Origin: an uncultured Spirochaetales bacterium
GTDB lineage: Bacteria; Myxococcota_A; UBA9160; SMWR01
Length of the DNA: 61,359 bases
Assembly (NCBI GenBank): GCA_964649065.1
Contig: CAZYOL010000003.1
Span: 1 to 61,359 of the forward strand
Direction of reading: 5' to 3'
Shown here: one piece after another, positions 1 to 61,359 of the stretch
How positions within the stretch are numbered: position 1 is the first letter of the stretch
How the letters are laid out: each line of letters starts with the position of its first letter
Made by a program: the position numbers and the translations under genes
Notes under the pieces: generated by a model
What the model was told of the DNA's origin: nothing
What the model saw: the letters and a program-made list of their open reading frames with translations, nothing else
The model's database searches: none

Positions 1-82
1 CGGCTATACCTTCGAGGGCCTGTCCTTCGAGGGCTTCGACGAGGTTAAGCCCCTGCGCCTGCGGCTCCGGCGCTGGCGCTGA
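1..82 (+). CDS. 3' end of an upstream gene, function unknown (partial at window edge)
   Basis: Frame 2 reads GYTFEGLSFEGFDEVKPLRLRLRRWR then TGA at 80-82. Third codon positions are G/C-rich like real genes here. Too short to name. Confidence 0.3.
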   Translation, partial: GYTFEGLSFEGFDEVKPLRLRLRRWR

Positions 83-163
83 TCTCGGAGAGGGAGCAGG
101 CCGCTATCCTCCCGACCGGGGCGGTCGGGCAGCCGGCTGACACCGGCTGCCCGACGGGGCCCG

Positions 164-1147
164 ATGCGGGGAGGGTGGCGACTGGCATTTCCGAAGACGG
201 ACGCGCCGAACCCGCACCTCGCCCGCGGCCGCGAGCTGCTGCGCAGCCACCCCGAGCTGCGTCGCTACCTGCGACCCTACCCGGCGACGGGGGCCTGGAT
301 CCTGGCCGTGGTGGCGCTGCAGCTCGGCCTGGCCATGGCGCTGCGGGAGGTCGGCTGGCCCTGGGTGCCCGTCGTCGCCTGGCTCGTCGGCGCCTTCGCC
401 AGCCACGCCCTCTTCGTGCTGCTGCACGAGGCCGCCCACGACCTGATCGCCACCTCGCCGACCGGCAACCGCCTCTGGGGCATGCTCTGCAACGTCGGGC
501 AGGGCTTCCCCTCGGCCATGGCCTTCCGGCGCTTCCACCGGCTGCACCACTCCCATCTGGACGAGTACGACCACGACGCCGACCTGGCCTTCCATGGCGA
601 GGCGCTCTGGGTCGGGCGCTCGCCGCTGCGCAAGGCGCTGTGGCTGGCGCTCTTCCCCGTGATCGAGGTCCTGCGCCCGCTGCGGGTGCGGCCGCGCCGG
701 GTCGACGCCTGGATCGTCGCGAACCTCGTCCTGGTGCTGGCCAGCGACGCCGCCGTGGCCTGGATCGCCGGCTGGAACGGCCTGGCCTACCTGCTGTGCT
801 CGACGCTCTTCGGCGTCGGTCTCCACCCGGTCGGCGCCCGCTGGATCCAGGAGCACTACACCTTCCGGGCGGGCCAGGAGACGAACTCCTACTACGGGCC
901 CCTGAATCGCATCGCCTACAACATCGGCAACCACCACGAGCACCACGACCTGGAGCGCATCCCCTGGGTCCACCTGCCCAAGCTAAAGGCCGCGGCGCCC
1001 GAGCTCTACGACGGACTCTTCGCCCACCGCTCCTGGACCCGGCTGCTGCTCCGCTTCCTCTTCGACCGCGAGCTGGATCTCTTCTCCCGCATCACCCGCG
1101 AGCGAAGGCCCCCGTCCGTGGAAACGCGCCTGGTGGCGCCGCGCTAG
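164..1147 (+). CDS. Sphingolipid (dihydroceramide) Delta4-desaturase-like membrane fatty acid desaturase (DEGS1/Des1 family)
   Basis: Three histidine boxes are present (HEAAHD, HRLHHSH, HHEHHD). There is an N-terminal lipid-DES-like segment PNPHLARGRELLRSHPEL. The block GLHPVGARWIQEHYTF..ETNSYYGPLN..NIGNHHEHHD aligns by eye with eukaryotic DEGS1 over the whole length. Confidence 0.85.
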   Translation: MRGGWRLAFPKTDAPNPHLARGRELLRSHPELRRYLRPYPATGAWILAVVALQLGLAMALREVGWPWVPVVAWLVGAFASHALFVLLHEAAHDLIATSPTGNRLWGMLCNVGQGFPSAMAFRRFHRLHHSHLDEYDHDADLAFHGEALWVGRSPLRKALWLALFPVIEVLRPLRVRPRRVDAWIVANLVLVLASDAAVAWIAGWNGLAYLLCSTLFGVGLHPVGARWIQEHYTFRAGQETNSYYGPLNRIAYNIGNHHEHHDLERIPWVHLPKLKAAAPELYDGLFAHRSWTRLLLRFLFDRELDLFSRITRERRPPSVETRLVAPR

Positions 1148-2088
1148 CGGAAGGCGCCCCGTCGATACAGCCGCCACAGCTCGCGGCCGAAGGCCCAGGC
1201 CGGAAGCCGCGCCTCGCGCCAGCTCGGCTCGCAGCCGAGCCCCGAGTGGCGCTCGATCTTCCAGGCCAGGTAGTCCATGCCGCCCTGGAAGATCAGACCG
1301 TTGCGCAGCAGGCGCAGCAGGAAGCGGCTCTTGCCGACCACGCGGCGCAGCGCCCAGCGGGAGGGCGCGGCGCGCCGGACTTCGCTCGGGATCTCCACCT
1401 CGACCCAGAGAGCGCCGCCCTCGCGCCGGAGCTGGGCGGGCCAGGGCAGCTCGGGCAGCGCGCGCGAGGTCACCTCGCCCCAGCGCCCTTCCCGCCCGCC
1501 GACCCAGGCCGCCGCGGCTCCCGCGCGCTCGGCGCGGACCTCGCAGCGCCGGGTCTCCGCCAGCCCGCGGCGCCACAGCTCGCCCAGCTCCACGCGCGGC
1601 GGCAGCAGCGGGAGGACCCGACGCAGGAAGCCCAGCACCGCCTCGGCCAGGCTCACCGCGACCGCCCGGGCCACGGCCTCGTCCGCCGCGTAGACCAGGG
1701 CACAGGGCTGGGCGAAGCGGGCCCAGAAGTACGGCTCGAAGCCGCGGGCGTTCGAGCGCGCGAAGTCCCGGAGGGAGACGACCGCGTACTTGCAGCGCAG
1801 CAGGCGACCCGCGACGCGAGCCTCGAGCGAGAACACGTTGGGCGGGAGGCCTGCATTCAGCCAGCCCAGCCAGCGCTGCTCGTAGAGCCCTCGATAGCCG
1901 TCGACCAGCGCGTAGAGATCCAGCACGCCTTCGTCGTCGCCCCGGCGCAGGCAGGAGCCGTAGAGGAGGACGGCCCGGAGCCGCGGGCCGAAGCGCTCGC
2001 GCAGCTGCTCCGCAAGGATCCGGGCGCCGGGCGAGACCTCTCGCCCCAGCTCGTCGCCGAGGGTGCGAATCAGCTCGCCCGAGCTCAC
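1144..2088 (-). CDS. Tam41/Mmp37-like nucleotidyltransferase (possible CdsA-independent phosphatidate cytidylyltransferase)
   Basis: NTase-like LLYGSCLRRGDDEGVLDLYALV is followed by NVFSLEA..LRCKYAVVSLRDFAR and YFWARFAQPCALV, resembling Tam41 blocks recalled from memory. The GTG start at 2088 overlaps the kinase stop (GTGA). Its stop overlaps the desaturase stop in CTAG. Confidence 0.5.
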   Translation of the reverse strand: MSSGELIRTLGDELGREVSPGARILAEQLRERFGPRLRAVLLYGSCLRRGDDEGVLDLYALVDGYRGLYEQRWLGWLNAGLPPNVFSLEARVAGRLLRCKYAVVSLRDFARSNARGFEPYFWARFAQPCALVYAADEAVARAVAVSLAEAVLGFLRRVLPLLPPRVELGELWRRGLAETRRCEVRAERAGAAAAWVGGREGRWGEVTSRALPELPWPAQLRREGGALWVEVEIPSEVRRAAPSRWALRRVVGKSRFLLRLLRNGLIFQGGMDYLAWKIERHSGLGCEPSWREARLPAWAFGRELWRLYRRGAFR

Positions 2089-3221
2089 GCCGGAGCCGAC
2101 CCGCGCAGGAAGAAGGCCTCGCGCCCCGCGCTCAGGCAGAGCCCTCCGTCGGGGGCGCGCTCGAAGAGCTCGCCGTCGAGGGTGTAGCCGCTGTCGATCG
2201 ACAGATCGACGCGCTGGGCGTTCCAGCTCCGATAGCCGTTCTCGGGTCGCACGTGCCGATTGGGACGGCCTCGCAGCACCGGGAGCGTGGCCCGCAGGTA
2301 GCGCCGCGGTCGGTAGTCGAGGCAGGTGAGGCGCAGCGGGCCGGGTCCATGCCCCCAGAAGGGACGCAGGCCCAGGAACTGCTCCTCCATGGTCGAGCAG
2401 AAGAGCGCCAGCTGCGGCGTGCGCGGGAGCGCGAGGCCGTCGACGCTGCCGCGCACGCGCAGGGGCGGGAAATCGGCCTGGGCGCGCCCGCGCGCGAGGC
2501 GCGCGAAGACGAAGCCCAGCGCCACGGCGGCCCCCAGCGGCCCGCGCAGGCCCCGCGTCTCCACCCGCTGCTTGGCGAAGCGAATGCCGTGGTAGACGCA
2601 GCCGGCCCCGAAGAACATGGCAAAGCGCGCTCGGGGCTCGCCCGCGCGCTCGACCCGGATGGCCGGGCGCGCCTCGAGGCGCCCCTCGAGGCGACCCGCG
2701 GCCGCCTGCTGCAGCAGCTCGCGGAGGGCGTCACCGGAACGCGTCGCGTAGCCGACGTTGCGCGCCGAGGTGTTGGTGCTGCCGCCCGGCAGCAGGGCCA
2801 GCACGGGAAGCCCGGCGCTGCCGGCGCCCAGCACGCCGGTGAGGGCGGCCTGGACGGTGCCGTCGCCGCCGTTCACGACCAGCAGCTCGACCCCGTCGGC
2901 CACGCATCGGGAGGCCAGCTCGCTCAGCTCGGCAGGCTCGCGGGCCTCGCCATGGGCCACCCCCGCGGCGGCGAGCCGAGCGCGCAGCGAGCCCATCGCG
3001 CCCCGGCGGTTGCCACCGCTCGCCGGGTTGCTGAGGACGGCCAGCCGGATCGGTCGTCCCAGGGCCTGCCCCGGCCGGATCCGGGCGACGCTCGGCAGCG
3101 CCTCGGCGGGCGACTCCGAGCGAGCACCAGAGATCGACAGACTCAGAGCGCGCTCTCCCTCCTGCGCGACGCGAACCCGATCGTCCTCCGGGGATAGCAC
3201 GCCCCTCGCACCGGCGACCAC
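2085..3221 (-). CDS. Lipid kinase with diacylglycerol-kinase catalytic domain (YegS / sphingosine-ceramide kinase-like)
   Basis: DAGK_cat motifs are present: LSNPASGGNRR, ELLVVNGGDGTVQAAL, LALLPGGSTNTSARN. The GTG start at 3221 is uncertain. Confidence 0.8.
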   Translation of the reverse strand: MVAGARGVLSPEDDRVRVAQEGERALSLSISGARSESPAEALPSVARIRPGQALGRPIRLAVLSNPASGGNRRGAMGSLRARLAAAGVAHGEAREPAELSELASRCVADGVELLVVNGGDGTVQAALTGVLGAGSAGLPVLALLPGGSTNTSARNVGYATRSGDALRELLQQAAAGRLEGRLEARPAIRVERAGEPRARFAMFFGAGCVYHGIRFAKQRVETRGLRGPLGAAVALGFVFARLARGRAQADFPPLRVRGSVDGLALPRTPQLALFCSTMEEQFLGLRPFWGHGPGPLRLTCLDYRPRRYLRATLPVLRGRPNRHVRPENGYRSWNAQRVDLSIDSGYTLDGELFERAPDGGLCLSAGREAFFLRGSAPA

Positions 3222-3362
3222 GCCGCGCGCTTCGGGAGCAGCCCGAGCTCGAGCCAGGCCAGCGTCGCCCGCACGGAGACGCCGGCCAGGGCGAGGTTGC
3301 GCAGCCAGGAGGCGCTGGAGCCGCGAGCTCGGGACACGACGGCAGGCGAGCCGGCGCCCCGC

Positions 3363-3800
3363 TCAGGCGACGATCAGCCGCAGCAGCACCAGCAGGCCGA
3401 GGCCCAGCCCGAGCCAGACGAGCCGGTCGAGGCGGCGGCCCAGGCGGTCGATGCGGCCCAGCGCATCGCTCGGGATTTCCTCGAGCACCCTCTCCACCTG
3501 GCGCTCGATGCCCCCGAGGCGAGTCTCCACCAGGTGGAGGACCCGCCCCTCCAGCTCGGGGAGCTTCTTGCGGATCCGCTCGTCCAGCGCGGCGATCTGG
3601 TCGGTCGCCGCCAGGATCTGGACCAGCAGCTCGGGGGGCAGCGCCGAGTCTTCGCCCTCGGTGGCGGATCGCTGCAGCCACGGCCAGCGCCGGCGACGCC
3701 GGGGCCGCTCCTCGCGCGACAGCTCGCTGGCCGGCCAGGCCCGCTCGCCACTGCGCTGCTGGGCGCGCATCAGGGCGTCGTAGGTCTTCCCCATCGCCAC
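3363..3800 (-). CDS. Hypothetical tail-anchored coiled-coil protein
   Basis: The 145-aa ORF has GC-rich third positions, a charged helical middle (LDERIRKKLPELEGRVLHLVE) and one C-terminal hydrophobic helix (LVWLGLGLGLLVLLRLIVA). No family was recognised. Confidence 0.5.
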   Translation of the reverse strand: MAMGKTYDALMRAQQRSGERAWPASELSREERPRRRRRWPWLQRSATEGEDSALPPELLVQILAATDQIAALDERIRKKLPELEGRVLHLVETRLGGIERQVERVLEEIPSDALGRIDRLGRRLDRLVWLGLGLGLLVLLRLIVA

Positions 3801-3962
3801 CTCTCTCGAAGAGGGGCCAGCCTATCCGATCGCGGCGAGTGATTGTGGGAATAACCGCGTTCTAGTCCGTGCCGGTCCGCTCGGGAGCTGCACCGGAGCA
3901 GCGGGGAGTAGAGAACGGGCGCGAGCTGCGGCGTGTCTCTGCCGCCGCCCTCCCCGCTCCAC

Positions 3963-6014
3963 CTAGCGCGGCGCGGCGGCCAGGTTTCCGCCGTCGACCG
4001 TCGCCACCGAGCCGGTGGTGCTCTCGGCCAATGCCAGGGAGAGGAAGGCCTCGGCGACGTCGTCGGCCGTGACCTCTCGGCCCAGCAGGTTCGAGCGGAA
4101 GTAGGCATCGGGCTCGAGCCCGCGGGCCGCGGCGCGCTCGCGCACCATCTGCTCGGGGAAGAGCCCGGTCCGCACCCGGTCGGCGTTGACCGCGTTGGAG
4201 CGGATGCCGTGCGCGCCGCCCTCCAGGGCGTACTGACGCATCAGGGCCACCAGCGCGGCCTTGGCCACCGCGTAGGGCCCGAAGCCGGGGCCGGGGTTGA
4301 AGGCGGCCTTGGAGGCGTTGAAGAGCAGGAACCCGCCGCTCCCCTGCTGCTTCATCACGCGGACCAGGGCCGAGGCCACGAACTGGTGGGCCAGCAGGTT
4401 GATGCGCAGGCTCTGCTCCAGGACCTCCGTGCCCAGCTCGGCCATTTCGCCCTGAGGAGCCGTTCCCGCGTTCGACACGCAGCCGTCGAGGCCGCCGAAG
4501 CGGGTCACCGCCCGCTCGACGCTGGCGCGGACGGCGGCCTCGTCCCCCACGTCGAGGCAGTCGTGGCCACAGGCGGCGGAGCCGAGGGAGTCGGCGAGCG
4601 CCTCCACGGGCCCGGACTCGCGGTCGATCAGCCAGAGGTGCGCGCCGGCGGCCGCGAAGCGCCGGGCGGTGGCGGCACCGATGCCGCTCGCCGCCCCCGT
4701 CACGAGCACGACCCGCCCCGCCAGCGGGGGAGGCTTGGCCTTGCCGAGCTTGGCCTGCTCGAGCGACCAGTACTCCATGTCGAAGAGGTCGTCCTCGCCG
4801 AGCACTTCGTAGCGGCCCAGGGCCTCGGCCCCGCGGATGACCGTCACCGTGCGCTCGTAGATGTCGGCCGCCACACGCGCGGCCTTGGCCGAGGGCCCCG
4901 CGCAGATCAACCCCACCCCCGGCACCAGGACGACCCGGGGATCCGGATCGAGGGCCTGGATCGAGCGCGCCACGCGCTCGCTCTGGCGGGCGACGTAGGC
5001 GCGGTAGTCCGAGCGGAAGGCGGCGATCCGCTCCGCGATCTGCGCCCGCAGCGCCTCGTCGTCGAGGGTGCCGGGATCGTCGAGGAGCAGCGGCACTCGC
5101 TTGGTGCGGATCACGTGGTCGGGCGTGGCCACACCGCGCTGCGACAGCTCGGCGAGGCGGGGATCGGCGACGAAGCTGCGCAGGGCCGGGCTGCTGCGCA
5201 CGTGCAGCACATAGCGACGCCCCTCGTCGCAGAGACGGCCGCGCAGCACCGGAAGCAGACGCACCAGGCTCTGCGAGGGTTCGATCGCCTCGGCCCTCGC
5301 CGGCGGCTCGATCCCCGCAGCGCCAGCCTCGCGCACCCGGGCCTCGGCCGCCTCGACCGCGGCCACGTGACGCTCGTAGGACTCGCGCGCCGTCTCGCCG
5401 AAGCTGAAGAGCCCGTGGCGCAGCAGCAGCAGGCCCTCGACCTCCGGCTTGCTCTCGTAGACCTCGGCGGCGAGCTTCGCCAGGGCGAAACCCGGCATCA
5501 CGTAGGGGACGATGCCGAAGCGCTCGCCGTAGAGCTCCCGACACAGGGCTTCGGCCTCGGGCTGGTCGACCAGCGAGAGGATGGCCTCGGCGTGCGAGTG
5601 ATCGATGTACTTGTGGGGCAGGAAGGCGTGCAGGAGCGTCTCGACCGAGGGATTGGGAGCCGAGGCGTCGAGCAGCCGCGTCCGCTGGGCGTTCACCATC
5701 TCCTCGTCGCTCAGGCTCTCGCGCCGGCGCAGCTCGAGGCGCGGCTCGAGCCGGACGGCGGGAAGGCCCTCCGGCTCGATGTCGCCCAGGTCCCAGCCGC
5801 TGCCCTTGACGCAGAGCACCGCCGTCTCGGTGCCGGTGTCGTCGGGCATGCGGGTCTTCACGGAGGTGTTGCCCCCTCCGTGCAGGACCAGCCGCGGATC
5901 CTGGCCGATCAGCCGAGAGGTGTAGACCCGGAGCGCCAGGTCCTCGCCCACGCCGCGCTCGCCGTAGCGCTTGACGTAGGCCCTCGCCTCCGTGTCCGAC
6001 CAGCGGTTCTCCAT
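3963..6014 (-). CDS. Bifunctional class II aldolase/adducin-domain plus short-chain dehydrogenase protein (rhamnulose-1-phosphate aldolase/alcohol dehydrogenase-like)
   Basis: The N-terminal half has YTSRLIGQDPRLVLHGGGNTSVK and VKGSGWDLG (aldolase-II type). The C-terminal half has the SDR motifs VTGAASGIG, NASKAA and YAVAKAA. I trimmed the start to ATG 6014 (MENRWSD). Confidence 0.85.
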   Translation of the reverse strand: MENRWSDTEARAYVKRYGERGVGEDLALRVYTSRLIGQDPRLVLHGGGNTSVKTRMPDDTGTETAVLCVKGSGWDLGDIEPEGLPAVRLEPRLELRRRESLSDEEMVNAQRTRLLDASAPNPSVETLLHAFLPHKYIDHSHAEAILSLVDQPEAEALCRELYGERFGIVPYVMPGFALAKLAAEVYESKPEVEGLLLLRHGLFSFGETARESYERHVAAVEAAEARVREAGAAGIEPPARAEAIEPSQSLVRLLPVLRGRLCDEGRRYVLHVRSSPALRSFVADPRLAELSQRGVATPDHVIRTKRVPLLLDDPGTLDDEALRAQIAERIAAFRSDYRAYVARQSERVARSIQALDPDPRVVLVPGVGLICAGPSAKAARVAADIYERTVTVIRGAEALGRYEVLGEDDLFDMEYWSLEQAKLGKAKPPPLAGRVVLVTGAASGIGAATARRFAAAGAHLWLIDRESGPVEALADSLGSAACGHDCLDVGDEAAVRASVERAVTRFGGLDGCVSNAGTAPQGEMAELGTEVLEQSLRINLLAHQFVASALVRVMKQQGSGGFLLFNASKAAFNPGPGFGPYAVAKAALVALMRQYALEGGAHGIRSNAVNADRVRTGLFPEQMVRERAAARGLEPDAYFRSNLLGREVTADDVAEAFLSLALAESTTGSVATVDGGNLAAAPR

Positions 6015-6111
6015 GAGCCCTCCTGCGCGCGGGCCGCTGCGGGAAAGCGGCCGGAATCGCAGCAGGGTAGCGTGTAGAAGCGCCGGTTTGGGCGCTATCG
6101 TGCCGCGCGCA

Positions 6112-7377
6112 ATGCACGAGAAGCGTCTGGCCATCGACGGCGGCGCGCCGGTCCGCTCGCGCGAGCGGCCCTGGCCCGAATGGCCGCGCTACACCGAGGC
6201 GGCGCGGCGCGAGGTCGAGGCCGCCCTGGCCAGCGGCCGCTGGGCGATCAGCGGGCCCTTCCGCGGCGAGCCCTCGCGCAACCAGCGCTTCGCCGAGCGC
6301 TTCGCCGCTCTGCACGGCGTGCCGTACTGCATTCCGGCCTCGAGCGGCAGCGCCGGTCTGCTGATCGCCATGGAGGCGGTGGGCGTGGCCCCGGGCGACG
6401 AGGTCCTCGTGCCGGGTCTCACCTGGGTCGCCAACGCCTCCTCCGTGCTCCGGATCGGAGCGGTGCCCGTCCTGGTCGACGTCGACCCCGAGACCCTGTG
6501 TCTCTCCCCGCAGGCGGTCCGGGCCGCGCTCGGCCCGCGCACGCGGGCCATCGTGGCCGTGCACCTCTACGGCTCGATGGCCGACATGGACGCCCTGCCC
6601 GCACTCGCCGCCGAAGCCGGCATCCCCCTCATCGAAGACTGCTCCCACGTCCACGGCGCCCGCTGGCGTGCCTCCTGGGCCGGCTCGATCGGCGACGTCG
6701 GCGTCTTCAGCATGCAGCAGACCAAGCTCGTGACCTCGGGGGAGGGAGGCGCCGTGATCTCGCGGCACACACAGCTGGCGAGCCGCCTGGAGCAGATGCG
6801 AGCCGACGGCCGGGTGCTGCGGCCGAATGCCCGGGAGGGCGAGCTGGAGCTGCTGGAGCGGGGCGAGTGGGTCGGGGGGAACTACAACCTCTCCGAGCTA
6901 CAGGCGGCGCTGCTGCTGGAGGCCCTGGAGCGCCTGGAGGCCGAGAACGCGCGGCGAGCCCGGAACGCCGCTCTGTTGGACGAGGGCCTGGCGCGCCTCG
7001 AGGGCCTCCGGCCGGTGCCCTGCCTGCCCCCCCAGAGCCAGCGCGCCTACTACGGATACGTCCTGCGCGTCGACCCGGAACGTCTGGGAGGCCTCGCCCT
7101 GGGAGAGCTGGCGCTGCGGCTCAGCGCCGAGCTGCACTTCCCGGTGGAGCGCATCTACCGCGCCCTGGACGATCACCCCCTCTACCGGCCCACGCGGGAG
7201 AGCAGCCGGCGCTTCTCCCCCGAGCTCCGGAAGGCCATCGATCCCGAGCGCTTCGCGCTCCCCGAGTGCCGGCGCGCCTACGACGAGTGCCTGGCCTTCC
7301 ATCACCGCCTGCTGCTGGGCGACGAGCAGGACATGGCGGACGTGCTGCGGGCCTTCGAGAAGGTGCTCGAGGCCTAG
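6112..7377 (+). CDS. DegT/DnrJ/EryC1/StrS-family PLP aminotransferase (sugar or cyclitol aminotransferase type)
   Basis: Family-typical blocks are present: FEERFAALHGVPYCIPASSGSAGL, PGDEVLVPGLTWVA, VHLYG, IPLIEDCSHVHGA, and FSMQQTKLVTSGEGG with the PLP lysine context. I trimmed the start to ATG 6112. Confidence 0.85.
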   Translation: MHEKRLAIDGGAPVRSRERPWPEWPRYTEAARREVEAALASGRWAISGPFRGEPSRNQRFAERFAALHGVPYCIPASSGSAGLLIAMEAVGVAPGDEVLVPGLTWVANASSVLRIGAVPVLVDVDPETLCLSPQAVRAALGPRTRAIVAVHLYGSMADMDALPALAAEAGIPLIEDCSHVHGARWRASWAGSIGDVGVFSMQQTKLVTSGEGGAVISRHTQLASRLEQMRADGRVLRPNAREGELELLERGEWVGGNYNLSELQAALLLEALERLEAENARRARNAALLDEGLARLEGLRPVPCLPPQSQRAYYGYVLRVDPERLGGLALGELALRLSAELHFPVERIYRALDDHPLYRPTRESSRRFSPELRKAIDPERFALPECRRAYDECLAFHHRLLLGDEQDMADVLRAFEKVLEA

Positions 7378-8129
7378 GCGTAGTCGAAGGGCTCGAGCTT
7401 GCGCAGCAGCTTGTCGGCGTAGACGTAGCCGGCCCCCCTGCTGAGCACCTTGTTGACGAGGTGGGCGTAGGTGGGCATGGGCCGCAGGATGTCCGCGATC
7501 AGCACGACCCTGGGGCCGTCGCTCTCGTTCCGGACCTCGTGCTCCCAGGAGTCGTCCAGCATCACGCCCTGGCCCTCCTGCCAGGTGTGCCACTGGTCCT
7601 TCACCCGGATCGACGGGGGATTGTTCTTCGGCACCAGGATCGGCAGGTGGTAGCGCAGGTAGCCCATCCAGCCGGTCCGGTGCGGTGGAATCGACTTCCC
7701 CGGATCGAGGATGGAGAACATGGCCTGGAAGAGGTCGGGCACCTGGTCGAGCAGGGCGCAGGTCTTCGGACACAGCGCCCGGTTGCGCTCGGGCTTGCGC
7801 CCCATGGCGTAGAGGACGAAGACCTTCCAGTCTCCGGCACCCTCGGAGCTGATCTCCTGCTGGGCCTCGTCGAGATCCTGATAGCTGGGGAGCTTGTGGT
7901 GCAGGGGCAGGATCCCCTCCAGCTCCTCCCGGATCACCGGGAAGTTGCGGTCGAGGGCGCGCAGATCCGGACGCAGCCGGTCGACGTCGTAGAAGGCGGG
8001 GCGCTCGCGCCCCCCGCAGGCCCGGTAGAAGAAGCGGTTCACGGTATGGGTGAGCTGCCGCTCGGCGAAGGATCGCCCCTCCCAGGGAATCTCCCCCTGC
8101 AGCTGCTCGATTCGGGTCGTGGTGCTCAT
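7374..8129 (-). CDS. Aspartyl/asparaginyl beta-hydroxylase-family Fe(II)/2OG dioxygenase (LpxO/OlsC-like acyl 2-hydroxylase candidate)
   Basis: Blocks WKVFVLY, FSILDPGKSIPPHRG, GYLRYHLPILVP and WQEGQGVMLDDSWEHEV are typical of the family. The ATG at 8129 overlaps the stop of the ligase (ATGA). Confidence 0.8.
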   Translation of the reverse strand: MSTTTRIEQLQGEIPWEGRSFAERQLTHTVNRFFYRACGGRERPAFYDVDRLRPDLRALDRNFPVIREELEGILPLHHKLPSYQDLDEAQQEISSEGAGDWKVFVLYAMGRKPERNRALCPKTCALLDQVPDLFQAMFSILDPGKSIPPHRTGWMGYLRYHLPILVPKNNPPSIRVKDQWHTWQEGQGVMLDDSWEHEVRNESDGPRVVLIADILRPMPTYAHLVNKVLSRGAGYVYADKLLRKLEPFDYA

Positions 8130-9454
8130 AGGCTTCTCTCGTCGATGATGCGCCGGAGCTTGCGGCCGCTGCGCAGGCTGCCGCGCGGAAGCGGCTGGAC
8201 CTGCAGCTCGAAGAGCCCCAGCTCGAGGTTCTTCCAGAGCGTGTCATAGCGCACGCGCATCGCGTCCTCGATGCGCTTCGACACTCCCGCTCCCTCGGCG
8301 CCCGACTCCAGCTCGAGCTTGAGCTCGCAGAGGTCCCGGTGCCCGTCGTGCCGCATGACGGCCTGCCAGGTGCCCGAGACCTCGGGGACGGCGTCGAGGA
8401 TGGTCTCGAAGACCGCGGGGCTGACGCCCTCTCCCCCCAGCATCACGATCTCGTCGGCCCGTCCGCGCAGCCGCGAGAGGCGCTGGGTCACGATGCCGCA
8501 GTCGCAGGTCTCCGAGACGAGCTTGGCCACGTCGCCGTTTCGGTAGCGGATGAGCGGCATGGTACGACGGTCGAGCGTCGTGAAGGCGACCTCGCCGTAG
8601 CCCTCCTCGTCTGGGTTCAGGACCTCGAAGACGTAGCTGAACTCGTTGAGGTGGTAGCCGTCCCGACGGTGACACTCCATGCCGCCCGCCCCCTCGGAGC
8701 AGCCCCAGCACATGTACATCCGGGTGCCCCAGACCTTTTCGATGTACTCGCGCGAGCGTTCGGGCAGGCCCTCGCTGGCCCCCAGGACGAGGCGCATGGG
8801 AAAGGCCCCCTGCTCCTCGGCCAGCTCGGTGAGCCGCAGGATCCAGGAGACGTCTCCGATCAGCACGTTGTAGCGGTGCTCGCCGAGCCGCTGGTAGACC
8901 TCCGCGATGGGGATCTTGCCGGGGCAGGCCGAGAAGGCCCCGAGGCGGGTGAGCGCCCGCGCGAACCAGGGACCCCCGGTCCAGTAGTGGAAGTCCTGGG
9001 TGCTGATCACCCGATCCTCGGGCCGCATGCCGACGTGATAGAGGCCCACCGCCATCAGGCCCGCCGCCTCCTCCACCTCCCGGTGCGAGTAGTAGAGGGT
9101 CTTGGGCTTGCGGGTCGTCCCGCTGGTCTCGTAGATCTGCTGGGGCTCCTCGCAGAGAAAGGCCTCCGAGCCGTGGTCGAGCAGATCCTGCGGGCTGGTG
9201 CCGAAGTCTCCCAGCTCGGAGGGATGCTCGATCTTCGCGAGGTCCAGCCCCAGGCCTCCCAGGCGCTCCCGGTAGAAGGAGGAGTGCGCGGCCGCGTGCT
9301 GCAGCGTGCGCGGGAGCTTCCAGAGCTGGATGCTCCGCACCGCGTAGGGCGACGAGGCCCGCGCGGCCAGCGCGTAGGCGGTCTCGATGGAGTGGGCGTT
9401 CGCCAGCCGCGATACGCTCGCGGCGGTCGCTCCCAGCAGCCGGCGCTGCCACAT
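8126..9454 (-). CDS. Phenylacetate-CoA ligase / coenzyme F390 synthetase-like adenylate-forming enzyme
   Basis: The PaaK-family layout is present: SSFYRERL near the N-terminus, the AMP motif YETSGTTRKPK, the central WGCSEG, and C-terminal RYRNGD and LRGRADEIV. Confidence 0.75.
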   Translation of the reverse strand: MWQRRLLGATAASVSRLANAHSIETAYALAARASSPYAVRSIQLWKLPRTLQHAAAHSSFYRERLGGLGLDLAKIEHPSELGDFGTSPQDLLDHGSEAFLCEEPQQIYETSGTTRKPKTLYYSHREVEEAAGLMAVGLYHVGMRPEDRVISTQDFHYWTGGPWFARALTRLGAFSACPGKIPIAEVYQRLGEHRYNVLIGDVSWILRLTELAEEQGAFPMRLVLGASEGLPERSREYIEKVWGTRMYMCWGCSEGAGGMECHRRDGYHLNEFSYVFEVLNPDEEGYGEVAFTTLDRRTMPLIRYRNGDVAKLVSETCDCGIVTQRLSRLRGRADEIVMLGGEGVSPAVFETILDAVPEVSGTWQAVMRHDGHRDLCELKLELESGAEGAGVSKRIEDAMRVRYDTLWKNLELGLFELQVQPLPRGSLRSGRKLRRIIDERSL

Positions 9455-9464
9455 GGGAGAGACC

Positions 9465-10637
9465 TCAGCCGACCTCGGGCGCGCTCGAGGCGTCGCCCAG
9501 CGTCTCGACCCACTCCTCGAGCAGGCTGCGCTGCCGGAAGAGATCCTGCTCGACGCGACCGTCCACCACGGGACTCTTGAAGAAGAGCGAGAGCTGCTCC
9601 TGCGGGCCCGAGGCCCCGGCGCGAGCAGCCCGCTCCAGGAGCCGAGCCGCGTCGATCAGCAGGGGCGCGGCCAGCACCGAGTCGGCGCAGAAGGTGTTCA
9701 TCTTGAGCTGCATGGGAACGCCGCAGAAGCCGTTGAAGTCGATGCTGTCCCAGGACTCCTTGTTGTCGCCCCGGGGCCGGTAATAGCGGATGTCGACGAT
9801 GTGCGAGTCGACGGGGTAGCCCAGGATCTGGTCCAGCACGCCGGCCTTGTTGCGCAGCTTCTCGGCCGCGTTGTCCGGATCCGCCAGGTTCTCACCGTCC
9901 GCATTGCCCAGATAGTTGGCGCTGATCCAGCCCTCCACCTTCAGGCCGCGCAGGGCCAGCATCGGCGCGATGGCGGTCTTGATCAGGGTCTGGCCCGTCT
10001 TCCCGTCCTTGCCGCAGTAGGGCGTCTTGCTGCGGCGAGCCAGCTCCTTCAGGGCGGGCAGCTCCACGCTCACGTTCGGGGTGAAGTTCACGTAGGGCAC
10101 CCCGACCGTGAAGGCGAGCCAGGCATAGGCCATCGAGGGCGTGATCTCCGGACGATCCTCGAGCAGGGCCTTCTCGAAGCTGGAGACGTCGAGGCCCCAA
10201 GCCCCCTCCGGGGTCGCGAAGGCGGGCAGCAGATCGAGCAGCACCACCGAGCGGCCCGAGGCGACCAGGGATTCGAGCTGCTCCCGCGCGCGGTCCACGG
10301 ACTCGGCGCGGGGCGCCCCCAGCGCCGGCCAGGGGACGATCTCGCGCAGCTCCGGCTCGATCGTGTCGAGGGCCTGGGTGGGCAGCGTGCCCTTCTCCCG
10401 GGCCGCCTCGGCGAGGGAGCGGCCATCCACGTCCCAGCCGGCGACCCGGATCGACGACAGCGGCGTCAGATCGAGGCGGCTGGAGAGAGGGCTCCCGTCA
10501 CCGCTGCCGATCGGCCACGGAAGCTCCGTCAGCAGCCCGTCTCGCGTGCCGCCCTTGTGGATGAGTTCGAGACCAGCCGTCAGGGTGGTTCCGATCGACC
10601 CGGAGATCCCTGCGACTGCCAGAGTGATTTCGCTCAT
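9465..10637 (-). CDS. ino1: myo-Inositol-1-phosphate synthase
   Basis: MIPS blocks are present: VAGISGSIGTT (NAD-binding), VPYVNFTPN, CGKDGKTGQTLIKT, and GWISANYLGNADG with SWDSIDF. I trimmed the start to ATG 10637 (MSEITLAV). Confidence 0.85.
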   Translation of the reverse strand: MSEITLAVAGISGSIGTTLTAGLELIHKGGTRDGLLTELPWPIGSGDGSPLSSRLDLTPLSSIRVAGWDVDGRSLAEAAREKGTLPTQALDTIEPELREIVPWPALGAPRAESVDRAREQLESLVASGRSVVLLDLLPAFATPEGAWGLDVSSFEKALLEDRPEITPSMAYAWLAFTVGVPYVNFTPNVSVELPALKELARRSKTPYCGKDGKTGQTLIKTAIAPMLALRGLKVEGWISANYLGNADGENLADPDNAAEKLRNKAGVLDQILGYPVDSHIVDIRYYRPRGDNKESWDSIDFNGFCGVPMQLKMNTFCADSVLAAPLLIDAARLLERAARAGASGPQEQLSLFFKSPVVDGRVEQDLFRQRSLLEEWVETLGDASSAPEVG

Positions 10638-10696
10638 TTCTCTCCCGCTTGCTCCTCGCAATGCCTACCCCTCCGTCGCGAAGGTCGGCCGGCCCC

Positions 10697-11593
10697 TCAG
10701 GCCGCCACCAGCTGCGCGCCCAGCATGCGCACCTCACCGCGCCGCACCAGGCGCTCGAGGCAGAAGGACAAGGCCGCGTCGAAGAACCACCGCCCGATCT
10801 TGCGGCGGGGGCTGATCGGCGTCTCGAAGCTGGTCATCGCGAACGCCGAGATCTCCTCGAAGTGCTTGGGCTCCTTGAGAAAGAGCCGCAGCTGCTCCTC
10901 GACGTTCATGAGCTGATCGCGCCGCTCGACCATGCGTCGCACGACGTCCTCTTGTACCACGGTCATGTGCCCGGTCACCATCACCCTGGGGGCGAGGTCG
11001 ATCATGCGCTGGAAGGAGGCATGCCAGTCGTCGAGATTGGCCAGCAGGTTCATGCAGGTGGCAGCGATGGGGTTGAGGTCGTAGTCGCCGGCGATCAGGA
11101 TTCCCCAGCGCTCCTCGAAGAGGGCCAGGTGCCCCACCGAGTGGCCGGGCGTATGCACGGCCCGGAAGCGCAGGGAGCCCAGGTCGATCACGTCCCCGTC
11201 CTCGAAGGTCTGCTCGATCGTGAAGGGCTTCGACTCCCAGAGCCGGGCCACCAGCCGATCCCACTCGTCGCACATGGACTGGCTCGGAAAGCCCTGGGCA
11301 TCGCGCAGCAGCGCCGGATCCTCCAGATAGGGCTTCTCGAGGGACTGGCAGGCGCGGGGGCAGTCGAAGAGGAAATTCAGCGAGGTGTGATCCGGGTGGG
11401 AGTGGGTGTTGACCACCAGGTCGTAGTCGGGGAGGCGCGGGCGTAGATACTCCTCGTGGCAGAGGCCCGGGTCGATCAGCACGCGCGAGCTGCCGGCCAG
11501 CTCCACCGCGTTCACATGCGGGTGCCGGCCGTGGAAGCGGCCCCCGTAGAGCACCGTCACGCCGGGATGGATCTCGACGGGCTTGGTGATCAT
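10697..11593 (-). CDS. MBL-fold metallo-hydrolase (possible chain-releasing thioesterase)
   Basis: The metallo-beta-lactamase motif THSHPDH and a downstream HTPGHSVGH are present. The ATG at 11593 overlaps the fabG stop (ATGA). Confidence 0.8.
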   Translation of the reverse strand: MITKPVEIHPGVTVLYGGRFHGRHPHVNAVELAGSSRVLIDPGLCHEEYLRPRLPDYDLVVNTHSHPDHTSLNFLFDCPRACQSLEKPYLEDPALLRDAQGFPSQSMCDEWDRLVARLWESKPFTIEQTFEDGDVIDLGSLRFRAVHTPGHSVGHLALFEERWGILIAGDYDLNPIAATCMNLLANLDDWHASFQRMIDLAPRVMVTGHMTVVQEDVVRRMVERRDQLMNVEEQLRLFLKEPKHFEEISAFAMTSFETPISPRRKIGRWFFDAALSFCLERLVRRGEVRMLGAQLVAA

Positions 11594-12330
11594 ATGGCCA
11601 TGCCCCCGTCGATGGTGAAGACCTGGCCCGTGATGTAGTCCGCGTCGCTGCCGAGCAGGTAGGCCACCAGCCGGGCGACCTCGGTCGCCGTGCCGAAGCG
11701 ACCCAGGGGGATGGCGGCCAGCATCCCCTCGCGGTTCTTCTCCGGAATCGCCTGCGTCATGTCGGTATCGATGAGTCCGGGCGCCACCACATTCACGGTG
11801 ATGCCGGAGCGAGCCGCCTCCCGCGCCAGGGCCTTCGTCAGGCCGATCAGGCCGGCCTTGGCCGCCGAGTAGTTGACCTGTCCCGGATTGCCCACCAGGC
11901 CGCTGATCGAGCCGATGTTCACGATCTTGCCGGCCTTGCGCTTCGACATGGAGAAGATCACCGCGCGGCAGAAGTTGAAGGTGCCGGTGAGGTCCGTATC
12001 GATGACCTCGTGCCACTCCTCCGGCTTCATCATGACGAAGGGGCGGTCGCGGGTGATGCCCGCGTTGTTCACGAGGCCGGTGATGGGACCGAGGCGCCCG
12101 GCCACCTCCTTGACCGTGGCCCGGACGGCCTCCAGATCCGTGGCGTCGCAGGCGAAGCCGGCCACGTGCGGGTTGCGCGGGGCCAGCTCCTTCACCAGCT
12201 CCTCGGCGGCCGCCACGCTCTCCCGGTAGGTGAAGGCCACGCGATCGCCTCGCATCGCGAGGGTGCGAACGATCTCGCGCCCGATGCCTCGGGTGCCGCC
12301 CGTGACCAGGACCACTGCCTCGTCCGACAT
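11590..12330 (-). CDS. fabG: 3-Oxoacyl-ACP reductase (SDR)
   Basis: Motifs VTGGTRGIG, NNAG, YSAAKAG (YxxxK) and a FabG-like C-terminus GQVFTIDGGMAI are present. I trimmed the start to ATG 12330. Confidence 0.9.
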   Translation of the reverse strand: MSDEAVVLVTGGTRGIGREIVRTLAMRGDRVAFTYRESVAAAEELVKELAPRNPHVAGFACDATDLEAVRATVKEVAGRLGPITGLVNNAGITRDRPFVMMKPEEWHEVIDTDLTGTFNFCRAVIFSMSKRKAGKIVNIGSISGLVGNPGQVNYSAAKAGLIGLTKALAREAARSGITVNVVAPGLIDTDMTQAIPEKNREGMLAAIPLGRFGTATEVARLVAYLLGSDADYITGQVFTIDGGMAI

Positions 12331-12332
12331 GG

Positions 12333-13355
12333 CTAGGCCGGCGCCTCCGGGCGGCGGACGGCCAGACAGAGCTGGGTCGAGTCGGGCTGGAAGTCCGTTA
12401 CCAGGGTCGTCGCAGGCCCCGCGGGCAGGGGCAGACCCTGCAGCGTGAGGCCGGCGCTCAGGGAGAGCGCGGCCAGCGCCGTGCCCAGGGCACCGCGGGC
12501 GCCCAGGGCGTCGCCCACGAGATTCGGCAGCGAGACTTCGAGCGGCGCCAGGCCCTCGAGCTCCGAGCCCGGGCTGCCGCAGTCGATCCTGTAGGCGGCC
12601 CGCTCTCCGGCGAGGGCCACCTCGGCCAGGCGCCGCTGCAGCTCCGCGCTGTCCTCTCCCAGGTCGAAGCCGCGCGCAGAGCCTCCGATCTCCGCCAGGG
12701 CAGGGGCGCCCCGCGCCACCGCCGACTCCGCCTCCTCCAGGACCAGCGCGTAGGCTCCCTCTGCGATGGGGCGCGCCGCGCCGACGGCTCCGTGGCGGAG
12801 CCACTCCTCGAGCTCCGGATTCCAGTAGTCCATACCGGCCGCGACGCCCGCGCGGGCCCGGCCGGCGCGGATCACCGAGGCGACGTCTGCGACCGCCTCC
12901 AGCGAGGCCGTCATGCCGCAGAAGGTCCGGGTGAAGCGCTGCGCCTCCAGGTAGACCGCGGTGTAGTTGGCCTGCGAATTCAGCGCTGCGTCGAAGGAGG
13001 CCATCGGCAGCACCTCACCGACGCCCTCGGTGAGGGTGCGGTGGGTGAAGCTGAAGGTCTCGCTGGTGTTCCCGAAGGCGCTGCCCACGGCGAAGCCGAG
13101 CTCCGCCGGATCTCCGAAGTGGGCATCCTCGAGGGCGAGCCTGGAGGCCGAGGCCAGCAGCCGCGTCCCGCGCCCGATGTAGCGAATGCCCTTGGTGCGC
13201 AGGATCGCAGCGACGTCGAACTCCTCGACATCGAGGCGCTCGCCGGCCAGTCGGGCCACGCCACCCTCGTGGGCCCGCTTCCAGAGGGCCTCGCGGCCGA
13301 TTCCCAGCGGGCTGACGGCGCCCACGCCCGTCACCACCACGCGCCGCTCGCTCAA
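12333..13355 (-). CDS. Ketosynthase-like partner subunit lacking the catalytic triad (chain-length-factor type)
   Basis: It has a thiolase-fold N-terminus, RRVVVTGVGAVSPLGIG. Aligned by eye to the adjacent KS, the active-site Cys position reads Met (FCGMTASLEAV versus NACSAGNHAI), and the two His motifs are absent. The proposed TTG start at 13355 overlaps the KS stop (TTGA) and is uncertain. Confidence 0.65.
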   Translation of the reverse strand: MSERRVVVTGVGAVSPLGIGREALWKRAHEGGVARLAGERLDVEEFDVAAILRTKGIRYIGRGTRLLASASRLALEDAHFGDPAELGFAVGSAFGNTSETFSFTHRTLTEGVGEVLPMASFDAALNSQANYTAVYLEAQRFTRTFCGMTASLEAVADVASVIRAGRARAGVAAGMDYWNPELEEWLRHGAVGAARPIAEGAYALVLEEAESAVARGAPALAEIGGSARGFDLGEDSAELQRRLAEVALAGERAAYRIDCGSPGSELEGLAPLEVSLPNLVGDALGARGALGTALAALSLSAGLTLQGLPLPAGPATTLVTDFQPDSTQLCLAVRRPEAPA

Positions 13356-14539
13356 TTCGGAGCTCCGAAGACGACGGCGCAGTTGTTGCCCCCGAAGGCG
13401 TAGGAGTTGTTCAGGGCGTAGCGGACCGGCAGCTCGCGTGCCTCGCCGGGCACACAGTCGATCGGGCAGGCCGGGTCGGGCTGCTCGTGATGGATCGTGG
13501 GGGGCACGCGCCCTTCCTGGATGGCCATGCAGCAGACGAAGGCCTCGATGGCACTCGCCGCTCCCATGGTGTGTCCGATCATGGACTTGATCGAGCTGCA
13601 GGGGAGCCGGCTGGCGCGCTCCCCGAAGACCTCGTGAAGAGCGCCCGCCTCCACCGGGTCGTTGGCGCGGGTGGCGGTGCCGTGCGCGCTGACGTAATCG
13701 ATCTGCTCCGGGGCCAGGCCCGCGTCGCCGAGAGCGTCGCGCATGGCGGCGACCGCCCCCCGGCCCTCGGGGTGGGGCGCAGCGACGTGGTGGGCGTCGC
13801 AGGAGATGCCGTAGCCCAGCACCTCGGCCAGGATCGGGGCGCCGCGGCGGCGCGCCGTCTCGAGCTCTTCGAGCACCAGCCAGGCGGCGCCGTCGCCCAT
13901 CACCAGGCCGCGCCGGTAGAGGTCGAAGGGCCGACAGACATCCGGGGCCAGAGCGCGCAGATTGTCGAAGTGGGTGAAGCTCGTGAAGCTCACGTGTCCG
14001 AAGCCGCCGGCCAGAACCAGGTCGGCCTGGCCGGAGCGAATCCAGTCGCAGCCCGCGGCGATGGCGTGGTTTCCCGCCGAGCAGGCGTTGGCGAGGGTCG
14101 AGACCGGGCCCGCGATGCCGTAGCGGCGCGCCAGCGTGTGAGCGGTGCGATCCGGATGGAGCCACTCCACGCTCTCGCCGGAGAGCCCGGCGCGGCGCTC
14201 GCCCGGGGCGGCGAGCATGCCCTTCTCGAAGAGCAGGGCCTCGCCTCCCAGGATGCCGACCGCCAGGCCGCTGCGCTCCGGGCACTCGGCCCGCCGTCCG
14301 CCGCGACCGCTGGCGGCCCAGGCCTCCTCGAAGGGCACGACGGCCAGGTGCTCGTGCGTCTGCTGCCCGGCCATCAGGCGGCTCTGGGCCGCTACGTGGG
14401 TACGGTGCTTGGAGGTGTCGAAGCCCTCGAGGGGCGCGACGCCGTCGCGCCCCTCGAGGAGATTCGCCCAAGACTCCCGGGCGTCGTCGCCGACGGCGCA
14501 GGCCACGCCGACGGCTGTGACGGCGACCCGGGGTCTCAC
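13352..14539 (-). CDS. Beta-ketoacyl-ACP synthase II-like (active KS)
   Basis: The catalytic motifs are intact: NACSAGNHAI (Cys), SCDAHH and SAHGTAT (His), with GHTMGAAS and a FGGNN C-terminus. The GTG start at 14539 overlaps the rSAM stop (GTGA). Confidence 0.9.
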   Translation of the reverse strand: MRPRVAVTAVGVACAVGDDARESWANLLEGRDGVAPLEGFDTSKHRTHVAAQSRLMAGQQTHEHLAVVPFEEAWAASGRGGRRAECPERSGLAVGILGGEALLFEKGMLAAPGERRAGLSGESVEWLHPDRTAHTLARRYGIAGPVSTLANACSAGNHAIAAGCDWIRSGQADLVLAGGFGHVSFTSFTHFDNLRALAPDVCRPFDLYRRGLVMGDGAAWLVLEELETARRRGAPILAEVLGYGISCDAHHVAAPHPEGRGAVAAMRDALGDAGLAPEQIDYVSAHGTATRANDPVEAGALHEVFGERASRLPCSSIKSMIGHTMGAASAIEAFVCCMAIQEGRVPPTIHHEQPDPACPIDCVPGEARELPVRYALNNSYAFGGNNCAVVFGAPN

Positions 14540-15960
14540 GCCACCTTCCGCCGCTTCCGCTCGGCCTCGTGGTAGATGCCCGAGTCGCGAAGCAGCCGGA
14601 GATTCTTCAGCACGTGCTCGAAGACCCCCTTCCAGTCCAGGTTGATGCGGTAGGCGAACATCGAGTTGAACGAGTTCCCCGTGCGCCGACGGCCATCGAA
14701 GGCGCGCTCCCGCAGGGCCTGCTTGCTGTACAGGTTGTCGTAGACGTACTGCATGCCGTCGATGAACTGCTCGAGGGACATGCTCTCCAGCAGGTGCGTG
14801 AGGTGGCCCGAGTTGTAGTAGACCCAGTCCTCGGGGAAGTTCTGGCGAATCGTCCGACCTTCCTGGGCCAGCCGCTTGCCGAGGTGGGTCCCCGGCATGC
14901 TGGTCAGGAGGCCGAAGGTCATCACGTCGATCCCCGACTCCCGCACGAACTCGACGGCGTTCTTGAAGGTGTCCGGACCCTCGCCGTCGGCCCCGAAGAT
15001 CATCGAGCCCCAGACGATCATCCCGGCGTTGTGGATGTTGTCGATGGCGACGCGGAAGTTGTCCACGCCGATCTTCAGGTTCGGACCCTTGCGCAGCTTG
15101 CGGAGGATCTGGGCATCGGTGGTCTCGATGCCGATCAGCATCCCCAGCCCGCCGCTGCGGGCCATGTACTCCAGCCCCTCGGTGTCGAGGCCCGTGCTGA
15201 ACTGGGTGAAGCCGAACCAGGTCTTGTGGATCCCGCGATCGACCATTCCCTTGAACAGGGCCTTGGCGTGGGCGTTGGCCTCCTTGCTGTAGCCGTAGAA
15301 GTTGTCCTCGGCGAGCATCAGGCCCTGGTAGGGGATCTCCTCCATCTCGTCGAGGATGTCGTGGACCGGCCGCATCCGGTACTTGTGGCCCTGCAGGACC
15401 GGCACGCAGCAGAACTCGCAGCGCCAGGGACAGCCCTTGGTGGTCACGATCGACGAGAACTTGTAGCCGTACTTGTTCGTCAGCAGATCGCGATCCGGCC
15501 GGTAGTCCTTCAGCAGCTCCAGGTCCGGGAGGCCCCCGTCGTAGAGCGGCTGCAGCGAGTCCTTGCGGTAGTCGGCCAGGAACTGCTCCCAGACGAGCTC
15601 CGCCTCGCCCTTGACGATGGCGTCCGAGTGCTGCGCCACCTCGTCCGGATGGGTGGTGGCATGGGCACCGCCGAAGACGACCTTCATGCCCTGGGCCCGG
15701 GCCGCATCGGCGATCTGGTAGGCCCGCGGCGCCTGGTAGGTGAGCGTGGTGATGCCCACCAGATCGGCGTCGAAGCGGAGCTTGCCGTTCTCGTCGATGG
15801 CCGGCTCGATCGCCTCATCGATGATGTCGACGTCCCACTCGTCCTTCGGAGTGAGTGCGGAGAGGTAGGCCAGGTTCAAGGGCATCTGCACGATGACCTT
15901 GATGTCCTCTTCGCCGCGATTCCCCGGCGGGTGCGGATTGATCAGCATCAGTTTAGGCAC
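14536..15960 (-). CDS. B12-binding-domain radical SAM enzyme (class B), family A, copy 2
   Basis: The N-terminal cobalamin-binding-type Rossmann segment reads DLVGITTLTYQAPRAY..VVFGGAHAT. The radical SAM cluster motif is GCPWRCEFC. It is a tandem paralog of 15948..17378. Confidence 0.85.
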   Translation of the reverse strand: MPKLMLINPHPPGNRGEEDIKVIVQMPLNLAYLSALTPKDEWDVDIIDEAIEPAIDENGKLRFDADLVGITTLTYQAPRAYQIADAARAQGMKVVFGGAHATTHPDEVAQHSDAIVKGEAELVWEQFLADYRKDSLQPLYDGGLPDLELLKDYRPDRDLLTNKYGYKFSSIVTTKGCPWRCEFCCVPVLQGHKYRMRPVHDILDEMEEIPYQGLMLAEDNFYGYSKEANAHAKALFKGMVDRGIHKTWFGFTQFSTGLDTEGLEYMARSGGLGMLIGIETTDAQILRKLRKGPNLKIGVDNFRVAIDNIHNAGMIVWGSMIFGADGEGPDTFKNAVEFVRESGIDVMTFGLLTSMPGTHLGKRLAQEGRTIRQNFPEDWVYYNSGHLTHLLESMSLEQFIDGMQYVYDNLYSKQALRERAFDGRRRTGNSFNSMFAYRINLDWKGVFEHVLKNLRLLRDSGIYHEAERKRRKVA

Positions 15961-17378
15961 GTGAGCCCCCTCTCCTTCATGGTGCGCTCGTAGAGACCCG
16001 ACTCGCGGAGCGCGTAGAGATTTTCCAGAACCTGCCGGAACACCTTGTCCCAGTCACTGCTCACCTTGTACGCGAACATCGCCGTCCGGCGGCTGCCATT
16101 GGCCTTGAGCGACTTCACGAAGCGCTCGCGGAGGGCCCGGCCCGCGTAGAGGTTGTCGTACACGTACTGCATGCCCTCGATGAAGTCGTCCAGCGACATG
16201 TGCGAGAGCGTGTGGGTCAGGTGCGCGGTGTCGTAGTACTCCCAGTCCTCCGGGAAGTTGTCCCGCAGCAGCCGGTTCTCCTTCTCCATCCGCTTGAAGA
16301 GCGGCGTCGAGGGGAAGGGGCAGTGGATGCCGAAGGTCAGGATGTCGATGGAGTGTTCCAGGATGTAGTCGGTCATGACCTTGAAGGCATCCTTGGTCTG
16401 GAAGTCGGCCCCCCAGATCACGGAGGCCCAGACGACCATGCCGTTGTCGTGGATGTTCTTGATGGCCGACGGGTAGTTCTCCACGCCGGTCTTCAGGTTC
16501 GAGCCCTTGCGGAGCTTCTTCAGCACCTCCGGGTCGGTCGACTCCATGCCGATCAGCATGCCGAGGCAGCCGCTGTCGGACATGTCCTTCAGCGCGTCGA
16601 CGTCGTGGCCCGTGCTGAACTGCGAGAAGCCGAACCAGTCCTTGCGGATGCCGCGCTCCACCATGCCCCGGAAGAGCTTCCGCGCCCGCTCGTTCGACTC
16701 GGGCTTGTAGCCGTAGAAGTTGTCCTCGGCGAACATCAGGCCACGGAAAGGCGTGGCCTCCATCTCGTCGAGGACGTCGTCGATCTCCCGCTCCCGGTAG
16801 GTGCGGCCCGAAGACATGGGCACGCTGCAGAACTCGCAGCGCCAGGGGCAGCCCTTGGTGGTCACGATCGACGAGTACTTGTAACCGTACTTGCCCTTGA
16901 AGAGATCCCGGTCCGGATGCTTCTGCATGTAGGTCAGGTCCGGGAAGTCGCCGTCGTAGAGCTTCTCGAGCGTGCCGTTCTCGAAGTCGTCCAGGATCTT
17001 GGCCCAGATCGGCTCCGCCTCCCCGACGACCACGGCGTCCACGTGGTTCATCGCCTCCTCGCGGGCGGTGGTCGCGTGGGTGCCGCCGAAGACCACCGGG
17101 ATGCCCTTCGCGCGGCACTGGGCGGCGATCTTGTAGGCGCGCGGCGCCTGGTAGGTGAGCGAGGTGATGCCGACGAGGTCGGCGTCGAAGGTCAGCCGCC
17201 CCTCGTCGTCGAGGGCCTCCTCGTGGATCTCGTCGATCATGTCGATTTCCCACGCGTCTTGCGGCGTGTGGGCGGCGATGTAGGCCAGGTTGAGCGGCAT
17301 TTGCACGATCACCCGGATGTCTTCTTCGCCGTGGCGCCCCTTGGGGTGCGGGTTGATGAGTACGAGCTTCTTCTTCAC
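15948..17378 (-). CDS. B12-binding-domain radical SAM enzyme (class B), family A, copy 1
   Basis: It has the same architecture (DLVGITSLTYQAPRAY, VVFGGTHAT, GCPWRCEFC). I trimmed the start to GTG 17378 (VKKKLVLINPH), preceded by GGGGAGGG and overlapping the desaturase stop (GTGA). Confidence 0.85.
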   Translation of the reverse strand: MKKKLVLINPHPKGRHGEEDIRVIVQMPLNLAYIAAHTPQDAWEIDMIDEIHEEALDDEGRLTFDADLVGITSLTYQAPRAYKIAAQCRAKGIPVVFGGTHATTAREEAMNHVDAVVVGEAEPIWAKILDDFENGTLEKLYDGDFPDLTYMQKHPDRDLFKGKYGYKYSSIVTTKGCPWRCEFCSVPMSSGRTYREREIDDVLDEMEATPFRGLMFAEDNFYGYKPESNERARKLFRGMVERGIRKDWFGFSQFSTGHDVDALKDMSDSGCLGMLIGMESTDPEVLKKLRKGSNLKTGVENYPSAIKNIHDNGMVVWASVIWGADFQTKDAFKVMTDYILEHSIDILTFGIHCPFPSTPLFKRMEKENRLLRDNFPEDWEYYDTAHLTHTLSHMSLDDFIEGMQYVYDNLYAGRALRERFVKSLKANGSRRTAMFAYKVSSDWDKVFRQVLENLYALRESGLYERTMKERGLTCLN

Positions 17379-18808
17379 GAGGCCCTCCCCTCTTCTCCAC
17401 TCTCCTGGATTCGCTTGGCGGCCATCCAACCTGAAGCTGCCACCGCGCACACCCCGGGACCCGGTGAGGTCCACTGGCCCGCGAGCCAGAGACCGTCGAG
17501 TGAGGTGTGCTGAGCGAAGCGGTCGTTGCCCGACTGGTCTGGGGTCACTGCCCAGCCATAGGCCACCCCCTCCTTGGAGAGCGTATAGCGCGCCAGCGTC
17601 CGTGGCGACGCCGCTTCCAGGAAGGTGAGATGATTTCCGATGCCCGGCACCCGGTCGTCCAGATAGCCGAGCACGGCCTCGGACATGCTGGCCTTCGAGT
17701 CCTGCCAGCTCGTGAAGGCCTCGGAGTCCGGCCGGACGCCGACCGTGGCGGACACGATCTGCTCGCCGTTCGGCGCCAGGCCCGGATCGACTTCCGTGGT
17801 GACCGAGAGGTAGATCCAGTCGATGGCCGGATGGTCCTCGGGGAAGTGATAGAAGCCCCGCACCAGCGGCGACAGGTCGACCTCCGGAGAGAAGGCCGCG
17901 TAGAAGCCATAGAAGGAGGGACCGGCCTTGAGCTCGCGGATGCGCTGGCGCTCCGGGGCACAGGCCGACTCGGGGAGCAGATCGAAGAAGAGCTGGCGGG
18001 CATCGATGGCGCTGATCACCGTGTCGGCGCGGATCGTCCGCCCCCCCTCGAGCCGAACCCCGGCGGCCCGGTTGCCCTCGATCAGGATCTCGCTGACGTG
18101 CTGGCGCAGGCAGACGTGACCGCCCGCTCGCTGCACCGCGTCCACCATCGCATTCGAGAAGGCCTGGGTGCTCCCCACCGGGTAGTAGGCGCCGTCCTTC
18201 AGGTAGTTCACGAGCATCTGGCACATCCCGACCGCCGAGATCTCCTCGGCGCGGGAGCCGAGGTAGCCCCACTGACCGGCGAGGACCTTCACGAGCCGCG
18301 GATCCTCGAAGTAGTCGGCCAGCATCTCGTGGTAGGTGGAGCCCCGGTAGCGATCGATCAGCTCGCCGCCGCGGCGCCGGTTCAACACCTGCCGGTAGAG
18401 GCGCACGAGGTCGGTGAAGAAGCGCGGAATCTGCTCCTTCTCGTCGGGGAAGCGCTGGGCCAGCTCGACCTGGTACTGCTCCAGCTCCGCCGGGATCTCC
18501 AGCTCGAGATCCGGGAAGATCAGGTGGTCCATCGGGTCGAGGCGCAGGAGCTTCACCTCCACCCCGAGCCGCGAGACCACCTGCCCGACGATGCCGAAGC
18601 GCCCGCATCCGCCGATGTGGTGGACGGCCGCATCGAAGACGTACTTCTTGCGCGGGAACGCGGTGCAGTAGCCGCCCGGCAGGTAGTGCTGGTCGAGCAC
18701 CAGGGTGCGGCCGCCGGCCTGGCTGAGAAAGCCGCCGCAGGTGAGCCCGCCGATGCCGGCTCCGATCACCACCTGGTCGTAACGATCCAGCAGCTCCGAT
18801 GCGCGCAT
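17375..18808 (-). CDS. Phytoene desaturase (CrtI)-family FAD-dependent oxidoreductase
   Basis: The FAD dinucleotide fold is VVIGAGIGGLTCGGFLSQAG. The block GGYCTAF..FD and the C-terminal GLWLAGQWTSPGPGV are typical of the CrtI / amine-oxidase family. I trimmed the start to ATG 18808. Confidence 0.8.
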   Translation of the reverse strand: MRASELLDRYDQVVIGAGIGGLTCGGFLSQAGGRTLVLDQHYLPGGYCTAFPRKKYVFDAAVHHIGGCGRFGIVGQVVSRLGVEVKLLRLDPMDHLIFPDLELEIPAELEQYQVELAQRFPDEKEQIPRFFTDLVRLYRQVLNRRRGGELIDRYRGSTYHEMLADYFEDPRLVKVLAGQWGYLGSRAEEISAVGMCQMLVNYLKDGAYYPVGSTQAFSNAMVDAVQRAGGHVCLRQHVSEILIEGNRAAGVRLEGGRTIRADTVISAIDARQLFFDLLPESACAPERQRIRELKAGPSFYGFYAAFSPEVDLSPLVRGFYHFPEDHPAIDWIYLSVTTEVDPGLAPNGEQIVSATVGVRPDSEAFTSWQDSKASMSEAVLGYLDDRVPGIGNHLTFLEAASPRTLARYTLSKEGVAYGWAVTPDQSGNDRFAQHTSLDGLWLAGQWTSPGPGVCAVAASGWMAAKRIQESGEEGRAS

Positions 18809-18816
18809 GGCCTGCT

Positions 18817-19983
18817 TCACGCCCGGGACACCACCACCGCGCCGCAGTGCCCGGCCTCGTCGCGAGCCGTCACCAGGACGTGGTCCACGGTCGTCTCCCG
18901 CGCCTCGCCGATCACCAGGTCGAGCCCGGCCGCGTCGGCGTCGACGTTCGCGAGCCCGGCCACGGGAGGAATCCGGTTGGAGAGAATCGAGCTCGTCGCG
19001 GAGACGACGCCGATGGCGCCGGAGGCCTCGAGACACTCGCGCGTCGCCGACTTGGGAGCGTTGACGGGCACGGCCCCCGCCGCCTCGCCGAGCAGCGCGC
19101 GAATCGCGGCCAACTCGATCGCATCACCGGACACGCTGCCGGAGGCCCCGGAGGAGATCAGCGAGAGATCCTCGGCGCGCAGCGACGCCTGCGCGAGGGC
19201 TCCGCGCATGGCGACGACCAGGCCCTCGTGGGGCGCCGTGGAGCCCTCGGGCGGAGCGAAGGAGGTGCAGGCGCCGGCGATCCAGGCCAGCGCGGGTGCG
19301 CCGCGCGTCTCGGCCGCCGACTCGTGCTCGAGCACCACGACCGCCGCCCCCTCTCCGAGCACGGCGCCGCGACGCTTGGCGCCGAAAGGCGCCTCGGCCT
19401 GGGCGGCGTCGCCCAGCAGGCCCGCGCGCTGGAAGCCCAGCTCGATCTCGCTCGAGTAGCCCAGGGCCGCCCCGCAGATCGCCGCGCGAATCTGACTGCC
19501 GCTCAGGGTGGCCAGGCTGTGGGCCAGGGCGTCCAGCGCCGAGGCGGAGCCGCTCGAGAGCGTCGAGTTGAGTCCGGTGACTCCGAGTCGAATGGCGAGG
19601 CGCCCCGCGGGCGCATTGATCACGGTATTCGCGAAGGACTGCGGATTCACGTAACGCGGCCCCTCGCGCAGGGCCTCCTGATCGAAGTCCGCGATCGACT
19701 GGATGCTCCCGTGGGTCTCGCCCACCACGATGCCGATCTCCTCGGGCTCGTACGCCCCCTCGGGGAGCTTGCTCGCGTCGATGGCTGCCGTGGCCGCGCT
19801 CGCCAGCAGCAGGGCGGTGCGGTCGAAGTGGCGGATGCCGCGCTCGCCGAGGTAGGCCCCCGGCTCGAAGTCGGACAGGGTCCCGGGCATGCCCACGCGC
19901 CCCTCGAGCATCGCCTCGAAGGCCACCTCGGGGCCCAGCCCGGCCGGGCAGAGCAGTCCGGCACCGGTGATCACCACCCTCAT
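18817..19983 (-). CDS. Ketosynthase-like partner subunit lacking the catalytic triad (chain-length-factor type)
   Basis: It has a thiolase-fold N-terminus, MRVVITGAGLL. The Cys position reads Ser (STLSSGSASALDAL versus PTACAAGNYAL), and the His positions are replaced (ACTSFAPP, SSGASGSVSGD). The ATG at 19983 overlaps the KS stop (ATGA). Confidence 0.75.
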   Translation of the reverse strand: MRVVITGAGLLCPAGLGPEVAFEAMLEGRVGMPGTLSDFEPGAYLGERGIRHFDRTALLLASAATAAIDASKLPEGAYEPEEIGIVVGETHGSIQSIADFDQEALREGPRYVNPQSFANTVINAPAGRLAIRLGVTGLNSTLSSGSASALDALAHSLATLSGSQIRAAICGAALGYSSEIELGFQRAGLLGDAAQAEAPFGAKRRGAVLGEGAAVVVLEHESAAETRGAPALAWIAGACTSFAPPEGSTAPHEGLVVAMRGALAQASLRAEDLSLISSGASGSVSGDAIELAAIRALLGEAAGAVPVNAPKSATRECLEASGAIGVVSATSSILSNRIPPVAGLANVDADAAGLDLVIGEARETTVDHVLVTARDEAGHCGAVVVSRA

Positions 19984-21191
19984 GCGTCGACGGCCCTCAG
20001 GACCAGGCAGCTGTTGTTCCCGCCGAAGGCGAAGGCGTTGTTGAGTGCCACGCGCACCGGGTGCTGCCGGGCCTCGTTGGGAACCATGTCCACCTCGCAC
20101 TCGGGATCCGCGTTCTCGTAGTGGATGGTGGGCGGGATCGCCCCGGTCTCGATCGCCAGGCAGCAGGCGATGGTCTCGATGGTGCTCGCCGCTCCCATGG
20201 TGTGACCGATCATCGACTTGATGGAGCTCATCGGCGCCTCCCCCCGGTCGTTGAAGAGGGCGCGCACCGCGGCGGACTCGATCTTGTCGTTGGCCTTGGT
20301 GCCGGTGCCGTGGGCGCTCACGTAGTCGACCTCGCCCGGGCTCACGCGGGCGGCCTTGAGCGCCCGGCGCATCGCCAGCTGGATCCCGCGGCCCTCGGGA
20401 TGGGGCATGGTCATGTGATGGGCGTCACAGGAGAAGCCCGCCCCGACGACCTCGGCGTAGATCCGCGCGCCGCGCCGCCGCGCCGAGCTCAGGGACTCCA
20501 CCACCACCATGCCCGCCCCCTCGCCGATCAGCAGGCCCTGACGCTCCCGGTCGAAGGGCCGGCAGTACTCCGGGGCGATGGCACCCAGACGGGCGAAGCC
20601 CGTGAAAGCCACCCTGGAGAGCGGATCGGAGCCGCCGGCCAGCACGACCTCGGTCTGGCCCGTGCCCACCCAGCCCCCGGCGATCGAGAGGGCGTAGTTG
20701 CCGGCGGCGCAGGCCGTCGGCACGACCACGTTGGGCCCGCAGAGATCGAAGGCCGACGCCACGCTCCCGGAGATCACGTGGCAGGGGTGCTTCAGGAACT
20801 CGCGCTCGGGCACGGCCTCCTGGCCGCGCTCGAGGCTGACGTCGTTCATGTGCTCGAGGACCTGGATCTCGCCGCCGGTGGTCCCCACTGCGACGCCGGC
20901 GTTGCGCGGCGGCCTGTCGAGGCCGGCGTCCGCCAGCGCCAGGCGCGCCGCCTCGATGGCCAGCAGGCTGGCCCGCCCCGGATCCCGATCGCCCGCCGGG
21001 CGGATCTCGCGTCCGAAGAGGGCATCGTCGTCCAGCTCGCAGGCGCGGTGCACCTTGAAGCCCGAGGTCTCGAAGCTCGAGACCTCGCTGGAGCCGTCCT
21101 GCCCCTCGAGCAGCGCCCGCCAGAAGTCGTCGCGACCCGCCCCGATGGACGTGATCGGACCGAGCCCCGTGATGACCGCGCGCTCTGCCAT
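19980..21191 (-). CDS. Beta-ketoacyl-ACP synthase II-like (active KS)
   Basis: Catalytic motifs are intact: TACAAGNYAL (Cys), SCDAHH, SAHGTGTKAND, GHTMGAAS, FGGNN. Confidence 0.9.
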   Translation of the reverse strand: MAERAVITGLGPITSIGAGRDDFWRALLEGQDGSSEVSSFETSGFKVHRACELDDDALFGREIRPAGDRDPGRASLLAIEAARLALADAGLDRPPRNAGVAVGTTGGEIQVLEHMNDVSLERGQEAVPEREFLKHPCHVISGSVASAFDLCGPNVVVPTACAAGNYALSIAGGWVGTGQTEVVLAGGSDPLSRVAFTGFARLGAIAPEYCRPFDRERQGLLIGEGAGMVVVESLSSARRRGARIYAEVVGAGFSCDAHHMTMPHPEGRGIQLAMRRALKAARVSPGEVDYVSAHGTGTKANDKIESAAVRALFNDRGEAPMSSIKSMIGHTMGAASTIETIACCLAIETGAIPPTIHYENADPECEVDMVPNEARQHPVRVALNNAFAFGGNNSCLVLRAVDA

Positions 21192-21703
21192 CAGGAGCCG
21201 TTCCCCGACGACTGCGCCGCGGACAGGGTCGCGTCGCGTTGGATCGCCGCGCGGTCGACGCGCGCGAAGGTCAGCCCGGCCTTCAACACGACTCGGCCGT
21301 CCACTTCACCGCGAGCCTTGACCATGGCGGCCTTCGAGTAGATCCGCTCGACGTCGACGAAGATGCGCAGGGCATCGCCCGGCACGACGGGGTGCAGGAA
21401 GTGCGAGCGCGAGCGCCCGACCACGAAGACCTGGTCGGGCTCCGCCGAGAGCATCGACTCCCCGGTATCACTCATTCGGAAGAGCAGGATAGAGGCCTGC
21501 GCGCAGGCCTCCATCATCAGCGCACCCGGCATGATCGCGATCTCCGGGAAGTGCCCCGCGAAGTAGGGCTCGTTGCCGCTGACGTTCTTCAGACACTCGA
21601 TCGACTCGAAAGGAACGACGTCGATCACCCGGTCGATGAAGACGAACGGGTAGGTCTGCGGCAGCAGCCGACGGAGCGTGTCGAAGTCGAGGCCGGTCGA
21701 CAC
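21191..21703 (-). CDS. fabZ: 3-Hydroxyacyl-ACP dehydratase
   Basis: The FabZ signature is LLPQTYPFVFIDRV ... NEPYFAGHFPE..IMPGALMMEACAQ. It uses a GTG start. Confidence 0.85.
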   Translation of the reverse strand: MSTGLDFDTLRRLLPQTYPFVFIDRVIDVVPFESIECLKNVSGNEPYFAGHFPEIAIMPGALMMEACAQASILLFRMSDTGESMLSAEPDQVFVVGRSRSHFLHPVVPGDALRIFVDVERIYSKAAMVKARGEVDGRVVLKAGLTFARVDRAAIQRDATLSAAQSSGNGS

Positions 21704-21710
21704 GAACGTT

Positions 21711-21968
21711 CTAGGCGGCGGCGTTCTTTTCCAGCTCGCGCCGGACCAGTGCGATCGTGGCTGTGAGCGACGTCACATCCAGGAGCTCTTCCTCCTCGAT
21801 CTCGATCCGGTACTTCTTCTCGATGCTCGCCACGATCTCGAGGGCCAGCATCGAGTCGATCTCGAGCTCGTCCATGAAGTGCTTCTCGCGCTGCTCCCAG
21901 AGCTCCTTCTCGTCGATCTCGGTCACCTCGGCCACGATGGCGGTGATTTCTTCCTCGAGCTGGCTCAT
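21711..21968 (-). CDS. Acyl carrier protein (dedicated)
   Basis: This is an 85-aa acidic protein with the phosphopantetheine-attachment motif ELEIDSMLALEI. It is the first gene of the minus-strand operon. I trimmed the start to ATG 21968. Confidence 0.85.
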   Translation of the reverse strand: MSQLEEEITAIVAEVTEIDEKELWEQREKHFMDELEIDSMLALEIVASIEKKYRIEIEEEELLDVTSLTATIALVRRELEKNAAA

Positions 21969-22235
21969 GCCTCTCCTTTCAAGGCTACGCGGTCCACACC
22001 TGCACGGGTCCCAATGGACGTGAGCGTGTGGTGACCCCCCAAGGTCGTTCGCGCGCCTAACTTCGCGTTCGGTACCCGCGGCGTCAAGCCCTGTGCCGCC
22101 CGACGCACGGATGCGGACGATACACAAGACGAGCGTTCTGCCAAAGAGCGGTGTGGGGCTTTTCCTTCACTTTTTGCGCTTCCCCCGGGCGCACCCCGCC
22201 CCGCGGCGGGGTATCCTGCCGCGCCAGCGCGAGCC
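21969..22235. promoter_or_regulatory. Divergent intergenic region between the ACP operon and the crotonase/rSAM operon
   Basis: This 267-bp gap separates the divergent first genes. It contains the only comparatively A/T-rich stretch nearby (22159-22182, cttttccttcactttttgcgcttc) and the inverted repeat CCCCGCC-n4-GGCGGGG (22194-22211). No -35/-10 boxes could be assigned with confidence. Confidence 0.3.
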
Positions 22236-23069
22236 ATGGAAACCTCCTTCTTCGACGTCGACACCAAGGACCAGATCGCCCATGTCCGCATGGCGCGCCC
22301 CAAGCGCTTCAATGCGCTGGACGCCGATTTCTGGCGGGAGCTGCCGGCGCTGCTCGGCGAGCTGGACGCGAGCGGCGACGTGCGGGCCATCGTCCTCTCC
22401 TCCACGGGCCGACACTTCAGTGCGGGAATGGACAACGAGATGCTCGCCTCGCTCGGGCCCGACCCGTCGGGAAGCGAGTCCGATGCGCGCGCAAACGTGC
22501 GCGCGCGCGCCACGCAGCTCCAAGAGGTCTTCAACGCCCTCGAGGAAGTCCGCATGCCGGTGATCGCCGTGATCCAGGGCGGCTGCGTGGGCGGCGCGCT
22601 CGACATGGTGGTGGCCTGCGACATCCGTTACTCGACGGCCAATGCCTTCTTCTGCATCGGCGAGATCAACCACGCGATCACCGCAGACCTCGGCACGCTG
22701 CAGCGATTGCCGAAGCTGATCCCGCCGGGCGTGGTGCGCGAGCTGGCCTTCACGGGCCGCCGTCTCCCGGCGGAGAGCGCCCTCCGCCTCGGCCTGGTGA
22801 ACGAGGTCTTCGAGGGCCCCGAGGCGGCCCTGGAGGCCGCCCTGCAGACCGCTCGCGAGATCGCCGCCCAGGCTCCGGCGGCGATCTGGGGCACGAAGGT
22901 GGCCCTCAACTACGCGCGCGATCACTCCGTGGCCGACTCCCTCGACCAGGTCGCCACGTGGCAGTCCGGCATGTTCCGTCCGGGGGACGTGGGCGAGGCG
23001 ATGCTCGCCCGGCGCAAGCGCCGCCCCCCGAGCTTCGAGAATCTACCGCCCAGGCCCCGTCGGCCTTGA
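22236..23069 (+). CDS. Enoyl-CoA hydratase/isomerase (crotonase) family protein, dienoyl-CoA isomerase-like
   Basis: The crotonase fold is indicated by ARPKRFNALD, HFSAGMD, VIAVIQGGCVGGALDMVVACDIRY and FTGRRLPAESALRLGLVNEVF. Confidence 0.85.
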   Translation: METSFFDVDTKDQIAHVRMARPKRFNALDADFWRELPALLGELDASGDVRAIVLSSTGRHFSAGMDNEMLASLGPDPSGSESDARANVRARATQLQEVFNALEEVRMPVIAVIQGGCVGGALDMVVACDIRYSTANAFFCIGEINHAITADLGTLQRLPKLIPPGVVRELAFTGRRLPAESALRLGLVNEVFEGPEAALEAALQTAREIAAQAPAAIWGTKVALNYARDHSVADSLDQVATWQSGMFRPGDVGEAMLARRKRRPPSFENLPPRPRRP

Positions 23070-23136
23070 AAGGCGGGCAGATGGCCTATGGTGGGGGCCG
23101 ATGGAACGAGCGCCTGCGGCGCTCAGGGGGGAAGTG

Positions 23137-24693
23137 ATGCGGATCTACCTGATCAACCCCGCGATGCAGAACTGCTTCTATAGCCTGTCTGAATCGGCGG
23201 AGATCACCGACAAGCCGGGCTTCATCCCGAATCTGGCGCTGCCGACCCTGGCCGCGCTCACGCCCGACGACATCGAGGTCGAGGTCTGCGACGAGACCGT
23301 CGAGCCGGTGGATCTGGACAAGTCCTGCGATCTGGTGGGCATCACGGGCTACGTCTCCCAGGCCAAGCGCATGTTCGAGCTGGCGCGCGCCTTCCGCGAG
23401 CGCGGCAAGCTGGTGGCCATCGGCGGCCCCTACGCCTCCCTCAGCCCCAGCCGCTGCCGTCCCTACGCCGACATCCTCTTCACCGGGGAGGCCGAGCGCA
23501 CCTGGCCGGCCTTCCTGGAGGACTTCCGGAGGGGCGACTATCGCGACAGCTACCACGAGAGCGAGAAGCCCGACCTGGCCAGCTCTCCCGCCCCCGACAT
23601 CGACGTGCTGAAGAAGGGCGCCTACATCAGCGGCGTCATCCAGACGAGCCGCGGCTGCCCCTTCGAGTGCGAGTTCTGCGACGTCATCGTCTACCTGGGC
23701 CGCAAGATGCGACACAAGCCGGTGGAGCACATCCTGGCGGAGGCCGACGCCCTCTACGCCCGGGGCTACCGCTCGATCTTCCTCTCCGACGACAACTTCA
23801 CCGCCAATCGCAAGAAGGCCAAGGCGATCCTGCTGGCCCTGCGCGAGTGGAACGGGGCCAAGGGAGACGATCCGGTGCTCTTCAGCACACAGCTCTCGAT
23901 CGATTCCGCGCGTGACGAGGAGCTGCTCTCGCTGTGCGCCGAGGCCGGCCTGCGCGTGGCCTTCATCGGCATCGAGACGCCCAACAAGGACTCGCTCACC
24001 GAGGTCCGCAAGCGCCAGAACGTGGCCAGCGATCTCCTGCAGGACATCCGGACGATCCAGGGCCACGGCCTGGCGGTGCTGGCGGGCATGATCGTCGGCT
24101 TCGACCACGACACCCCGGACGTCTTCCGCGAGCAGTTCGACTTCCTGCAGGCCTCCAGCATGCCGATCTGCGCGCCGGGCATGCTGAACGCGCCGGAGGG
24201 CACCCCCCTGGAGGCGCGGCTCAAGGCCGAAGGCCGCCTGGTCACCAGCCGCGAGGACTTCTACGTCGAGACCAACATCATCCCCAAGCAGATCAGCCCG
24301 GAGCAGCTGCGCCACGGCCTGCGCTGGCTGCTGAACCGCCTCTACCACCCCGAGCACTTCGTGCAGCGCGTGCTCGACGTCTGCGAGGTCTGGCCCGAGG
24401 GGGGCAACGTCTACCTCGGCGTGGGCTCGGCCGAGGCCATGAAGCTCTTCCTGGGCATCCGGCGGGCCTACCAGCAGATGGGGCCCGAATTCGAATCGAT
24501 TCCGGACCGCTGCTTCGCGGCCAGCCGCAAGGCCTCGGCGCTGGGGGGCGTGGGCTGGTTCCTGCTCCAGTACAAGCACATCGTCACGGTCATGAAGCAA
24601 ACGGGGCAATGGGACCCGGAACTCGCAGAACGCAGCGAGCCCTTCGAGCCCGTGGCGATGGAGCCGGCTCGGACGGCGGGAGGGGTGGCCTGA
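23137..24693 (+). CDS. B12-binding-domain radical SAM enzyme, family B (long C-terminal extension), copy 1
   Basis: It has DLVGITGYVSQAKRMF..LVAIGGPYAS (B12-type domain) and SRGCPFECEFCDV (CxxxCxxC). I trimmed the start to ATG 23137 (MRIYLINP), preceded by GGGGGGAAG. Confidence 0.85.
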   Translation: MRIYLINPAMQNCFYSLSESAEITDKPGFIPNLALPTLAALTPDDIEVEVCDETVEPVDLDKSCDLVGITGYVSQAKRMFELARAFRERGKLVAIGGPYASLSPSRCRPYADILFTGEAERTWPAFLEDFRRGDYRDSYHESEKPDLASSPAPDIDVLKKGAYISGVIQTSRGCPFECEFCDVIVYLGRKMRHKPVEHILAEADALYARGYRSIFLSDDNFTANRKKAKAILLALREWNGAKGDDPVLFSTQLSIDSARDEELLSLCAEAGLRVAFIGIETPNKDSLTEVRKRQNVASDLLQDIRTIQGHGLAVLAGMIVGFDHDTPDVFREQFDFLQASSMPICAPGMLNAPEGTPLEARLKAEGRLVTSREDFYVETNIIPKQISPEQLRHGLRWLLNRLYHPEHFVQRVLDVCEVWPEGGNVYLGVGSAEAMKLFLGIRRAYQQMGPEFESIPDRCFAASRKASALGGVGWFLLQYKHIVTVMKQTGQWDPELAERSEPFEPVAMEPARTAGGVA

Positions 24694-26264
24694 TGCGCAT
24701 CTACCTCGTGAATCCCCCGATGCAGAGCAACCACATCCACGCCACCTTCTACAGCCAGACCGAGGCGGTGGACATCACGGGCAATCCGGGATTCATCCCG
24801 AACCTGGCCCTGCCGACCCTCGCCGCGCTCACACCCGACGACATCGAGGTCGAGATCTGCGACGAGACCGTGAGCCGGGTGGACTTCGACAAGGACTGCG
24901 ACCTGGTCGGCATCACCGGCTACGTGACCCAGGCCCGGCGCATGTTCGAGCTGGCCGACGAGTTCCGCAGGCGCGGGAAGCTGGTGGCGATCGGCGGCCC
25001 CTTCGCCACGCTGAGCCCGCAGCGCTGCCGGCCCCACGCGGACGTGCTCTTCACGGGCGAGGTGGAGAGCACCTGGCCGGTCTTCCTCGAGGACTTCCGC
25101 AAGGGCAGCCACCAGGACGCCTACGACGAGCCCGGCTCCGCCGACATCCAGGCCTCGCCGGTGCCGCGCATGGACCTGCTGCAGAACCACCTCTACACGA
25201 GCGGCGTGATGCAGACGAGCCGCGGCTGCCCCTTCGAGTGCGAGTTCTGCGACGTGATCGTCTACCTGGGGCGACGCATCCGCTACAAGACCACCGAGCA
25301 GGTGCTGAAGGAGGCCGATTCGCTCTACCGCCTCGGCTACCGCGGCGTCTTCATCTCCGACGACAACTTCACGGCGAACCGCAAGAAGGCCATCGAGATC
25401 CTCCAGGCCCTCCGGGACTGGAACAAGAGCAAGCACCCGCGACCGGTCATCTTCGGCACCCAGCTCTCGATCGACATCGCACGCAGCCCGGAGATCCTCG
25501 ATCTCTGCGCCGACGCCGGCCTGCGCATCGCCTTCGTCGGCATCGAGACGCCGAACAAGGAGGCGCTCAAGGAGGTCAAGAAGCGCCAGAACATGGCCAG
25601 CGACCTCGTGAACGACCTCCACGAGCTGATGCGCCACGGCATCCTGCCGATGGCGGGCGTGATCGTCGGCTTCGACCACGACACCCCGGACGTCTTCCGC
25701 GAGCAGTTCGAGTTCCTGCAGGAGGCGGGCCCGCCCATCTGCGGCACCGGCATGCTGAACGCGCCGGAGGGCACCCCCCTGGAGGCGCGGCTCAAGGCCG
25801 AGGGGCGCCTGGTGGCCGTGCGCGACGACTTCTACGTCGAGACCAACATCATCCCCAAGCAGATGTCCGTCGAGCAGCTCTCGCACGGCCACCGCTGGCT
25901 GCTCAATCGCCTCTACCGCCCCGCGCACTTCCTGGATCGGGTGCGGACGGTCTGCGCCCACTGGCCCCAGGGCGGGGCCGCGCACCTGGGAACGACCCTG
26001 GAAGAGGCGATCACCATCCGCGAGGGGCTGCTCAAGGCCTACGCGAGCCTGGGCCCGGAGTTCCGCGATCTTCCGGACCGCTGCTTCCAGGCCGTGCGCA
26101 GGCGCCGGGTGCCCACGGCCTTCGCCGTGATCGGACAGGCGCTCATCCAGTACAAGCACGTCGTGGCGCTGACGATGAAGGCGGGCTGGTGGGACCCGGA
26201 TCTGGCCGCCAGCGAGGATCCCTGGGAGAGCTTCGACACGGCGCGCCGCTCGGCCGGTGCCTGA
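24693..26264 (+). CDS. B12-binding-domain radical SAM enzyme, family B, copy 2
   Basis: It is a tandem paralog of the previous gene, sharing runs such as GFIPNLALPTLAALTPDDIEVE, SRGCPFECEFCDVIVYLGR, GFDHDTPDVFREQF and FYVETNIIPKQ. Its ATG overlaps the preceding stop (TGATG). Confidence 0.85.
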   Translation: MRIYLVNPPMQSNHIHATFYSQTEAVDITGNPGFIPNLALPTLAALTPDDIEVEICDETVSRVDFDKDCDLVGITGYVTQARRMFELADEFRRRGKLVAIGGPFATLSPQRCRPHADVLFTGEVESTWPVFLEDFRKGSHQDAYDEPGSADIQASPVPRMDLLQNHLYTSGVMQTSRGCPFECEFCDVIVYLGRRIRYKTTEQVLKEADSLYRLGYRGVFISDDNFTANRKKAIEILQALRDWNKSKHPRPVIFGTQLSIDIARSPEILDLCADAGLRIAFVGIETPNKEALKEVKKRQNMASDLVNDLHELMRHGILPMAGVIVGFDHDTPDVFREQFEFLQEAGPPICGTGMLNAPEGTPLEARLKAEGRLVAVRDDFYVETNIIPKQMSVEQLSHGHRWLLNRLYRPAHFLDRVRTVCAHWPQGGAAHLGTTLEEAITIREGLLKAYASLGPEFRDLPDRCFQAVRRRRVPTAFAVIGQALIQYKHVVALTMKAGWWDPDLAASEDPWESFDTARRSAGA

Positions 26265-27189
26265 GCCGCCGGGCGAGGGCACGCCCTGCGCCGAGACCGG
26301 CCCGCCCCTCGCCTGCCCGCCCGAGCGCACGCGCCACGTCGATTCCGGCGGGCTGAGCCTGGCGGTGCACGAGTGGGGCCCCGAGCGCGGCCAGCCGGTG
26401 CTGCTGGCGCACGGGGGCTTCGATTTCGGTCGCAGCTTCGACCTCTTCGCCCCGCTGCTGGCCCAGGAGGGCTTCCGGGTCGTGTGCTGGGACCAGCGCG
26501 GCCACGGCGACTCGGATCACGCCGCACTCTACGGCTGGTCCGCCGACGTCTACGACGCCAGGGTCGTCCTCGACTCGACCTCGCCCGCGCCGGTGCATGC
26601 GCTCGGGCACTCCAAGGGAGGGCTGGTGCTGCTGGGCCTGATCCAGGCCCTGCCCCACCGCTTCCTGCGCTTCGTGAACATCGACGGGATGCCCTTCGAG
26701 AGGCCGCCGGGCCCCCTCAGCCCGGAGGAGCAGGCCCGGCTGCTGGCCGAGGGCATGGCGAGCTGGCTGGACGCGCGCGCGCGGCTCGGAGGCGAGACCC
26801 CGCCGGCGCGCTCCCTCGAGGAGCTGGCCCGCCGGCGCCAGACCATGAATCCGCGTCTCTCCCTCGACTGCCTGCGCTACCTGGTCCGGGCCGGGGCCCG
26901 GGAGGACGAGCACGGGTGGCGCTGGAAGCTGGATCCGCTGCTGCGCACGGCCGCCTTCGGGCTGCTGCGGCCGGAGTGGGAGCCCCACCGCCTGCGCGGC
27001 CTGAGCGTGCCCCTGCTGGCCCTCTTCGGCCTGGTGCAGGAGCCGATGAGCTGGGGCGCCAGCGTCGAGGCCATCGAGCCCTTCCTGCCGCCGGGGGCCC
27101 AGCTCCGGGCCCTCGAGGCGATCGGCCACTTCGCCCACCTGGAGCAGCCCCGGCGCATCGCCGATCTGGTGCTCGAGTTCCTGGGCTGA
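26257..27189 (+). CDS. Alpha/beta-fold hydrolase
   Basis: It has HGGFDFG, WDQRGHGDS, the nucleophile elbow GHSKGG, and a C-terminal IGHFAHLEQP (catalytic His context). Confidence 0.8.
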   Translation: MPEPPGEGTPCAETGPPLACPPERTRHVDSGGLSLAVHEWGPERGQPVLLAHGGFDFGRSFDLFAPLLAQEGFRVVCWDQRGHGDSDHAALYGWSADVYDARVVLDSTSPAPVHALGHSKGGLVLLGLIQALPHRFLRFVNIDGMPFERPPGPLSPEEQARLLAEGMASWLDARARLGGETPPARSLEELARRRQTMNPRLSLDCLRYLVRAGAREDEHGWRWKLDPLLRTAAFGLLRPEWEPHRLRGLSVPLLALFGLVQEPMSWGASVEAIEPFLPPGAQLRALEAIGHFAHLEQPRRIADLVLEFLG

Positions 27190-27878
27190 TGGCTCCGCCC
27201 TCGACCGTGAAGCTCGTGAACGGTCGCGTGGAGCTGGCCCTCCACAGCCTCCGCGAGGCGCGCTCGGGATCCCCGGGAGAGCGGCCGCTGCTCTTGCTGC
27301 ACGACCTCGCCGAGCGATCGCCCCTGCGCGTCCCGAAGGGATTGGAGGCCTGGCCGGGCTCCGTCCACGCCCTGGACTTCACCGGGCACGGAGACTCGAC
27401 GATCCCCCTCGGCGGGGGCTACACGGCCGAGGTGCTGCTGGCGGACGCCGACACTGCACTGCGACATCTAGGCACGGCGACCCTGCTGGGCCGGGGGCTC
27501 GGCGCCTACGTGGCCCTGATGCTCGCCGGTGTGCGGGCCTCCCGGGTGCGCGGCGCGATCCTGATGGACGGCGCCGGTCTGGCCGGCGGCGGCCCGAAGC
27601 CGGGAACGCCCTTCGTGCCCGCGGCACCGCCGGCGGGCAAGGCGCCGCCCGACCCCTGGGCCCTCTACGAGCTGTCCCGCGATCCGCGCCCGCCCGACTA
27701 CGCCGCCTCCTTCGCGCGCATGGCCGCGCTGCTCTCCGGCCTCGAGCGTCCCGTCTCGGTCTGCTGCAGCGAGCGGCCCCCGTGGCTGGCCGGCGTGCTG
27801 GGAATGCCGGGGGTGGACGACTCCACGCTGTCGGACGCGCTGAGCCGCTACGCCAAGCTCGAGACGGGAGCGACATGA
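27189..27878 (+). CDS. Alpha/beta-hydrolase-like protein with degenerate nucleophile elbow
   Basis: It has LLLLHD, LDFTGHGDS and an elbow reading GRGLGA instead of GxSxG. Its ATG overlaps the preceding stop (TGATG). Confidence 0.6.
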   Translation: MAPPSTVKLVNGRVELALHSLREARSGSPGERPLLLLHDLAERSPLRVPKGLEAWPGSVHALDFTGHGDSTIPLGGGYTAEVLLADADTALRHLGTATLLGRGLGAYVALMLAGVRASRVRGAILMDGAGLAGGGPKPGTPFVPAAPPAGKAPPDPWALYELSRDPRPPDYAASFARMAALLSGLERPVSVCCSERPPWLAGVLGMPGVDDSTLSDALSRYAKLETGAT

Positions 27879-28702
27879 GGCTCAAGGACAAGGTCGTGCT
27901 GATCACGGGCGCCAGCCGCGGCGTGGGAGCGGCCTGCGCCGAGGCCTGCGCCCGCCAGGGCGCCCGGCTGGCCCTCGCCGCCAAGACCCTCGATCCACAC
28001 CCCCGCCTGCCGGGCACGCTGCGCGACGTGGCCCGTCGGGTCGAGGGCCTGGGCTGCGAGGCCCTGGTGATCCCGGTCGACCTGAGGTTCGAGGACCAGG
28101 TGGAGGAGATGGTGGAGCAGACCATCGACCGCTTCGGCCAGCTCGACGTGCTCGTCAACAACGCGGGGGCCCTCTTCCTGGGCCCGGTCGACGCCTGGCC
28201 GGTCGAGAAGTTCGACCTCGTGATGTCGGTGAACGTGCGGGCCGCCTACCTGGCGAGCCGCTTCGCCCTCCCCCTGCTGCGCCGCAGCGGCGGCCACGTG
28301 CTGATGATGTCTCCGCCGCTGCCCGGCAGCGCAGCCGCGGGCAAGGCTCCCTATGTCGTCTCGAAGCTGGGCATGACGCTGCTGGCCCAGGCCATCGACG
28401 CGGAAGAGAGCGAGGTCCACGCCTGCGCCCTGTGGCCGATCACCGCGGTCAAGACCGCGGCGACCGAGCGCATGGGCATGGTGGCCGACCGGGAGCTGAG
28501 TCGACCGGAGCTGCTGGCCGACGCCACCGTCGAGCTGATCGCACGAGAGCCGAGGGCCTGCCGCTTCCGCGCCTGGCTCGACGAAGAGGTGATGCGCGAG
28601 CTCGCCGGCCTGCGAAGCTTCCGCCGCTATCGCTGCGACCCGCGGCACGAGCCGCCCCCCGCCAGCATGAAGCTGGTGGATGCGGAGTGGGAGCGGAGCT
28701 GA
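27875..28702 (+). CDS. Short-chain dehydrogenase/reductase
   Basis: Motifs TGASRGVG, NNAG and YVVSK (YxxxK) are present. The ATG at 27875 overlaps the preceding stop (ATGA). Confidence 0.85.
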   Translation: MRLKDKVVLITGASRGVGAACAEACARQGARLALAAKTLDPHPRLPGTLRDVARRVEGLGCEALVIPVDLRFEDQVEEMVEQTIDRFGQLDVLVNNAGALFLGPVDAWPVEKFDLVMSVNVRAAYLASRFALPLLRRSGGHVLMMSPPLPGSAAAGKAPYVVSKLGMTLLAQAIDAEESEVHACALWPITAVKTAATERMGMVADRELSRPELLADATVELIAREPRACRFRAWLDEEVMRELAGLRSFRRYRCDPRHEPPPASMKLVDAEWERS

Positions 28703-28705
28703 GCC

Positions 28706-29608
28706 TCAACCCGCCTCGAAGGCCTCTCTCGCCTCGGCAAAGGCCTCGAGGGCCTGGGCCTCGTGCGGATCGTGGAAGGCCAGCAGCAGCTGCTCGACCC
28801 CGACCTCCCGCAGTCGGGCCAGCTGCTCCGGGATCTCCTCGGGTCTCCCGCACAGCGCGCGCTCGATCACCCGGGGTGCGTGCTCGGCTCCGCGCTGCTC
28901 TCGCAGCTCCCCGAGCAGCGCCCGGAGCCGCTCCCGGTCGCGTCCGACGAAGCCGTCCACCTCGAGCGAGCGCAAGACCGGCCGCGCTCGCCCTGCCGCT
29001 TGCGCCTCGAAGCGCGCGCGCAAGGCAGCGAACTCGGCCGGAGTGCGGTAGGAGGCCTCCCAGACGTCGGCCAGCCGCGCGGCGCAGGCCAGGCCGGAGG
29101 GGCCGCTGGCCGCGACGGTGACGGGGATCTCCAGAGGCGGAAGGCCCAGGCCCACCTCCGGCTGCCCCGGCTCCGGGGCCAGGCGCAGGCTGTCGCCGGC
29201 CCACAGCCTGCGCAGCACGGGCAGATCCAGGGCGAGGCGCTCGAGCCGCTCGGCGTAGCCGGGGTAGGACACGCCGAAGGGTCGCCACCAGGGCTCGGCG
29301 TAGCGCCGCGCGGCGCCGGCGCCGGTTCGGAAGTCGAGTCGACCCCCGGAGATCAGCGCAACGCTGGCGGCCTGGCGCGCCAACAGGGCCAGCGAGCGGT
29401 AGCTCGGGAGCAGGTTGGCGATGACGGGCCCCAGACGGATGCGTCGGGTGGCGCGGGCCAGCGCGGCGAGCACCGTCCAGCAGTCGAGATTCAGGCCGGT
29501 GGGAGACTCCCCGTAGTAGAAGGCGTCGTAGCCGAGGCGCTCGGCCAGCAGGCAGGTGCGCTCGATCTCCCGCCAGTCGCTCGACCAGACCTCGAGCGCG
29601 TATCTCAC
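28706..29608 (-). CDS. Luciferase-like monooxygenase (LLM) class flavin/F420-dependent oxidoreductase
   Basis: The TIM-barrel LLM pattern is present: ERLGYDAFYYGE, RIRLGPVIAN, GGRLDFRTGAG. The cofactor cannot be decided by eye. Confidence 0.7.
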   Translation of the reverse strand: MRYALEVWSSDWREIERTCLLAERLGYDAFYYGESPTGLNLDCWTVLAALARATRRIRLGPVIANLLPSYRSLALLARQAASVALISGGRLDFRTGAGAARRYAEPWWRPFGVSYPGYAERLERLALDLPVLRRLWAGDSLRLAPEPGQPEVGLGLPPLEIPVTVAASGPSGLACAARLADVWEASYRTPAEFAALRARFEAQAAGRARPVLRSLEVDGFVGRDRERLRALLGELREQRGAEHAPRVIERALCGRPEEIPEQLARLREVGVEQLLLAFHDPHEAQALEAFAEAREAFEAG

Positions 29609-29709
29609 CCAGACGACCCCCGAGTCCAGCGGCGCCGCGGGACGATAGCGGCGGCCGCGCCGCCCGCAGCCTGGCCGCCGCCCGGCGGGGCGGTAGGCTT
29701 CGCGGCTCG

Positions 29710-30201
29710 ATGCCCGAGGAGGACCCGAGCGCGCTGTACCGCGCCTTCGCCGCCAAGTGGGGGCACCCGGACTACCCGCTGGAGCCCGATGCCGAGGAGG
29801 TGCTGGCGGGCGTCGAGGAGGAGCTGGCCCTCGCGCTGCCCCGCGCCTACCGCCGCTTCATGCTCGAGATCGGGCCCGTCATCTGCGGCGGCACGCTGCT
29901 GCGCGCCATCACCACGCGCAAGCTCGACGTCCGCGACCTGAGCGAGTTCCACGCGGCTCGGGACGTGGGCCGCGCGACGATCGCCTGGCGCCGCTCGCGG
30001 CTGCCCGACGACCTGGTCACGATCGCCAGCGACGGCTGCGGCAACCAGTTCTGCCTGCGCTTCGAGGCCAGCGAAGCTCCCGTGCCGGACGCCCCGGTCT
30101 GGCTCTGGCGCCACGAGTCCGACGAGGCCGTGCCCGTGGCCCCGAGCTTCGTCGCCTGGCTCGCCAGCCTGCTGGCGATCGACCCCGTCCCCGAAGACTG
30201 A
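29710..30201 (+). CDS. SMI1/KNR4 (SUKH) family protein
   Basis: It has LPRAYRRFMLEIG and a later SDGCGNQFCL, typical of the SUKH-1 family. Confidence 0.65.
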   Translation: MPEEDPSALYRAFAAKWGHPDYPLEPDAEEVLAGVEEELALALPRAYRRFMLEIGPVICGGTLLRAITTRKLDVRDLSEFHAARDVGRATIAWRRSRLPDDLVTIASDGCGNQFCLRFEASEAPVPDAPVWLWRHESDEAVPVAPSFVAWLASLLAIDPVPED

Positions 30202-30246
30202 GGTCGCCCCGCAACTCCGGGCCCGGACGCGGACCCGAGGCGCGGC

Positions 30247-31299
30247 TCAGGCGGGCGCCTCCTCCCGCACCAGCTCGACCATCCGACCCAGCGTGTCCAG
30301 GCGCTCCGTGAGCGTCTCTCCGGCCGGCACCAGGCGCAGGCTCGAGATGCCGAGCTCCCCGTAGCGCCGGATCCGATCGCGCACGAAGGCCTCGCTCCCG
30401 ATGAAGTTCGAGCGCTCGATCATGGCATCCGGCACGGCCCGCGCCGCATCGCCGCGCCTCCCGGCCAGCCACAGCGCCTGCACTTCCCGGGCCGCATCCT
30501 CGAAGCCGCCGCGCCGGTAGGCGTCGTTGTAGAAGTTGGTCCGCGCGGAGCCCATGGCCCCGAGCATGAAGGCGTAGAACGGACGGGCCGCCCGGAATAG
30601 GGGCTCCGGATCGTCGGTGATGGCGACCGTGCCTCCGGCGCAGAGGCTGAGCGCCGAGAACGCGCGGCCGGCCTTCTCGGCGCCCCGCCGCAGGTGGGCC
30701 AGGTGCGCCTCCGCGTGCTCCGGTGTGAAGCAGACGCCCAGCCAGCCGTCGGCCAGCTCTCCGGTCAGCTCCAGGCCCTTGGGCGAGAGGGTGGCCAGAT
30801 AGATGGGAATCTTCTGGTTGCGGGCAAAGCCCAGGCGCAGGGGCTTGCCCTCGCCGCCCGGCCGCGGCAGCTCGTAGTGCTCGCCCCGATGGACGAGCGG
30901 TCGGCCGCGGAAGGCCTGGCGCAGGATCGAGACCACCTCGCGCATGCGGGTCAGCGGCTTGCGGAAGGACTCCCCGTGCAGGCCCTCGACCACCTGGGGA
31001 CCCGAGGCCCCCAGACCCAGCAGGAAGCGGTTTCGGCTCAGCGCCGCCAGGCTGAGGGCGGTCATGGCCGTCATGCTGGGCGTGCGCGCCGTGAGCTGCA
31101 GGATCCCCGTCCCGAGGGCGATCCGCTGCGTCCGCGCGGCGACATAGGCCAGAGTGGACACGGCGTCCAGGCCCCAGGCCTCCGAGGTCCAGGCCTGGTC
31201 CACGCCCAGCTTCTCGGCCTCGACCGCGAAGATCGCCGTCTCCTCGAAATCGCGCTGGAGCCCTGCCTCGGGCCCCCCGATGCTGATCGCGGTCTGCAT
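30247..31299 (-). CDS. LLM class flavin/F420-dependent oxidoreductase
   Basis: LLM blocks are present: AEKLGVDQAWTSEAWG, RIALGTGILQL, RFLLGLGASGPQVVEGLHG. Confidence 0.8.
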   Translation of the reverse strand: MQTAISIGGPEAGLQRDFEETAIFAVEAEKLGVDQAWTSEAWGLDAVSTLAYVAARTQRIALGTGILQLTARTPSMTAMTALSLAALSRNRFLLGLGASGPQVVEGLHGESFRKPLTRMREVVSILRQAFRGRPLVHRGEHYELPRPGGEGKPLRLGFARNQKIPIYLATLSPKGLELTGELADGWLGVCFTPEHAEAHLAHLRRGAEKAGRAFSALSLCAGGTVAITDDPEPLFRAARPFYAFMLGAMGSARTNFYNDAYRRGGFEDAAREVQALWLAGRRGDAARAVPDAMIERSNFIGSEAFVRDRIRRYGELGISSLRLVPAGETLTERLDTLGRMVELVREEAPA

Positions 31300-31333
31300 C
31301 CCCTCGCTCCCGCAGCCAGGCTAGCGGCGGAAG

Positions 31334-32200
31334 CTAGAGGTAGCCGCCGGCGCCCGGCTTGGGCGTCGGGGCCTCGGCCGGGGAGCGCTGGGTGAGCACC
31401 TCCTGGTAGGTGGCGCCGCCGAACATCTGCTTCAGCCGGTCGTCCCACTCGTCGGCGATCGAGGCGACCATGCCGATCGTGAAGCGGAGCTGCTCGTCGC
31501 TCACGTGCTCCCCGAGCAGGGTCTCGTCCACCCAGATCGAGCGGTGCTCGGCGTCCAGGGCAAAGCGGCCGAACATCAGCCCGAAGTTCAGCCGCGCGAG
31601 GAGCAGGCCGAGATCGGGCGTGACGTTCACCCCCACGTTGGTCACCGCGAAGACGCGCAGGATCACGTCGCCGGTCGGGATCACGCGCGGGGCGACCAGG
31701 ACGTGCACGTCGTTGAGCGGCAGCACGTAGTCCCCGTCGCCGTCGCGCTGGGGAACGGAGCCGAGCATCTCGTGCAGCACCTGCTCCACGCGCTCGCGGA
31801 CCCTCTCGAGCTTGAGGCGTGCCTCGTGCTCCGCCCGGTGGCTCCCATGGGCGACGTCCACGGGCGCGTCCGGCTTCGCGCCGAAGACGCCCGTCAGCAC
31901 CTCGAAGGCGCTCGCCACGGCCGAGGCCGAGTCGCTCGCGCTCCGCGCCCAGGGCCGCTTGGGGTCCGAATCGTCCTCGGAGGAGAAGCCACGCTCGCGC
32001 AGCAGCGCGCGCGTCGGCTCGGCGAGGCCCGGCACGATGGGCGGTCGACCCGGGACCCGTACCTCCAGGCTCCCGCCCTCCCGGCGGGTGATCTCCACGA
32101 CGTGGAGGGGGTTCCCGGCGGGCCCGAAGGCCACGAAGTCGAAGGCCTCGAGCCGCTCGACCTCGGACTCCAGGAATGTGCGAACCGGGGCTTCGCCCAT
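31334..32200 (-). CDS. Hypothetical protein, YbjN-like (chaperone/sensory-regulator fold) C-terminal half
   Basis: The 288-aa ORF has good GC3. The C-terminal half (DGDYVLPLNDV.VLV ... LLARLNFGLMFGRFALD) resembles the YbjN family. This is a weak assignment. Confidence 0.45.
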   Translation of the reverse strand: MGEAPVRTFLESEVERLEAFDFVAFGPAGNPLHVVEITRREGGSLEVRVPGRPPIVPGLAEPTRALLRERGFSSEDDSDPKRPWARSASDSASAVASAFEVLTGVFGAKPDAPVDVAHGSHRAEHEARLKLERVRERVEQVLHEMLGSVPQRDGDGDYVLPLNDVHVLVAPRVIPTGDVILRVFAVTNVGVNVTPDLGLLLARLNFGLMFGRFALDAEHRSIWVDETLLGEHVSDEQLRFTIGMVASIADEWDDRLKQMFGGATYQEVLTQRSPAEAPTPKPGAGGYL

Positions 32201-32313
32201 GGGACCTCCGGATCGAGCCTAGTCTTCCGCGGCGACTCCCACCACACCGCGCCGTGGGCCGCCCGCGGCGGCCGGGGGCGCCGCCGGCGCCCCGGGCCGA
32301 TGCAGCCGCCCGC

Positions 32314-32784
32314 TCAGGCGGCGTAGGCGTCGCAGGCCTCGACGCAGCGCCGGCAGGCCTCGAGACAAGCCTGGCACGACGGGTGCTTCTCGGCGTGGGG
32401 CTCGCACTCCCCGGCGCAGTCGTTGCAGAAGTCCGCGCAGACGGCAGCCAGGTCGCGCGTGCGCGGGCTCATTGCCGCATCCGAGGCGGCGATGGCGTGG
32501 GTTGCGCGGCTGACGGCCTGCACGCGCAGCACGCTCTCCAGACAGCGGGCCAGGGTGGTGTCGCCGGAGGCGAGCTCCGCCACGCAGTGGCGGATGCACT
32601 CCGCCGCCGCGTCCTGGCAGTCCAGGGTGGCCTCGCGCAGGGCGAGGATCCGCTTGTCCACTGCCCCGTGCGAGGCCGAGTGGTGCCCGCCCTCCGCGTG
32701 CTCCGCCTGGGCCGCAGCGGCCCGGGCCAGGGTCATGGCGGCGACGCCCGTCGTCGCTCCGTACAGGAATTCCCGACGATCCAT
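32314..32784 (-). CDS. Tat-exported four-helix-bundle Cys-rich copper-binding protein (DUF326 / Csp1-like)
   Basis: A twin-arginine signal (MDRREFLYGATTGVAAMTLARAAAAQA) is followed by a helical domain with 13 Cys in CxxxC-type spacing (DCQDAAAECIRHC, VCADFCNDCAGEC, SCQACLEACRRCVEAC). Confidence 0.75.
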   Translation of the reverse strand: MDRREFLYGATTGVAAMTLARAAAAQAEHAEGGHHSASHGAVDKRILALREATLDCQDAAAECIRHCVAELASGDTTLARCLESVLRVQAVSRATHAIAASDAAMSPRTRDLAAVCADFCNDCAGECEPHAEKHPSCQACLEACRRCVEACDAYAA

Positions 32785-32864
32785 GGGATCGATCCTCCGA
32801 GTGACCGGAGCGGCGAGCGGGCGCACCCCGCGCCCGCGGCGGCATCCGGTGCTGGGCGAAGACC

Positions 32865-33281
32865 TTACACCGGCTCCGAGCGGCGCCGGCCGGCCGGCGC
32901 ACAGCTCAGGAGGACGACCGTCTGCTCGTCGAAGCCCGGATAGGGAGGCGGCTTCCAGCGCGCAGGCGCGGGCAGCGCCTGCGCCTCCCCGGCCGGCCAG
33001 GTGTGGCCGAGAGAGATCCCCGCGCGCACGGGCAGCACCGCACGCGCCAGGGGCGCCACGCCCACGTCGCTGGTGCAGCTCGGGCAGCCGCATTCCAGCG
33101 AGGGCGCCGCAGCCCGGGAGGGGTCGGCGGGCCCGCTCTCGGGTGCGGCATGGCAGGCCGGAGCGGCGGCGGTTGCGCCGGCGAAGCCGGTGGACGCCCC
33201 GTGGCCGGCCTGGCCCTCGCAGTGCGGGCAGTCGGCGCCGCCCAGCAGCAGCGCCGCCAGCAAGACGACACCGCCTCGCAT
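32865..33281 (-). CDS. Small secreted Cys/His-rich protein (hypothetical)
   Basis: It has a signal-like N-terminus (MRGGVVLLAALLLGGA), the motifs CPHC, PACH and ECGCPSC, and consistently G/C third positions in this frame. No family was recognised. Confidence 0.4.
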   Translation of the reverse strand: MRGGVVLLAALLLGGADCPHCEGQAGHGASTGFAGATAAAPACHAAPESGPADPSRAAAPSLECGCPSCTSDVGVAPLARAVLPVRAGISLGHTWPAGEAQALPAPARWKPPPYPGFDEQTVVLLSCAPAGRRRSEPV

Positions 33282-33452
33282 CCACGCCCGCCCGAGGCCC
33301 ATCGTAGGAAGGTACGCAGCGCGGGCGGGAATCGCCATCCCGTCGCCCCGTCCAGTCAGAGCGGAAGCGTCGCAACCGACGGGAGAGGATCACGGCACGG
33401 AGGAGATGCCGGCGCGAATCGAGGGGAGCGAGCGCCCCTCGGCTGCCGGCCG

Positions 33453-33866
33453 TCAGCGGTCGAGGCGGAAGTGGAGCACCAGCGTCACGCTCGACGCCAC
33501 GGGCTTGCCATGGCGCAGGCCCGGCGCGAAGCGGGCGCGTTCGAGCTCGGCCCGCACGGCCTTCGTGAACTCCGGATGGTCGCTGGCGATCAGCTCACGG
33601 CCTCGCACGCTCCCGTCCGGCCAGACCACGACGCGCGCCTCGACGCGTCCTTCCATGCCCCTCTCTCGAAGCTGCTCGGGGTAGCGCGGACGGAGTGGCT
33701 CGAGGGGACGCGCGGGGACGTCGACCTCGCGCTCCCCGAAGACCGGGAAGGCATCTTCGGCCGGAACCTGCGCGGGTACCGGGAGCTCCCGGGGCGACGG
33801 TCCCGTGCATGCGAGCGCGAGGACGAGCAGCGGGAGGGCCCGGGCGCCCTCTCGGCCGTGGCTCAG
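33453..33866 (-). CDS. TonB C-terminal-domain protein (energy transducer TonB-like)
   Basis: The C-terminal TonB fold reads PRYPEQLRERGMEGRVEARVVVWPDGSV...FAPGLRHGKPVASSVTLVLHF, preceded by a hydrophobic LPLLVLALAC segment. There is no in-frame ATG/GTG/TTG after the receptor stop. The only overlap-style candidate is CTG at 33866 (CTGA), so the start is unresolved. Confidence 0.5.
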   Translation of the reverse strand: MSHGREGARALPLLVLALACTGPSPRELPVPAQVPAEDAFPVFGEREVDVPARPLEPLRPRYPEQLRERGMEGRVEARVVVWPDGSVRGRELIASDHPEFTKAVRAELERARFAPGLRHGKPVASSVTLVLHFRLDR

Positions 33867-36055
33867 TAGCGCAGCGCGATCCAGCCGCGGACGTTGCGTG
33901 GATTGCCCGGCGTGAAGTGGAAGTCGCCGATACCGGCACCGCCGCCGCCAACCGGACAGGCGGGATCCACCCCGAGCTCCCCCGGGGCACAGGACTCGTA
34001 GAAGAACTCGGAGCTCCGCCATCGTGTGTCGGTGAGGTTCTCCACGGACAGGCCGACTTCGAAGAAGCGCCAACGGTATCGCAGGCCCAGATCGAGGACG
34101 GTGTAGCCGGAGAGCTTCGGCTCGGAGAAGTCCTCGCTGGCGACGCGATCGCCCAGGTGCCGCACCCCCAGCTCCGCGGCAAAGCCCTCCCAGCGCACGC
34201 CGACGGCCCCCCGCGCCAGGAAACGCGGCGCCTGGGGCACGGCTCCCCCCGTCTCCACCAGCCGGGCGCTCGTGTAGGCCACGTCCCCCTGGAGGTAGAG
34301 CCACTCGAGGAGGTCCATCCGCGTCACGAACTCGACGCCCAGGCGATTGCTCTCTCCGGCGGATTCCGTCGTGCCCTCGTCGCCCACGAAGACCAGCTCG
34401 TCCTCGAGGTTGAGGAACCAGCCGTCGACGGCCACCTCGATCCGACCGAAGAGCCGGGTCCGGAGCCCCACCTCGGCCCCGGTGGCCCGCGGGAGAGTGA
34501 CTGCCGAAGGATCCGCGAAGACGGCCCGCGCGTCGTTGGAGTGATAGCCGATACCGAAGTTCACGAAGAGCTCGAGCTCGCGGAGCAGGCCCACCCGGCT
34601 CGGCCAGGGAGCGCTCTCGGCAAAGGGCGCGAGGACGAGATTCGCCTTGGGCAGCCAGAGGGTCTCGTTGGTGACGCTGCGCGCCGCGTCGGAACGCAGG
34701 TCCCGCCCCGCAAAGCGGAACCAGGCGAAGCGCAGGCCCAGATCGAATTGCAGCCACTCGAAGGGCCGGAGGCTCGCTTCGAAGTAGGGCTCCAGCGACA
34801 GGGACTTCACGCGATCGTGGTTGCAGGGCAGAGGGTCCTCGACCAGCTCGCGCACGCAGCCACTGAAGCGGCGCTGCGTCTGGGTCCCCAGCAGCACGTC
34901 CACGTCGTCGTAGCGCGTCTCCAGGCCGGCCCGAAGTCGAGCGGGCAGGATGAATTCCGAGAAGTGCAGATACTCGAGGCGCCCTCCCGTGTAGATTCGA
35001 TCCTGGTCGCGCTGGACGATGCCGTCGCCGACGTCCGGATCGCCGTTCACCAGCGCATAGGTGAAGTTCGAGAAGAGATCCAGGTCGTAGTAGGCCAGGT
35101 ACGCGTTCGCCATCAGATGGCCGTTCGGGCTGGGAGACCAGTCGATCTGGAGCTTGCCCTGCGCCCGGGCGCTACGGCCTCCTTCCGTCGGATCGAGGGA
35201 GCCGAAGCGCGAGAGCTCGCCACTCTGCACGAGGCGCTCGGGGATCAGGCCCGACGCATTCCAGTCCGCCCAGTAGCCCAGCGCGTGGCCCGAGAGCCGC
35301 AGCCCCGGGCCCAGGTCCACGCCTCCCTTGGCGAGGATCGAGTAGCGCCAGAGCTCCTCCGGGTTCGAGAAGGGCCCGTCGGTGTGGTAGGCCTCGAAGG
35401 AGAGGAAGCCTTCGGCCGAGCCGTCCTCGCCGAAGGGCCCCCAGCGCGGCGCGAGAGCCCCCACCGCCCGGTAGGTGTCGAACTCACCCACTTCGAACTT
35501 GGCGAAGGATTCCGAGAGCCTCTCGAAGGGCACGTACTCCACCGCGGCCGCCGTCGCGAAATCGCCGAAGCGCGCGAAGTAGGGCCCCTTGAAGGCGTCG
35601 AGTCGCTCGATCGTCTCCTTGCTGACGAAGTGCAGGTCGAGGAAGCCCTGCCCGTGGGCGTGGCTGCGCAGGTTGATGGGGACGCCGTCGAAGTAGACCG
35701 CGAGGTCGGTGCCGTGATCGGCATCGAAGCCGCGGATGAAGTACTGCTCGGCCTTTCCGCCACCGGTGTGCTGTGCCGTCACCAGGCCGGGCACCGCCTC
35801 GAGAAGCTGGCCGCCGCTCTCCAGGGGCCGCAGCTCGAAGTCCTCGGCCGGGATCGTCAGGGTCGAGGAGGCCGTGACCGGCCTGCGTTCGGTGACCGTG
35901 AACTCGTAGGTCTGCGACGTCGGCGGCGCATCGCGCTGCGGTGACGGCGCCTGGCTCTCCGCCTCTGCCGGCTCGCTGGGTTCGGACGCCAGAGCCGTGC
36001 CCGTCGCGACGATCGCGAGCCAGGAGAGCCAGAGCGAGGAGCGCAGAGCCTGCAT
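33863..36055 (-). CDS. TonB-dependent outer-membrane receptor
   Basis: It has a signal peptide and a plug domain (LLEAVPGLVTAQHTGGGKAEQYFIRGFDADHGTDLAVYFDGVPIN). A long beta-barrel region ends in an aromatic C-terminus, WIALRY. Confidence 0.85.
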   Translation of the reverse strand: MQALRSSLWLSWLAIVATGTALASEPSEPAEAESQAPSPQRDAPPTSQTYEFTVTERRPVTASSTLTIPAEDFELRPLESGGQLLEAVPGLVTAQHTGGGKAEQYFIRGFDADHGTDLAVYFDGVPINLRSHAHGQGFLDLHFVSKETIERLDAFKGPYFARFGDFATAAAVEYVPFERLSESFAKFEVGEFDTYRAVGALAPRWGPFGEDGSAEGFLSFEAYHTDGPFSNPEELWRYSILAKGGVDLGPGLRLSGHALGYWADWNASGLIPERLVQSGELSRFGSLDPTEGGRSARAQGKLQIDWSPSPNGHLMANAYLAYYDLDLFSNFTYALVNGDPDVGDGIVQRDQDRIYTGGRLEYLHFSEFILPARLRAGLETRYDDVDVLLGTQTQRRFSGCVRELVEDPLPCNHDRVKSLSLEPYFEASLRPFEWLQFDLGLRFAWFRFAGRDLRSDAARSVTNETLWLPKANLVLAPFAESAPWPSRVGLLRELELFVNFGIGYHSNDARAVFADPSAVTLPRATGAEVGLRTRLFGRIEVAVDGWFLNLEDELVFVGDEGTTESAGESNRLGVEFVTRMDLLEWLYLQGDVAYTSARLVETGGAVPQAPRFLARGAVGVRWEGFAAELGVRHLGDRVASEDFSEPKLSGYTVLDLGLRYRWRFFEVGLSVENLTDTRWRSSEFFYESCAPGELGVDPACPVGGGGAGIGDFHFTPGNPRNVRGWIALRY

Positions 36056-36106
36056 CGCGATTGCGCAGGCTATGCGCGCGCCGCGAGACCGACCAGAGAT
36101 CGGAGT

Positions 36107-37102
36107 TCAGTGCAGGAGCAAGGCCAGCAGGTGCTCGACTCCGTGATGCACCGGATCGGCTAGACCCAGCGCCAGCCCGCCCCCGAGTAGAGAGGCCGCG
36201 ACCCAGCGCAGCGCGGCGTACGGACGGGCAGAGGCCAGCCGGCCGCTCTCCGAGAGGAGCTGCTCGACGCGCTCCGGAACACTGCTGCCGCCGAAGGCGC
36301 AGACCCCGCCCGGGACGCGGCTCCGGCCGAGCAGCCGCTCGGCCGCGAGAATGGCCTCGGCCACGCTCAGGCGGTCGCCCACGCGCTCGGCCGCGCTTGC
36401 GTCGCAGGCCTGCTCGCAGGCCAGGGCGAGATCGGCGAGCAACGGCCGTCGCAGCGCCGCGGGGTACATCCAGGACAGCGCCGCCGCGATCAGCCTCCGC
36501 AATCCGTCGCGCCGGCGCGCATGGGCGCGCTCGTGCTCGATCACCGACTCGAGCCCCGCGCCGTCCAGCCCGGAGACGAAGCCCAGGGAGAGGAAGATGC
36601 GGGGCCGCAGCAGACCCACCGTCACGGAGAGCGGAAGCGCCGCTTCCACGAGCCGCACATCGGGCCGCAGGCGCCCGGTGGAGGCCAGCTCGAGCGAGCT
36701 CTGCAGCCGTCGCGCACGCAGCGCCGCGGCGGCGACGGCGCCGGCGGCTCCCACGAGGGGCACCGCGCCGAGGAGCGAAGCGAGAGCCCAGGCTGGCGGC
36801 AGGGCCCGCGGCAGGTGCAGCAGACACAGGTGGAGATGCCCACCGTGCGAGGGACAGTGGTCTCGCTGGAGGCCGAGGCCCGCCAGGAGCGAGGGGAGCA
36901 GACACAGCCCGAGGAGCAGCGCGGGCAGCACGAGGGGTGCCGCTGCGATGCTCGACAGCCAGCGGGCGCGGGGCGCGGGAGCCAGCCGCCGTAGCGGCGT
37001 GCGGAGCAGCCGGTAGAGCAGCCCCCCCGCCAGCAGGCTGGCCAGGGTGGCGGCGGCGCCCGTGAGAGCCGCCAGCTGCAGAGCGGACAGCCAGCCGCTC
37101 AA
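36107..37102 (-). CDS. M56-family (BlaR1/MecR1-like) membrane metalloprotease/sensor
   Basis: It has multiple TM helices and the HExxH zinc motif in IEHERAHARRRD. There is an unusual His/Cys-rich segment, HCPSHGGHLHLCLLH. The proposed TTG start at 37102 overlaps the repressor stop (TTGA). Confidence 0.7.
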   Translation of the reverse strand: MSGWLSALQLAALTGAAATLASLLAGGLLYRLLRTPLRRLAPAPRARWLSSIAAAPLVLPALLLGLCLLPSLLAGLGLQRDHCPSHGGHLHLCLLHLPRALPPAWALASLLGAVPLVGAAGAVAAAALRARRLQSSLELASTGRLRPDVRLVEAALPLSVTVGLLRPRIFLSLGFVSGLDGAGLESVIEHERAHARRRDGLRRLIAAALSWMYPAALRRPLLADLALACEQACDASAAERVGDRLSVAEAILAAERLLGRSRVPGGVCAFGGSSVPERVEQLLSESGRLASARPYAALRWVAASLLGGGLALGLADPVHHGVEHLLALLLH

Positions 37103-37530
37103 CGTTCCGCCCCTCGTCGCCGTTCGCGGATGCGCCGCTCGAGTGCCGCCAGCGGCTCGTCGCCGCTTCGCTCGAGCAGGTCGACGAAGGCGGACAAGAG
37201 GGTCTCGGCGCCGGCTCCGGGCAGGTCGTGCAGGACCTGCTCGATCGCCTGGGAGAGCCACTCGCCGCGCGAGAGGGTCGCCTCGTAAAGGTAGGCGCGA
37301 CCCTGCTTCGAACGCCGCGCCAGCCCCTTGCGATGCAGGCGCTCGAGGGTCGACTGCACCGTGTTGGAACGGATGCCGCGCGGCTCCCCGACGGCCCGCT
37401 GCATGGCTCGCACGTCCGACGGGCCGTCGGACCACAGTCGGTCGAGGACCGCCCGCTCGAGCGCTCCGAGGGCGAAGGCCTTGGCGCGGAGCACGCCGCC
37501 CAAGATCGTCGTCGAGGCGGGCGATGTCAA
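37099..37530 (-). CDS. BlaI/MecI/CopY-family transcriptional repressor
   Basis: It is a winged-helix penicillinase-repressor type: LGALERAVLDRLW, TVQSTLERLHRKGL, YLYEA. It is co-transcribed with the M56 partner. Confidence 0.8.
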   Translation of the reverse strand: MTSPASTTILGGVLRAKAFALGALERAVLDRLWSDGPSDVRAMQRAVGEPRGIRSNTVQSTLERLHRKGLARRSKQGRAYLYEATLSRGEWLSQAIEQVLHDLPGAGAETLLSAFVDLLERSGDEPLAALERRIRERRRGAER

Positions 37531-37659
37531 GCGGCCCCGAACCGCACCCGTGCCGGAGGACGCCGGCCGATCGACACGACGCGTCTGCAGGCGGTGGCCC
37601 GCTCGGCCGCGACGGCCGGTGGTGATAGCCTGACCGGAAGCTCATCTCGCGACGGAATC

Positions 37660-38535
37660 TTGCCCCTCGACCGCTACGCCCTGGGCTGCCCCTTCTGGGG
37701 CTTCGACGGCTGGAACGGCCGCCTCTACACCCGCGACGCCCGTCCCGCCGACCGGCTGCGGCAGTACGCCCGGGTCTTCAACAGCGTGGAGGGCAACACC
37801 ACCTTCTGGAGCGTCCCCGGCCCGCGCAGAGTGGAGCGCTGGTGCGAGGCCACGCCCGCCGACTTCCGCTTCTGCCTCAAGGTCCCACGCGAGATCACCC
37901 ACGTGCGCATGCTGCGCGAGATCCGGCAGCCCCTGGGAGATTTCGTGCGGGCAATCGAGCCGCTGCGCGAGCGGCTCGGCCCCCTGCTGCTGCAGCTCCC
38001 GCCGAGCTTCGGCCCCTCGCACCTGGCTCGGCTCGAGCGCTTCCTCGACGCTCTTCCCCCGGGCACGGCCTGTGCGGTCGAGCTACGTCACCGCGCCTTC
38101 TTCGACGATCCGTCGCTGGCCGGTCCCTGCGACGAGCTGCTGGCCGAGCGCGGCTGCGATCGCGTCGTGATGGACACCCGGGCCCTGCGCGCCGGAGACC
38201 CGGAGCATCCGGAGGTGCTGGCCGCGCTCCACGAGAAGCCGGACCTGCCGCTGCGCCCCGAGGCGATCGGGGCGCAGCCTCTGCTTCGCTTCGTCGGGCA
38301 TCCGCACGCCCCCACCAATGAGCCCTTCCTCGACGAGTGGGCCCAGCGGGTGGCGGGCTGGATCGCGGAGGGCCGGCACCCCTTCGTCTTCGTCCACACC
38401 GCCAGCAACCGCCGCACGCCCGAGGTGGCGCGCAGCCTGCACCGGCGCATCGCCGCCCGCATCGATGTGGGCGAGCTGCCCGCCTTCCCGGGCGAGGCCG
38501 GAGAGCGCGCGAACGGCCAGCTCCGGCTGCTCTGA
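37660..38535 (+). CDS. DUF72 (UPF0759) family protein
   Basis: It has GCPFWGFDGW, YARVFNSVEGNTTFW, FRFCLKVPREITH and LLLQLPPSF. The start is set to TTG 37660 because there is no in-frame ATG near the N-terminus, so it is uncertain. Confidence 0.7.
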   Translation: MPLDRYALGCPFWGFDGWNGRLYTRDARPADRLRQYARVFNSVEGNTTFWSVPGPRRVERWCEATPADFRFCLKVPREITHVRMLREIRQPLGDFVRAIEPLRERLGPLLLQLPPSFGPSHLARLERFLDALPPGTACAVELRHRAFFDDPSLAGPCDELLAERGCDRVVMDTRALRAGDPEHPEVLAALHEKPDLPLRPEAIGAQPLLRFVGHPHAPTNEPFLDEWAQRVAGWIAEGRHPFVFVHTASNRRTPEVARSLHRRIAARIDVGELPAFPGEAGERANGQLRLL

Positions 38536-38666
38536 GGGCAGCCGAAGGCGCGCTGCGCAGCACCTCGCCGGCTTGGGCCAGCCGGGCCCCGCCTGCCGAC
38601 TCGGGGCCGCCTCGGGGCGAGAGCGGCACCGCTTCGAATCGTCCGCGCTTCTGTACGCTCTTCGGC

Positions 38667-41423
38667 ATGGACGAGCGGAAGCGGGCAAAGGCCGAGACGA
38701 CGCTCCGCTTCCTGATGCGCACGCTGGCGGACGTGCTGAGCTCGACCGGCCACGCAGACGTCGCTCCCCTGCTCCCCTGGCAGGGGCTCTGGGACAATGG
38801 AGGCGAGCCGGTCGCGGCGGGGCAGACCTTCCCCGCCGGGGTCGCCGAGCGCTGCGTGCAGGCCTACTCCCTGGCGCTCCAGCTGCTCGAGGAGGCCGAG
38901 GAGAACGCGACGGCCCAGGACCGGCGGGCCCTCGAGGACGAGGAGCGCCTGGGCGAGGAGTCCGGCTCCTGGGAGCGCAACCTCGCCCTGCTGCGCGAGC
39001 TGGGCCTCGACGAGCCGGCCATCGCAGCGGCCCTGCGCGAGATCCGCGTCGAGCCCGTGCTGACCGCCCATCCCACCGAGGCCAAGCGACAGACGGTGCT
39101 CCAGCACCACCGCGGCCTCTACCGGCGGCTGGTCCAGCTCGAGAACTCGATGTGGACGCGCTCGGAGCGGGCGGAGCTGGAGGCGGAGGTGCGGGCCTGG
39201 ATCGAGCGGCTCTGGCGGACCGGCGAGATCTACCTCGAGAAGCCCGGCCTGGCCGACGAGAGGCGTCAGGTCCTGCACTTCCTGTACCACATCTTCCCCG
39301 AGGTGGTGCTCCGCGCGCAGCAGCGCCTGCGCGCGGCCTGGCGCGGTAGCGGCTTCGATCTCGAGCGGCTCTCGGATCCGGAGGCCTTCCCGCGCGTGGG
39401 CTTCGGGAACTGGGTCGGCGGCGACCGCGACGGACACCCCCTGGTGACGGCCGAGTTCACGGGAGAGACCCTGGAGATCTTCCGCCAGACGGCGCTCGAG
39501 CTGATCGACACGCGCCTCGAGCAGCTCGCCATTCACCTGAGCCTCTCCGAGCGGCGCCAGCCGACTCCGCAGGCCCTGCGGGAGCGCCTGGCGACGTGGT
39601 CCGGCGAGCTCGGCGAGGCCGGGGTCCGCGCGCTCTCGCGCAACGCCGGGGAGCCCTGGCGCCAGTACGTGAACCTGATGCGCGCCGCCCTCCCCTTCGT
39701 CGGCGCGCAGGGGCCCGGCCGATTCCGGCGCGCCTCGGAGCTAGTGGCCGAGCTGCGGCGCCTGGAGAGCTGGCTGGTCGAGGTCGGCGCACAGCAGCTG
39801 GCGCAGTGCGACATCCACCCCATTCTCAGCCTGCTCGGCGCCTTCGGCTTCCACCTCGCGGTGGTCGACGTGCGCCAGAACAGCGCCTTCCACGACCAGG
39901 CACTGAGCCAGCTGCTGCGGCTCGGCGGCGTCGAGGACGGGGAGAGCTACGCCTCCTGGGGGAGCGAGCGGCGCCGCGCGCTGCTCGAGCACGAGCTCGG
40001 CATGCGCAGGCCCCTGGCGCGCACCTCGGACGTCGAGGGGGAGCAGGCGCGGGCCGTGGTGGAGCTCTACCAGCTCCTCGCCGAGCACCGGGCGCGCTTC
40101 GGCGGCGAGGGCCTGGGGGCGCTGATCGTGAGCATGACCCGCAGCAGCGAGGACCTGCTCGGGGTCTACCTGCTGGCGCGGGAGGGCGGCCTGATGGTCT
40201 ACGACCAGAACGGGTCCCACCTGCCCCTGCACGTGGTCCCGCTGCTCGAGACCATCGACGATCTCCAGCGCGGCCCCCAGATCCTCGACGCCTACCTCGC
40301 CCAGCCGCTGGTGCAGCGGAGCCTGCGGAGGCAGGCCGAGGCAGCGGGAATGGAGCAGCCGCTGCAGCAGGTGATGATCGGCTACAGCGACAGCGGCAAG
40401 GACGGCGGCATCGTCGCCAGCACCTGGAGCCTCAACCGCTGTCAACGGGCGCTGGTCGACGTGGGCAAGCGGCACGGCGTTCGGATCCGCTACTTCCACG
40501 GTCGGGGCGGAACCATCGGGCGGGGCGCCGGCCCTACCCATCGATTCGTCCAGGCGCTGCCCCCGGGCGCACTCGCTGGCGACCTGCGGGTCACCGAGCA
40601 GGGCGAGACGATCCGCCGCAAATACGCGAACCCCGTCACGGCCGCCCACCACATCGAGCTGCTGGCCGCCAGCGCCCTCGGCAGCACGGCCCTGGACCGC
40701 GCCGGCCGCTCCGACCCGGTGGAGCTGGTGGCGGCCATGGACGAGCTGTCCCGCACCAGCCGCGAGGCCTACCGCGCGCTCGTGGAGAGCCCGGGCTTCG
40801 TGCCCTTCTTCGAGGGAGCGACGCCGATCGACGCCATCGAGGCGGCGCGCATCGGCTCCCGGCCCCCGCGCCGTCCGGGGGAGCGCAAGCTCACGAACCT
40901 GCGCGCCATCCCCTGGGTCTTCGCCTGGAACCAGGCGCGCTTCGGGTTGCCGGGCTGGTACGGACTCGGCTCCTCCCTGATGGCGCTCCTCGAGCGCGAT
41001 GCCGCGCTCTTCGAGGCGCTGCGCGTGGCCAAGGGGGAGACTCGGCGCTGGCCGCCCTTCCACTACCTGGTGAGCAACGCGGCCACCGCCTGCGCGACGG
41101 CCTCGCGGCCCATCATGGAGCGCTACGCCGAGCTGGCGGCGGCGGTGCCACAGGCGGAGCTCCTCCTGCAGCAGATCCTGGCCGAGCACGAGCGCACCTC
41201 GCTCGCGCTCGCACGCATCTACGGGGCGCCCCTGGCCGAGGCTCGGCCCAGCGTGCACGTCCGCCTGGAGCGGCGCCGGGAGGCCCTCGAGCCGCTGCAC
41301 GGCCACCAGATCGCCCTGCTCCGCGAGTGGCGCCGGGCCGCGGCTCCGGACGCCGAGCGCATCCTCCCGAGCCTGCTGCTGACCATCAACGCGATCTCCT
41401 CCGGCCTGGGCGCGACGGGCTAG
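38667..41423 (+). CDS. ppc: Phosphoenolpyruvate carboxylase
   Basis: The signatures VLTAHPTEAKR and IGYSDSGKDGG, plus FHGRGGTIGRG, are present, with a C-terminus INAISSGLGATG. I trimmed the start to ATG 38667. Confidence 0.9.
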   Translation: MDERKRAKAETTLRFLMRTLADVLSSTGHADVAPLLPWQGLWDNGGEPVAAGQTFPAGVAERCVQAYSLALQLLEEAEENATAQDRRALEDEERLGEESGSWERNLALLRELGLDEPAIAAALREIRVEPVLTAHPTEAKRQTVLQHHRGLYRRLVQLENSMWTRSERAELEAEVRAWIERLWRTGEIYLEKPGLADERRQVLHFLYHIFPEVVLRAQQRLRAAWRGSGFDLERLSDPEAFPRVGFGNWVGGDRDGHPLVTAEFTGETLEIFRQTALELIDTRLEQLAIHLSLSERRQPTPQALRERLATWSGELGEAGVRALSRNAGEPWRQYVNLMRAALPFVGAQGPGRFRRASELVAELRRLESWLVEVGAQQLAQCDIHPILSLLGAFGFHLAVVDVRQNSAFHDQALSQLLRLGGVEDGESYASWGSERRRALLEHELGMRRPLARTSDVEGEQARAVVELYQLLAEHRARFGGEGLGALIVSMTRSSEDLLGVYLLAREGGLMVYDQNGSHLPLHVVPLLETIDDLQRGPQILDAYLAQPLVQRSLRRQAEAAGMEQPLQQVMIGYSDSGKDGGIVASTWSLNRCQRALVDVGKRHGVRIRYFHGRGGTIGRGAGPTHRFVQALPPGALAGDLRVTEQGETIRRKYANPVTAAHHIELLAASALGSTALDRAGRSDPVELVAAMDELSRTSREAYRALVESPGFVPFFEGATPIDAIEAARIGSRPPRRPGERKLTNLRAIPWVFAWNQARFGLPGWYGLGSSLMALLERDAALFEALRVAKGETRRWPPFHYLVSNAATACATASRPIMERYAELAAAVPQAELLLQQILAEHERTSLALARIYGAPLAEARPSVHVRLERRREALEPLHGHQIALLREWRRAAAPDAERILPSLLLTINAISSGLGATG

Positions 41424-41572
41424 CCCGGCGACGCGGGCGCGCCCGGTGGCCGGCGCCGAGGACTCGCCCTGGGAGAAGGCCGACAAGGCCCACGCCGCCC
41501 GAGCGTTTCGACGCCGGCGCCGATGTCGCATACTGCGCCCGCGCGCTTCGCGCCGAAAAGGGGGGCCTCGTC

Positions 41573-42328
41573 TTGGGCACGGAGGGTTCCGGAGCGTCCC
41601 GCGCCGGAGGAGGAGATTTCCACAACGAGGACTCCTTCCTCGTCGAGGAGGGCCTGGGCCTCTACGTGGTGTGCGACGGCGCCAGCGGCACGCCTGCCGG
41701 CGAGATCGCATCGCGCACCGCTGCAGCAGCCCTCGAGGACTTCATCGAGCGCGCCGAGGACGCGCTCGACTTCCGCGGCGAAGGCGTGGCCCGCGCGGTC
41801 GTAGAGCGGGCCATGGCCCATGCGATGAACGCCGTCGCGGAGGCGGAGCAGTCGGACGCCGAGCTCCGCGGACTCGCGACGACCGTCACCATGCTGCTGT
41901 CCCACGGCCGCCTCGGGGTGATCGGACATCGCGGCGACAGCCGTGCCTACCTCGTCCGGCGCCATCGCGCGCGTCAGCTCACGGTCGACGACGAGCTGAC
42001 CCGGGCCAGCACCAACGGCTGGGAGCAGGCCGTGGCCTTCGACGTCTTCTCCCTCGAGCTTGAGCCGGGCGACACCCTGATCCTGTGCACCGACGGCGCC
42101 GAGGAGGTCGTACAGGACGAGGCGATCCAACGGATCGCGGGCGACGTTTCTCCCCCGCTGCTCGCCTCGCGCATCGTGAGCGCGGCGAACCGCCGAAACC
42201 CGGAGCAGGACGCGACGGTCGTCGTGGTCCGCGTGAAGCCCGACGCGGAGCCAGGCTGGCTGGAGCTGTCGGGCACCCCCTCCCGAACGACCTTCGGCCA
42301 CACGATACCCGCCCTCGGCGGCGCCTAG
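41573..42328 (+). CDS. PP2C-family Ser/Thr protein phosphatase
   Basis: It has NEDSF, YVVCDGASG, HRGDSRAYL, LCTDG and DATVVVV. The TTG start at 41573 is preceded by GAAAAGGGGGG, and the start is uncertain. Confidence 0.7.
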   Translation: MGTEGSGASRAGGGDFHNEDSFLVEEGLGLYVVCDGASGTPAGEIASRTAAAALEDFIERAEDALDFRGEGVARAVVERAMAHAMNAVAEAEQSDAELRGLATTVTMLLSHGRLGVIGHRGDSRAYLVRRHRARQLTVDDELTRASTNGWEQAVAFDVFSLELEPGDTLILCTDGAEEVVQDEAIQRIAGDVSPPLLASRIVSAANRRNPEQDATVVVVRVKPDAEPGWLELSGTPSRTTFGHTIPALGGA

Positions 42329-42351
42329 CCGAACCATCCTCGTGTCTCCCG

Positions 42352-42798
42352 TCAGGCGACGGGATCGAGCACCACCACCGGGATCGTGCGCTCCCCCGCG
42401 TTCTGCTGGTACTGGTCGTAGGGCGGGTAGATCTCCGCCATCTGCCGCCAGAGCCGCTCGCGCTCCTCCCCCTCCGCGACACGGGCCCGCGCCGTGACGC
42501 GCCTGGGCCCCACCATGAGCTCGCAGTCGGGGTTGGCCTCCAGGTTCAGGAACCAGATCGGATGGCTCGGCAGCCCGCCCTTCGAGGCGATGATCACGTA
42601 GCCGCCGCCCGCCTCGCCGTAGATCAGCGGCAGGGAACGCTTCTCGCCCGACTTGCGGCCGACCGTCGTGAGCAGCAGGGTCGGGAGCACGCCCGGCCCG
42701 CCCAGCGGCGTGGAGTCCCACATGTGGGCCTTCTCGGGATCGGTCCGGTAGAGCTCGATGTGCTGCTTGATCCAAGGAATCTCGGCGAAGTTGGCCAT
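42352..42798 (-). CDS. Deazaflavin (F420H2)-dependent nitroreductase-family oxidoreductase (DDN/PNPOx-like)
   Basis: It has LLLTTVGRKSGEKRSLPL, IIASKGGLPSHPIWFLNLEANP, GEERERLW and ERTIPVVVLDP, all typical of the DDN family. Confidence 0.8.
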   Translation of the reverse strand: MANFAEIPWIKQHIELYRTDPEKAHMWDSTPLGGPGVLPTLLLTTVGRKSGEKRSLPLIYGEAGGGYVIIASKGGLPSHPIWFLNLEANPDCELMVGPRRVTARARVAEGEERERLWRQMAEIYPPYDQYQQNAGERTIPVVVLDPVA

Positions 42799-42861
42799 CA
42801 CACCTCCTGCTGCGAGCCGTTATAGCGGCCGCAGCCGCCGGCCTCTAGTCGGGCTCCGTGG

Positions 42862-44079
42862 CTAGAGCGCGCCGCGGGCGTCGAAGAGGACGTCGAGGGC
42901 TCGCGGCCCCCGCATCACCGTGCCCTGGGGCAGGGCCTCCTCCGGACGCGCCAGGCGCAGGCCCGGCAGCCGCTCGAGCAGCGCGCGGAGACCGACGGCG
43001 ATCTGCGCCCGGGCCAGGTGCGAGCCCGGGCAGTGGTGGCTGCCGAAGCCGAAGGTGAGCAGGCGCCGGGGGCGGCGCTCGGGGTCGAAGCGATCCGGCT
43101 CGGGGTAGACGGCCGGGTCGCGGCTGGCCGACGCGATCCCGAAGAGCAGCAGTGTGCCGGCGGGCACCTCCTCGCCGGCCACGTGGGCGGCGCGCGGCGC
43201 CAGCCGCGGCAGCAGCCCGAGCGGCGGCTCCCAGCGCAGCATCTCGTCCACCGCCGCTCCGATCCGCTGCGGCTCGCTGCGCAGCCCCTCCAGCAGCTCC
43301 TGGTGCGAGAGCACGGCGAAGAGGGTGTTGCCCAGGCCGTGGTGGGTGGTCGTGGCACCGGCCGAGAAGAGCGCCCGCACGTGGCTCAGGATCTCCTCGT
43401 CCGTGAGCCGCCGCCCGCGCCACTCGGCCTGGACCATCATCGAGAGCAGATCGTCGCGGGGCCGTGCGCGGCGCTCCGCCAACACCGGCCGCGTGTAGGC
43501 CGTGAGCTCGGCGGCCGCCGCCAGGCCGGCAGCGTGGTCGACCGGATAGGAGAGGATGTCGAAGGCCCAGTCCAGGAAACGCCCGGCCTCGTCGAGGGGC
43601 AGGCCCAGGCGCGCCCCGAAGACCAGGAAGGGAAAGCGGGCCGTGAAGTCCCGCACCAGCTCGGCCTCGCCGCGGCCCGCGAAGGCGTCGATCACCTGGT
43701 GCGCGAGCGCGGGCATCCGGCTCTCGGCGAAGCGCGCGACCGGGCCCGCCCGCAGGCCGCGCGTGGTGAGCTGGCGCAGGGCCGTGTGCTCCGGGCCGTC
43801 GACACTCTCGAAGGTCACGCCCTGGCAGGGCTCGATGCTCGCCGCGTAGGTGGGCCCGGCCGGCAGCTCGGCGTCGTTCCTGAAGGCGGCGTCGAGATCG
43901 TCGTAGCGCGTGATCAGCGGCATCAGCGCGCCGCTGAAGCGCACCAGCGGCAGCCGGTGCGCCGCGCGCAGCCGCGCCATCTCGCGGTGGAAGGCGGCTC
44001 CGGGCAGCAGCGGCGCGGCGGGGCGCAGATCGAGGCCGAAGTCGACCTCGCTGTCGGGCGCTCGTCCACCGCCGGTCAT
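42862..44079 (-). CDS. Cytochrome P450
   Basis: The heme-thiolate loop FGFGSHHCPGSHLA, the EMLRWEPP (ExxR) motif and the I-helix-like AGATTT are present. Confidence 0.85.
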   Translation of the reverse strand: MTGGGRAPDSEVDFGLDLRPAAPLLPGAAFHREMARLRAAHRLPLVRFSGALMPLITRYDDLDAAFRNDAELPAGPTYAASIEPCQGVTFESVDGPEHTALRQLTTRGLRAGPVARFAESRMPALAHQVIDAFAGRGEAELVRDFTARFPFLVFGARLGLPLDEAGRFLDWAFDILSYPVDHAAGLAAAAELTAYTRPVLAERRARPRDDLLSMMVQAEWRGRRLTDEEILSHVRALFSAGATTTHHGLGNTLFAVLSHQELLEGLRSEPQRIGAAVDEMLRWEPPLGLLPRLAPRAAHVAGEEVPAGTLLLFGIASASRDPAVYPEPDRFDPERRPRRLLTFGFGSHHCPGSHLARAQIAVGLRALLERLPGLRLARPEEALPQGTVMRGPRALDVLFDARGAL

Positions 44080-44223
44080 GGCCGCATGAGGCTAGGCCCA
44101 GCCGGCGCTTCGGTCCAGCGCCGCCCCGGCCGCCGCTCGCAGAGGGGCAGAGCCCGCGCCAAGCCTCCTTGTATCCTCGACCGGCGGGCCGGCAGGCCTG
44201 CGAGCCGGGAGACGATCCAGGTC

Positions 44224-46569
44224 GTGCTGCTTCCCCTCCCCGCCCGAGAGGCGATCAAGACCGGCTTCGCCATGGTGCTGGCGCTGGGCATTGCCCTGCG
44301 CATGGACTTCCTGAACCCGTACTGGGCCGGCTTCGCGGTGGCCTTCATCAGCCTCGACACCGCCGGGCAGTCGCTCAACAAGGGCGTGCTGCGCATGCTG
44401 GGCACGCTCATGGCGCTCGTCGTGGCACTCGGCCTCGCGGCGTGGTTCCCCCAGCAGCGCTGGGGGATGATGCTGGCGCTCACGCCCTGGATCGGCCTGT
44501 GCTCGTACAAGATCGCCGGCAACCGGCGCCAGTACTTCTGGTTCGTGAGCGCCTTCGTGGTCATCATCGTGATGATCAAGGCCGGCGGGAGCTCGCTCGA
44601 TCTGTTCCGCGAGGCCGTGGCGCGCGTGGAGGAGACGGCCCTCGGCATCGGGGTCTACGCGCTGGTGTCGGTCTCCCTGTGGCCGCGCACCAGCCGCGAC
44701 GCCCTGGAGAGGTCGGCGCGCGGTCTGGTGGACGTGCAGCTCCAGCTCTTCCAGGCCTACCGCGGCCTGCTGGCCGGGCGCGGGCGGCTCGAGGACTCGC
44801 GGCCGCTGCGCCTGAAGGCCGACCAGGCCATCAAGCAGCTGGGCGCGGTGCTCGCGGCCGCCGAGACCGACACCTACGTCGTCTGGGAGCTGCGCCACGC
44901 CTGGCGCAGTCTGCACCAGAGCTCGCTGGCGCTGCTGCGCGCCTTCGGCCGCTGGCGCACCGCCATGCCCGAGGTCCAGGGCCTGGACCTGGCGCGCATC
45001 CTGCCCGGCGCCGAGCCGGCCCTGCAGGAGCTCGAGGCCCGCATCGCGCGCACCGGTCGGGTGCTGGACGGAGACGACGACGGCGTCGCCCCGCAGGCGA
45101 TCGACGTGTCGCCCGGGCCCGGCGCGGAGCTCTCGCTCTTCGAGCGCGCCGCCGTGGTGCAGCTCGTGACGCAGCTGCGCCGCATCGACGACGAGACCCG
45201 CGCCGTGCTCCAGGCGGTGCGCGACATCCGGGGCTCCGGCCGCGTGGTGACGCCGCCGATCGCGGCGCCGCGCCGACTGTCGCTCGACCCGGACCGCCTG
45301 CGGGTCTCGGCGAACGTGATCGCCACCATGTGGGTCGGCTTCCTGCTCTGGATCTGGGTCGACCCGCCCGGACACGCGGGATTCTGGTTCGGCGCCACGC
45401 TCTACGCGTTGCTCTCCGCGCTATCGCGCCAGTCGGTAGTGGGCATGGTTCCGGGCGTGCTCCTCGGCATCCTCGTCGGCGGGATCGCCTACGTGCTGGT
45501 GATGCCCCACCTGTCGGGCTTCGGCGAGCTGGCGATCCTGATCTTCGTCGCCATTGCGGGCGGGAGCTACCTGCTGGCCGGACCTCAGCGAGGCGGTACC
45601 CGCTCCGCCTACATGGCGATGTTCCTGGTCGCGATCTCGCTGGACAACCGCGACCAGACCTACAGCTTCGCCTCCTACGCGAACTCCTCGGCCGCCTACC
45701 TCCTGGGCATCGGGCTGACCGTCGCAATGGGCGGCTTCCCGAGCTCGCAGCGCCCCGAGAAAGTCTTCCTCCGGCTCCTGTCCCGCTTTTTCCGGCAGGC
45801 CGAGATCCTGATCGGACGCCTGGCTCCGGAGCCCAGGCCCCAGGGGATCGTGGAGCGCAGCCGCCGCCTCTTCTACCGCGAGGACCTGCTGGAGATCCCG
45901 GCCAAGCTCGCGGCACTCGTGGACCGCGTCGACTGCCGCCTGCTGCCCGGCACGACCCCCGACCAGCTGCGCACCCTGGTGATGCACCTGACGACGCTCA
46001 CCATGCGCATCGAGGAAGTCCTGGACGCGCGGCGGGACATCGAGCCCGAGCCGCGCCTCGAGGAGATCGTCACCGAGCTGCGCGAGTGGCGGGAGCTGGT
46101 GCAGCGCCAGTTCCGGCTCTGGGCGCACGATCCCGCGGCAGCCCTCTTCCCGGAGGCAGTCATGAGCGAGCGCCTGCACCTGCGGCTCGAGCGCATCGAG
46201 GCCGGCCTGGAGACGGCGCGGGCCCGCGCCGGCGGGGCGGGGCTGGCCGTGAGCTACACCGGGCGCTACGGCGATCTCGGTGGCTTCCGGGGGCTGGGCT
46301 CGGGCGCGGGCCCGCGCCGGCGGGGAGGGCCGGCCCGTGAGCTACACGGCTCTCTACCGCTATCTCGGTGGCTTCCGGGGCCTCTCCGAGGCCGCAATCG
46401 GGTACGCTTCCGCCGCTTCGCAGATGGCCTGGGATCCCTGGACGGAGGCGCGCTTCTAACGTGTTCGGTGTTCCCCACGAGATCTCGATCTCGGGTGTGT
46501 TCTTCCCGCCGATGCTCCTGGCGGCGCTGCCGGGTGTCGCCGCAGCGGCGCTCACGGCGCTGCTGCTGA
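44224..46569 (+). CDS. FUSC-family (AaeB-like) aromatic/fusaric acid efflux protein, reading frame disrupted near the 3' end
   Basis: It has two polytopic membrane halves separated by a long cytoplasmic helical region, with FUSC-type N-terminal AIKTGFAMVLALGIAL..PYWAGF. The GTG start at 44224 follows GGGAG. After the 88-bp duplication (46215-46390) the open frame becomes an Arg/Cys-rich tail that overlaps the next gene. The natural stop appears to be TAA 46457-46459 in the +1 frame. Confidence 0.7.
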   Translation: MLLPLPAREAIKTGFAMVLALGIALRMDFLNPYWAGFAVAFISLDTAGQSLNKGVLRMLGTLMALVVALGLAAWFPQQRWGMMLALTPWIGLCSYKIAGNRRQYFWFVSAFVVIIVMIKAGGSSLDLFREAVARVEETALGIGVYALVSVSLWPRTSRDALERSARGLVDVQLQLFQAYRGLLAGRGRLEDSRPLRLKADQAIKQLGAVLAAAETDTYVVWELRHAWRSLHQSSLALLRAFGRWRTAMPEVQGLDLARILPGAEPALQELEARIARTGRVLDGDDDGVAPQAIDVSPGPGAELSLFERAAVVQLVTQLRRIDDETRAVLQAVRDIRGSGRVVTPPIAAPRRLSLDPDRLRVSANVIATMWVGFLLWIWVDPPGHAGFWFGATLYALLSALSRQSVVGMVPGVLLGILVGGIAYVLVMPHLSGFGELAILIFVAIAGGSYLLAGPQRGGTRSAYMAMFLVAISLDNRDQTYSFASYANSSAAYLLGIGLTVAMGGFPSSQRPEKVFLRLLSRFFRQAEILIGRLAPEPRPQGIVERSRRLFYREDLLEIPAKLAALVDRVDCRLLPGTTPDQLRTLVMHLTTLTMRIEEVLDARRDIEPEPRLEEIVTELREWRELVQRQFRLWAHDPAAALFPEAVMSERLHLRLERIEAGLETARARAGGAGLAVSYTGRYGDLGGFRGLGSGAGPRRRGGPARELHGSLPLSRWLPGPLRGRNRVRFRRFADGLGSLDGGALLTCSVFPTRSRSRVCSSRRCSWRRCRVSPQRRSRRCC
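46215..46390 (+). repeat. Imperfect 88-bp tandem direct duplication inside the FUSC gene
   Basis: Copy 1 (46215-46302) and copy 2 (46303-46390) both begin ggcgcgggcccgcgccggcgggg and both contain gtgagctacac...atctcggtggcttccgggg. The period of 88 is not a multiple of 3. Confidence 0.85.
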
Positions 46570-46673
46570 ACCGCTACCGCCTGTCGCGTTTCTTCGTCTA
46601 CCCGCCGCTCGTCTTCCTGGCGCTGGCCATCCTCTACACCAGCGCCTTCGGCGCGCTGTTCCTGCCTTTCTGA
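46461..46673 (+). CDS. DUF1656 / AaeX-like small inner-membrane protein
   Basis: It is a 70-aa, two-helix protein. ISISGVFFPPMLL resembles the AaeX N-terminus. The GTG at 46461 lies 1 nt after TAA 46457-46459. Confidence 0.7.
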   Translation: MFGVPHEISISGVFFPPMLLAALPGVAAAALTALLLNRYRLSRFFVYPPLVFLALAILYTSAFGALFLPF

Positions 46674-46681
46674 GCAGGCCG

Positions 46682-47596
46682 TTGCGGCGTTGGCTGATCA
46701 GCGGAGCGATCGTGCTCGCGGCGGTCCTGGTGGTGGCGGCGAAGTACTGGGACTACGTCGTGAATCCCTGGACTCGCGACGGCCAGGTGCGCGCGCAAGT
46801 CATCCAGATCACCTCGCGGGTGACCGCGCCGATCGTCGAGCTGCCGATCGAGGACAACCAACGGGTCGAGCGCGGCGACCTGCTCTTCCGCATCGACCCC
46901 CGCACCTTCGAGGCACAGCTCGCCGAGGACCGGGCCACCCTGAAGCTCAAGCGCGTGGCCGCCGAGAACGCCACCTCCGACGCGAACCGCTACCGCAACG
47001 CCAAGCGGCTCAGCCCAGGCTCCATCTCCGACGAGGAGCTGGAGAACGCCGTCAACTCCGAGCGGGCGGCCCGGGCCGATGTGGTGAAGTACGAGGCCGT
47101 CGTCGAGGAGGCGAAGCTCGACCTCGAGTTCACCGAGGTGCGCGCGCCCGTGGACGGCTGGGTCACCAACCTGAACCTGCGGCTCGGCAGCCAGGCCGTT
47201 GCCAACCAGCCGGCTCTCGCCCTGGTGGACGAGAACAGCTTCTGGGTGCACGGCTACTTCCGGGAGACCGTGATCGGAGGCATGCGACCCGGAGATCGCG
47301 CCGTGGTGACGCTGATGACCTACCCCGGCCTCCCGCTCAGCGGCCGCGTCCACAGCCTCGGCTGGGGCATCGCCCAGAGCGACGGCAGCACGGGCTACAA
47401 CCTGCTGCCGGAGATCGCGCCTACCTTCGAGTGGATCCGCCTGGCCCAGCGGGTCCCGGTACGTATCGACCTGGATCCGCTGCCCGAGGGCGTGGAGCTC
47501 CGGGTCGGCACGACCGCCTCCGTGCTGGTCGAGACGGGCACCGCCGGTGCTGCCCCCGACAGCGACACGCCCGCCCTGCCCCGCCCGCTGCAGTAG
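46682..47596 (+). CDS. HlyD-family membrane fusion protein (AaeA-like efflux adaptor)
   Basis: It has an N-terminal TM anchor, then VRAQVIQITSRVTAPIVELPIEDNQRVERGDLLFRIDP, a coiled coil, and TEVRAPVDGWVTNL. It uses a TTG start. Confidence 0.85.
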   Translation: MRRWLISGAIVLAAVLVVAAKYWDYVVNPWTRDGQVRAQVIQITSRVTAPIVELPIEDNQRVERGDLLFRIDPRTFEAQLAEDRATLKLKRVAAENATSDANRYRNAKRLSPGSISDEELENAVNSERAARADVVKYEAVVEEAKLDLEFTEVRAPVDGWVTNLNLRLGSQAVANQPALALVDENSFWVHGYFRETVIGGMRPGDRAVVTLMTYPGLPLSGRVHSLGWGIAQSDGSTGYNLLPEIAPTFEWIRLAQRVPVRIDLDPLPEGVELRVGTTASVLVETGTAGAAPDSDTPALPRPLQ

Positions 47597-47802
47597 CCAC
47601 CACGAGCTCTCCTCACCGAAGCGACGCGTTTCGCACGCGGGCGTTCCGCGATGCAGAGGAGGGACGGCGACGATCGGTCGCGCCGAGTCGAAGAACCCGA
47701 GGTCGCGCGCTCTTCTCGGCCGATCGGTTCGCGATCGGTTCGGTGTGGGACTGCCGGCACTCGCGGGGTGACAAGCGGGCGTTGGTGCATACAGATTGGA
47801 GC

Positions 47803-48546
47803 ATGTCGGAGAAGCCGCATTGGGACGCCATCGGGCCCCCGCCTTGGGCGCTGTTCGCACAGGAGCAGATCCGAGCGCTCGGGGATCTCGTAGACATTCG
47901 AGCGCGGCGCAGGTTGCTGCACCAGGCGCCCCGGGGGGATGGGCACCCCGTGCTGGTGATGCCCGGCTTTCTCGCACCCGAGTTCTCGACCTCCCCGCTC
48001 CGCAGCTTCTTGCGGGGCCTCTGCTACGACGCGCGAGGGTCCCACCTCCGTGTGAACCTCGGGCCGAGCCCAAAGGTGAACGAGACCTTGCAGCGAAGGC
48101 TCGCCCATCTCGCGGAGCGTCACGGGCGCAAGGTGAGCCTCGTGGGTTGGAGCCTGGGCGGCATCTACGCCCGCGAGCTGGCGCGCGCCCATCCCACGCT
48201 GGTGCGCATGGTGATCACCATGGGCACGCCCTTTGCCGACATCTCCGCCACCCACGCCGCCCGCTTCATCCCCCTGCGACCGGACGGCAAGCCCCTACAC
48301 GAGGCTCACGGCCTGCGCGCGGCCCTGCGCCGGCCGCTCGAGGTGCCCACCACCTCCATCTTCAGCAGGACCGACGGCGTCGTGCACTGGCAGGGCTGCC
48401 TCCAGGAGGAAGGGCCCGGGCGCGAGAACGTCGAGGTGCACTGCAGCCACACGGGGATGGGCTTCCACGCGGAGGTGTTCGGCGTGGTAGCCAACCGGCT
48501 GGCGTTGCCCGAGGGAGAGTGGCGTCCCTATCTCCGCAACGCCTAG
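47803..48546 (+). CDS. Alpha/beta-fold hydrolase
   Basis: It has PVLVMPGF and the nucleophile elbow GWSLGG. A late His lies in CSHTGM. An in-frame GTG at 47743 is an alternative start. Confidence 0.65.
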   Translation: MSEKPHWDAIGPPPWALFAQEQIRALGDLVDIRARRRLLHQAPRGDGHPVLVMPGFLAPEFSTSPLRSFLRGLCYDARGSHLRVNLGPSPKVNETLQRRLAHLAERHGRKVSLVGWSLGGIYARELARAHPTLVRMVITMGTPFADISATHAARFIPLRPDGKPLHEAHGLRAALRRPLEVPTTSIFSRTDGVVHWQGCLQEEGPGRENVEVHCSHTGMGFHAEVFGVVANRLALPEGEWRPYLRNA

Positions 48547-48601
48547 CCCCACGATCCAGCCAGCGAGGAGCCTGCCGCTCTCGTTGCGCCCAGGCTGGGC
48601 C

Positions 48602-48621
48602 TGATAGCTAATCTGCTATCA
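48602..48621. promoter_or_regulatory. Candidate operator palindrome upstream of the XRE gene
   Basis: A perfect inverted repeat TGATAGC-n6-GCTATCA lies 8 nt upstream of the GTG at 48629. The spacer and flank include TAATCT and TATCAT, which are -10-like hexamers. Confidence 0.35.
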
Positions 48622-48628
48622 TCCAGGG

Positions 48629-48952
48629 GTGGCGCCCTTGGATCCCGCTCTCTTGGTTCGCGAGGCCCGCTCCAGGGCAGGCCTCACGCAGCGCGAGCTG
48701 GCCGCCCGCGCGGGTACCTCCCAGTCGGTCGTCGCCCGGATCGAGGCGGGCCAGACCCGTCCGGGCAGCGGAACCCTCGGGCGGCTGCTCGAAGCCGCGG
48801 GCTTCGAGCTTCGGACCGAGCTGGTTCCCTTGCCCGTCGTCGAAACCCACATGCTCGAGGACATTGCGCGGATCCTGGCCCTCACGCCGGAGCAGCGACT
48901 CCGCGAAGTCGGCAACGTGAGTCGCTTCGAGTCGGCGGCGCGACGTGTCTGA
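48629..48952 (+). CDS. XRE-family helix-turn-helix protein (antitoxin-like)
   Basis: The HTH_3 pattern is RSRAGLTQRELAARAGTSQSVVARIEAG. It is small and overlaps the downstream gene by 8 nt. Confidence 0.8.
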   Translation: MAPLDPALLVREARSRAGLTQRELAARAGTSQSVVARIEAGQTRPGSGTLGRLLEAAGFELRTELVPLPVVETHMLEDIARILALTPEQRLREVGNVSRFESAARRV

Positions 48953-49451
48953 CGGCGCTCCCCTCGACCCGGAGCGACTCGTCCAGACGCTGGGTCGGCG
49001 CGGCGTCGCGTACGTTCTCATCGGTGCCCTCGCGGCCCGGCTCCACGGCTTCCCCCGACTGACTGCCGATGCCGACATCACGCCGGCCCGGGACCCGGAG
49101 AACCTCGAGAGGCTGGCCGCGGCACTCCGGGAGCTGGATGCCCGGGTCTACACGGAGAGCGTGCCCGAGGGTCTGCCCTTCGATTGCAGCGCCGCGACTC
49201 TGGCCCGCGCCGATCTCTTGAATCTCGTCACGGGTGCAGGGCGCCTGGACATCGCCTTCACTCCTTCCGGAACGAGCGGGTTCGAGGATCTCCAGAGCGG
49301 CGCGATTCGTTTCGATGTGTTCGGCGTCGAGATCCTCGCCTCGGATCTTCCCGACATCATCCGCTCCAAGCAGGCCGCCGACCGACCCCAGGATCGGCAG
49401 GATGTCATCGTCCTCCAGGAGATCCTCCGTCGGAGGCACGCCGGCGATTGA
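48945..49451 (+). CDS. Minimal nucleotidyltransferase-fold protein (toxin-like partner of the XRE protein)
   Basis: The pol-beta NTase pattern reads hG-x(13)-DxD: LIGALAARLHGFPRLTADADI. The gene is operonic with the HTH gene. The family was not identified more precisely. Confidence 0.5.
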   Translation: MSDGAPLDPERLVQTLGRRGVAYVLIGALAARLHGFPRLTADADITPARDPENLERLAAALRELDARVYTESVPEGLPFDCSAATLARADLLNLVTGAGRLDIAFTPSGTSGFEDLQSGAIRFDVFGVEILASDLPDIIRSKQAADRPQDRQDVIVLQEILRRRHAGD

Positions 49452-49492
49452 GGCGGCGTCGCCCCCGAGACGATTCGACCCTCCGAGCGACA

Positions 49493-49520
49493 CGGCGGAG
49501 CGGACGGGGCTCGAACCCGC
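49493..49520 (-). repeat. Degenerate copy of the tRNA-Asp 3' end (T-arm plus acceptor 3' strand)
   Basis: It matches 25 of 28 positions of 51590-51617. There is no matching 5' acceptor strand or anticodon arm downstream, so it is not a functional tRNA. Confidence 0.6.
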
Positions 49521-49674
49521 GCGCAACAGACCCGAGCCCTCGAATCCATTCAGTTCCCAGCCGAGGGAAATGGAACCCGAACGGAACCCGGGAACGGGTC
49601 TGGGCACAGGCGCCCAGTCCCCGGGATGAAAACCTCTCTTGTGGGAGTATGGGCCTTCCGATACGGTCAGCCGT

Positions 49675-49920
49675 ATGAAGACGACGGTAGAGATTCCGGA
49701 CCCTCTCGCCGACGAGGCCAAGGCCGTGGCCCGGCGGGAGAAGACGACTCTGCGAGCTCTGATCGAGGCGGGTCTTCGCCAGGTCCTGCGCGACCGGCGT
49801 CGCAAGGCCCGCTTCCATCTCCGCGACGCCAGCTTCGGCGGCCGGGGCCTCCGACCCGAGTTCCGCGCCGGGGACTGGCAGCGCATGCGCGAGGCGGCCT
49901 ACGAGGGACGCGGCGGTTGA
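49675..49920 (+). CDS. VapB-like antitoxin
   Basis: The small protein MKTTVEIPDPLADEAKAVARREKTTLRALIEAGL has an RHH/AbrB-type antitoxin style. Its stop overlaps the PIN gene start (TTGA). Confidence 0.65.
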   Translation: MKTTVEIPDPLADEAKAVARREKTTLRALIEAGLRQVLRDRRRKARFHLRDASFGGRGLRPEFRAGDWQRMREAAYEGRGG

Positions 49921-50351
49921 TCGCAGTCGACACGAACGTCCTCGTGTACGCCCATCGGAGCGATTCGGAGTGGCACGAGCGCGCCGCCGGCTGCGTCCGC
50001 GCGCTGGCCGAAGCGAAGGCGCCGTGGGCCCTGCCCTGGCCTTGCGTTCACGAGTTCCTCGCGATCACGACCCATCCCCGGATCTGGGATCCGCCGACGC
50101 CGACCGGGAAGGCGCTCGACCAGGTCGACGCCTGGCTCGAGTCGCCGAGCCTGGTTCTTCTCGCAGAGGGCCCCGAACACTGGACCGAGCTTCGCGCCCA
50201 GATCGAAGCGGGCCAGATCGCCGGCCCGAGAGTGCACGACGCGCGCATCGCCGCGCTGTGCACGGCGCACGGCGTCCGCGAGCTCTGGACCGCGGACCGC
50301 GACTTCAGCAGGTTCCCGAGCCTCGCGACCGCGAACCCCCTCGCTGGCTAG
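49917..50351 (+). CDS. vapC: PIN-domain ribonuclease toxin (VapC-like)
   Basis: The conserved acidic residues sit in context: IAVDTNVL, VHEFLAI, HDARIAA, TADRDF. The TTG start is inferred. Confidence 0.8.
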   Translation: MIAVDTNVLVYAHRSDSEWHERAAGCVRALAEAKAPWALPWPCVHEFLAITTHPRIWDPPTPTGKALDQVDAWLESPSLVLLAEGPEHWTELRAQIEAGQIAGPRVHDARIAALCTAHGVRELWTADRDFSRFPSLATANPLAG

Positions 50352-50386
50352 CGGAGCTGGCAAGGCGCCCGAAACGAAGGCTCCCA

Positions 50387-50414
50387 TGGCGGGGCGGACG
50401 GAACTCGAACCCGC
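50387..50414 (-). repeat. Degenerate copy of the tRNA-Asp 3' end
   Basis: It matches 27 of 28 positions of 51590-51617. Weaker similarity continues about 20 nt further, into an anticodon-arm-like remnant. No 5' half is present. Confidence 0.65.
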
Positions 50415-50531
50415 GAAGCCCGGCGATAACCAGACGGAATCGTGAGGGTTTCTATCGCCGAGCCCGTGCTCACGCTGTGCTCAAGCCCCTCGCGCGAGGG
50501 GATCTCGAACCCTCCCGGGCTCGCGGCACAG

Positions 50532-50556
50532 ATATAGACTGGATTTCAGTCCATAT
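50532..50556. promoter_or_regulatory. Candidate operator/promoter in an A/T-rich patch upstream of the wHTH gene
   Basis: There is an imperfect inverted repeat, ATATAGACTG-n5-CAGTCCATAT (9 of 10), within an unusually A/T-rich stretch (50531-50576) just upstream of GTG 50577. Confidence 0.3.
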
Positions 50557-50576
50557 GATTCGATATTCAGTACATT

Positions 50577-50909
50577 GTGCTGGAGGGTCTGTTCGGGAAT
50601 CGGACCGCCGAGAAGGTCCTGCTCTACCTGGAGCAGTATGGCGAGGGGTACGCGCGCGCCATCGCCACAACATTCGAGGACGTATCGGTGAGCATGGCCC
50701 TCGCGCAGCTCAAGCGGTTCGAAGCCGCTGGCTTGCTCGTGAGTCGAAGGCAGGGCCGCACGCTGCTGTTCTCCTGGAACCCGCGCTACTACGTGCTCGA
50801 CGAGGTGCGCGGGATCCTTCGCAAGACGCTGGCTGCGCTCCCGCCCTCGGAACGGCGCCGCTACTTCAGCCAGCGCCGCCGGCCCCGTCGCTCCGGTAAG
50901 CCAGAGTGA
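50577..50909 (+). CDS. Winged-helix DNA-binding protein (ArsR/MarR-like, antitoxin-like)
   Basis: It has AEKVLLYLEQYGEGYARAIATTF..SVSMALAQLKRFEAAGLLVSRRQGRTLLF. Its stop overlaps the next gene's start (GTGA). Confidence 0.6.
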   Translation: MLEGLFGNRTAEKVLLYLEQYGEGYARAIATTFEDVSVSMALAQLKRFEAAGLLVSRRQGRTLLFSWNPRYYVLDEVRGILRKTLAALPPSERRRYFSQRRRPRRSGKPE

Positions 50910-51454
50910 CACCGATCTCGCGCGACTACAGCCGGGAGGAGGTCGCCGCGATGGTCTGCGAAGCGCTCGATCGCGCCGGCATCCCGGTCGTTCTGTCTGG
51001 CGGAGCCGTCGTCTCCATCTACTCGAACAACATCTACGAGTCATTCGACCTGGACTTCGTGCGCCAGGGCTTGGCTCGCAGAGTCGACGGTGTGATGGAG
51101 GAGCTCGGCTTTCGCAGACAGGGGCGCCATTGGACCCATCCGGACTCGCCCTACTGGGTCGAGTTCCCTCCTGGACCAGTTCAGGTGGGAGATGCCATCG
51201 TCCGCGAGTTCGCGGAGCTGCAGACTCCCGTGGGCACGCTGCGGCTCCTGACGGCCACCGATTGCGTGATGGATCGACTCGCCGGCTACTACCACTGGGA
51301 TGACCCACAGTGTCTCGACCAGGCGATCGAGGTGGCGCGGCGCCACGCGATCGACCTTGGCCGGATCGAGAGCTGGTCGCGAAGCGAGCGGTCGATCGGG
51401 AGATTCCGGAACTTCCGTCAGCGCCTTCGCGGAGAGGGCCCGCCCGATGCTTGA
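50906..51454 (+). CDS. Hypothetical minimal nucleotidyltransferase-fold protein
   Basis: LSGGAVVSIYSNNIYESFDLDF fits the hG[GS]-x(n)-DxD NTase pattern and parallels the protein at 48945. No family was recognised. Confidence 0.45.
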   Translation: MTPISRDYSREEVAAMVCEALDRAGIPVVLSGGAVVSIYSNNIYESFDLDFVRQGLARRVDGVMEELGFRRQGRHWTHPDSPYWVEFPPGPVQVGDAIVREFAELQTPVGTLRLLTATDCVMDRLAGYYHWDDPQCLDQAIEVARRHAIDLGRIESWSRSERSIGRFRNFRQRLRGEGPPDA

Positions 51455-51589
51455 GCCCCTGCCGCTTCGTCAGGCGTGGCTCGCGGAAGGGCTCGCAGCC
51501 GCGACTCGAGAGCGGCGGCCCCGAACCGGATCCCAGCTGCATCCCGGGTCGTCTAGAACTCAAAAACCGTCTACGAAACCGGCGGCTTG

Positions 51590-51666
51590 TGGCGGGGCGG
51601 ACGGGACTCGAACCCGCAACTTCCGGCGTGACAGGCCGGTGCTCTAACCAATTGAACTACCGCCCC
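51590..51666 (-). tRNA. tRNA-Asp (anticodon GTC)
   Basis: The reverse complement folds as a 77-nt cloverleaf. The parts are acceptor GGGGCGG/CCGCCCC, D arm GTTC..GAGC, anticodon arm CCGGC-CTGTCAC-GCCGG and T arm GCGGG-TTCGAGT-CCCGT. The discriminator is G and CCA is encoded. Confidence 0.95.
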
Positions 51667-51773
51667 GCGGAGCGTCGGACCGGGCCCGCGGAACGCCGGA
51701 TTGTGCCTCAATCCGAGGTGGCCGCAAAGCTCCGGCGCGGGCGGCGGGGCCGCGCGCGAAGCCCGAGACGAGC

Positions 51774-53504
51774 TCAGCCGGGCGGCGCAGGCCGGGCTGG
51801 CTGCGGAGCACCGGCGCGGGCGGTGGGAACGCGCGTGAAGCCCGAGGCGAGCTCGCCGGGGCGCCGCAGCCGCAGGTCCGGGCGCGGGTACGGCGTGCAG
51901 GGGCGCGGGGCGTCCCAGCACTGGTCGCCCTCCACGGGCACCCGCAGCGTGAGGCCCGACTCGGTCTCGAAGGGGCGCGTCGCCACATGCGGGCCCGCCG
52001 CCGGACCGCCCTCCGGGAGGCTCCGCACCCCCTGGTGCGGGCCGGAGAGGGCCGCCAGCACCAGCATGCCCACCACTGCCACGCGCGCGCCCGCCGGACC
52101 CCAGGCCCCGACGGCCAGGCCGGCTCCGGTGCCCGCCGCCGCCCAGAAGACGAAGAGGCCGAAGCGCGGATCCGGCGCCACCTGGAACCAGAAGAACCCG
52201 GCGACCGCCACCGGAGCCAACAGCCAGGCCCCACGCCCGGCGCGGCTCTCGCGACCCAGCGAGCCGGCCAGCGCCGCGGCCAGCAGGCCCAGGCCGGCCA
52301 GGGCCAGCGGCAGCGGGAAGCTCGGCCGCAGCGTGAAGCGCAGGTGGCGGCGCGCCCAGCTCTCGATCCAGTACGGACCCTCGAGGGTCAGCTCGGCGGG
52401 CACGCCGGGCACGCGCGCCCAGGCCGTCACGGCCCGGGCCTCGCGGCGCACGCGCTCCGGGTCGAGGCGCCACTCCACGGGCAGCGAGATCGCGGTGCTC
52501 GGGTAGAGCGGGTAGCCCGAGAGCACCACGCCGCGGGCCAGCCAGGGCGCCAGCAGCGCCGCCAGCAGCCCGGTCGCGGCCACACCCTGGCGCAGGGCGG
52601 AACGCGGAGATCCAGCCGCGCGCGCGAGGACCACGCCGCCTGCCAGCAGCCAGCAGCCGCCGACCAAGAGCAGCGTCGAGAGCTTCACCGCCACGGCGGC
52701 CGCGGCCAGCAGCGTGACGACCCACCACTCGCGGCGCTCGTCGCCGCGGGCCCCGCCAGCCAGCAGCCCGAAGGTCCGCCAGGCCACGACCAGCGCCAGC
52801 AGCGTCGCCGGCAGGTCGCTCGAGAGGCTCACCGCGTAGATGCGGGCCAGGATCGCCGCCGGCATCAGCGCGGCGAGGCCGAAGGCCGCGCTGGCAGCGC
52901 CCTGCCCCACCCACAGGCGGCGCGCGCAGAGGAGCGCCTGGGCCCAGACGCCGGCCAGCAGGGCGCCGTTCAGGAGATGAGGAGCCCAGCCCGGCAGCGC
53001 CGCGTCGAAGAGCGCGGCCCACAGCAGGTGGGCGTTGTTGAAGGCGAAGCGGCCGTGCAGCGCACCCAGGCCGGGCAGCACCGCGTGCTCCCGGGCCCAC
53101 TGCATGCCGCCCAGCAGGTAGAGCCCGGTGTCGTAGTGCTGCTCGGCGCGCAGCGAGAGGTTTGCCAGCGCGACCACACCCACTCCCAGCAGAGCCAGCC
53201 AGGCGGGCGCGCGCAGCAGGCGGGCCGCCAGGGGCAGCCAGCGGCGCCGCGTGGCCACCAGTCCCGCGGCACCCGCCGCCGCCGCCAGGCCCAGGGTCCA
53301 GCCGGTGACCGGCGCGAAGAGGCTCCAGGCGAGCAGCGCCCAGAGCAGGACGGCGAGGCCGGTCCAGAAGGCGAGCAGCCCGCGCTCCGGACCCGGCCCG
53401 TCTCGCCAGAGCAGTCGGTCGAGGGCGAGGCCCAGGCCCAGTGCGATGCCCGCGGCCCCGGCCCAGGCGAGGAGCACGACCCCCATGGCGGCGAGCAGCG
53501 ACAC
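51774..53504 (-). CDS. Polytopic integral membrane protein, function unknown (glycosyltransferase-C / O-antigen-polymerase-like topology)
   Basis: It has about 12 or more hydrophobic helices and a soluble C-terminal approximately 70 aa. The GTG start is preceded by GGGGGGAAGG. No catalytic motif was recognised. Confidence 0.55.
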   Translation of the reverse strand: MSLLAAMGVVLLAWAGAAGIALGLGLALDRLLWRDGPGPERGLLAFWTGLAVLLWALLAWSLFAPVTGWTLGLAAAAGAAGLVATRRRWLPLAARLLRAPAWLALLGVGVVALANLSLRAEQHYDTGLYLLGGMQWAREHAVLPGLGALHGRFAFNNAHLLWAALFDAALPGWAPHLLNGALLAGVWAQALLCARRLWVGQGAASAAFGLAALMPAAILARIYAVSLSSDLPATLLALVVAWRTFGLLAGGARGDERREWWVVTLLAAAAVAVKLSTLLLVGGCWLLAGGVVLARAAGSPRSALRQGVAATGLLAALLAPWLARGVVLSGYPLYPSTAISLPVEWRLDPERVRREARAVTAWARVPGVPAELTLEGPYWIESWARRHLRFTLRPSFPLPLALAGLGLLAAALAGSLGRESRAGRGAWLLAPVAVAGFFWFQVAPDPRFGLFVFWAAAGTGAGLAVGAWGPAGARVAVVGMLVLAALSGPHQGVRSLPEGGPAAGPHVATRPFETESGLTLRVPVEGDQCWDAPRPCTPYPRPDLRLRRPGELASGFTRVPTARAGAPQPARPAPPG

Positions 53505-53560
53505 CTTCCCCCCAGGCCGCCCTCATCGGCGCGCGGGGCGCGGCCCTTGAAGACCGCGGG

Positions 53561-56281
53561 CTAGAGGCGCTGGGTCGGGCGGGCCAGGCGCTCGCCGAGG
53601 ATCCGGTTGAGGTTGCGGTAGACCTGGGCGGCGATCCGCGGCGAGCGGCGAGCCAGCCGGTCCAGCGAGTCGCGGGAGAGCCGCAGCACCCGGGCGTCGT
53701 GAAGGGCCTCCACGTCGGCCGTGCGGTGGCCGGTCTGCAGCGCCACCTCGCCCACCACGTCGCCGCGCCGGTGGGTGTCGAGGATGACGTCGCCTCCGGG
53801 CCGCTGCAGAGAGGCCCGGAGCTCGCCATCGATCACCACCAGCAGCTCGTCGCCGCTCTCGCCGGTGCGGAAGACCTTGTCGCCGGCCGCGTAGCGCCCG
53901 AGCGAGCCCATCAGGCAGGTGATCTTGGCCTGCCGGGTGGAGAGGCCCTCGAAGAGCGGGATCGTGCGCGTCGGATCGGCGCCCAGGTCGAGGCTGAGCG
54001 TGTCCCAGAGCGTCACCACGCGCAGGCCCGAGCACAGGGCCGGGGTCACCATCACGTCGGCCCACCAGGCGAAGGCCAGCGTGGCCGCGGTCATCATCCC
54101 GAACTCGGCCTGGTTCTTCAGCTCCGCGGTCATCAGCACCAGGAAGCCCAGGCACAGAGCCAAGCTGGTGATCGTGACCGGGCGGCCCACCGAGCGGAGG
54201 GTCTCGAGCGAGGCTCGGCGCTCGTCGCCCAGGGCGTGGGCCTCGCGGTTGAAGCGCGCGAAGAAGTGGATGGTGTCGTCGACGGCGATGCCCAGGGCCA
54301 GGCAGGCGATCAGGCCGGTGGTGGCGTTGAGGGTCACCCCGGACCAGCCGAGCAGGCCGAAGTAGAAGAGCACGGGCAGCGCGTTCGGCACCAGCGCGAC
54401 GGCCCCGACCCGGAAGGAGGTCAGCAGGCCGGCCAGCACCAGGTAGATCACGCCGAAGGCCAGCACCAGGCTGCGCGCCTGGGTGCGCGCGATGTCGTCG
54501 ACGGCCCGGGCCAGCAGCGCGCCGTCGCCGGTGACGCGCCCGTGGAGATCGCCGGGCAGCTCCTGCAGCCGCTCCTCGATGCGCGCCAGCAGCTGCGAGG
54601 CGCCCTGGGAGTCGAGGGTGCGCGAGCGGAGGCGAACGTTGGCGAGCTGGTAGCCGGGGTCGATCACCAGGTCGAGCTCGTCGTTGGCGCCGAAGAGCAG
54701 CAGCTGCGAGACCATCTCTCGCGTCTCGGGAATCCGGCGCCGCCCGGGGTCGTTGTCGTGCATGCCCCAGTGGATGCTCTTCACGTAGTCCGCCAGCGAG
54801 TTGGTGGCCCCCACCTCCGGCTGCTCCTCGAGCCAGCGCTGCAGCTCCTCGAGAGCCCGCAGCTTGCGCGGCTCCTTGAAGGCGTCGGCCTCCTCGGCCT
54901 CGATCACCACGTCGAAGGTCCCGACCCCGCCCAGCCAGCGATTGATGGCCTCGGCGTCGCGGCGCACCGGGTGGTCCAGGCGGAAGTTCGTGACGAAGTC
55001 GGTGTTGATCTGGATGCGCGAGACGCCCACCAGCGCCAGGCAGGCCAGCAGCGCCGCCCCGACGAAGATGGCCCGGCGCCGCTCGATGTCGAAGTGTCCC
55101 AGGCGCTCGGCGAGCCGGTCGAAGCCGTCGCTCCCGCTGCTGCCCGGCGCCCGCGGCCGCCCGATCTGCAGGGCGGCCGGCGTGAAGGTGGCCGCCGCCA
55201 GCGAGGTGTAGAGCACGCCCAGCACCGAGAAGATCCCGAACTCGCGCACCGCCAGCATGGGGCTCACGGTGAGGGTCGAGAGGCCGGCCGCGGTGGTGAA
55301 GGCGGTGAGGGCCAGCGGCAGGGCCAGCTCGCGCAGGGCCCGGGCGCCGATCTGGTCCGGCGCGGCCTCGCCGTGCTTCAGCAGGTCGTAGGCGTGGGAG
55401 ACCACGTGGATCGCGTAGGCGAAGCCCACGGTCTGCACCAGCGCGGGCACCACGATGGTCACCAGGTTGAGCGGCACGCCCAGCGCCGCCATGCTGCCCA
55501 CGGTCCAGATGTTGGCGATGGCGATCGTCAGCAGCGGCACCAGGGTCCCGCGCAGGGTCCGGAAGGCCACCAGCGCCGTCAGGCCCAGCAGCGCCGCCCC
55601 GATCGGGATCACCCGGGACACGTCCGAGAGCAGCAGCTGGCTGGTGGCCTGCTTCGAGTGGGGCGAGCCGCCGATCCAGACCTCGGCCGCGTCGCCCGCC
55701 TCCTCGCGGGCCACCTCGGCGATGCGCGCATCGAGGCCGCTGCTGCGGAACTCGGCCTCGGGAATGTCGTCGAGGTAGACGAGCAGGCTGGTGGCGCGGC
55801 CGTCCTCGGAGGCCAGCACGCGGGCGTAGACGGCGCTCTCCTGCACGTGGCGGCGGATGGCGGCCAGCGCGGCCGGGTCCTCGGGAACCTCCTCGACGAA
55901 GGGAGCGATCGAGAGCACGTCGTCGACGCCGCGGATGTCGAGGGCGGTGGTGAGGCTCACGACCCGGTCCACCCCTTCGAGTGCCTCCAGGCGCTCGGTC
56001 AGCCGCAGCACGCGGCGCAGCATGTCGGCGCTGAAGGCCGACTCGGCGGCCAGGGCGACGATCATGTGCTGGTCGTTGCCGAAGATCTCCCGGACCTCTT
56101 CGTAGAGGAGCCGCGTCTCGTCGCCCCGGGGCAGCAGGCGCTCGACGGAGGGGTCGATCCTCAGGCGCAGCTCGCCGCTGCGGGGATCGACCACCTGGAG
56201 CGCCGCCAGCAGCGTGACGGCGAGCACCGCCCCCACGGTGAGCCACGGCCGGGCCGTGACGAGGCGGACGAAGCGGTCCAT
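53561..56281 (-). CDS. MMPL/RND-superfamily lipid exporter (HpnN-like) fused to a C-terminal cyclic-nucleotide-binding domain
   Basis: It has two 6-TM bundles with large periplasmic loops, in an MMPL pattern (for example GVPLNLVTIVVPALVQTVGFAYAIH). The C-terminal approximately 140 aa read as a CAP-type cNMP domain (IPLFEGLS...FRTGESGDELLVVIDGEL...GDVVGEVAL...RTADVEA). Confidence 0.85.
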   Translation of the reverse strand: MDRFVRLVTARPWLTVGAVLAVTLLAALQVVDPRSGELRLRIDPSVERLLPRGDETRLLYEEVREIFGNDQHMIVALAAESAFSADMLRRVLRLTERLEALEGVDRVVSLTTALDIRGVDDVLSIAPFVEEVPEDPAALAAIRRHVQESAVYARVLASEDGRATSLLVYLDDIPEAEFRSSGLDARIAEVAREEAGDAAEVWIGGSPHSKQATSQLLLSDVSRVIPIGAALLGLTALVAFRTLRGTLVPLLTIAIANIWTVGSMAALGVPLNLVTIVVPALVQTVGFAYAIHVVSHAYDLLKHGEAAPDQIGARALRELALPLALTAFTTAAGLSTLTVSPMLAVREFGIFSVLGVLYTSLAAATFTPAALQIGRPRAPGSSGSDGFDRLAERLGHFDIERRRAIFVGAALLACLALVGVSRIQINTDFVTNFRLDHPVRRDAEAINRWLGGVGTFDVVIEAEEADAFKEPRKLRALEELQRWLEEQPEVGATNSLADYVKSIHWGMHDNDPGRRRIPETREMVSQLLLFGANDELDLVIDPGYQLANVRLRSRTLDSQGASQLLARIEERLQELPGDLHGRVTGDGALLARAVDDIARTQARSLVLAFGVIYLVLAGLLTSFRVGAVALVPNALPVLFYFGLLGWSGVTLNATTGLIACLALGIAVDDTIHFFARFNREAHALGDERRASLETLRSVGRPVTITSLALCLGFLVLMTAELKNQAEFGMMTAATLAFAWWADVMVTPALCSGLRVVTLWDTLSLDLGADPTRTIPLFEGLSTRQAKITCLMGSLGRYAAGDKVFRTGESGDELLVVIDGELRASLQRPGGDVILDTHRRGDVVGEVALQTGHRTADVEALHDARVLRLSRDSLDRLARRSPRIAAQVYRNLNRILGERLARPTQRL

Positions 56282-56285
56282 GGGG

Positions 56286-58235
56286 CTACGGCAGCCCGCC
56301 GCGCTTCTCGGCCATGGCGGCGCGGATCGCCGGCAGGGCCAGCTCCGCGGCCGCGGCGCCGCGCTCCACCAGCTCAGCGCCCCGGTGGAGGTCGGTCCAG
56401 GTGAAGTCCGAGAGCTCGGGCATCACCCGCACGTCGGCGGACATCGAGCGGAAGCTCCCCAGCTCGTGCCACTGGGTCTGCAGCGAGGCCATGTAGACGT
56501 CGAAGAGGTTGGGCGCGTCGAGGTTGCCGCGCAGGCGGATCAGCGGGTTGTAGCGGGCCACGCGCCGCGACATGCGGGTGAGGAAGTTGCTCACCTCCTT
56601 GCGCGGCCGCGGGATCACGTTGACCGCGATGCAGAGGTCGGCCCCCATCTCGTAGGCGACGTCGGCGGGCACCGGATCGGTGGTGACGCCGTCGACCAGC
56701 ACCCGGCCCTCGCGCTGGGTGGGGGCCACGATCGCGGGCACCGAGCAGCTGGCGCGGATGGCGCTCTCGACGTCGCCGGAGCCGAGGCAGACGCGCTCGC
56801 CGCGCTCGATGTCGGTGGCGACGGCCTGGAAGGGGCGCTGCAGGGCCTCGAAGCTCGGCGCCTCGCCGAAGAGCCGCCAGGCCTTGCGGATGAAGCCGCG
56901 CCCGCCCACCACACCGGCCTGCAGCGGCGTGAGGTCGAGGATGCCGAAAGCGCTCCAGGGCGTGATGGACTCGGCGAAGGCGATCATCTCGTCGATCGGA
57001 GTGCCCGCGGCGTAGCCCATGCCGACGACGGAGCCCATGCTGGTGCCGATCACCAGGTCGATCGGGATGGCCTGCTCCTCGAGGACGCGCAGCACGCCCA
57101 GGTGAGCGACGCCGAAGGCGGCCCCGCCCCCCAGGGCCAGGCCGACGCTGGTGCCGAGGATCTTGCGGGCCAGGCGCTTTAGCGGCAGGGCGATCGGAGC
57201 GGAGGGCTCCTCGCAGAGCTGCTCGGCCGCGGCGCCGGCGTCGCGACGGGCGATCCGGGCGTCGCGGGGCAGCACGAAGGGCTCGGCGTGGCGGATCGGG
57301 ATGGGCCGCGAGACCCGGTTGTGCAGATTGACCACGTCGTAGCGGCGGCGCCCCGTGCCGTCGCGTCGCGCCGGCCCGGGCTCGGCCTCGGCCACGATGC
57401 GCACGTGCACGTCGCCCACGGCGTCCGCCCAGCGGGCGGCGACCCGACCGGGCCCGGCCAGATCGAGGACCACGTGGCCGAAGCGCCGGCGCAGCGCACC
57501 GACCAGCCGGGCGAAGTCCCCCGAGCCCGGCGGTGGATCGCCCTGGCTCGGGATCTCCACCTCCAGCTGCGCCAGCTCCGGGCCGAGCTGCTTGAGCCGG
57601 CTCTCGAGGCCCGCCGCCGACTCCGCGGCGAGCGCCCCCAGGCTCGCCGGCGAGCCCTCGGGCCGGTCCACGGCGCGCAGGCCGACCCACACGGTGGCGC
57701 CCGGCGCCTGGGTCGCCAGCAGCCGCGCCAGCACGTGGGCGACCAGCGAGCGGCCGCGCAGCCCCGGCTCCGCGGTCACCGCCACCACCCTCGAGGGCTC
57801 GGCGGCCCGGCGCCCGCTCTGCTCCAGCAGGCGCCGGGACAGCACCCGCGAGATGTACTCCAGCACCTTGGCGTTGCGCTTGAAGCTCTGCTCGAAGGCC
57901 TCCCGGTGCAGCGCCAGGACCTGGGTCGCCCGGGAGGCCACGACCGTCGCCGTACGGCGACCCCCGAGCAGCACCCAGACCTCGCCGATCACGTCCCCGG
58001 GGCCGAGGGTCCGCAGCCTGCGCCCCTCGGACTCCGAGATCACGTCGAGGGCGCCGCGGGTGACGACGAAGAGGCGATCGCCCTCCTCCCCTTCGCGGCA
58101 GAGGTGCTCGCCCGCCTCGAAGCCCTCCTCGACGAAGAGGTCTGCGAGGGTCTCCAGCTCGGCGGCCGGAAACGACGCGAAGCCCGGAGTGCTGCGAAGC
58201 GTGGCGAGGCGGAGGTCGGCACCCTGGTCGCGCAA
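56286..58235 (-). CDS. Cyclic-nucleotide-binding-domain protein fused to a patatin-like phospholipase
   Basis: The N-terminal cNMP domain reads FASFPAAELETL...GEEGDRLFVVTRGAL...GDVIGEVWVL..RRTATVVA. The C-terminal patatin part has GLALGGGAAFG (oxyanion), GTSMGS (GxSxG) and a DGV/DGG-type Asp. The TTG start is preceded by GGAGG. Confidence 0.85.
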   Translation of the reverse strand: MRDQGADLRLATLRSTPGFASFPAAELETLADLFVEEGFEAGEHLCREGEEGDRLFVVTRGALDVISESEGRRLRTLGPGDVIGEVWVLLGGRRTATVVASRATQVLALHREAFEQSFKRNAKVLEYISRVLSRRLLEQSGRRAAEPSRVVAVTAEPGLRGRSLVAHVLARLLATQAPGATVWVGLRAVDRPEGSPASLGALAAESAAGLESRLKQLGPELAQLEVEIPSQGDPPPGSGDFARLVGALRRRFGHVVLDLAGPGRVAARWADAVGDVHVRIVAEAEPGPARRDGTGRRRYDVVNLHNRVSRPIPIRHAEPFVLPRDARIARRDAGAAAEQLCEEPSAPIALPLKRLARKILGTSVGLALGGGAAFGVAHLGVLRVLEEQAIPIDLVIGTSMGSVVGMGYAAGTPIDEMIAFAESITPWSAFGILDLTPLQAGVVGGRGFIRKAWRLFGEAPSFEALQRPFQAVATDIERGERVCLGSGDVESAIRASCSVPAIVAPTQREGRVLVDGVTTDPVPADVAYEMGADLCIAVNVIPRPRKEVSNFLTRMSRRVARYNPLIRLRGNLDAPNLFDVYMASLQTQWHELGSFRSMSADVRVMPELSDFTWTDLHRGAELVERGAAAAELALPAIRAAMAEKRGGLP

Positions 58236-58422
58236 AGCCCTGCCTCCGCCCTAGAGCAGCTCGACCAGGGCCGCAGGGGCCCGCGGCAGGTTCGGGTGCC
58301 CCTCGATCTCCCGATCGGCACGGCTCGGCGTCGCCATCGGCGTCCTCCAGGCGGGCTCTCCCCGAAGCTGCCCGGCCCCGGCGAAGGACGAGTGCCGCCC
58401 TCTGCGGAGGGAGTATGGCAGA

Positions 58423-59859
58423 ATGCCGCGGTCGGGAGGGGATCCTTTGGCACCTCACGAGCGCATGCCCGCGCGCGATGCGGTCTTCCTGCACAGCGGG
58501 GACGACTCGGCCCCGATGCAGTTCGGGATCGTGCTGGTCTGCGGCGGGCCGGGGCTCGCGCGCGCCGACGACTTCCTCGACATCGACAGGCTGCGCGCGC
58601 ACGTCGCCTCGCGCCTGGATCGCTTCCCGCGCCTTCGCCAGCGCTTGAAGCTGCCGGGGGGCCTCTCCGAGCCCGTCTGGACCGACGATCCCCACTTCGA
58701 TCTCGGCTACCAGATCCGCCACGTGGCCCTGCCGAGGCCCGGCGGCGAGCCGGCGCTGAAGGCCCTGGCCTCCTCCATCCTCGAGCAGCGGCTGGATCCG
58801 GCTCGGCCGCTGTGGGAGATCTGGGCGGTCGAGGGGCTCGATGGCGACCGCTTCGCGCTGATCGGCAAGGCCCACCACTCCCTGCTCGACGGGGTGGCTG
58901 GCCTGGCCACCCTGGGGGGGCTACTGCTCGATGCGACGCCGCGCGACGAAGTCGCCCCGACCCGGGACTGGGAGCCGGAGCCGGAGCCGAGCCCGGCGGG
59001 CCTGCTGGCCCTGGAGCTGCGCGAGCGCTGGAAGGCGCCGGCCGGCCTCTGGTCGGGCCTGCGCACGGCCGCCTCGACCGTGGCGCGCTCGCCGCGCCGC
59101 TTCGCCGGCAACTTCGCGGCCGTGATCTCGACCGTGCTGAGCCCCGCCTCGGAGACGCCGCTGAACGGCCGGGTGGGCCCGGCCCGGCGCGTCGACTGGC
59201 TGGCGGTCGAGCTCGAGGCGATTCGGCGCATCCGCGAGGCGCTGGGGGGAACCCTCAACGACGTGGTGATGGCGACGGTGGCGGGCGCCGCGCGGGGCTA
59301 CCTGACGTCGCGCGGGCTCTCGCCGGACGGGCTCGACTTCCGTGCCCTGATCCCCATCGATGCCGGCGGCGGGCCCTCCGCCGCGCTGGGCAACCACATC
59401 TCTGCGCTGGTCGCGCGCCTCCCGGTGGGCGAGCCGGACCCGGCCCGCCGCCTCGCCGAGACCCGCCGCCTGATGGCCGTCGCGCGCGAGCAGGACCAGC
59501 GCCACGCCTTCGAGGTGACCCACTGGCTCGCCGAGCAGACCCACTCCCGCCTGGCCGGCACGCTGATCCAGGCCACCATGCGGCTGCGCATGCACAACCT
59601 GATGATCACCAACCTCCCCGGGCCGCAGCTCCCCCTCTACGTGCTCGAGGCGCCGCTGCTGGAGGTCTACCCGGCCGCGCAGCTCTACCCGCGCCAGGGC
59701 CTGTCGGTCGCGGTGCTGAGCTACCACGAGCGGCTCGCCTGGGGCTTCGCCGCCAATCCCGAGCTGATCGAGGACTACAACGGCTTCGTGGACCACGTGC
59801 GGCTGGCCTTCCGCGACCTGCTGAAGGCCGCCGAGGCCGGCGGACCGGCCGCGGCCTAG
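58423..59859 (+). CDS. Wax ester synthase / acyl-CoA:diacylglycerol acyltransferase (WS/DGAT)
   Basis: The catalytic motif HHSLLDG and the family blocks RPLWEIW and NDVVMA are present. The ATG at 58423 follows GGAGGGAG. An alternative ATG lies at 58465. Confidence 0.85.
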   Translation: MPRSGGDPLAPHERMPARDAVFLHSGDDSAPMQFGIVLVCGGPGLARADDFLDIDRLRAHVASRLDRFPRLRQRLKLPGGLSEPVWTDDPHFDLGYQIRHVALPRPGGEPALKALASSILEQRLDPARPLWEIWAVEGLDGDRFALIGKAHHSLLDGVAGLATLGGLLLDATPRDEVAPTRDWEPEPEPSPAGLLALELRERWKAPAGLWSGLRTAASTVARSPRRFAGNFAAVISTVLSPASETPLNGRVGPARRVDWLAVELEAIRRIREALGGTLNDVVMATVAGAARGYLTSRGLSPDGLDFRALIPIDAGGGPSAALGNHISALVARLPVGEPDPARRLAETRRLMAVAREQDQRHAFEVTHWLAEQTHSRLAGTLIQATMRLRMHNLMITNLPGPQLPLYVLEAPLLEVYPAAQLYPRQGLSVAVLSYHERLAWGFAANPELIEDYNGFVDHVRLAFRDLLKAAEAGGPAAA

Positions 59860-60521
59860 GAGCCCGCGCCCAGCTGCAGCGCCTGCATCTGCATCACCAG
59901 GCCGACGTCGCCCTCGATGCCGATGCGCCCCGCCATGAAGTACTGGAGCAGCAGCGAGGTGCGCTCGCCCTCGGGCGCCTGCTCCAGCGCGACGGCGTCG
60001 GCGTGCTCGAGCGTGAGCTTGGCGCTGGGCTCCGCCGGGATCGCGCCGGGGCCGAGCTTCATGTCGACCTGCCAGTCTCCTCCGGGACCGCCCGCCACCA
60101 CCACGCGCACCATCCCGTCGAGGGACTGCATCTGGGCCAGCGCGGCCGGGCCGGGCGCCGCCCCCGGCCCCGAGGCCGGCAGGCCCTCGGAGGGCCGGAA
60201 CAGGGCTGCGGTCTGGCGCCCCACCGCGCCGCCGCGCCCCTCCCACAGCGAGCCCCGCCAGTCCTCGACGCTCTGGACGAAGCTGAAGGCGGTGTCCTCG
60301 CGCGAGCCGGGGGCCACGCGAATCTCGCCCGCAGCGAGGGTCACGACCCACTCGCCCCCGCCCTCGCCCGTCAGCAGCACGCCCAGCCGGGCGTCCAGGT
60401 CGCGCACCGACTCGCGCAGCGCGGCTGCCTCGGCAAAGGCCGCCGGCAGGTAGTCGGCCATGAAGGCGGCCGGCGCCACCGGGGCCTCGGGGAAATCGGG
60501 CATCCCGACGGTTTCGCACAT
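59856..60521 (-). CDS. SCP2 sterol/lipid-carrier-domain protein
   Basis: SCP2-like repeats are present (FSFVQSVEDW.. and LTLEHADAVAL...YFMAGRIGIEGDVGLVMQMQAL). Its stop overlaps the WS/DGAT stop in CTAG. Confidence 0.65.
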   Translation of the reverse strand: MCETVGMPDFPEAPVAPAAFMADYLPAAFAEAAALRESVRDLDARLGVLLTGEGGGEWVVTLAAGEIRVAPGSREDTAFSFVQSVEDWRGSLWEGRGGAVGRQTAALFRPSEGLPASGPGAAPGPAALAQMQSLDGMVRVVVAGGPGGDWQVDMKLGPGAIPAEPSAKLTLEHADAVALEQAPEGERTSLLLQYFMAGRIGIEGDVGLVMQMQALQLGAGS

Positions 60522-60603
60522 CGCGCGGCCCCGAACCAGCGCCCCGGGGCCGGTCCCCCGAGCGGGGCTCCGGCGCCCGGCCCTCCGACCGACCCGGGGA
60601 GGC

Positions 60604-60680
60604 TGGTGGGCGCGGAGAGACTCGAACTCCCGACCCCCTCGGTGTAAGCGAGGTGCTCTAGCCAGCTGAGCTACACGCCC
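60604..60680 (-). tRNA. tRNA-Val (anticodon TAC)
   Basis: The reverse complement folds as a 77-nt cloverleaf. The parts are acceptor GGGCGTG/CGCGCCC, D arm GCTC..GAGC, anticodon arm CCTCG-CTTACAC-CGAGG and T arm GGGAG-TTCGAGT-CTCTC. CCA is encoded. Confidence 0.95.
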
Positions 60681-60717
60681 GGCGGGGGGCCGAGCCGCCC
60701 CCGACGCGCCGACCCGC

Positions 60718-61359
60718 CTAGTTGACCCCGACGGGGGGTGAGATCTCCTCGATGCCGCGCGCCGCGGGCAGCACCTCGAGGATGTCGTCGACCGTGTGGT
60801 CGCCCTCCTGGAGGAAGCCGCTCGGGTCCGGGAGCGCCAGCGCGGCGACCAGCACCTGGTCCATGTGCTCGACGAAGACGATGCTCAGGTTGCGCTTGAT
60901 GTTCGCCGGGATGTCCGCGAGATCCTTCTCGTTCTCCTTGGGGATGATCAGCGTGTCGATGCCGCCCCGGTGAGCCGCGATCATCTTCTCCTTGAGGCCG
61001 CCGATCGGAAGCACGCGGCCGCGCAGGGTGATCTCCCCGGTCATGGCGACGTTGGACTTGATGGGCACCCGCGTCAGCGCCGACGCGATCGCCGTGGCGA
61101 TCGTGATGCCCGCCGAGGGCCCGTCCTTGGGCGTCGCCCCCTCGGGCACGTGGATGTGGACGTCGACCTTGGAGTAGAAGTCGCGGGTCAGGCCGAGCTG
61201 CTTGGCGCGGCTGCGCACGTAGGACATGGCCGCGTTGGCCGACTCCTGCATCACCTCGCCGAGGCGGCCGGTCAGCTGCATCTTGCCCTTGCCCGGGGTG
61301 ACCGAGGCCTCGGTCTGCAGCAGCTCGCCGCCCACCTCGGTGTAGGCGAGCCCGGTGCA
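60718..61359 (-). CDS. lon: ATP-dependent Lon protease, C-terminal proteolytic domain (5' part lies beyond the window)
   Basis: The Lon S16 domain is clear: [26 protein letters not shown] (catalytic Ser) and [20 protein letters not shown] (Lys). The ORF is open to the window edge. Confidence 0.9.

Follow-up and report, generated by a model that had tools for sequence, protein, structure and literature searches.

A ladderane-like lipid gene cluster of an uncultured Myxococcota bacterium with a possible cyclitol branch of its own

Introduction

Gene clusters of the antiSMASH 'ladderane' type occur outside the anammox bacteria (Rattray et al. 2009, PMC2649909; Cariaco Basin assemblies, PMC9902471) and have been reported in Myxococcota and Desulfobacterota, their product being unknown (PMC2649909, PMC9902471). 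In the literature, no report was found of ladderane-type clusters carrying a myo-inositol-1-phosphate synthase (MIPS), a ligase and an inosose aminotransferase, and nothing was found that links these clusters to cyclitols. In hygromycin A, an aminocyclitol is amide-linked to an acyl moiety. This aminocyclitol is made by Hyg18 (MIPS), Hyg25 (phosphatase), Hyg17 (dehydrogenase) and Hyg8 (aminotransferase) (PMC10949010).

The locus described here comes from an uncultured Myxococcota bacterium (stromatolite metagenome) and was analysed as a stretch of 61,359 nucleotides, the window. On balance, the window is read as an orphan 'ladderane-like' FAS-II/radical-SAM lipid cluster with its own cyclitol branch. 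The recurrence of the gene association in relatives points to a lipid or natural product, so far undescribed, that contains a ring resembling an amino sugar.

Results

Gene content and junctions

Genes were called by GC3 frame analysis together with Pfam and NCBIfam scans. The five genes named in a preliminary description of the locus (MIPS, ligase, dioxygenase, DegT-family aminotransferase and aldolase/SDR) were all found where it had placed them, with strong domain matches in Pfam and NCBIfam. The features of the locus are as follows.

3963-6014, minus strand: bifunctional class II aldolase/SDR (NF006192, 905 bits against a cut-off of 639)
6112-7377, plus strand: DegT_DnrJ_EryC1 aminotransferase (DegT), L-glutamine:inosose type, 2-deoxy-scyllo-inosose-like (Pfam E 6.6e-81)
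7374-8129, minus strand: Asp_Arg_Hydrox dioxygenase, Fe(II)/2-oxoglutarate, Asp/Asn beta-hydroxylase family, OlsC/LpxO-like (PF05118, E 9.5e-46)
8126-9454, minus strand: PaaK-like adenylate-forming ligase (Pfam AMP-binding and AMP-binding_C_2)
9465-10637, minus strand: MIPS (NAD_binding_5, E 2.6e-37; Inos-1-P_synth, E 2.2e-30)
10697-11593, minus strand: MBL-fold (metallo-beta-lactamase-fold) hydrolase, candidate thioesterase or phosphatase (PF00753)
11590-21968, minus strand: FAS-II-like operon (Pfam/NCBIfam domains)
22236-28702, plus strand: divergent arm (Pfam)

Read directly from the sequence, the junctions of MIPS, ligase, dioxygenase and DegT agree with the earlier account of them. The CTAG at 7374-7377 holds the overlapping stops of the convergent DegT and hydroxylase genes, the ATGA at 8126-8129 overlaps the ligase stop with the hydroxylase start, and 10 nt lie between the MIPS stop and the ligase ATG. 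MIPS is located 3' of the lipid operon, 59 nt from the end of the MBL-fold gene to the MIPS start, and DegT forms a separate transcription unit that converges on the operon end. The NF006192 profile match and the context for ribosome binding place the most likely start of the aldolase/SDR at 6014 and not at 6134, so that a divergent intergenic region of 97 nt precedes DegT.

The coding signal on the minus strand is unbroken through the FAS-II-like operon in GC3 frame analysis. The operon runs in the order ACP (21711-21968), FabZ, KS, CLF, CrtI-like desaturase, two B12 radical SAM enzymes, KS, CLF, FabG and MBL, an order shared with the related loci L004, L077 and L164, in which the MBL-fold gene is also kept before MIPS. 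The MBL-fold hydrolase itself has weak similarity to glyoxalase II and lactonases. The divergent arm encodes an enoyl-CoA hydratase, two tandem B12 radical SAM enzymes (23101-24693 and 24609-26264, plus strand), two alpha/beta hydrolases and an SDR. Homologues of the tandem radical SAM pair (61-63% identity) adjoin DegT in L080, L087, L088 and L092, and in L081 and L084 the aldolase/SDR and DegT are bordered by homologues of the hydrolases and the SDR of this arm. The four radical SAM enzymes of the window score 56-75 bits against the ladderane marker TIGR04072, the cut-off of which is 360.

The predicted cyclitol enzymes

The MIPS gene, for which the protein database independently lists a product of 390 amino acids, scores far over both Pfam cut-offs (PF07994, NAD_binding_5, 129.4 bits against 25; PF01658, Inos-1-P_synth, 105.4 against 27). 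Its best solved structures are an inositol-3-phosphate synthase (7nwr, 213 bits) and the MIPS of Archaeoglobus fulgidus (1u1i, 185 bits), whereas the five-membered cyclitol phosphate synthase 6k96, of related fold, reaches only 47 bits. In the alignment to 1u1i, nine of nine catalytic residues of the A. fulgidus enzyme are kept (D225, N255, L257, D261, K274, K278, K306, D332 and K367), and all nine are invariant across 19 aligned clade members. By these residues the window MIPS is catalytically intact and of the canonical type, with a predicted conversion of glucose-6-phosphate to inositol-phosphate.

DegT matches three solved structures over its full length (residues 5-419), namely 5w70 (400 bits), 5w71 (348 bits) and BtrR 2c7t (346 bits); the next-best matches, AHBA synthase (182 bits) and ArnB (174 bits), cover only residues ~44-327. 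The PLP lysine lies in the motif SMQQTK; this residue, K205, is matched by the lysine of 5w70 in the alignment and does not vary within the DegT clade. An identity as an NDP-sugar aminotransferase, which had been set beforehand as the outcome that speaks against a cyclitol role, was rejected, with at most 182 bits for any non-inosose aminotransferase against 346-400 bits for the cyclitol subfamily. By sequence, DegT belongs to the L-glutamine:2-deoxy-scyllo-inosose aminotransferase subfamily (BtrS/StsC), and its substrate is predicted from this placement. The genomic partner of DegT is MIPS, found in the same cluster in the window and in L080/L001, and MIPS directly adjoins a DegT-family gene in L094-L100. 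On unrelated metagenomic contigs, too, MIPS is paired with a member of this aminotransferase family, together with a BtrN-like dehydrogenase of the radical SAM type.

A proposed route to an acylated inosamine

The reading towards which we lean is a cluster-dedicated route from glucose-6-phosphate through inositol and inosose to an inosamine that is joined to the modified acyl chain. MIPS, with its intact active site, would turn glucose-6-phosphate into inositol-phosphate, a phosphatase would free inositol, an oxidoreductase would make inosose and DegT, assigned to its family as above, would convert inosose to inosamine. Among the scanned ORFs of the 61-kb window there is no inositol monophosphatase and no PF01408-type inositol dehydrogenase, and thus two steps of the pathway have no assigned enzyme. 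Inositol monophosphatase is encoded in relatives only (L080, L010). Since these relatives carry it within the cluster and the window does not, the step would fall in the window to a housekeeping enzyme or to the MBL-fold hydrolase encoded next to MIPS. The PF01408 dehydrogenase is seen neither in the window nor in the relatives; the oxidation may fall to the SDR portion of the aldolase/SDR or to one of the B12 radical SAM enzymes. The aldolase/SDR, divergent from DegT, is an unproven candidate cyclitol oxidoreductase; it adjoins DegT also in L081 and L084, with or without an MFS sugar transporter.

In parallel, the KS/CLF pairs, FabZ, FabG, the CrtI-like enzyme and the B12 radical SAM enzymes would build the modified acyl chain on ACP. 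The ligase, always paired with MIPS, would most likely adenylate the acid and join it to the aminocyclitol as an amide, with an N-acyl-inosamine-type lipid or natural product as the probable outcome. In the Myxococcota version of the cluster, the OlsC/LpxO-like dioxygenase may then hydroxylate the product. The 'LpxO/OlsC-family' label given to this dioxygenase earlier holds at the level of the superfamily (PF05118) and not at that of the equivalogs, with 155 bits against OlsC (cut-off 450) and 112 against LpxO (cut-off 500). In L077 and L164 the hydroxylase gene again follows the ligase, and in L085 it is convergent with DegT. Neither it nor the aldolase/SDR was found in the second (L001/L080) architecture, both being confined to the Myxococcota-type architecture.

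The ligase and the possible loading of a starter acid

The top NCBIfam match of the ligase is DVU_1553 (NF045666; 189 bits against a cut-off of 300), and its scores against the PaaK equivalogs are 109 bits against 646 (TIGR02155) and 135 against 700 (NF041878). The label 'PaaK-like' is thus apt for the fold and the domain pair, that is, for the superfamily, and does not extend to the equivalog. Among solved structures, the best match is PaaK (4r1l, 128 bits). For the ligase clade, identity drops from at least 62% to ~44%, the same pattern as in MIPS. In the sister clade, a HAD phosphatase and a class-III aminotransferase are always found alongside, a context that fits a ligase acting on an amine made next door.

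The preliminary description had offered a second role for this enzyme, the loading of an aromatic starter acid, and this gains some support from the relatives. In those with 64-69% identity, the order is MIPS, small ORF, ligase, KS, ACP, 3-hydroxyacyl-CoA dehydrogenase, enoyl-CoA hydratase and KS, followed by a TetR gene and then by a second ACP/FabZ/KS set, and the run from ligase to the second KS looks like starter loading. In NCBIfam the ligase also weakly matches PaaK and FlxY, a flexirubin ligase, and its top structure matches are CoA ligases. Under a hygromycin-A-like logic, the ligase would activate an aromatic, alicyclic or fatty acid, either a starter or a free acid, and transfer it to CoA or ACP, after which the KS/CLF pairs would extend it; inosamine would still be made by MIPS and DegT, and another enzyme (alpha/beta hydrolase, KS-like or radical SAM) would join it to the chain. 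We regard this as rather unlikely, however: no genes for aromatic or alicyclic acids (ammonia-lyase, chorismate, shikimate) are seen in the window or in the relatives' loci, the window-type cluster is without the extra KS-ACP-3-hydroxyacyl-CoA dehydrogenase set, and the strict adjacency of MIPS and ligase would go unexplained if their substrates were unrelated.

Conservation across relatives

On 11 contigs with a MIPS at 64-83% identity, the ligase is directly downstream in all 11, within FAS-II KS/ACP/radical-SAM clusters, whereas none of ~60 MIPS loci at 47% identity or less has a ligase partner. Between the two architectures, identity is highest for MIPS (65%), the ligase (64%), the tandem radical SAM pair (61-63%) and DegT (61%), and it is only 33-56% in the FAS-like parts. 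Members of the DegT clade (at least 59% identity) lie beside cluster genes in four arrangements: convergent with hydroxylase-ligase-MIPS (window, L085 and L077), beside the aldolase/SDR and the hydrolase/SDR arm (L081 and L084), with inositol monophosphatase, LPG_synthase_TM and a radical SAM enzyme (L080, L087, L088 and L090-L092), and convergent with the ligase (L089). Contig CAWESA010000024.1 carries DegT and inositol monophosphatase at one end of a cluster and MIPS-ligase at the other, ~23 kb away. In a second genome, the contig with a DegT-clade gene is equal in length to that with MIPS-ligase and is probably the same one. Lipid clusters of this family are accompanied by MIPS, ligase and aminotransferase in no fewer than two lineages, with several different gene orders; the hosts are Myxococcota and Binatia-like bacteria. 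Together with the inosose-type DegT and the intact MIPS, this lends partial support to the cyclitol or aminocyclitol that had been suggested for the locus, its place as a lipid head group being a putative one.

It is improbable that the locus combines two unrelated modules. On this view, the lipid cluster would include MIPS and ligase, for instance to provide plain inositol as a partner in an ester or ether, whereas DegT with the aldolase/SDR, plus the MFS transporter in relatives, would separately take up, break down or make a soluble aminocyclitol, e.g. a rhizopine-like inosamine. Consistent with such a split are the separate, convergent transcription unit of DegT, its place beside an MFS sugar transporter in L081-L085 and, in L081-L083, the SDR, PQQ dehydrogenase and APH kinase genes on its far side in place of lipid genes; the same kinds of far-side neighbours are seen in the Myxococcota assembly GCA_029979955.1, in which DegT is on another contig than MIPS-ligase. 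Against it, the DegT clade borders cluster genes in all four arrangements, including the convergence on the ligase, and even in L081 and L084 DegT abuts the hydrolase/SDR arm. In the distant lineage of L080, DegT is convergent on a radical SAM enzyme beside inositol monophosphatase, and the divergence of DegT between architectures tracks that of MIPS and ligase.

A housekeeping inositol supply (phosphatidylinositol, osmolyte or mycothiol-like thiol), with the place of MIPS after the lipid operon incidental, is very improbable: although the enzyme is catalytically canonical and many bacteria keep a stand-alone MIPS (e.g. L005, beside phosphoglucose isomerase), the window MIPS belongs to a distinct clade (at least 60% identity) that is confined to these clusters and to a place next to the ligase, stand-alone relatives being at 47% or less, and the 61 kb hold no PIP synthase, DIP synthase or MshA-type glycosyltransferase.

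Comparison with known systems

With the bacterial inositol-lipid pathway (MIPS, PIP synthase and PIP phosphatase), the window shares a canonical-type MIPS, the best structure match of which is 7nwr, but it has an aminotransferase and a ligase in place of a CDP-alcohol phosphatidyltransferase. The search of the flanks that had been proposed for a PIP synthase or glycosyltransferase came out empty, with no CDP-alcohol phosphatidyltransferase, glycosyltransferase or acyltransferase in any scanned ORF of the 61 kb. The dioxygenase is of the same Pfam family as the lipid acyl 2-hydroxylases OlsC and LpxO, which are its best NCBIfam matches; it differs in lying far under their equivalog cut-offs and in the absence of its gene from the second architecture.

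Compared with BtrR/BtrS (2c7t, 5w70, 5w71) and StsC-type enzymes, the window DegT is ~50% identical from end to end, and the match extends through the C-terminal domain, which NDP-sugar enzymes leave uncovered; the PLP lysine is kept, and in the window too the gene is associated with a cyclitol synthase. In aminoglycoside pathways this partner is a DHQS-like 2-deoxy-scyllo-inosose synthase, whereas in the window it is MIPS, and the window is without glycosyltransferases or aminoglycoside genes. Ladderane-type clusters share with the window ACP, FabZ, FabF-like KS pairs, a phytoene-desaturase-like enzyme and B12 radical SAM enzymes, although those of the window fall far under the TIGR04072 cut-off.

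The system set beside the proposed route as a whole is hygromycin A. Its cluster differs in having a PF01408 (Gfo/Idh/MocA) dehydrogenase and sugar, methylenedioxy and resistance genes, none of which is in the window; its acyl part is a short aryl-acrylate, whereas the FAS-II-like system of the window is long and includes a CrtI-like desaturase together with four B12 radical SAM enzymes; and its host is Streptomyces, not a member of the Myxococcota or Binatia-like bacteria. What the two have in common is a MIPS and an aminotransferase (plus inositol monophosphatase in the relatives of the window) in a secondary-metabolite-type cluster, an adenylate-forming ligase, KS and ACP within that one cluster and, on the route proposed here, the same logic from glucose-6-phosphate through inositol and inosose to inosamine (PMC10949010).

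Gene organization of the locus

Because the G+C content of the window is high (~72%), genes were called by third-position GC and frame analysis, and the calls were checked with Pfam and NCBIfam. All five genes named in the preliminary description are real by these tests, and they are listed below with the lipid-type genes found in the window.

Genes of the cyclitol region and of the surrounding lipid-type cluster
3963-6014, minus strand, class II aldolase/SDR
6112-7377, plus strand, DegT-family aminotransferase (DegT)
7374-8129, minus strand, Asp/Asn-hydroxylase-family dioxygenase
8126-9454, minus strand, PaaK-like adenylate-forming ligase
9465-10637, minus strand, myo-inositol-1-phosphate synthase (MIPS)
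From 21968, minus strand, operon in the order ACP, FabZ, ketosynthase (KS), KS partner-like (CLF-like), CrtI-family desaturase, two B12-binding radical SAM enzymes, KS, CLF-like, FabG, metallo-beta-lactamase (MBL)-fold hydrolase
22236-28702, divergent arm: enoyl-CoA hydratase, two further B12 radical SAM enzymes, two alpha/beta hydrolases, SDR
53561-60521, lipid-remodelling neighbourhood: MMPL/RND-type transporter fused to a cyclic-nucleotide-binding domain; patatin-like phospholipase, also with a cNMP-binding domain; WS/DGAT wax-ester/triacylglycerol synthase; SCP2 protein

Read directly from the sequence, the gene junctions are as first described: the stops of the convergent DegT and dioxygenase genes overlap in a CTAG at 7374-7377, the ligase and hydroxylase genes overlap in ATGA, and MIPS and the ligase gene are separated by 10 nt. 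MIPS lies 59 nt from the preceding minus-strand operon, which is unbroken from 21968. Taken at full length, the ORFs of DegT (starting at 5992) and the aldolase/SDR (starting at 6134) would overlap head to head; judged by profile matches and ribosome-binding context, the true starts are 6112 and 6014, respectively, leaving a 97-nt divergent promoter region. A search of the region for riboswitches, other RNA elements, promoters, and terminators returned nothing relevant, and the only RNA genes in the whole window are two tRNAs (51593-51666 and 60607-60680). The source sample is a stromatolite metagenome, the closest named relatives of the sequence are Myxococcota genome assemblies, and only four DNA runs (stromatolite metagenome) and no RNA runs hold the sequence.

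Beyond the aldolase/SDR, the interval 164-3800 carries three same-strand genes 3' of it (a 145-aa ORF, a DAGK_cat-type lipid kinase at 2085-3221, and a 314-aa ORF) and a convergent fatty-acid desaturase (164-1147), which may likewise serve the cluster in lipid tailoring. In the operon, the KS at 19980-21191 and the FabZ-like gene at 21191-21703 give sub-threshold matches to the type-II-PKS-like enzymes of cispentacin (AmcF, 250 against a cut-off of 325; AmcE, 101 against 140), a similarity that hints at KS/dehydratase chemistry that forms a carbocycle or is atypical in some other way. A lower-GC3 patch at 48629-51666 contains an HTH protein, a DUF6036 nucleotidyltransferase-like ORF, and a PIN-domain ORF, together looking like a toxin-antitoxin set, and is followed by the tRNA at 51593-51666.

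Assignment of the cyclitol enzymes

DegT is the most informative gene of the five. Its product matches L-glutamine:2-deoxy-scyllo-inosose aminotransferases over the whole length (5w70, 400 bits, E 1e-118; 5w71, 348 bits; BtrR, 2c7t, 346 bits), whereas AHBA synthase reaches 182 bits and ArnB and other NDP-sugar enzymes reach at most 174 bits, aligned only over residues ~44-327. The PLP lysine is kept, and many homologs are named inosose aminotransferases by JGI. By sequence, the enzyme belongs to the BtrS/StsC-type subfamily, with an inosose as its presumed substrate. Clustering with the NDP-sugar aminotransferases of a polysaccharide pathway, the outcome that the preliminary description set against its cyclitol reading, is ruled out by the gap in scores to solved structures and by the neighbouring genes.

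For MIPS, the best solved structures are an inositol-3-phosphate synthase (7nwr, 213 bits) and the Archaeoglobus fulgidus enzyme (1u1i, 185 bits); the match to 6k96, a five-membered-cyclitol synthase, reaches only 47 bits. All of the A. fulgidus catalytic residues (D225, N255, L257, D261, K274, K278, K306, D332, and K367) are matched in the alignment and are invariant across a 19-member alignment of the MIPS clade, and the protein therefore looks like a working MIPS.

The ligase and the dioxygenase can be named at the superfamily level only. The earlier labels "PaaK-like" and "LpxO/OlsC-family" hold at that level and fail for membership in the equivalog families: the ligase scores 189 against the DVU_1553 family (cut-off 300), 109 against PaaK (646), and 107 against FlxY (520), and the dioxygenase scores 155 against OlsC (450) and 112 against LpxO (500), so that each of these five memberships is rejected.

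Conservation of the linkage across genomes

Homologs of the window MIPS split sharply into one clade of at least 60% identity and a remainder of at most 47%, and the ligase homologs split likewise (at least 62% against at most 44%). Wherever MIPS is 64-83% identical, the ligase gene follows on every contig, either directly or with a single gene in between (homologous loci L001/L008, L002/L011, L003, L004, L007, L009, L010, L077, L078, L079, and L164), and the neighbours always include KS, ACP, FabZ, and radical SAM genes. Among the ~60 loci with a more distant MIPS, such as L005, where a stand-alone gene lies near phosphoglucose isomerase, none has the ligase.

Two architectures can be seen. 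That of the window, found in Myxococcota, ends in FabG-MBL-MIPS-ligase-hydroxylase. In the second, ABC/MlaC genes diverge from MIPS, which is followed by a small ORF, ligase, KS, ACP, 3HCDH, ECH, KS, TetR, ACP, FabZ, KS, KS, and onward; its hosts are assemblies labelled delta-proteobacterium or Thermodesulfobacteriota, and one member of the aminotransferase clade is labelled Candidatus Binatia. Between the two architectures, MIPS (65% identity), the ligase (64%), the tandem radical SAM type at 23101-26264 (61-63%), and the aminotransferase (61%) are better conserved than the FAS-like enzymes (33-56%), which suggests that these four proteins form a co-inherited module.

The aminotransferase clade (at least 59% identity) is tied to the MIPS-ligase clusters in four gene orders. 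In the window, L085, and L077, DegT converges with hydroxylase-ligase-MIPS. In L081 and L084, it has the aldolase/SDR and an MFS sugar transporter on one side and the divergent arm, with its hydrolase/SDR end, on the other, and the same assembly carries the matching MIPS-ligase-hydroxylase operon on another contig (L164). In L080, L087, L088, and L090-L092, it diverges from an inositol monophosphatase (PF00459 in L080), is followed by an LPG_synthase_TM membrane protein, and converges with a B12 radical SAM enzyme heading a KS/radical-SAM operon. In L089, it converges with the ligase. L080 and L001 lie on one 381,569-bp contig, where a continuous cluster runs from the aminotransferase (~227 kb) at one end to MIPS (~252 kb) at the other; in a second genome, an aminotransferase-clade member lies on a contig of 1,801,076 bp, which is also the size of the contig of the L002 MIPS-ligase pair. 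At L010, an inositol-monophosphatase-like gene adjoins the MIPS unit.

The monophosphatase-family gene and the LPG_synthase_TM (MprF/HpnL-like) protein that flank DegT in L080 occupy 8649-9491 and 11079-12110, respectively, an arrangement which hints that an amine-bearing lipid is flipped. The tandem B12 radical SAM paralogs (window 23101-26264, plus strand; L080:12144-13697) carry DUF4070, and a homolog adjoins DegT in L080, L087, L088, and L092; the substrate of these paralogs may be the cyclitol part and not the acyl chain.

On unrelated metagenomic contigs (L094-L100), a MIPS of 33-46% identity lies directly beside an aminotransferase of the DegT family (43-52%), and the pairing of MIPS with an inosose-type aminotransferase is therefore a recurrent biosynthetic one. 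Each of these orphan cassettes further includes a BtrN-like SPASM radical SAM dehydrogenase (151 bits to 4m7t), APH kinases, and a methyltransferase or GT2, and adjoins proteins of 1214-1475 aa (e.g. L095:25-4964, L097:2238-8019, and L099:5396-9501). The set of genes looks like an anaerobic route from inositol to an aminocyclitol.

Proposed pathway and alternatives

The data above establish what the genes are, the subfamily of the aminotransferase, an intact active site in MIPS, and the conservation of the linkage. The most likely mechanism leads from glucose-6-phosphate to an acyl-inosamine; its substrates, attachment step, and hydroxylation target we infer. In a branch dedicated to the cluster, MIPS would convert glucose-6-phosphate to inositol-phosphate, a phosphatase (in-cluster in relatives) would free inositol, a candidate oxidoreductase would give inosose, and DegT would yield inosamine. 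The FAS-II-like, CrtI-like, and radical SAM enzymes would meanwhile make a modified acyl chain. The ligase, constantly welded to MIPS, would then adenylate the acid and join it to the aminocyclitol as an amide and, in the Myxococcota version, the dioxygenase would hydroxylate the product.

A Pfam search of essentially all coding-like ORFs in the 61-kb window found no CDP-alcohol phosphatidyltransferase, glycosyltransferase, inositol monophosphatase, or PF01408 inositol dehydrogenase. A phosphatidylinositol-type head group is thus unlikely, and neither the phosphatidylinositol-phosphate (PIP) synthase nor the glycosyltransferase that the preliminary description had suggested seeking is present; supply of inositol for phosphatidylinositol, DIP, or mycothiol is ruled out on the same grounds. 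When the window was searched by tblastn with the relatives' proteins, the inositol monophosphatase, LPG_synthase_TM, MFS transporter, small ORF, 3HCDH, and MlaC/ABC proteins were all absent. Unproven candidates for dephosphorylation and oxidation are the MBL-fold hydrolase, weakly similar to glyoxalase II and lactonases, the SDR half of the conserved aldolase/SDR, the SDR at 27782-28702 and, by analogy with BtrN, a B12 radical SAM enzyme.

An amine-related role for the ligase is supported by its sister clade (43-44% identity), in which the ligase forms a constant triad with a HAD phosphatase and a class-III aminotransferase (L165:7720-11341, L167:10001-13381, and L169:8175-11555). It is also supported by PaaK-like ligases such as NatL2/AjiA1, which form esters or amides directly and are weak structural matches of the window ligase. 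The triad occurs once within an acidobacterial glycolipid-type cluster with MGDG-synthase-like glycosyltransferases, a deacetylase, and a B12 radical SAM enzyme, and once beside a protein of >3400 aa. Alternatively, as in hygromycin A, the ligase may serve to load a starter acid while a different enzyme attaches the cyclitol. The ligase-KS-ACP-3HCDH-ECH-KS order of relatives favours this, but there is no aromatic-acid pathway in the window or at the relatives' loci, and the MIPS-ligase pairing is strict. DegT, the aldolase/SDR, and the MFS transporter could also constitute a separate soluble-cyclitol module, although DegT adjoins cluster genes in four independent arrangements. Housekeeping inositol supply by MIPS is contradicted by its clade-specific context and by the lack of a PIP-synthase-type gene.

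Implications and relation to known systems

The association of the cyclitol genes with the lipid-type cluster is conserved and testable. It defines a sub-family of ladderane-like clusters with a dedicated inositol-to-aminocyclitol branch, which provides a cheap, concrete analytical signature (inositol/inosamine on hydrolysis and a nitrogen-containing polar group), and the small assayable enzyme set (MIPS, aminotransferase, and ligase) could open up the chemistry without culturing the organism. We tentatively entertain, as a minority possibility, that MIPS, the PaaK-like ligase, the inosose aminotransferase, and the conserved B12 radical SAM enzyme are the portable head-group module of a new class of phosphate-free bacterial membrane lipids, made by Myxococcota and Binatia-like bacteria, in which a radical-SAM-modified acyl chain is amide-linked to inosamine (or C-C/ether-linked by the radical SAM enzyme). 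If so, the module would be the first chemical handle on the products of non-anammox ladderane-like clusters. As a membrane lipid, the product would add an aminocyclitol class to ornithine lipids, sphingolipids, and hopanoid cyclitol ethers; as a secreted metabolite, it would reveal a new source of hygromycin-A-like acyl-aminocyclitols.

The enzyme types and the aminocyclitol chemistry are already known; what is new is their graft onto an orphan lipid-type cluster, and full-text literature searches found no link of MIPS or inosamine to such clusters. Genome mining has widely flagged ladderane-like FAS-II/radical-SAM clusters in Myxococcota, Desulfobacterota, and other phyla, with the product known only in anammox bacteria (PMC9902471), and the antiSMASH "ladderane" pattern has been reported in Myxococcota and Desulfobacterota without a known product (PMC9902471; Rattray 2009). 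The acyl arm of the window resembles this pattern, but its radical SAM enzymes fall short of the ladderane marker cut-off. The aminocyclitol arm of hygromycin A consists of Hyg18, Hyg25, Hyg17, and Hyg8 (PMC10949010), and the cyclitol arm of the window follows the same logic as hygromycin A and streptomycin.

Follow-up and report, generated by a model that had tools for sequence, protein, structure and literature searches.

Ladderanes have been found in anammox bacteria only (PMC9387917), and the consensus ladderane cluster, anammox Cluster I, remains without an experimental link to its product (PMC10139942; bioRxiv 10.64898/2026.05.19.726425). Cluster I corresponds to kuste3603–3608 of Kuenenia, encoding amxACP, amxFabZ, a KS/CLF pair, a CrtI-like PDH and a B12-rSAM. 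A second anammox locus, module 2, comprises AcpS, rSAM, KS, CLF, a FadH-like reductase, ECH and FabG. In Scalindua contigs ~14 kb separate the two loci, and in CSMAG_693 they are immediate neighbours.

The window considered here is the whole stretch of 61,359 nucleotides that was analysed. From sequence comparison, we regard it as likely that it harbours an orthologue of the anammox 'ladderane' genes that is both enlarged and self-contained, lies in a non-anammox, probably myxobacterial genome and encodes a pathway to a remodelled acyl chain. The first six genes of the operon (K to F) are collinear, gene for gene, with Kuenenia kuste3603–3608 at 38–59% identity. Against Kuenenia and ~40 other anammox genomes, the identities are 56–63% for the ACP, 44–51% for FabZ, 51–54% for KS1, 36–42% for CLF1, 42–50% for the PDH and 56–60% for the rSAM. 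A likeness to the proposed ladderane gene set, pointed out in the preliminary description, is thereby borne out as collinear orthology that goes beyond common domain content. The same description knew of no characterised pathway with this composition, which still stands, the anammox cluster itself having no experimentally linked product; the 'new lipid-modification system' it proposed is not wholly new, being a larger, non-anammox form of a cluster that is known but uncharacterised. The exclusivity of Cluster I to ladderane producers, as published, is contradicted by the window cluster. Either ladderane-type lipids are made outside anammox bacteria or the cluster has another function.

Operon Architecture

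Third-position GC frame analysis and start-codon mapping revealed that positions 10697–21968 of the minus strand are exactly filled by 11 genes, lettered K to A. Their junctions are overlaps of 1–4 nt or gaps of 2–7 nt, and the genes are translationally coupled. The operon composition and all gene calls of the preliminary description were confirmed by these analyses, and Pfam and NCBIfam profile-HMM annotation agrees with its gene identities. The two KS/CLF pairs that it claimed are present, the Cys-His-His triad being intact in I and D and lost in H and C. An enoyl reductase is missing, as it stated: FabI, FabK, FabV or FadH-type reductases were found neither in the operon nor among the remaining ORFs of the 61 kb. 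The cluster is real and native, neither a chance pattern nor a chimera, because three independent metagenome assemblies show its layout again (~93% protein identity) and its codon usage matches that of the flanks (codon-fraction correlation r = 0.996; GC3 0.927 in the cluster vs 0.919 in the flanks).

Carrier Protein, Dehydratase and Ketosynthase Pairs

Gene K (21711–21968), preceded by the RBS AAAGGAGAGG, encodes an amxACP-type acyl carrier protein of 85 aa (PP-binding, 1.8e-10). It aligns without gaps to the amxACP structures 7qv0_D, 7auf and 9s5i at 92 bits, against 37 bits for the next ACP and ~25 bits for the E. coli-type ACP. Gene J (21191–21703) encodes an amxFabZ-type 3-hydroxyacyl-ACP dehydratase of 170 aa (FabA/FabZ, 4.5e-23; FabZ NF000582, 118 bits, above the cutoff of 113), which scores 141 bits with amxFabZ (7qv0_A and 8ayb) and 95 bits with canonical FabZ. 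Position 69 is Ile in amxFabZ and Gly in canonical FabZ (PMC10139942); the J motif 'QASI' keeps this specific Ile69, and the catalytic His and Glu are also retained. For K, J, I and H alike, the solved anammox proteins score far above all other PDB entries.

Gene I (19980–21191) encodes KS1, a predicted active ketosynthase orthologous to amxFabF2/kuste3605 (ketoacyl-synt N and C, 1e-36 and 1e-38) with a complete Cys-His-His triad. Its best structural match is 9s5h_B (amxFabF2) with 471 bits, followed by Iga11 (6kxd) with 320 bits and FabF with 288 bits. Iga11, the closest non-anammox structure to KS1, is polyene-forming. The partner H (18817–19983; KS fold, 3.6e-22 and 1.2e-13) is CLF1, a predicted catalytically dead KS orthologous to amxFabF-mut/kuste3606, with Ser/Gly/Glu at the triad positions. 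Its motif 'KSATRECLEASG' corresponds to 'KSMTGECLDASG' of kuste3606 (Rattray Table 2), and the lost triad comes with the 'ECL-ASG' motif, which is counted as diagnostic; the score with 9s5h_C is 252 bits and that of the next match 125 bits.

The second pair is orthologous to that of anammox module 2. Gene D (13352–14539; KS domain) encodes KS2, a predicted active ketosynthase of the kuste2804 type with a complete Cys-His-His triad, while C (12333–13355) encodes CLF2, a truncated dead KS of 340 aa and of the kuste2805 type, with only a weak, degenerate KS N-domain match and Met/-/Asp at the triad positions. In the KS/CLF tree, constructed like the other trees by neighbour-joining only, the clades of KS1, CLF1, KS2 and CLF2 have bootstraps of 80, 95, 100 and 95, respectively, and the anammox module-2 proteins (kuste2804/2805 type) sit within the KS2 and CLF2 clades.

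The operon ends with two smaller enzymes. Gene B (11590–12330) encodes a FabG 3-oxoacyl-ACP reductase (TIGR01830, 301 bits, above the cutoff of 297.75) that is 47–66% identical to the terminal FabG of related clusters. Gene A (10697–11593), kept only in the closest relatives (L138), encodes a metallo-beta-lactamase-fold hydrolase (Lactamase_B, 6.7e-14) with weak GloB/SoxH-like matches; its role as the thioester-releasing enzyme is solely what we infer.

CrtI-Like Oxidoreductase and Radical SAM Enzymes

The kuste3607 orthologue G (17375–18808, with an alternative GTG start at 18820) is a CrtI/phytoene-dehydrogenase-like FAD oxidoreductase (Amino_oxidase, 7e-17; NAD_binding_8). It is 42–59% identical to the PDH of other clusters and scores 61 bits with the CrtI structure 4dgk and 143 bits with crtI_fam, below the cutoff of 238.

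Genes F (15948–17378) and E (14536–15948, alternative GTG start at 15960) both encode radical SAM enzymes with B12-binding, Radical_SAM and DUF4070 domains and share the CX3CX2C motif, 'CPWRCEFC' in F. F belongs to the Cluster-I (kuste3608) subfamily, with 59% identity to Kuenenia kuste3608 and 74–77% to the copies of Acidobacteriota and Planctomycetota MAGs, and its high-GC clade has a bootstrap of 100. E, a paralogue that has diverged from F (58% identity), forms a basal branch of the same subfamily with a support of 0.77, in a tree whose deep nodes are weak (0.5–0.8); grouping of E with the module-2 or paralogue-2 rSAM subfamilies occurred in 0 of 200 replicates.

Probable Downstream Extension and Divergent Operon

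The functional unit is probably larger than 10697–21968, reaching 7374 on one side and including a divergent operon (22236–28702) on the other. Transcription probably extends to 7374 on the minus strand because the genes overlap or are separated by short gaps and terminator-like sites are absent. A myo-inositol-1-phosphate synthase (MIPS) gene (9465–10637; NAD_binding_5 and Inos-1-P_synth), whose position is also kept in L138, follows A after 35–59 nt that contain no terminator-like site. After a 10-nt gap comes the gene of a PaaK-like/DVU_1553-family acyl-AMP (CoA) ligase (8126–9454; AMP-binding and AMP-binding_C_2; NF045666, 189 bits, below the cutoff of 300), and this overlaps by 4 nt with that of an O2-dependent OlsC/LpxO-like lipid acyl 2-hydroxylase of the Asp/Asn beta-hydroxylase fold (7374–8129; Asp_Arg_Hydrox, 1.3e-45; OlsC 155 bits and LpxO 112 bits, each below cutoff). 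The conservation of the MBL, MIPS, ligase and hydroxylase genes is limited to the closest relatives, and they may be lineage-specific passengers.

The two operons are separated by 267 bp (21969–22235), a presumed promoter-bearing region with a single sigma-70-like match at 22144–22117 on the minus strand, a consensus match only; an Rfam riboswitch was not found in it. The plus-strand operon begins with a crotonase/enoyl-CoA hydratase-isomerase family gene (22236–23069; ECH_1, 3.8e-38; PRK06142, 311 bits, above the cutoff of 308). The ECH gene has its place between CLF2 and FabG in the soil 'delta proteobacterium' and Myxococcales arrays as well as in anammox module 2. Next come rSAM3 (23134–24693; Radical_SAM, DUF4070 and B12-binding), which is of a separate family with ~30% identity to E and F, and its 64% identical paralogue rSAM4 (24693–26264). 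The rSAM3/4 family has a bootstrap of 100, and its best 120 database matches include no anammox names. Orthologues of rSAM3 (63–65% identical) end the single-strand arrays of the MAGs MFD04944, MFD00822 and MFD03975. An alpha/beta hydrolase (26257–27189; Abhydrolase_1 and Abhydrolase_6) adjoins rSAM4, as it does in L139. The membership of the last two plus-strand genes in the system is uncertain; they encode a weaker alpha/beta-hydrolase-like ORF (27207–27878; Abhydrolase_6, 3e-8) and an SDR oxidoreductase of the PRK08278 family that is not FabI (27875–28702; NF006133, 255 bits, above the cutoff of 250).

Proposed Pathway and Alternatives

In the scheme proposed here, one operon would merge two anammox loci, namely Cluster I and, from the kuste2802–2805 locus, the KS/CLF pair and FabG, and the divergent operon would contribute the crotonase and two further B12-rSAMs. 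The fusion would be only partial because E is outside the module-2 (kuste2803) rSAM subfamily and neither the AcpS nor the FadH-like dienoyl reductase of anammox module 2 has a counterpart here. Each chemical step is inferred from sequence homology. Decarboxylation of malonyl-ACP by KS1/CLF1 would provide priming, with elongation on the dedicated ACP, for which Brocadia proteins offer an in vitro precedent. FabG would reduce the 3-keto group and the short-chain-restricted FabZ (Ile69) would dehydrate, giving, without an enoyl reductase, a conjugated enoyl or polyenoyl thioester of ~C6–C8. The CrtI-like flavoenzyme may then desaturate or isomerise the chain, and the B12-radical SAM enzymes may add methyl groups and/or close rings, forming C–C bonds at carbons that are not activated. 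The remodelled intermediate would be extended by KS2/CLF2, released as the acid by the MBL hydrolase, re-activated by the acyl-AMP ligase and placed into a membrane lipid, possibly with 2-hydroxylation by the OlsC-like enzyme and an inositol head group through MIPS. The end product would be an acyl chain of an unusual kind, branched or cyclic and possibly with cyclobutane rings. Our best guess is that radical C–C chemistry turns a short, ACP-bound polyenoyl chain into an unusual acyl chain of a membrane lipid. The earlier suggestion of a product that would remain polyenic is plausible; a housekeeping FabI could act in trans on the intermediates, and the anammox counterpart has a FadH-like dienoyl reductase with no equivalent in the window.

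An unlikely alternative is that the genes form a highly reducing type II PKS line, whose product would be a secondary metabolite such as a C-methylated polyene or an aryl-polyene-like pigment and not a bulk membrane lipid; by extension, ladderanes might be made by something other than anammox Cluster I. A KS/CLF heterodimer, KR, DH and ACP without ER follow the ishigamide/APE logic, with Iga11 as the best non-anammox structure match of KS1; sub-threshold matches to flexirubin FlxB and FlxY and cispentacin AmcB, AmcE and AmcF were obtained, and the weak PDB matches of the B12-rSAMs are TsrM, TokK and CysS. Characterised B12-rSAMs are mostly methyltransferases. Nevertheless, the aryl starter-unit machinery, thioesterase, glycosyl-/acyl-transferase and LolA-type export set that APE clusters have are missing from the window cluster, its operon partners are lipid-type (MIPS, OlsC/LpxO-like hydroxylase), and its ACP, FabZ and KS/CLF are far nearer to anammox proteins than to any PKS protein.

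That the cluster makes true ladderane (fused cyclobutane) fatty acids we likewise consider unlikely. Some soil Myxococcota, Acidobacteriota and Planctomycetota would then be producers, and ladderanes would not be unique to anammox bacteria. In its favour, orthology and collinearity extend over all six Cluster I genes together with the module-2 KS/CLF and FabG, J and H retain the residues diagnostic of amxFabZ and amxFabF-mut, and each of the three anammox rSAM subfamilies has one member in the arrays of the soil 'delta proteobacterium' and Myxococcales MAGs. On the other hand, ladderanes are found only in anammox bacteria (PMC9387917), the link of Cluster I to them is itself unproven (PMC10139942), and identities are only 38–59%. 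Moreover, the window rSAMs are only of the Cluster-I type (F, E) and rSAM3/4, the latter with no anammox among the best 120 matches, the FadH-like reductase is absent from the window, and the host appears aerobic.

We regard it as very improbable that the cluster is an accessory FAS II operon for ordinary or mid-chain methyl-branched saturated fatty acids, with a housekeeping enoyl reductase serving it in trans. B passes the FabG equivalog cutoff, saturation would need an ER from elsewhere since the cluster has none, and B12-rSAMs are able to methylate unactivated carbons, but two KS/CLF heterodimers, a blocked-tunnel FabZ (Ile69) and a CrtI-like enzyme are unneeded for ordinary fatty acids and the specialised ACP is far from the AcpP-type (92 vs ~25 bits). 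An assembly or binning artefact, in which a piece of anammox DNA would have been fused to a contig of high GC, has nothing but the unexpected taxonomy in its favour and is refuted by GC3 (0.927 vs 0.919), the codon-fraction correlation of 0.996, the GC contrast (37–41% in anammox loci vs 65–73% here), the layout present in three other assemblies and the position of the window proteins outside the Brocadiia clan.

Host and Distribution

The preferred reading places an enlarged Cluster I orthologue in a non-anammox genome. The host is not an anammox bacterium because the GC content of the window is 72%, codon usage is native and the PEPC is closest to Myxococcota (63–66% identical to Myxococcota MAGs vs 45% to Kuenenia). 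This one marker and the MAG labels, including a relative with an 87%-identical rSAM2 labelled Myxococcota bacterium, indicate that the genome is probably myxobacterial. Clusters related to it are also present in MAGs of uncultured Acidobacteriota, Planctomycetota and Myxococcota. In a concatenated tree of 1482 aa, all Brocadiia form one clan with the window outside it (bootstrap 100), and the Acidobacteriota, Planctomycetota and Myxococcota clusters all branch outside the anammox clan with 100% bootstrap. Soil MAGs carry all parts, including the rSAM3 orthologue, within one co-directional array. Anammox bacteria are strictly anaerobic, whereas the window host appears aerobic, judging from the O2-dependent hydroxylase and a nearby desaturase. 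The latter, a fatty-acid desaturase, is encoded near the cluster.

Organization of the operon

Raw ORF lists were uninformative because of the 72% GC content of the window, and genes were called by third-position GC frame plot and start-codon mapping, with domains identified by Pfam and NCBIfam. Eleven minus-strand genes, designated K to A in 5′ to 3′ order, fill 10697-21968 exactly, and adjacent genes either overlap by 1-4 nt or are 2-7 nt apart. The operon begins with an acyl carrier protein (ACP, K) and FabZ (J), followed by a ketosynthase with intact Cys-His-His triad (KS, I), a KS-like protein with Ser/Gly/Glu at the triad positions (H), a CrtI/amine-oxidase-family flavoprotein (PDH, G), two B12-binding radical SAM enzymes (B12-rSAMs, F and E) of 58% mutual identity, a second ketosynthase with intact Cys-His-His triad (D), a degenerate KS-like protein of 340 aa with Met/-/Asp at the triad positions (C), FabG, which scores above the equivalog cutoff (B), and a metallo-beta-lactamase (MBL)-fold hydrolase (A). 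As the triad is kept in I and D and lost in H and C, the four proteins form two KS/CLF pairs, KS1/CLF1 (I/H) and KS2/CLF2 (D/C). Domain and family profiles found no FabI, FabK, FabV or FadH-type reductase, whether among the operon genes or elsewhere in the ORFs of the window.

The preliminary description had listed the same eleven gene types and noted the lack of an enoyl reductase; frame plot, start mapping, Pfam/NCBIfam and the triad check bore it out in every detail, and the profile-HMM annotation upheld its ACP, FabZ, KS, CrtI-family, B12-rSAM, FabG and MBL calls. The gene content of the unit 10697-21968 thus stands; its extent does not, as three more genes lie downstream and a divergent operon accompanies it. 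On the minus strand, myo-inositol-1-phosphate synthase (MIPS, 9465-10637) lies 35-59 nt downstream of A, a PaaK/DVU_1553-like acyl-AMP ligase (8126-9454) follows after a 10-nt gap, and an OlsC/LpxO-like lipid acyl 2-hydroxylase (7374-8129) overlaps the ligase gene by 4 nt. Terminator-like sites were not seen on this strand from 21968 to 7374. The divergent plus-strand operon is opened, 267 bp upstream of the ACP gene, by a crotonase (ECH, 22236-23069), and continues with two B12-rSAMs of a separate family, rSAM3 (23134-24693) and rSAM4 (24693-26264), which are 64% identical to each other and ~30% identical to E and F; profile matches to alpha/beta hydrolases and an SDR follow. The whole layout, including the divergent operon and the MBL-MIPS arrangement, is kept in metagenome contigs with a 93%-identical rSAM. 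No cobalamin riboswitch or other RNA control element was found for the operon, the RNA scan giving two tRNAs only.

Orthology to anammox Cluster I

Cluster I of anammox bacteria, which comprises amxACP, amxFabZ, amxFabF2, amxFabF-mut, PDH and a B12-rSAM, is the consensus but unproven ladderane cluster (PMC10139942). A database search with F returned proteins of Kuenenia, Brocadia, Scalindua and other anammox bacteria at 55-60% identity, and the Kuenenia match sits within kuste3603-3608 (ACP, FabZ, KS, KS, PDH, B12-rSAM). The six window genes K-F have the gene order of Kuenenia Cluster I and are collinear with it (locus L001, 5187-11461). Comparison of the window proteins by tBLASTn with 57 fetched loci revealed this collinear core in ~40 anammox genomes, with identities of 56-63% for ACP, 44-51% for FabZ, 51-54% for KS1, 36-42% for CLF1, 42-50% for PDH and 56-60% for the rSAM; F is 59% identical to kuste3608.

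The closest solved structures tell the same story for the first four genes, as the best PDB matches of K, J, I and H are, by a wide margin, anammox proteins. K matches amxACP (7qv0_D, 7auf, 9s5i) at 92 bits in a gapless alignment, the next ACP scoring 37 bits, and J matches amxFabZ at 141 bits with the next at 95. The scores of I are 471 bits for amxFabF2, 320 for Iga11 and 288 for FabF, while H gives 252 bits with amxFabF-mut (9s5h_C) and 125 with the next match. In amxFabZ, Ile69 narrows the substrate tunnel and a non-basic residue at position 115 is a further feature (PMC10139942). J keeps Ile69, its "QASI" aligning with the "QASI" of amxFabZ where canonical FabZ has Gly, and has Tyr/Ile rather than Arg/Lys around position 115. 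An "ECL-ASG" motif is common to H and kuste3606, and the Glu at the His333 position of the CLF is also kept in H. CX3CX2C is present in all rSAMs compared, and 77 columns of the family alignment show no variation. The Cluster I features found in the window are therefore the gene order, an amxACP-type ACP, the amxFabZ residues, a dead-triad KS partner and an rSAM of the kuste3608 subfamily.

The two versions also differ. Overall identities between the window and Kuenenia are just 38-59%, and the CLF1 triad positions are Ser/Gly/Glu in the window but Val/Asn/Glu in kuste3606. The window operon goes on with a second rSAM, a second KS/CLF, FabG, MBL, MIPS, ligase and hydroxylase; it resides in a 72% GC non-anammox bacterium and branches outside the whole Brocadiia clan. 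The orthology and its non-anammox context are held with high confidence.

The model TIGR04072, named "rSAM_ladder_B12" (lipid biosynthesis B12-binding/radical SAM protein; cutoff 360 bits), scores 62 bits with F, 75 with E and 57 with each of rSAM3 and rSAM4. As kuste3608 itself fails, with 87 bits, the test is uninformative for Cluster I membership; the three subfamilies of Cluster-I-family rSAMs (see below) score 73-96 bits against the same cutoff. TIGR04072 describes a different rSAM family, and failing it says nothing about Cluster I. Its name can mislead the annotation of clusters of this type.

The second KS/CLF pair and the rSAM subfamilies

A second anammox locus, kuste2802-2805 in Kuenenia, has been listed as AcpS, B12-rSAM, FabF and a non-canonical FabB (Rattray 2009, Javidpour 2016). 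The KS following the second rSAM in a Brocadiales-lineage contig (L020) was used as a probe against GTDB species representatives, and a conserved array was found in Scalindua, Jettenia, Brocadiaceae, Subterrananammoxibius and groundwater Brocadiales. Its order is AcpS, B12-rSAM, KS, dead KS, a 670-aa FadH-like reductase (Oxidored_FMN + Pyr_redox_2), ECH and FabG. This array, here module 2, agrees with the kuste2802-2805 gene list and with the deviant kuste2805 residues in Rattray 2009 and Javidpour 2016; the assignment rests on loci of Jettenia, Scalindua and other Brocadiia together with the published Kuenenia gene lists and residues. Module 2 lies ~14 kb from Cluster I, in convergent orientation, in Scalindua OFTM1 (L018+L158, JAIQZU010000039) and S. 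arabica (L025+L156, JAANXD010000001), and directly abuts it in the MAG CSMAG_693 (L020/L141). The FadH-like 2,4-dienoyl reductase gene, found between CLF and ECH/FabG at 10423-12450 of L158 and 10524-12533 of L141, does not seem to feature in the ladderane candidate lists consulted.

In the KS/CLF tree (all trees in this work are neighbour-joining), four orthogroups were resolved with bootstrap values of 80 for KS1, 95 for CLF1, 100 for KS2 and 95 for CLF2. The window proteins D and C fall inside the KS2 and CLF2 groups, with the module-2 proteins of Jettenia, Scalindua and Subterrananammoxibius. The window and module 2 both have a FabG closing the array and a crotonase linked to it; the window differs in placing its ECH in the divergent operon and in having a CLF2 truncated to 340 aa. 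AcpS and the FadH-like reductase (Oxidored_FMN + Pyr_redox_2), both present in L158 and L141, were not found in any ORF of the window.

The rSAM family comprises three subfamilies, namely the Cluster-I type, a "paralogue-2" type, which stands alone in anammox genomes, and the module-2 type. F is of the Cluster-I type and E lies at its base (support 0.77), while rSAM3 and rSAM4 form an outgroup set apart from the Cluster-I-family rSAMs (support 1.0). That E is an orthologue of the module-2 (kuste2803-type) rSAM was rejected with 0/200 bootstraps, though E holds the position before KS2; E did not group with the "paralogue-2" subfamily either. The window thus adds to its Cluster I genes the KS/CLF and FabG known from module 2, but has neither the AcpS, nor the FadH-like reductase, nor the rSAM subfamily of that locus. 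The ladderane likeness proposed in the preliminary description thereby gains support from orthology to both Cluster I and the module-2 KS/CLF.

Homologues of rSAM3 and rSAM4, ~50% identical and with B12-binding, rSAM and DUF4070 domains, occur in Chloroflexota, Binatia, Pirellulales and Ktedonobacterales MAGs and have no NCBIfam model; none of the top 120 matches listed is from an anammox bacterium.

Host and other carriers

The host taxonomy draws on one marker, PEP carboxylase (PEPC), and on MAG labels. The PEPC of the window is 63-66% identical to those of uncultured Myxococcota/Myxococcales MAGs and 45% identical to that of Kuenenia, and one relative, whose rSAM2 is 87% identical, carries the label Myxococcota bacterium. 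Codon usage is common to the cluster and its flanks (GC3 0.927 vs 0.919, r = 0.996). Judged by its 72% GC, the Myxococcota affinity of its PEPC and the tree position outside Brocadiia, the host is not an anammox bacterium. A TonB-dependent receptor in the window indicates a diderm cell. The desaturase and the hydroxylase encoded there, both dependent on O2, are suggestive of aerobic life.

Other non-anammox carriers, all MAGs, were found in Acidobacteriota, Planctomycetota, Myxococcales and "delta proteobacterium" by GTDB scans, from each of which the best 80 loci were taken. Among the best 80 of 136 matches in 185,579 GTDB species representatives, there was no cultured, tractable carrier outside anammox bacteria. 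The Acidobacteriota MFD06085 and "13_1_40CM_2_60_7" and the Planctomycetota Bin8 carry the core plus FabG, Blastocatellia SMAG_U9992 carries Cluster I and then KS2-CLF2-rSAM-rSAM on the same contig, and the Planctomycetota PNC17 has the 10-gene order of the window. In PNC17 (L003/L223, 10001-12913), the two tandem rSAMs are mutually closest (bootstrap 84), unlike E and F of the window, which points to gene conversion or to a duplication that arose independently at this position.

Of the three "delta proteobacterium" MAGs from Danish soils, two (MFD04944 and MFD00822) have the complete locus as a single co-directional array of ACP, FabZ, KS1, CLF1, PDH, three rSAMs, KS2, CLF2, ECH, FabG and an rSAM3 orthologue (63-65% identity). 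These arrays tie the divergent operon of the window to the system. In the Myxococcales MAG SIF170217_bin_155 (L046/L288), CLF1 is followed by the first rSAM without an intervening CrtI-like PDH, and the flavoenzyme may thus be dispensable or encoded elsewhere. Three tandem rSAMs, one of each subfamily, are present in MFD04944 (L226), MFD00822 (L230), MFD03975 (L291) and SIF170217_bin_155. Since these soil and Myxococcales arrays join all three subfamilies, the comparison implies that the stand-alone anammox "paralogue-2" rSAM (e.g., L039, L044, L047) would belong to the same pathway as Cluster I.

All Brocadiia fall into a single clan (100%) in the tree built from concatenated ACP, FabZ, KS1, CLF1 and rSAM (1482 positions, 200 bootstraps). 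The window joins the high-GC versions of Acidobacteriota and Planctomycetota (100%), and the other Myxococcota versions make up a separate clan. From this topology it follows that the cluster was not recently taken from an anammox bacterium and that its history departs from the species tree. Codon usage, GC content, the concatenated tree and independent assemblies led us to reject both a chimeric assembly and a recent horizontal acquisition from anammox bacteria.

Comparison with other known systems

The polyene-making, highly reducing type II PKS of ishigamide (Iga10-13, Iga16) resembles the window in having a discrete ACP, KS/CLF heterodimer, KR and DH without an ER. Outside anammox bacteria, the structure closest to KS1 is Iga11 (320 bits), but KS1 is much closer to amxFabF2 (471 bits). 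PKSs of the ishigamide type have neither a B12-rSAM nor a CrtI-like enzyme, and the FabZ of the window is of the short-chain-restricted amxFabZ type. The two ketosynthase systems, KR, DH, ACP and acyl-AMP/CoA ligase, along with sub-threshold FlxB and FlxY matches, are reminiscent of aryl-polyene (APE)/flexirubin clusters, to which the rSAM and CrtI-like genes are foreign. Profiles for aryl starter activation, thioesterase, LolA/MMPL export and acyl-/glycosyl-transferases found none in or beside the operon; the sole MMPL gene of the window is 32 kb away.

In the cispentacin machinery (AmcB-AmcH), a KS/CLF-like pair together with a FabZ-like enzyme forms a carbocycle while the intermediate is bound to an ACP, which sets a precedent (PMC10698177). 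Matches to AmcB, AmcE and AmcF were below the equivalog cutoffs (AmcE, 101 vs 140; AmcF, 250 vs 325), and the cispentacin machinery has no rSAM. A multidomain PfaA of PUFA synthase (Pfa) is absent, as the window proteins are all discrete and PfaA scores 133 bits against a cutoff of 1010.

The Class B (cobalamin-dependent) rSAMs TsrM, TokK, CysS, HpnR, HpnJ and BchE have B12-binding and radical SAM domains (+ DUF4070) and CX3CX2C in common with the enzymes of the window. No other rSAM but Jaw5 (jawsamycin) has been proposed to act on a ketoacyl-type lipid (PMC13459092). With solved structures, the window rSAMs gave weak core matches of 22-39 bits (TsrM, AprD4, TokK, CysS), too weak to assign methylation, cyclisation or coupling as the reaction type, and all NCBIfam equivalog scores were far below cutoff.

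Proposed mechanism

In Brocadia, the KS and CLF associate as a heterodimer, which decarboxylates malonyl-amxACP and shows a preference for C6-C8 probes (bioRxiv 10.64898/2026.05.19.726425), and amxFabZ favours substrates up to C8 (PMC10139942). In the mechanism proposed here, KS1/CLF1, FabG and FabZ would form an enoyl- or polyenoyl-ACP, which should be short and conjugated because no reductase is encoded. The CrtI-like enzyme would desaturate or isomerise the (poly)enoyl chain, and the B12-rSAMs could then form C–C bonds by methyl transfer and/or ring closure. The remodelled intermediate would be extended by KS2/CLF2 and freed by the MBL hydrolase; the ligase, the OlsC-like hydroxylase and MIPS would direct the released product into a membrane lipid. 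The FadH-like reductase and crotonase of module 2 are the kinds of enzyme that handle conjugated dienoyl thioesters, which is circumstantial evidence for polyenoyl intermediates. Iga11, the structure closest to KS1 outside anammox bacteria, is polyene-forming. Our confidence in the general mechanism is moderate, and in any specific product it is low.

Implications for ladderane biosynthesis

Ladderane biosynthesis has been an open problem for >20 years. Anammox bacteria are not genetically manipulable and their enzymes express poorly in heterologous hosts (PMC4790861, PMC10139942). The structural papers of 2023 and 2026 describe Cluster I as exclusive to ladderane producers (PMC10139942; bioRxiv 10.64898/2026.05.19.726425), and a 2026 review keeps the anammox-only framing. 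Rattray (2009) noted that other fatty-acid clusters of Kuenenia show a looser synteny with Desulfotalea and Geobacter, and several metagenome surveys have mentioned antiSMASH "ladderane-type" BGCs in other phyla in passing, without analysis (PMC9902471, PMC7298704). In the literature, of which our coverage is incomplete, no earlier report of gene-for-gene Cluster I orthologues outside anammox bacteria was found.

Cluster I is not confined to anammox bacteria, being present in the window host and in Acidobacteriota, Planctomycetota and "delta proteobacterium" MAGs. The window and the related MAG loci in three phyla show that, as far as genes are concerned, the working premise of the field that it is restricted to ladderane producers is false. 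The locus represents a new form of a known but functionally uncharacterised cluster, expanded and located in a non-anammox host. Either ladderane-like lipids exist outside anammox bacteria, which would affect their use as anammox biomarkers, or the product of Cluster I differs and the consensus needs revisiting. The result fits Liao et al. and points to possible donor or sister lineages.

A further value of these loci lies in guilt by association. Genes that occupy two or three loci in anammox bacteria, namely Cluster I and the kuste2804/2805-type KS/CLF with FabG, are found in a single array in the window, in the soil "delta proteobacterium" MAGs and in the Myxococcales MAG; the ECH is inside the MAG arrays and in the divergent operon of the window. 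The MAG arrays contribute one member of each of the three rSAM subfamilies; among these three, the window has Cluster-I-type copies only. Such grouping in one array gives a testable minimal gene set, and the high-GC orthologues of apparently aerobic hosts are candidate enzymes for in vitro studies as well as for expression with Myxococcus or Streptomyces as host.

We consider it unlikely that aerobic soil Myxococcota, Acidobacteriota and non-anammox Planctomycetota with this cluster make cyclobutane (ladderane or ladderane-like) acyl chains and that the anammox lineage acquired the pathway horizontally from such bacteria. If this were true, ladderanes would be neither an anammox invention nor an anammox-specific biomarker, and the single-locus version of the window (Cluster I, module-2 KS/CLF, ECH, FabG and additional rSAMs) would represent the full complement of genes required.

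Surroundings of the locus

Two luciferase-like (F420-type LLM) oxidoreductases and an F420H2-dependent quinone reductase/FDOR-family protein are encoded on the minus strand of this putative Myxococcota genome at 28706-29608, 30247-31299 and 42352-42801; these F420 enzymes could act as ene-reductases. A lipid-handling neighbourhood at 53561-59859 and 59856-60521 comprises an MMPL/RND transporter fused to a cNMP-binding domain, a cNMP-binding patatin phospholipase, a WS/DGAT wax-ester/triacylglycerol synthase and an SCP2 protein. The opposite end of the window has a fatty-acid desaturase (164-1147) and a DAG-kinase-like protein (2085-3200).

A stretch of low coding score at 47743-51666 contains small ORFs, a DUF6036-like protein (48945-49451) and a PIN-domain toxin (49917-50351), and may represent a toxin-antitoxin module or a mobile-element remnant. 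Of the two tRNA genes, tRNA-Asp (51590-51666) adjoins these small ORFs and tRNA-Val lies at 60604-60680. The minus-strand gene at 51774-53504 encodes a 576-aa polytopic membrane protein rich in Ala, Leu, Gly and Trp, without a Pfam match, and this stretch has the highest GC content (0.77) and a strong AT skew (0.32). Next to the TonB-dependent receptor at 33863-36055 is a minus-strand pair (36107-37503) made up of a BlaR1-like M56 peptidase and a BlaI/Penicillinase_R repressor.

Follow-up and report, generated by a model that had tools for sequence, protein, structure and literature searches.

Near one end of an acyl carrier protein (ACP) operon, an operon on the opposite strand encodes a crotonase, a pair of radical SAM enzymes, and several further enzymes. 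This arrangement raises the question of whether the second operon belongs with the ACP system and, if so, what it contributes. The window analyzed is a 61,359-nucleotide stretch of contig CAZYOL010000003.1. Within it, the companion operon consists of six codirectional plus-strand genes (22236-28702) with a GC content at third codon positions of 0.85-1.0. Based on this codon bias and on strong domain matches, all six are real genes. Their features, and the region that separates them from the ACP operon, are as follows.

21969-22235, no strand: shared divergent control region of 267 bp, between the ACP start (21968, minus strand) and the crotonase start (22236)
22236-23069, plus strand: crotonase-fold protein of the delta3,5-delta2,4-dienoyl-CoA isomerase type (277 aa; Pfam ECH_1, 131.7 bits)
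23137-24693, plus strand: radical SAM protein B1 (518 aa; Radical_SAM 68 bits, DUF4070 35.6, B12-binding 27.8)
24693-26264, plus strand: radical SAM protein B2, tandem paralog of B1 (523 aa; domains and cluster motif as in B1)
26257-27189, plus strand: alpha/beta hydrolase with intact nucleophile elbow GHSKG (310 aa; Pfam Abhydrolase_1 and Abhydrolase_6; Ser119 motif)
27189-27878, plus strand: short alpha/beta-fold protein without nucleophile serine (229 aa; Pfam Abhydrolase_6, 34.9 bits)
27875-28702, plus strand: classical SDR of the HSDL2/PRK08278 type (275 aa; Pfam adh_short; TGASRGVG and YVVSK motifs)

The coordinates agree with the original prediction that the two operons diverge across 267 bp. 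The intervening region contains one sigma-70-like site, located on the minus strand (22144-22117), and a GCGTCAAGCCC motif that is invariant among the window and two related contigs (L001 and L083). The accompanying claim that the whole operon is chained by overlaps of 1-4 nt is accurate for three of the five junctions, namely B1/B2 (1 nt, TGATG), the two hydrolase genes (1 nt), and the second hydrolase gene and the SDR gene (4 nt). However, the crotonase and B1 genes are separated by a gap of 31-67 nt, and the first hydrolase gene has a GTG start that overlaps B2 by 8 nt; the identical 8-nt overlap is found in L001, L087, and L088. The B1 open reading frame opens at 23101, but a start at 23137 is favored because of the family N-terminus MRIYLINP and the Shine-Dalgarno sequence GGGGGGAAG.

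The neighboring ACP operon contains the following genes.

21711-21968, minus strand: amxACP-type acyl carrier protein (PDB 7qv0_D and 7auf_A, anammox amxACP, 92 bits; next AcpM, 37 bits)
21191-21703, minus strand: amxFabZ-type 3-hydroxyacyl-ACP dehydratase (PDB 7qv0_A, 8ayb, and 8ayd, 137-141 bits; canonical FabZ at most 95)
19980-21191, minus strand: KS1, amxFabF2-type, Cys-His-His intact (9s5h_B, 471 bits; next 320)
18817-19983, minus strand: KS2, amxFabFmut-type CLF, triad lost (9s5h_C, 252 bits; next 125)
17375-18820, minus strand: phytoene-desaturase-like flavoprotein, PDH/CrtI-like (Pfam Amino_oxidase; NCBIfam crtI_fam 142.8 bits, below the 238.1 cut-off)
15948-17378, minus strand: radical SAM protein A1 (Pfam B12-binding and Radical_SAM; co-ortholog of the anammox Cluster I enzyme)
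14536-15960, minus strand: radical SAM protein A2 (Pfam B12-binding and Radical_SAM; co-ortholog of the same enzyme)
13352-14539, minus strand: KS3 of a second KS/CLF-like pair, triad present (Pfam and NCBIfam matches)
12333-13355, minus strand: KS4 of the same pair, triad absent (Pfam and NCBIfam matches)
11590-12336, minus strand: FabG-type ketoreductase (TIGR01830, 301 bits; cut-off 297.75)

No enoyl reductase is encoded. The anammox Cluster I (KustE3603-3608) is a putative ladderane cluster that comprises genes for amxACP, amxFabZ, amxFabF2, amxFabFmut, a phytoene-dehydrogenase-like enzyme, and a B12-radical SAM enzyme, and experiments on these anammox homologs found a short-chain preference and KS/CLF behavior (PMC10139942; bioRxiv 10.64898/2026.05.19.726425). 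The minus-strand operon of the window has the six genes of this cluster in identical order, each specifically closest to the anammox protein. The ACP, FabZ, KS, and CLF each match anammox crystal structures far above other PDB entries (entries 7qv0_A, 8ayb, and 8ayd are identified in PMC10139942). Compared with the Kuenenia Cluster I locus, amino acid identities are 59% for ACP, 47% for FabZ, 53% for KS, 38% for CLF, and 43% for PDH, and A1 and A2 are 58 and 53% identical, respectively, to the single radical SAM enzyme. The triad loss of the CLF-like subunit also matches, in that an ECL motif has Glu in place of the second His. Judged by sequence, the ACP operon is homologous to Cluster I. The two differ in that the window operon adds a second A-type radical SAM gene, a second KS/CLF pair, FabG, and head-group genes; the KS3-KS4-FabG order recurs in a Planctomycetota MAG (L086). 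Moreover, the Kuenenia locus has no counterpart of the six-gene companion operon within 10 kb. The genomic backgrounds differ as well, since the window host has 72% GC and relatives among Myxococcota MAGs, whereas Kuenenia has 38% GC. The high-GC host is probably myxobacterial. To our knowledge, ladderanes have been reported from anammox bacteria only, and the window places genes of a ladderane-type cluster beyond this group.

Extended FASII clusters are known from Kuenenia and Desulfotalea psychrophila (Rattray et al., 2009, PMC2649909), and antiSMASH has called 'ladderane' gene clusters in non-anammox MAGs (PMC9902471). Earlier reports of such clusters cover Deltaproteobacteria, Myxococcota, and other phyla (PMC2649909; PMC9902471). 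They share with the window divergent FabF paralogs, radical SAM enzymes, and amine-oxidase/phytoene-desaturase-like genes around an ACP, but an operon for a dienoyl isomerase, B-type radical SAM enzymes, hydrolases, and an SDR is not described there. Another comparable system is the highly reducing type II PKS of ishigamide biosynthesis (Iga11/Iga12), in which a KS/CLF heterodimer, ACP, KR, and DH without an enoyl reductase produce polyenoyl-ACP. Among PDB entries, Iga11 (6kxd) ranks second for KS1 (320 bits); however, KS1 scores 150 bits more against amxFabF2. We know of no radical SAM genes in highly reducing type II PKS systems.

The original prediction placed the companion operon with the ACP system, and gene co-occurrence supports this assignment. 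A family-B radical SAM gene sharing 60% or more identity with those of the window was found at 13 loci on 11 distinct contigs. Flanks were usable at 11 of the loci, and all of these have synthase genes: KS and crotonase genes are present at every one, and ACP, FabZ, CrtI-like, and family-A radical SAM genes at most of them. At this level of identity and with readable flanks, the family-B clade occurs only beside Cluster-I-type genes. These loci have two layouts. Among Myxococcota contigs the two operons are divergent, a pairing kept in at least five further contigs. The full six-gene block with divergent ACP-FabZ recurs in L088, and partial copies of the operon are found in L001, L083, L087, and L089, with 67-87% amino acid identity across the block. 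In 'delta proteobacterium' MFD MAGs and one Thermodesulfobacteriota MAG, the order is KS-CrtI-A-A-A-KS-KS-ECH-KR-B, with all genes codirectional and a single B gene last; two short fragments (L093 and L096) fit this second layout. The link between the B clade and synthase genes holds across this complete rearrangement. Conversely, the Cluster I core is found without the companion operon in Kuenenia (L084), L086, and two other contigs (L090 and L091), so the core function does not require the operon. Given the homology of the ACP operon to Cluster I, the companion operon would be an addition, specific to its lineage, to a fatty-acid synthase of ladderane type that occurs outside anammox bacteria. 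We consider it rather probable that the six genes form an accessory operon for tailoring and release in such a specialized type II system.

The predicted dienoyl-isomerase character of the crotonase is borne out by its matches. It exceeds the cut-off of NCBIfam PRK06142 (311 vs. 308 bits), and its best PDB matches are dienoyl-CoA isomerases (2vre, 8sk6, and 1dci; 202-213 bits), followed by EchA21 of Mycobacterium tuberculosis (188 bits), whereas the next match and ordinary hydratases score 115 bits or less. D123, E143, and D151 align with D176, E196, and D204 of rat DCI, which we take to be the catalytic acidic residues, and are kept in L001, L083, and L088. In the second layout, the crotonase beside the B gene has a canonical hydratase Glu/Glu pattern and is just 29-30% identical to that of the window. 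The SDR exceeds the cut-off of PRK08278 (254.9 vs. 250 bits), matches HSDL2 (PDB 3kvo, 167 bits), and has an ortholog with 76% identity in L088. Of the two hydrolases proposed earlier, the first carries the nucleophile motif. The second has GRGLG at the elbow position of GxSxG, which is kept in the orthologs of L088 and L001, so it lacks a nucleophile and is a probable non-catalytic partner as judged from this motif.

B1 and B2 are tandem paralogs with 64-65% identity, and SRGCPFECEFC is found in both. As proposed, they represent a family distinct from the A pair (24-30% identity), being about 45 aa longer. The AlphaFold model of B1 (pLDDT 85.5) shows the C-terminal stretch of roughly 110 residues as helical, and the best fold matches of the model are AprD4, CysS, TsrM, OxsB, and TokK. 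In a neighbor-joining tree the B clade is monophyletic, with the B1/B2 duplication placed within the Myxococcota lineage. DUF4070 is present in both proteins (35.6 and 42.6 bits in B1 and B2, respectively; cut-off 22), as had been suggested; A1 also passes the cut-off, so the domain is not unique to family B. The earlier count of four B12-radical SAM genes in about 12 kb is correct in that a span of 11.7 kb (14536-26264) contains four Radical_SAM genes whose N-terminal domain is of the B12 type. However, the Pfam B12-binding scores of B1 (27.8) and B2 (32.0) are just under the gathering score of 32.1, whereas the A pair passes (49-54 bits), and the best structural match of family B is the B12-independent AprD4 (6fd2; TM-scores 0.66 and 0.75). 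AprD4 is also its best PDB sequence match (44 bits). Family B shares the three-domain architecture and CxxxCxxC cluster site of CysS, TokK, TsrM, OxsB, MgmA/QCMT, and AprD4, but is only 16-21% identical to them and falls below the curated family thresholds. In the profile search, family B reached no NCBIfam model, and all four radical SAM proteins remained below TIGR04072 ('rSAM_ladder_B12'; 56-75 bits, cut-off 360). No family-B ortholog was found with an established unrelated role. Because the fold relatives CysS and TokK have been crystallized with pantetheinylated substrates, it is plausible by analogy that family B may act on carrier-tethered substrates.

Genes on the other flank of the ACP operon are probable head-group and finishing genes (5980-11590), and they may belong to the same pathway.

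10697-11590, minus strand: MBL hydrolase (Pfam/NCBIfam)
9465-10664, minus strand: myo-inositol-1-phosphate synthase, MIPS (Pfam/NCBIfam)
8126-9655 (ORF), minus strand: PaaK/DVU_1553-like AMP ligase (Pfam/NCBIfam)
7374-8243 (ORF), minus strand: OlsC/LpxO-like acyl hydroxylase (Pfam/NCBIfam)
5980-7377, plus strand: DegT aminotransferase (Pfam/NCBIfam)

DegT is kept beside the delta-type clusters. In L123, which also has GT2 and deacetylase genes, a B-like radical SAM gene with FAS genes follows directly after the MIPS, DegT, and ligase genes.

Several explanations may be considered for the operon and its B proteins. That it is an independent catabolic unit for auxiliary beta-oxidation, in which the dienoyl-CoA isomerase and the hydrolases work with an HSDL2-like dehydrogenase, and that it merely adjoins the ACP operon, appears very improbable. 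The closest characterized relatives of the crotonase and SDR (DCI/ECH1, EchA21, and HSDL2) do come from fatty-acid degradation or peroxisomal metabolism. However, the conserved divergent pairing and the persistence of the B clade beside the synthase after rearrangement argue against this explanation, as do the two radical SAM genes placed between crotonase and hydrolases in tightly coupled reading frames. Furthermore, the operon lacks thiolase, acyl-CoA dehydrogenase, and ligase genes. The window crotonase differs from ECH1/DCI and EchA21, which it resembles in its active-site residues, in having a biosynthetic rather than a beta-oxidation context.

Two other explanations concern the chemistry of B1 and B2. 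One, of fairly low probability, is that they are class-B cobalamin-dependent radical SAM C-methyltransferases that branch the unsaturated chain, with the isomerase restoring conjugation after each methylation. The combination of Rossmann domain, radical SAM barrel, and helical C-terminal domain is consistent with this, as are the fold matches to the methylases CysS, TsrM, TokK, and MgmA/QCMT (all with probability 1.0), the naming of DUF4070 in papers on the hopanoid methylase HpnP, and the lack of a conserved extra cysteine set in family B that would point to an auxiliary cluster. The weak NCBIfam matches are also mainly methylases (PhpK, HpnR, and KedN5), although no methylase model exceeds 76 bits (cut-offs 251-775), the B12-binding scores are below threshold, and the identical fold also performs ring contraction, cyclization, and dehydration. 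Alternatively, and less likely, B1 and B2 are radical SAM dehydratases that, like AprD4, need no cobalamin, or they belong to a related rearranging type; their substrate would be a vicinal diol, either in the head group (inositol or aminocyclitol) or in a hydroxylated chain. The SDR would then reduce the resulting ketone in a manner comparable to AprD4/AprD3; AprD3 is the reductase partner of AprD4. In addition to the top-ranking AprD4 matches, the sub-threshold B12 domain (just 20 bits in the L123 homolog), the prevalence of SDR or KR as the commonest family-B neighbor, and the MIPS and DegT genes, which are present in the window and precede the B-like gene of L123, favor this explanation. 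However, identity to AprD4 is only 21%, the NCBIfam rSAM_AprD4 score is 42-45 bits against a cut-off of 500, and true cobalamin enzymes fit the B model almost equally well. Moreover, in every close layout the B genes are surrounded by genes that handle thioesters (crotonase, KS, and KR), and the KR found in the delta-type layout and at distant loci resembles FabG, sharing 43-53% identity with the FabG-type reductase of the window.

For a tailoring and release operon, the most likely reading is that an unsaturated acyl chain bound to a carrier is isomerized, modified by radical chemistry, and released. A short unsaturated chain would be built on the dedicated ACP by the KS/CLF pairs together with the FabZ-type dehydratase and FabG-type reductase, and the PDH-like flavoprotein and A-type radical SAM enzymes may then modify it. 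The crotonase would interconvert the conjugated 3,5- and 2,4-dienes of the thioester, putting the modified or elongated intermediate back in register. B1 and B2, in turn or paired, might subject the tethered chain to additional radical C-H chemistry, for which C-methylation and C-C bond formation are candidates. The HSDL2-like SDR may adjust a keto or hydroxy group, after which the serine hydrolase, perhaps with its nucleophile-less paralog, would release or transfer the product, probably to a head group derived from inositol, whose genes lie on the other flank.

Finally, at 52% identity or less, most family-B homologs occur in unrelated contexts, with a KS or KR nearby in about 10-13% of 109 loci (tblastn). 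Recurring neighbors of these distant relatives include genes for KS, FabG-like KR, ACP, FAAL-type ligase, and acyl-CoA dehydrogenase.

Because the G+C content of the window is about 72%, most open frames in it are spurious, and genes were called from third-position GC (GC3). Six co-directional genes with GC3 values of 0.85-1.0 fill positions 22236-28702 on the plus strand and form the companion operon.

Genes of the companion operon
22236-23069, plus strand: crotonase (Pfam ECH_1)
23101/23137-24693, plus strand: radical SAM protein B1 (Radical_SAM and DUF4070; weak B12-binding match)
24693-26264, plus strand: radical SAM protein B2 (Radical_SAM and DUF4070; weak B12-binding match)
26257-27189, plus strand: hydrolase 1 (Pfam Abhydrolase)
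27189-27878, plus strand: hydrolase-fold protein 2 (shorter Abhydrolase_6 match)
27875-28702, plus strand: SDR (Pfam adh_short)

The ACP gene of the neighboring operon starts at 21968 on the opposite strand and the crotonase gene at 22236; therefore, the divergent spacer is exactly 267 bp, as originally noted. The companion operon had also been described as chained throughout by overlaps of 1-4 nt. Such overlaps are present at B1/B2 (TGATG, 1 nt), hydrolase 1/protein 2 (TGATG), and protein 2/SDR (ATGA), but not at the other two junctions. B2 and hydrolase 1 overlap by 8 nt with a GTG start, and an overlap of the same length is found in three Myxococcota-type contigs (L001, L087, and L088). Between the crotonase gene and B1 lies a gap, of 31 nt if B1 begins at the first ATG or of 67 nt if it begins at the ATG at 23137. 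The latter is more probably the start of B1, because it has a purine-rich Shine-Dalgarno sequence, gives the N-terminus typical of the family (MRIYLINP), and agrees with the start given in the protein database. Within the spacer (21969-22235), the motif GCGTCAAGCCC at approximately 22082-22092 is invariant across the divergent spacers of the window and the Myxococcota-type contigs L001 and L083, which are poorly conserved outside this motif. In both the window and L083, a TATCCT/TATGCT/TATGAT element also precedes the called start of the crotonase gene by approximately 20-35 nt. The motif and this element may represent a shared regulatory site or promoter. A sigma-70 scan of the intergenic region returned one weak site, on the minus strand only, and no regulatory conclusion was drawn from it.

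The prediction that the crotonase belongs to a double-bond-shifting type is supported at the sequence level, because its best match is delta3,5-delta2,4-dienoyl-CoA isomerase (DCI) and the acidic residues of that enzyme are conserved. The protein passes NCBIfam PRK06142 (311 bits vs. 308). Among solved structures, it is nearest to the human and rat DCIs (202-213 bits), followed by EchA21 of M. tuberculosis (188 bits) and then ordinary hydratases (115 bits or less). Residues D123, E143, and D151 align with D176, E196, and D204 of rat DCI (chain positions 124, 144, and 152), the catalytic acidic residues of that enzyme. All three are kept in the L001, L083, and L088 orthologues. For the two predicted hydrolases, the first has an intact nucleophile elbow (GHSKG, fitting Sm-x-Ser-x-Sm), whereas the second has GRGLG where a GxSxG elbow is expected and thus lacks the nucleophile. 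The same replacement is found in the L088 and L001 orthologues, and protein 2 is probably a paralogue of hydrolase 1 that has no catalytic function. The SDR carries the motifs TGASRGVG (TGxxxGxG) and YVVSK (YxxxK), passes PRK08278 (254.9 bits vs. a cut-off of 250), and is closest to human HSDL2 (3kvo, 167 bits). A role as 2,4-dienoyl-CoA reductase, as in the DCI/DECR pairing of beta-oxidation, was rejected given this HSDL2-like character; among the matches listed, no entry is named as a dienoyl-CoA reductase.

The two radical SAM (rSAM) proteins of this operon (family B) both contain SRGCPFECEFC, in which CPFECEFC fits the CxxxCxxC cluster motif of class B rSAM enzymes, and score 67-68 bits against PF04055 (Radical_SAM). 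As noted at first, these tandem, TGATG-joined paralogs belong to a different family from the two rSAM proteins of the ACP operon (family A; CPWRCEFC motif, A1 and A2 57% identical): B1 and B2 share 64-65% identity, compared with just 24-30% between the B and A pairs. The predicted helical C-terminal extension of family B is seen in the AlphaFold model of B1 (pLDDT 85.5), which has a Rossmann-like N-domain followed by the radical SAM barrel; from about residue 388 onward, the C-terminal domain is helical. Both proteins pass the DUF4070 HMM (PF13282; B1 35.6 and B2 42.6 bits vs. a gathering score of 22), a test that had been proposed. The same domain is passed by A1 (26.9 bits), whereas A2 scores below the cut-off (17.4 bits vs. 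22). For the B12-binding domain (PF02310), both B proteins fall just short of the gathering score of 32.1 (27.8 bits for B1 and 32.0 for B2), compared with 49-54 bits for the A pair. The count of four B12-rSAM genes in about 12 kb holds (four in 11.7 kb), although for family B we only infer cobalamin dependence.

None of the four rSAM proteins could be placed in a curated family. For TIGR04072 (rSAM_ladder_B12), the scores are 56.8 (B1), 56.5 (B2), 62.0 (A1), and 74.7 bits (A2) against a cut-off of 360. None of the four reaches the cut-off of any other curated NCBIfam family. In a Foldseek comparison, the B1 model is closest to AprD4, a diol dehydratase that does not depend on B12 (TM-scores of 0.66 and 0.75); the cobalamin enzymes CysS, TsrM, OxsB, MgmA, and TokK rank next. 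AprD4 is also the best PDB sequence match of family B, at only 44 bits, and the AprD4 family NF033070 gives 45.2 and 42.1 bits for B1 and B2 against a curated cut-off of 500. The likeness of family B to AprD4 is at the fold level only. A review places AprD4 among unrelated enzymes (PMC12931638). Across 14 members of family B, no cysteines besides the three cluster ligands are invariant; for this reason, an auxiliary cluster is not suggested. Despite four B12-type rSAM genes and a TonB-dependent receptor gene (33863-36055), no cobalamin riboswitch was found with Rfam in the whole window, including upstream of the receptor gene. The only Rfam matches in the window are tRNA-Asp(GTC) at 51590-51666 and tRNA-Val(TAC) at 60604-60680, both on the minus strand.

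The ACP operon on the opposite side of the spacer is a homologue of Cluster I, the putative ladderane cluster of anammox bacteria. According to recent papers, Cluster I is central to the biosynthesis of ladderanes, being conserved in the producers of these lipids and exclusive to them; amxACP, amxFabZ, amxFabF2, and amxFabFmut are proteins of this cluster (KustE3603-3608) (PMC10139942; bioRxiv 10.64898/2026.05.19.726425).

Cluster I homologue and A-type rSAM genes
11590-21968, minus strand (window): ACP operon, comprising the six Cluster I genes, a second rSAM gene, a second KS/CLF pair, and FabG
14536-17378, minus strand (window): A-type rSAM genes A1 and A2
1620-6078 (L002, a contig with the second layout described below): A-type rSAM genes

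The window ACP matches amxACP (7qv0_D, 7auf_A) at 92 bits, with the next ACP at 37 bits, and FabZ matches amxFabZ (7qv0_A, 8ayb, 8ayd) at 137-141 bits, with canonical FabZ proteins at 95 bits or less. Similarly, KS1 matches amxFabF2 (9s5h_B) at 471 bits (next entry, 320) and KS2 the triad-less amxFabFmut (9s5h_C) at 252 bits (next entry, 125). The Cys-His-His triad is intact in KS1 and KS3 and lost in KS2 and KS4. At the Cys/His/His columns, the residues of KS2 are Ser/Gly/Glu, and its ECL motif at the second histidine is shared with the Kuenenia protein. The gene order ACP-FabZ-KS-KS-PDH-rSAM is identical between the window and the Kuenenia locus (L084, 38% GC), and the identities are 59% for ACP, 47% for FabZ, 53% for KS, 38% for the CLF-like protein, and 43% for the PDH-like protein. 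The B12-rSAM of Kuenenia (KustE3608 type) is 58% and 53% identical to A1 and A2, respectively, compared with just 27-30% to B1 and B2. The operon in the window differs from the anammox cluster in the additional genes listed, and Kuenenia has no counterpart of the crotonase, B-type rSAM, hydrolase, or SDR genes within 10 kb of Cluster I. The host looks non-anammox, with 72% GC and nearest protein relatives labeled as Myxococcota, and is probably myxobacterial. Three other assignments were considered and rejected. The cispentacin enzymes AmcE/AmcF gave scores under the cut-offs. A Bryobacteraceae homologue of KS1 (56% identity) is not part of the same cluster, as its locus (L085) has HMG-CoA reductase and acyltransferase genes and no rSAM gene. 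An aryl-polyene cluster is suggested by FabZ orthologues that match ApeI-like proteins, but APE-specific genes are absent and the KS is far closer to amxFabF2.

Cluster-I-type genes are present in other non-anammox DNA as well. A Planctomycetota MAG (L086, 57% GC) has all ten genes in the order of the window (ACP-FabZ-KS-KS-PDH-A-A-KS-KS4-KR, 9213-19713), and the core ACP-FabZ-KS-KS-PDH-rSAM is found on two further contigs, L090 (66% GC, 9236-15968) and L091 (53% GC, 9196-15208). Type A genes number one each in Kuenenia, L090, and L091 and two in L086. No B gene or crotonase gene lies within 10 kb of the core in L086, L090, or L091. Thus, the core is a module of several lineages and the companion operon a lineage-specific addition.

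In a search of B1 against 5.8 billion proteins, relatives were found at 77-87% identity, some of them labeled as Myxococcota bacterium MAGs. Every relative comes from metagenomic data. The divergent arrangement is the same in all five Myxococcota-type contigs (L001, L083, L087, L088, and L089), and L088 has the complete six-gene operon facing ACP-FabZ. At 61-66% identity, a second layout is found in Microflora Danica 'delta proteobacterium' MAGs, a Thermodesulfobacteriota MAG, and JGI contigs. It consists of one co-directional operon, KS-CrtI-A-A-A-KS-KS-ECH-KR-B, after which comes a DegT aminotransferase gene in the opposite orientation. The total of rSAM genes is four in both layouts (two A and two B in the Myxococcota contigs; three A and one B in the delta-type MAGs). 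A B gene with 60% or more identity to that of the window is found in 13 loci (11 distinct). KS and crotonase genes lie nearby in 11 of these loci, and the remaining two are short pieces of second-layout clusters. The expected co-occurrence of the two operons was therefore borne out in two layouts, and their linkage in the close clade is well supported. In a neighbor-joining tree, B1 and B2 of the window and the single B of the second layout fall in one clade, with the B1/B2 duplication inside the Myxococcota branch. The crotonase next to B in the second layout is of another type, with the canonical Glu/Glu pattern of hydratases; therefore, the pairing of crotonase and B holds only at the superfamily level. 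Below 52% identity, family B is large, spans many phyla, and occurs mostly in unrelated contexts. About 10-13% of 109 loci have KS or KR genes nearby, and for homologues at 40-52% identity, KS and KR recur in only 10-15% of loci; other recurrent neighbors are a further B12-type rSAM gene, FAAL-type ligases, acyl-CoA dehydrogenases, and ACPs. Conserved partners of these distant members were considered as a guide to function, but because their contexts are heterogeneous, the wider family does not fix it. None of the 80 best-scoring genome loci for family B belongs to a record labeled as an anammox taxon.

The synthase genes of the window comprise two KS/CLF pairs, one FabG, one FabZ, a desaturase-like flavoprotein, and two A-type rSAM genes, and no enoyl reductase is encoded among them. 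Experiments on the anammox proteins showed that the KS/CLF heterodimer decarboxylates malonyl-ACP and favors C6-C8 chains, and that amxFabZ prefers short chains (PMC10139942; bioRxiv 10.64898/2026.05.19.726425). In the mechanism proposed here, a short unsaturated chain would be built on ACP and then modified. The DCI-type crotonase would shift a conjugated diene relative to the thioester, after which B1 and B2 would act on the tethered chain with further radical C-H chemistry. The SDR may then adjust an oxygen function, and the serine hydrolase would release or transfer the product, perhaps helped by its inactive paralogue.

The radical step itself may take either of two forms, and the genes that flank the synthase have some bearing on these.

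Flanking genes
5980-11590 (window, synthase flank): myo-inositol-1-phosphate synthase (MIPS), PaaK/DVU_1553-like AMP ligase, OlsC/LpxO-like acyl 2-hydroxylase, MBL hydrolase, and DegT aminotransferase
11588-15049 (L002, second layout): related flank region
612-4428 (L123, a distant metagenomic locus): related flank region

DegT genes (61-67% identical) also flank the clusters of the second layout. In L123, a B-like gene that shares the SRGCPFECEFC motif comes directly after MIPS-DegT-ligase-AcpS-like genes and is itself followed by KR-ACP-KR-KS-FabA-KS-GT2-epimerase-deacetylase. These flanking genes hint at an (amino)inositol-linked lipid with an unusual head group. B1 and B2 may catalyze a class-B methylation. 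Alternatively, they may act by an AprD4-like dehydration coupled to SDR-mediated reduction, possibly on a polyol head group, a variant that gains some weight from the MIPS, AMP ligase, acyl hydroxylase, and DegT genes in the flanks. However, the B genes are embedded among thioester-handling genes in all close layouts, which argues against a head-group substrate.

The biosynthesis of ladderanes has been unsolved for two decades, with work resting on Cluster I and no genetic access to any producer (PMC10139942; bioRxiv 10.64898/2026.05.19.726425). Other FAS clusters of Kuenenia were found to be syntenic with those of Desulfotalea (Rattray et al.; PMC2649909), and antiSMASH calls of 'ladderane' in non-anammox MAGs, including Myxococcota and Desulfobacterota, were left unexplained (PMC9902471). 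In a recent review of lipid-modifying rSAM enzymes, the one enzyme of Cluster I is the sole entry for ladderanes. Neither the six-gene operon nor the B clade, nor the pairing of this clade with a crotonase, was described in the literature searched. For this reason, the accessory operon and the B clade are counted as new, and the Cluster-I-type specialized FAS as known. The window provides a complete, same-order Cluster I homologue in a high-GC, probably myxobacterial genome, and at least three more non-anammox lineages have related cores. This leaves two options: Cluster I yields a modified acyl building block of a more general kind, or ladderane-like lipids have a wider distribution than has been assumed. 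With the companion operon comes a second rSAM clade, the close relatives of which travel only with Cluster-I-type clusters, as well as a set of specific accessory enzymes, namely a dienoyl isomerase, a serine hydrolase, and an SDR. A far-reaching version, which we regard as improbable, is that non-anammox bacteria (Myxococcota and relatives) make ladderane-like or otherwise radical-cyclized fatty acids with a Cluster-I-type synthase and this companion operon, the dienoyl isomerase and the B pair supplying steps missing from every current ladderane proposal. If true, comparators and a gene set expressible from synthetic DNA would become available beyond the anammox bacteria, which are genetically intractable.

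Several other genes in the window may be mentioned. Two minus-strand ORFs (32314-33393, 359 aa; 51774-53522, 582 aa) have a coding-type GC3 bias and no Pfam match. Directly downstream of the companion operon are genes for two luciferase-like monooxygenases (28706-29608 and 30247-31299), the first of which is convergent with the operon, with 3 nt between the stop codons. Together with a protein of the F420H2-dependent quinone reductase family (42352-42819), these monooxygenases suggest F420-linked redox chemistry in the host. Finally, at 53561-58250 on the minus strand, the gene for an MMPL/RND-type transporter with a sterol-sensing-like domain adjoins that for a patatin-like phospholipase, and each is fused to a cyclic-nucleotide-binding domain.
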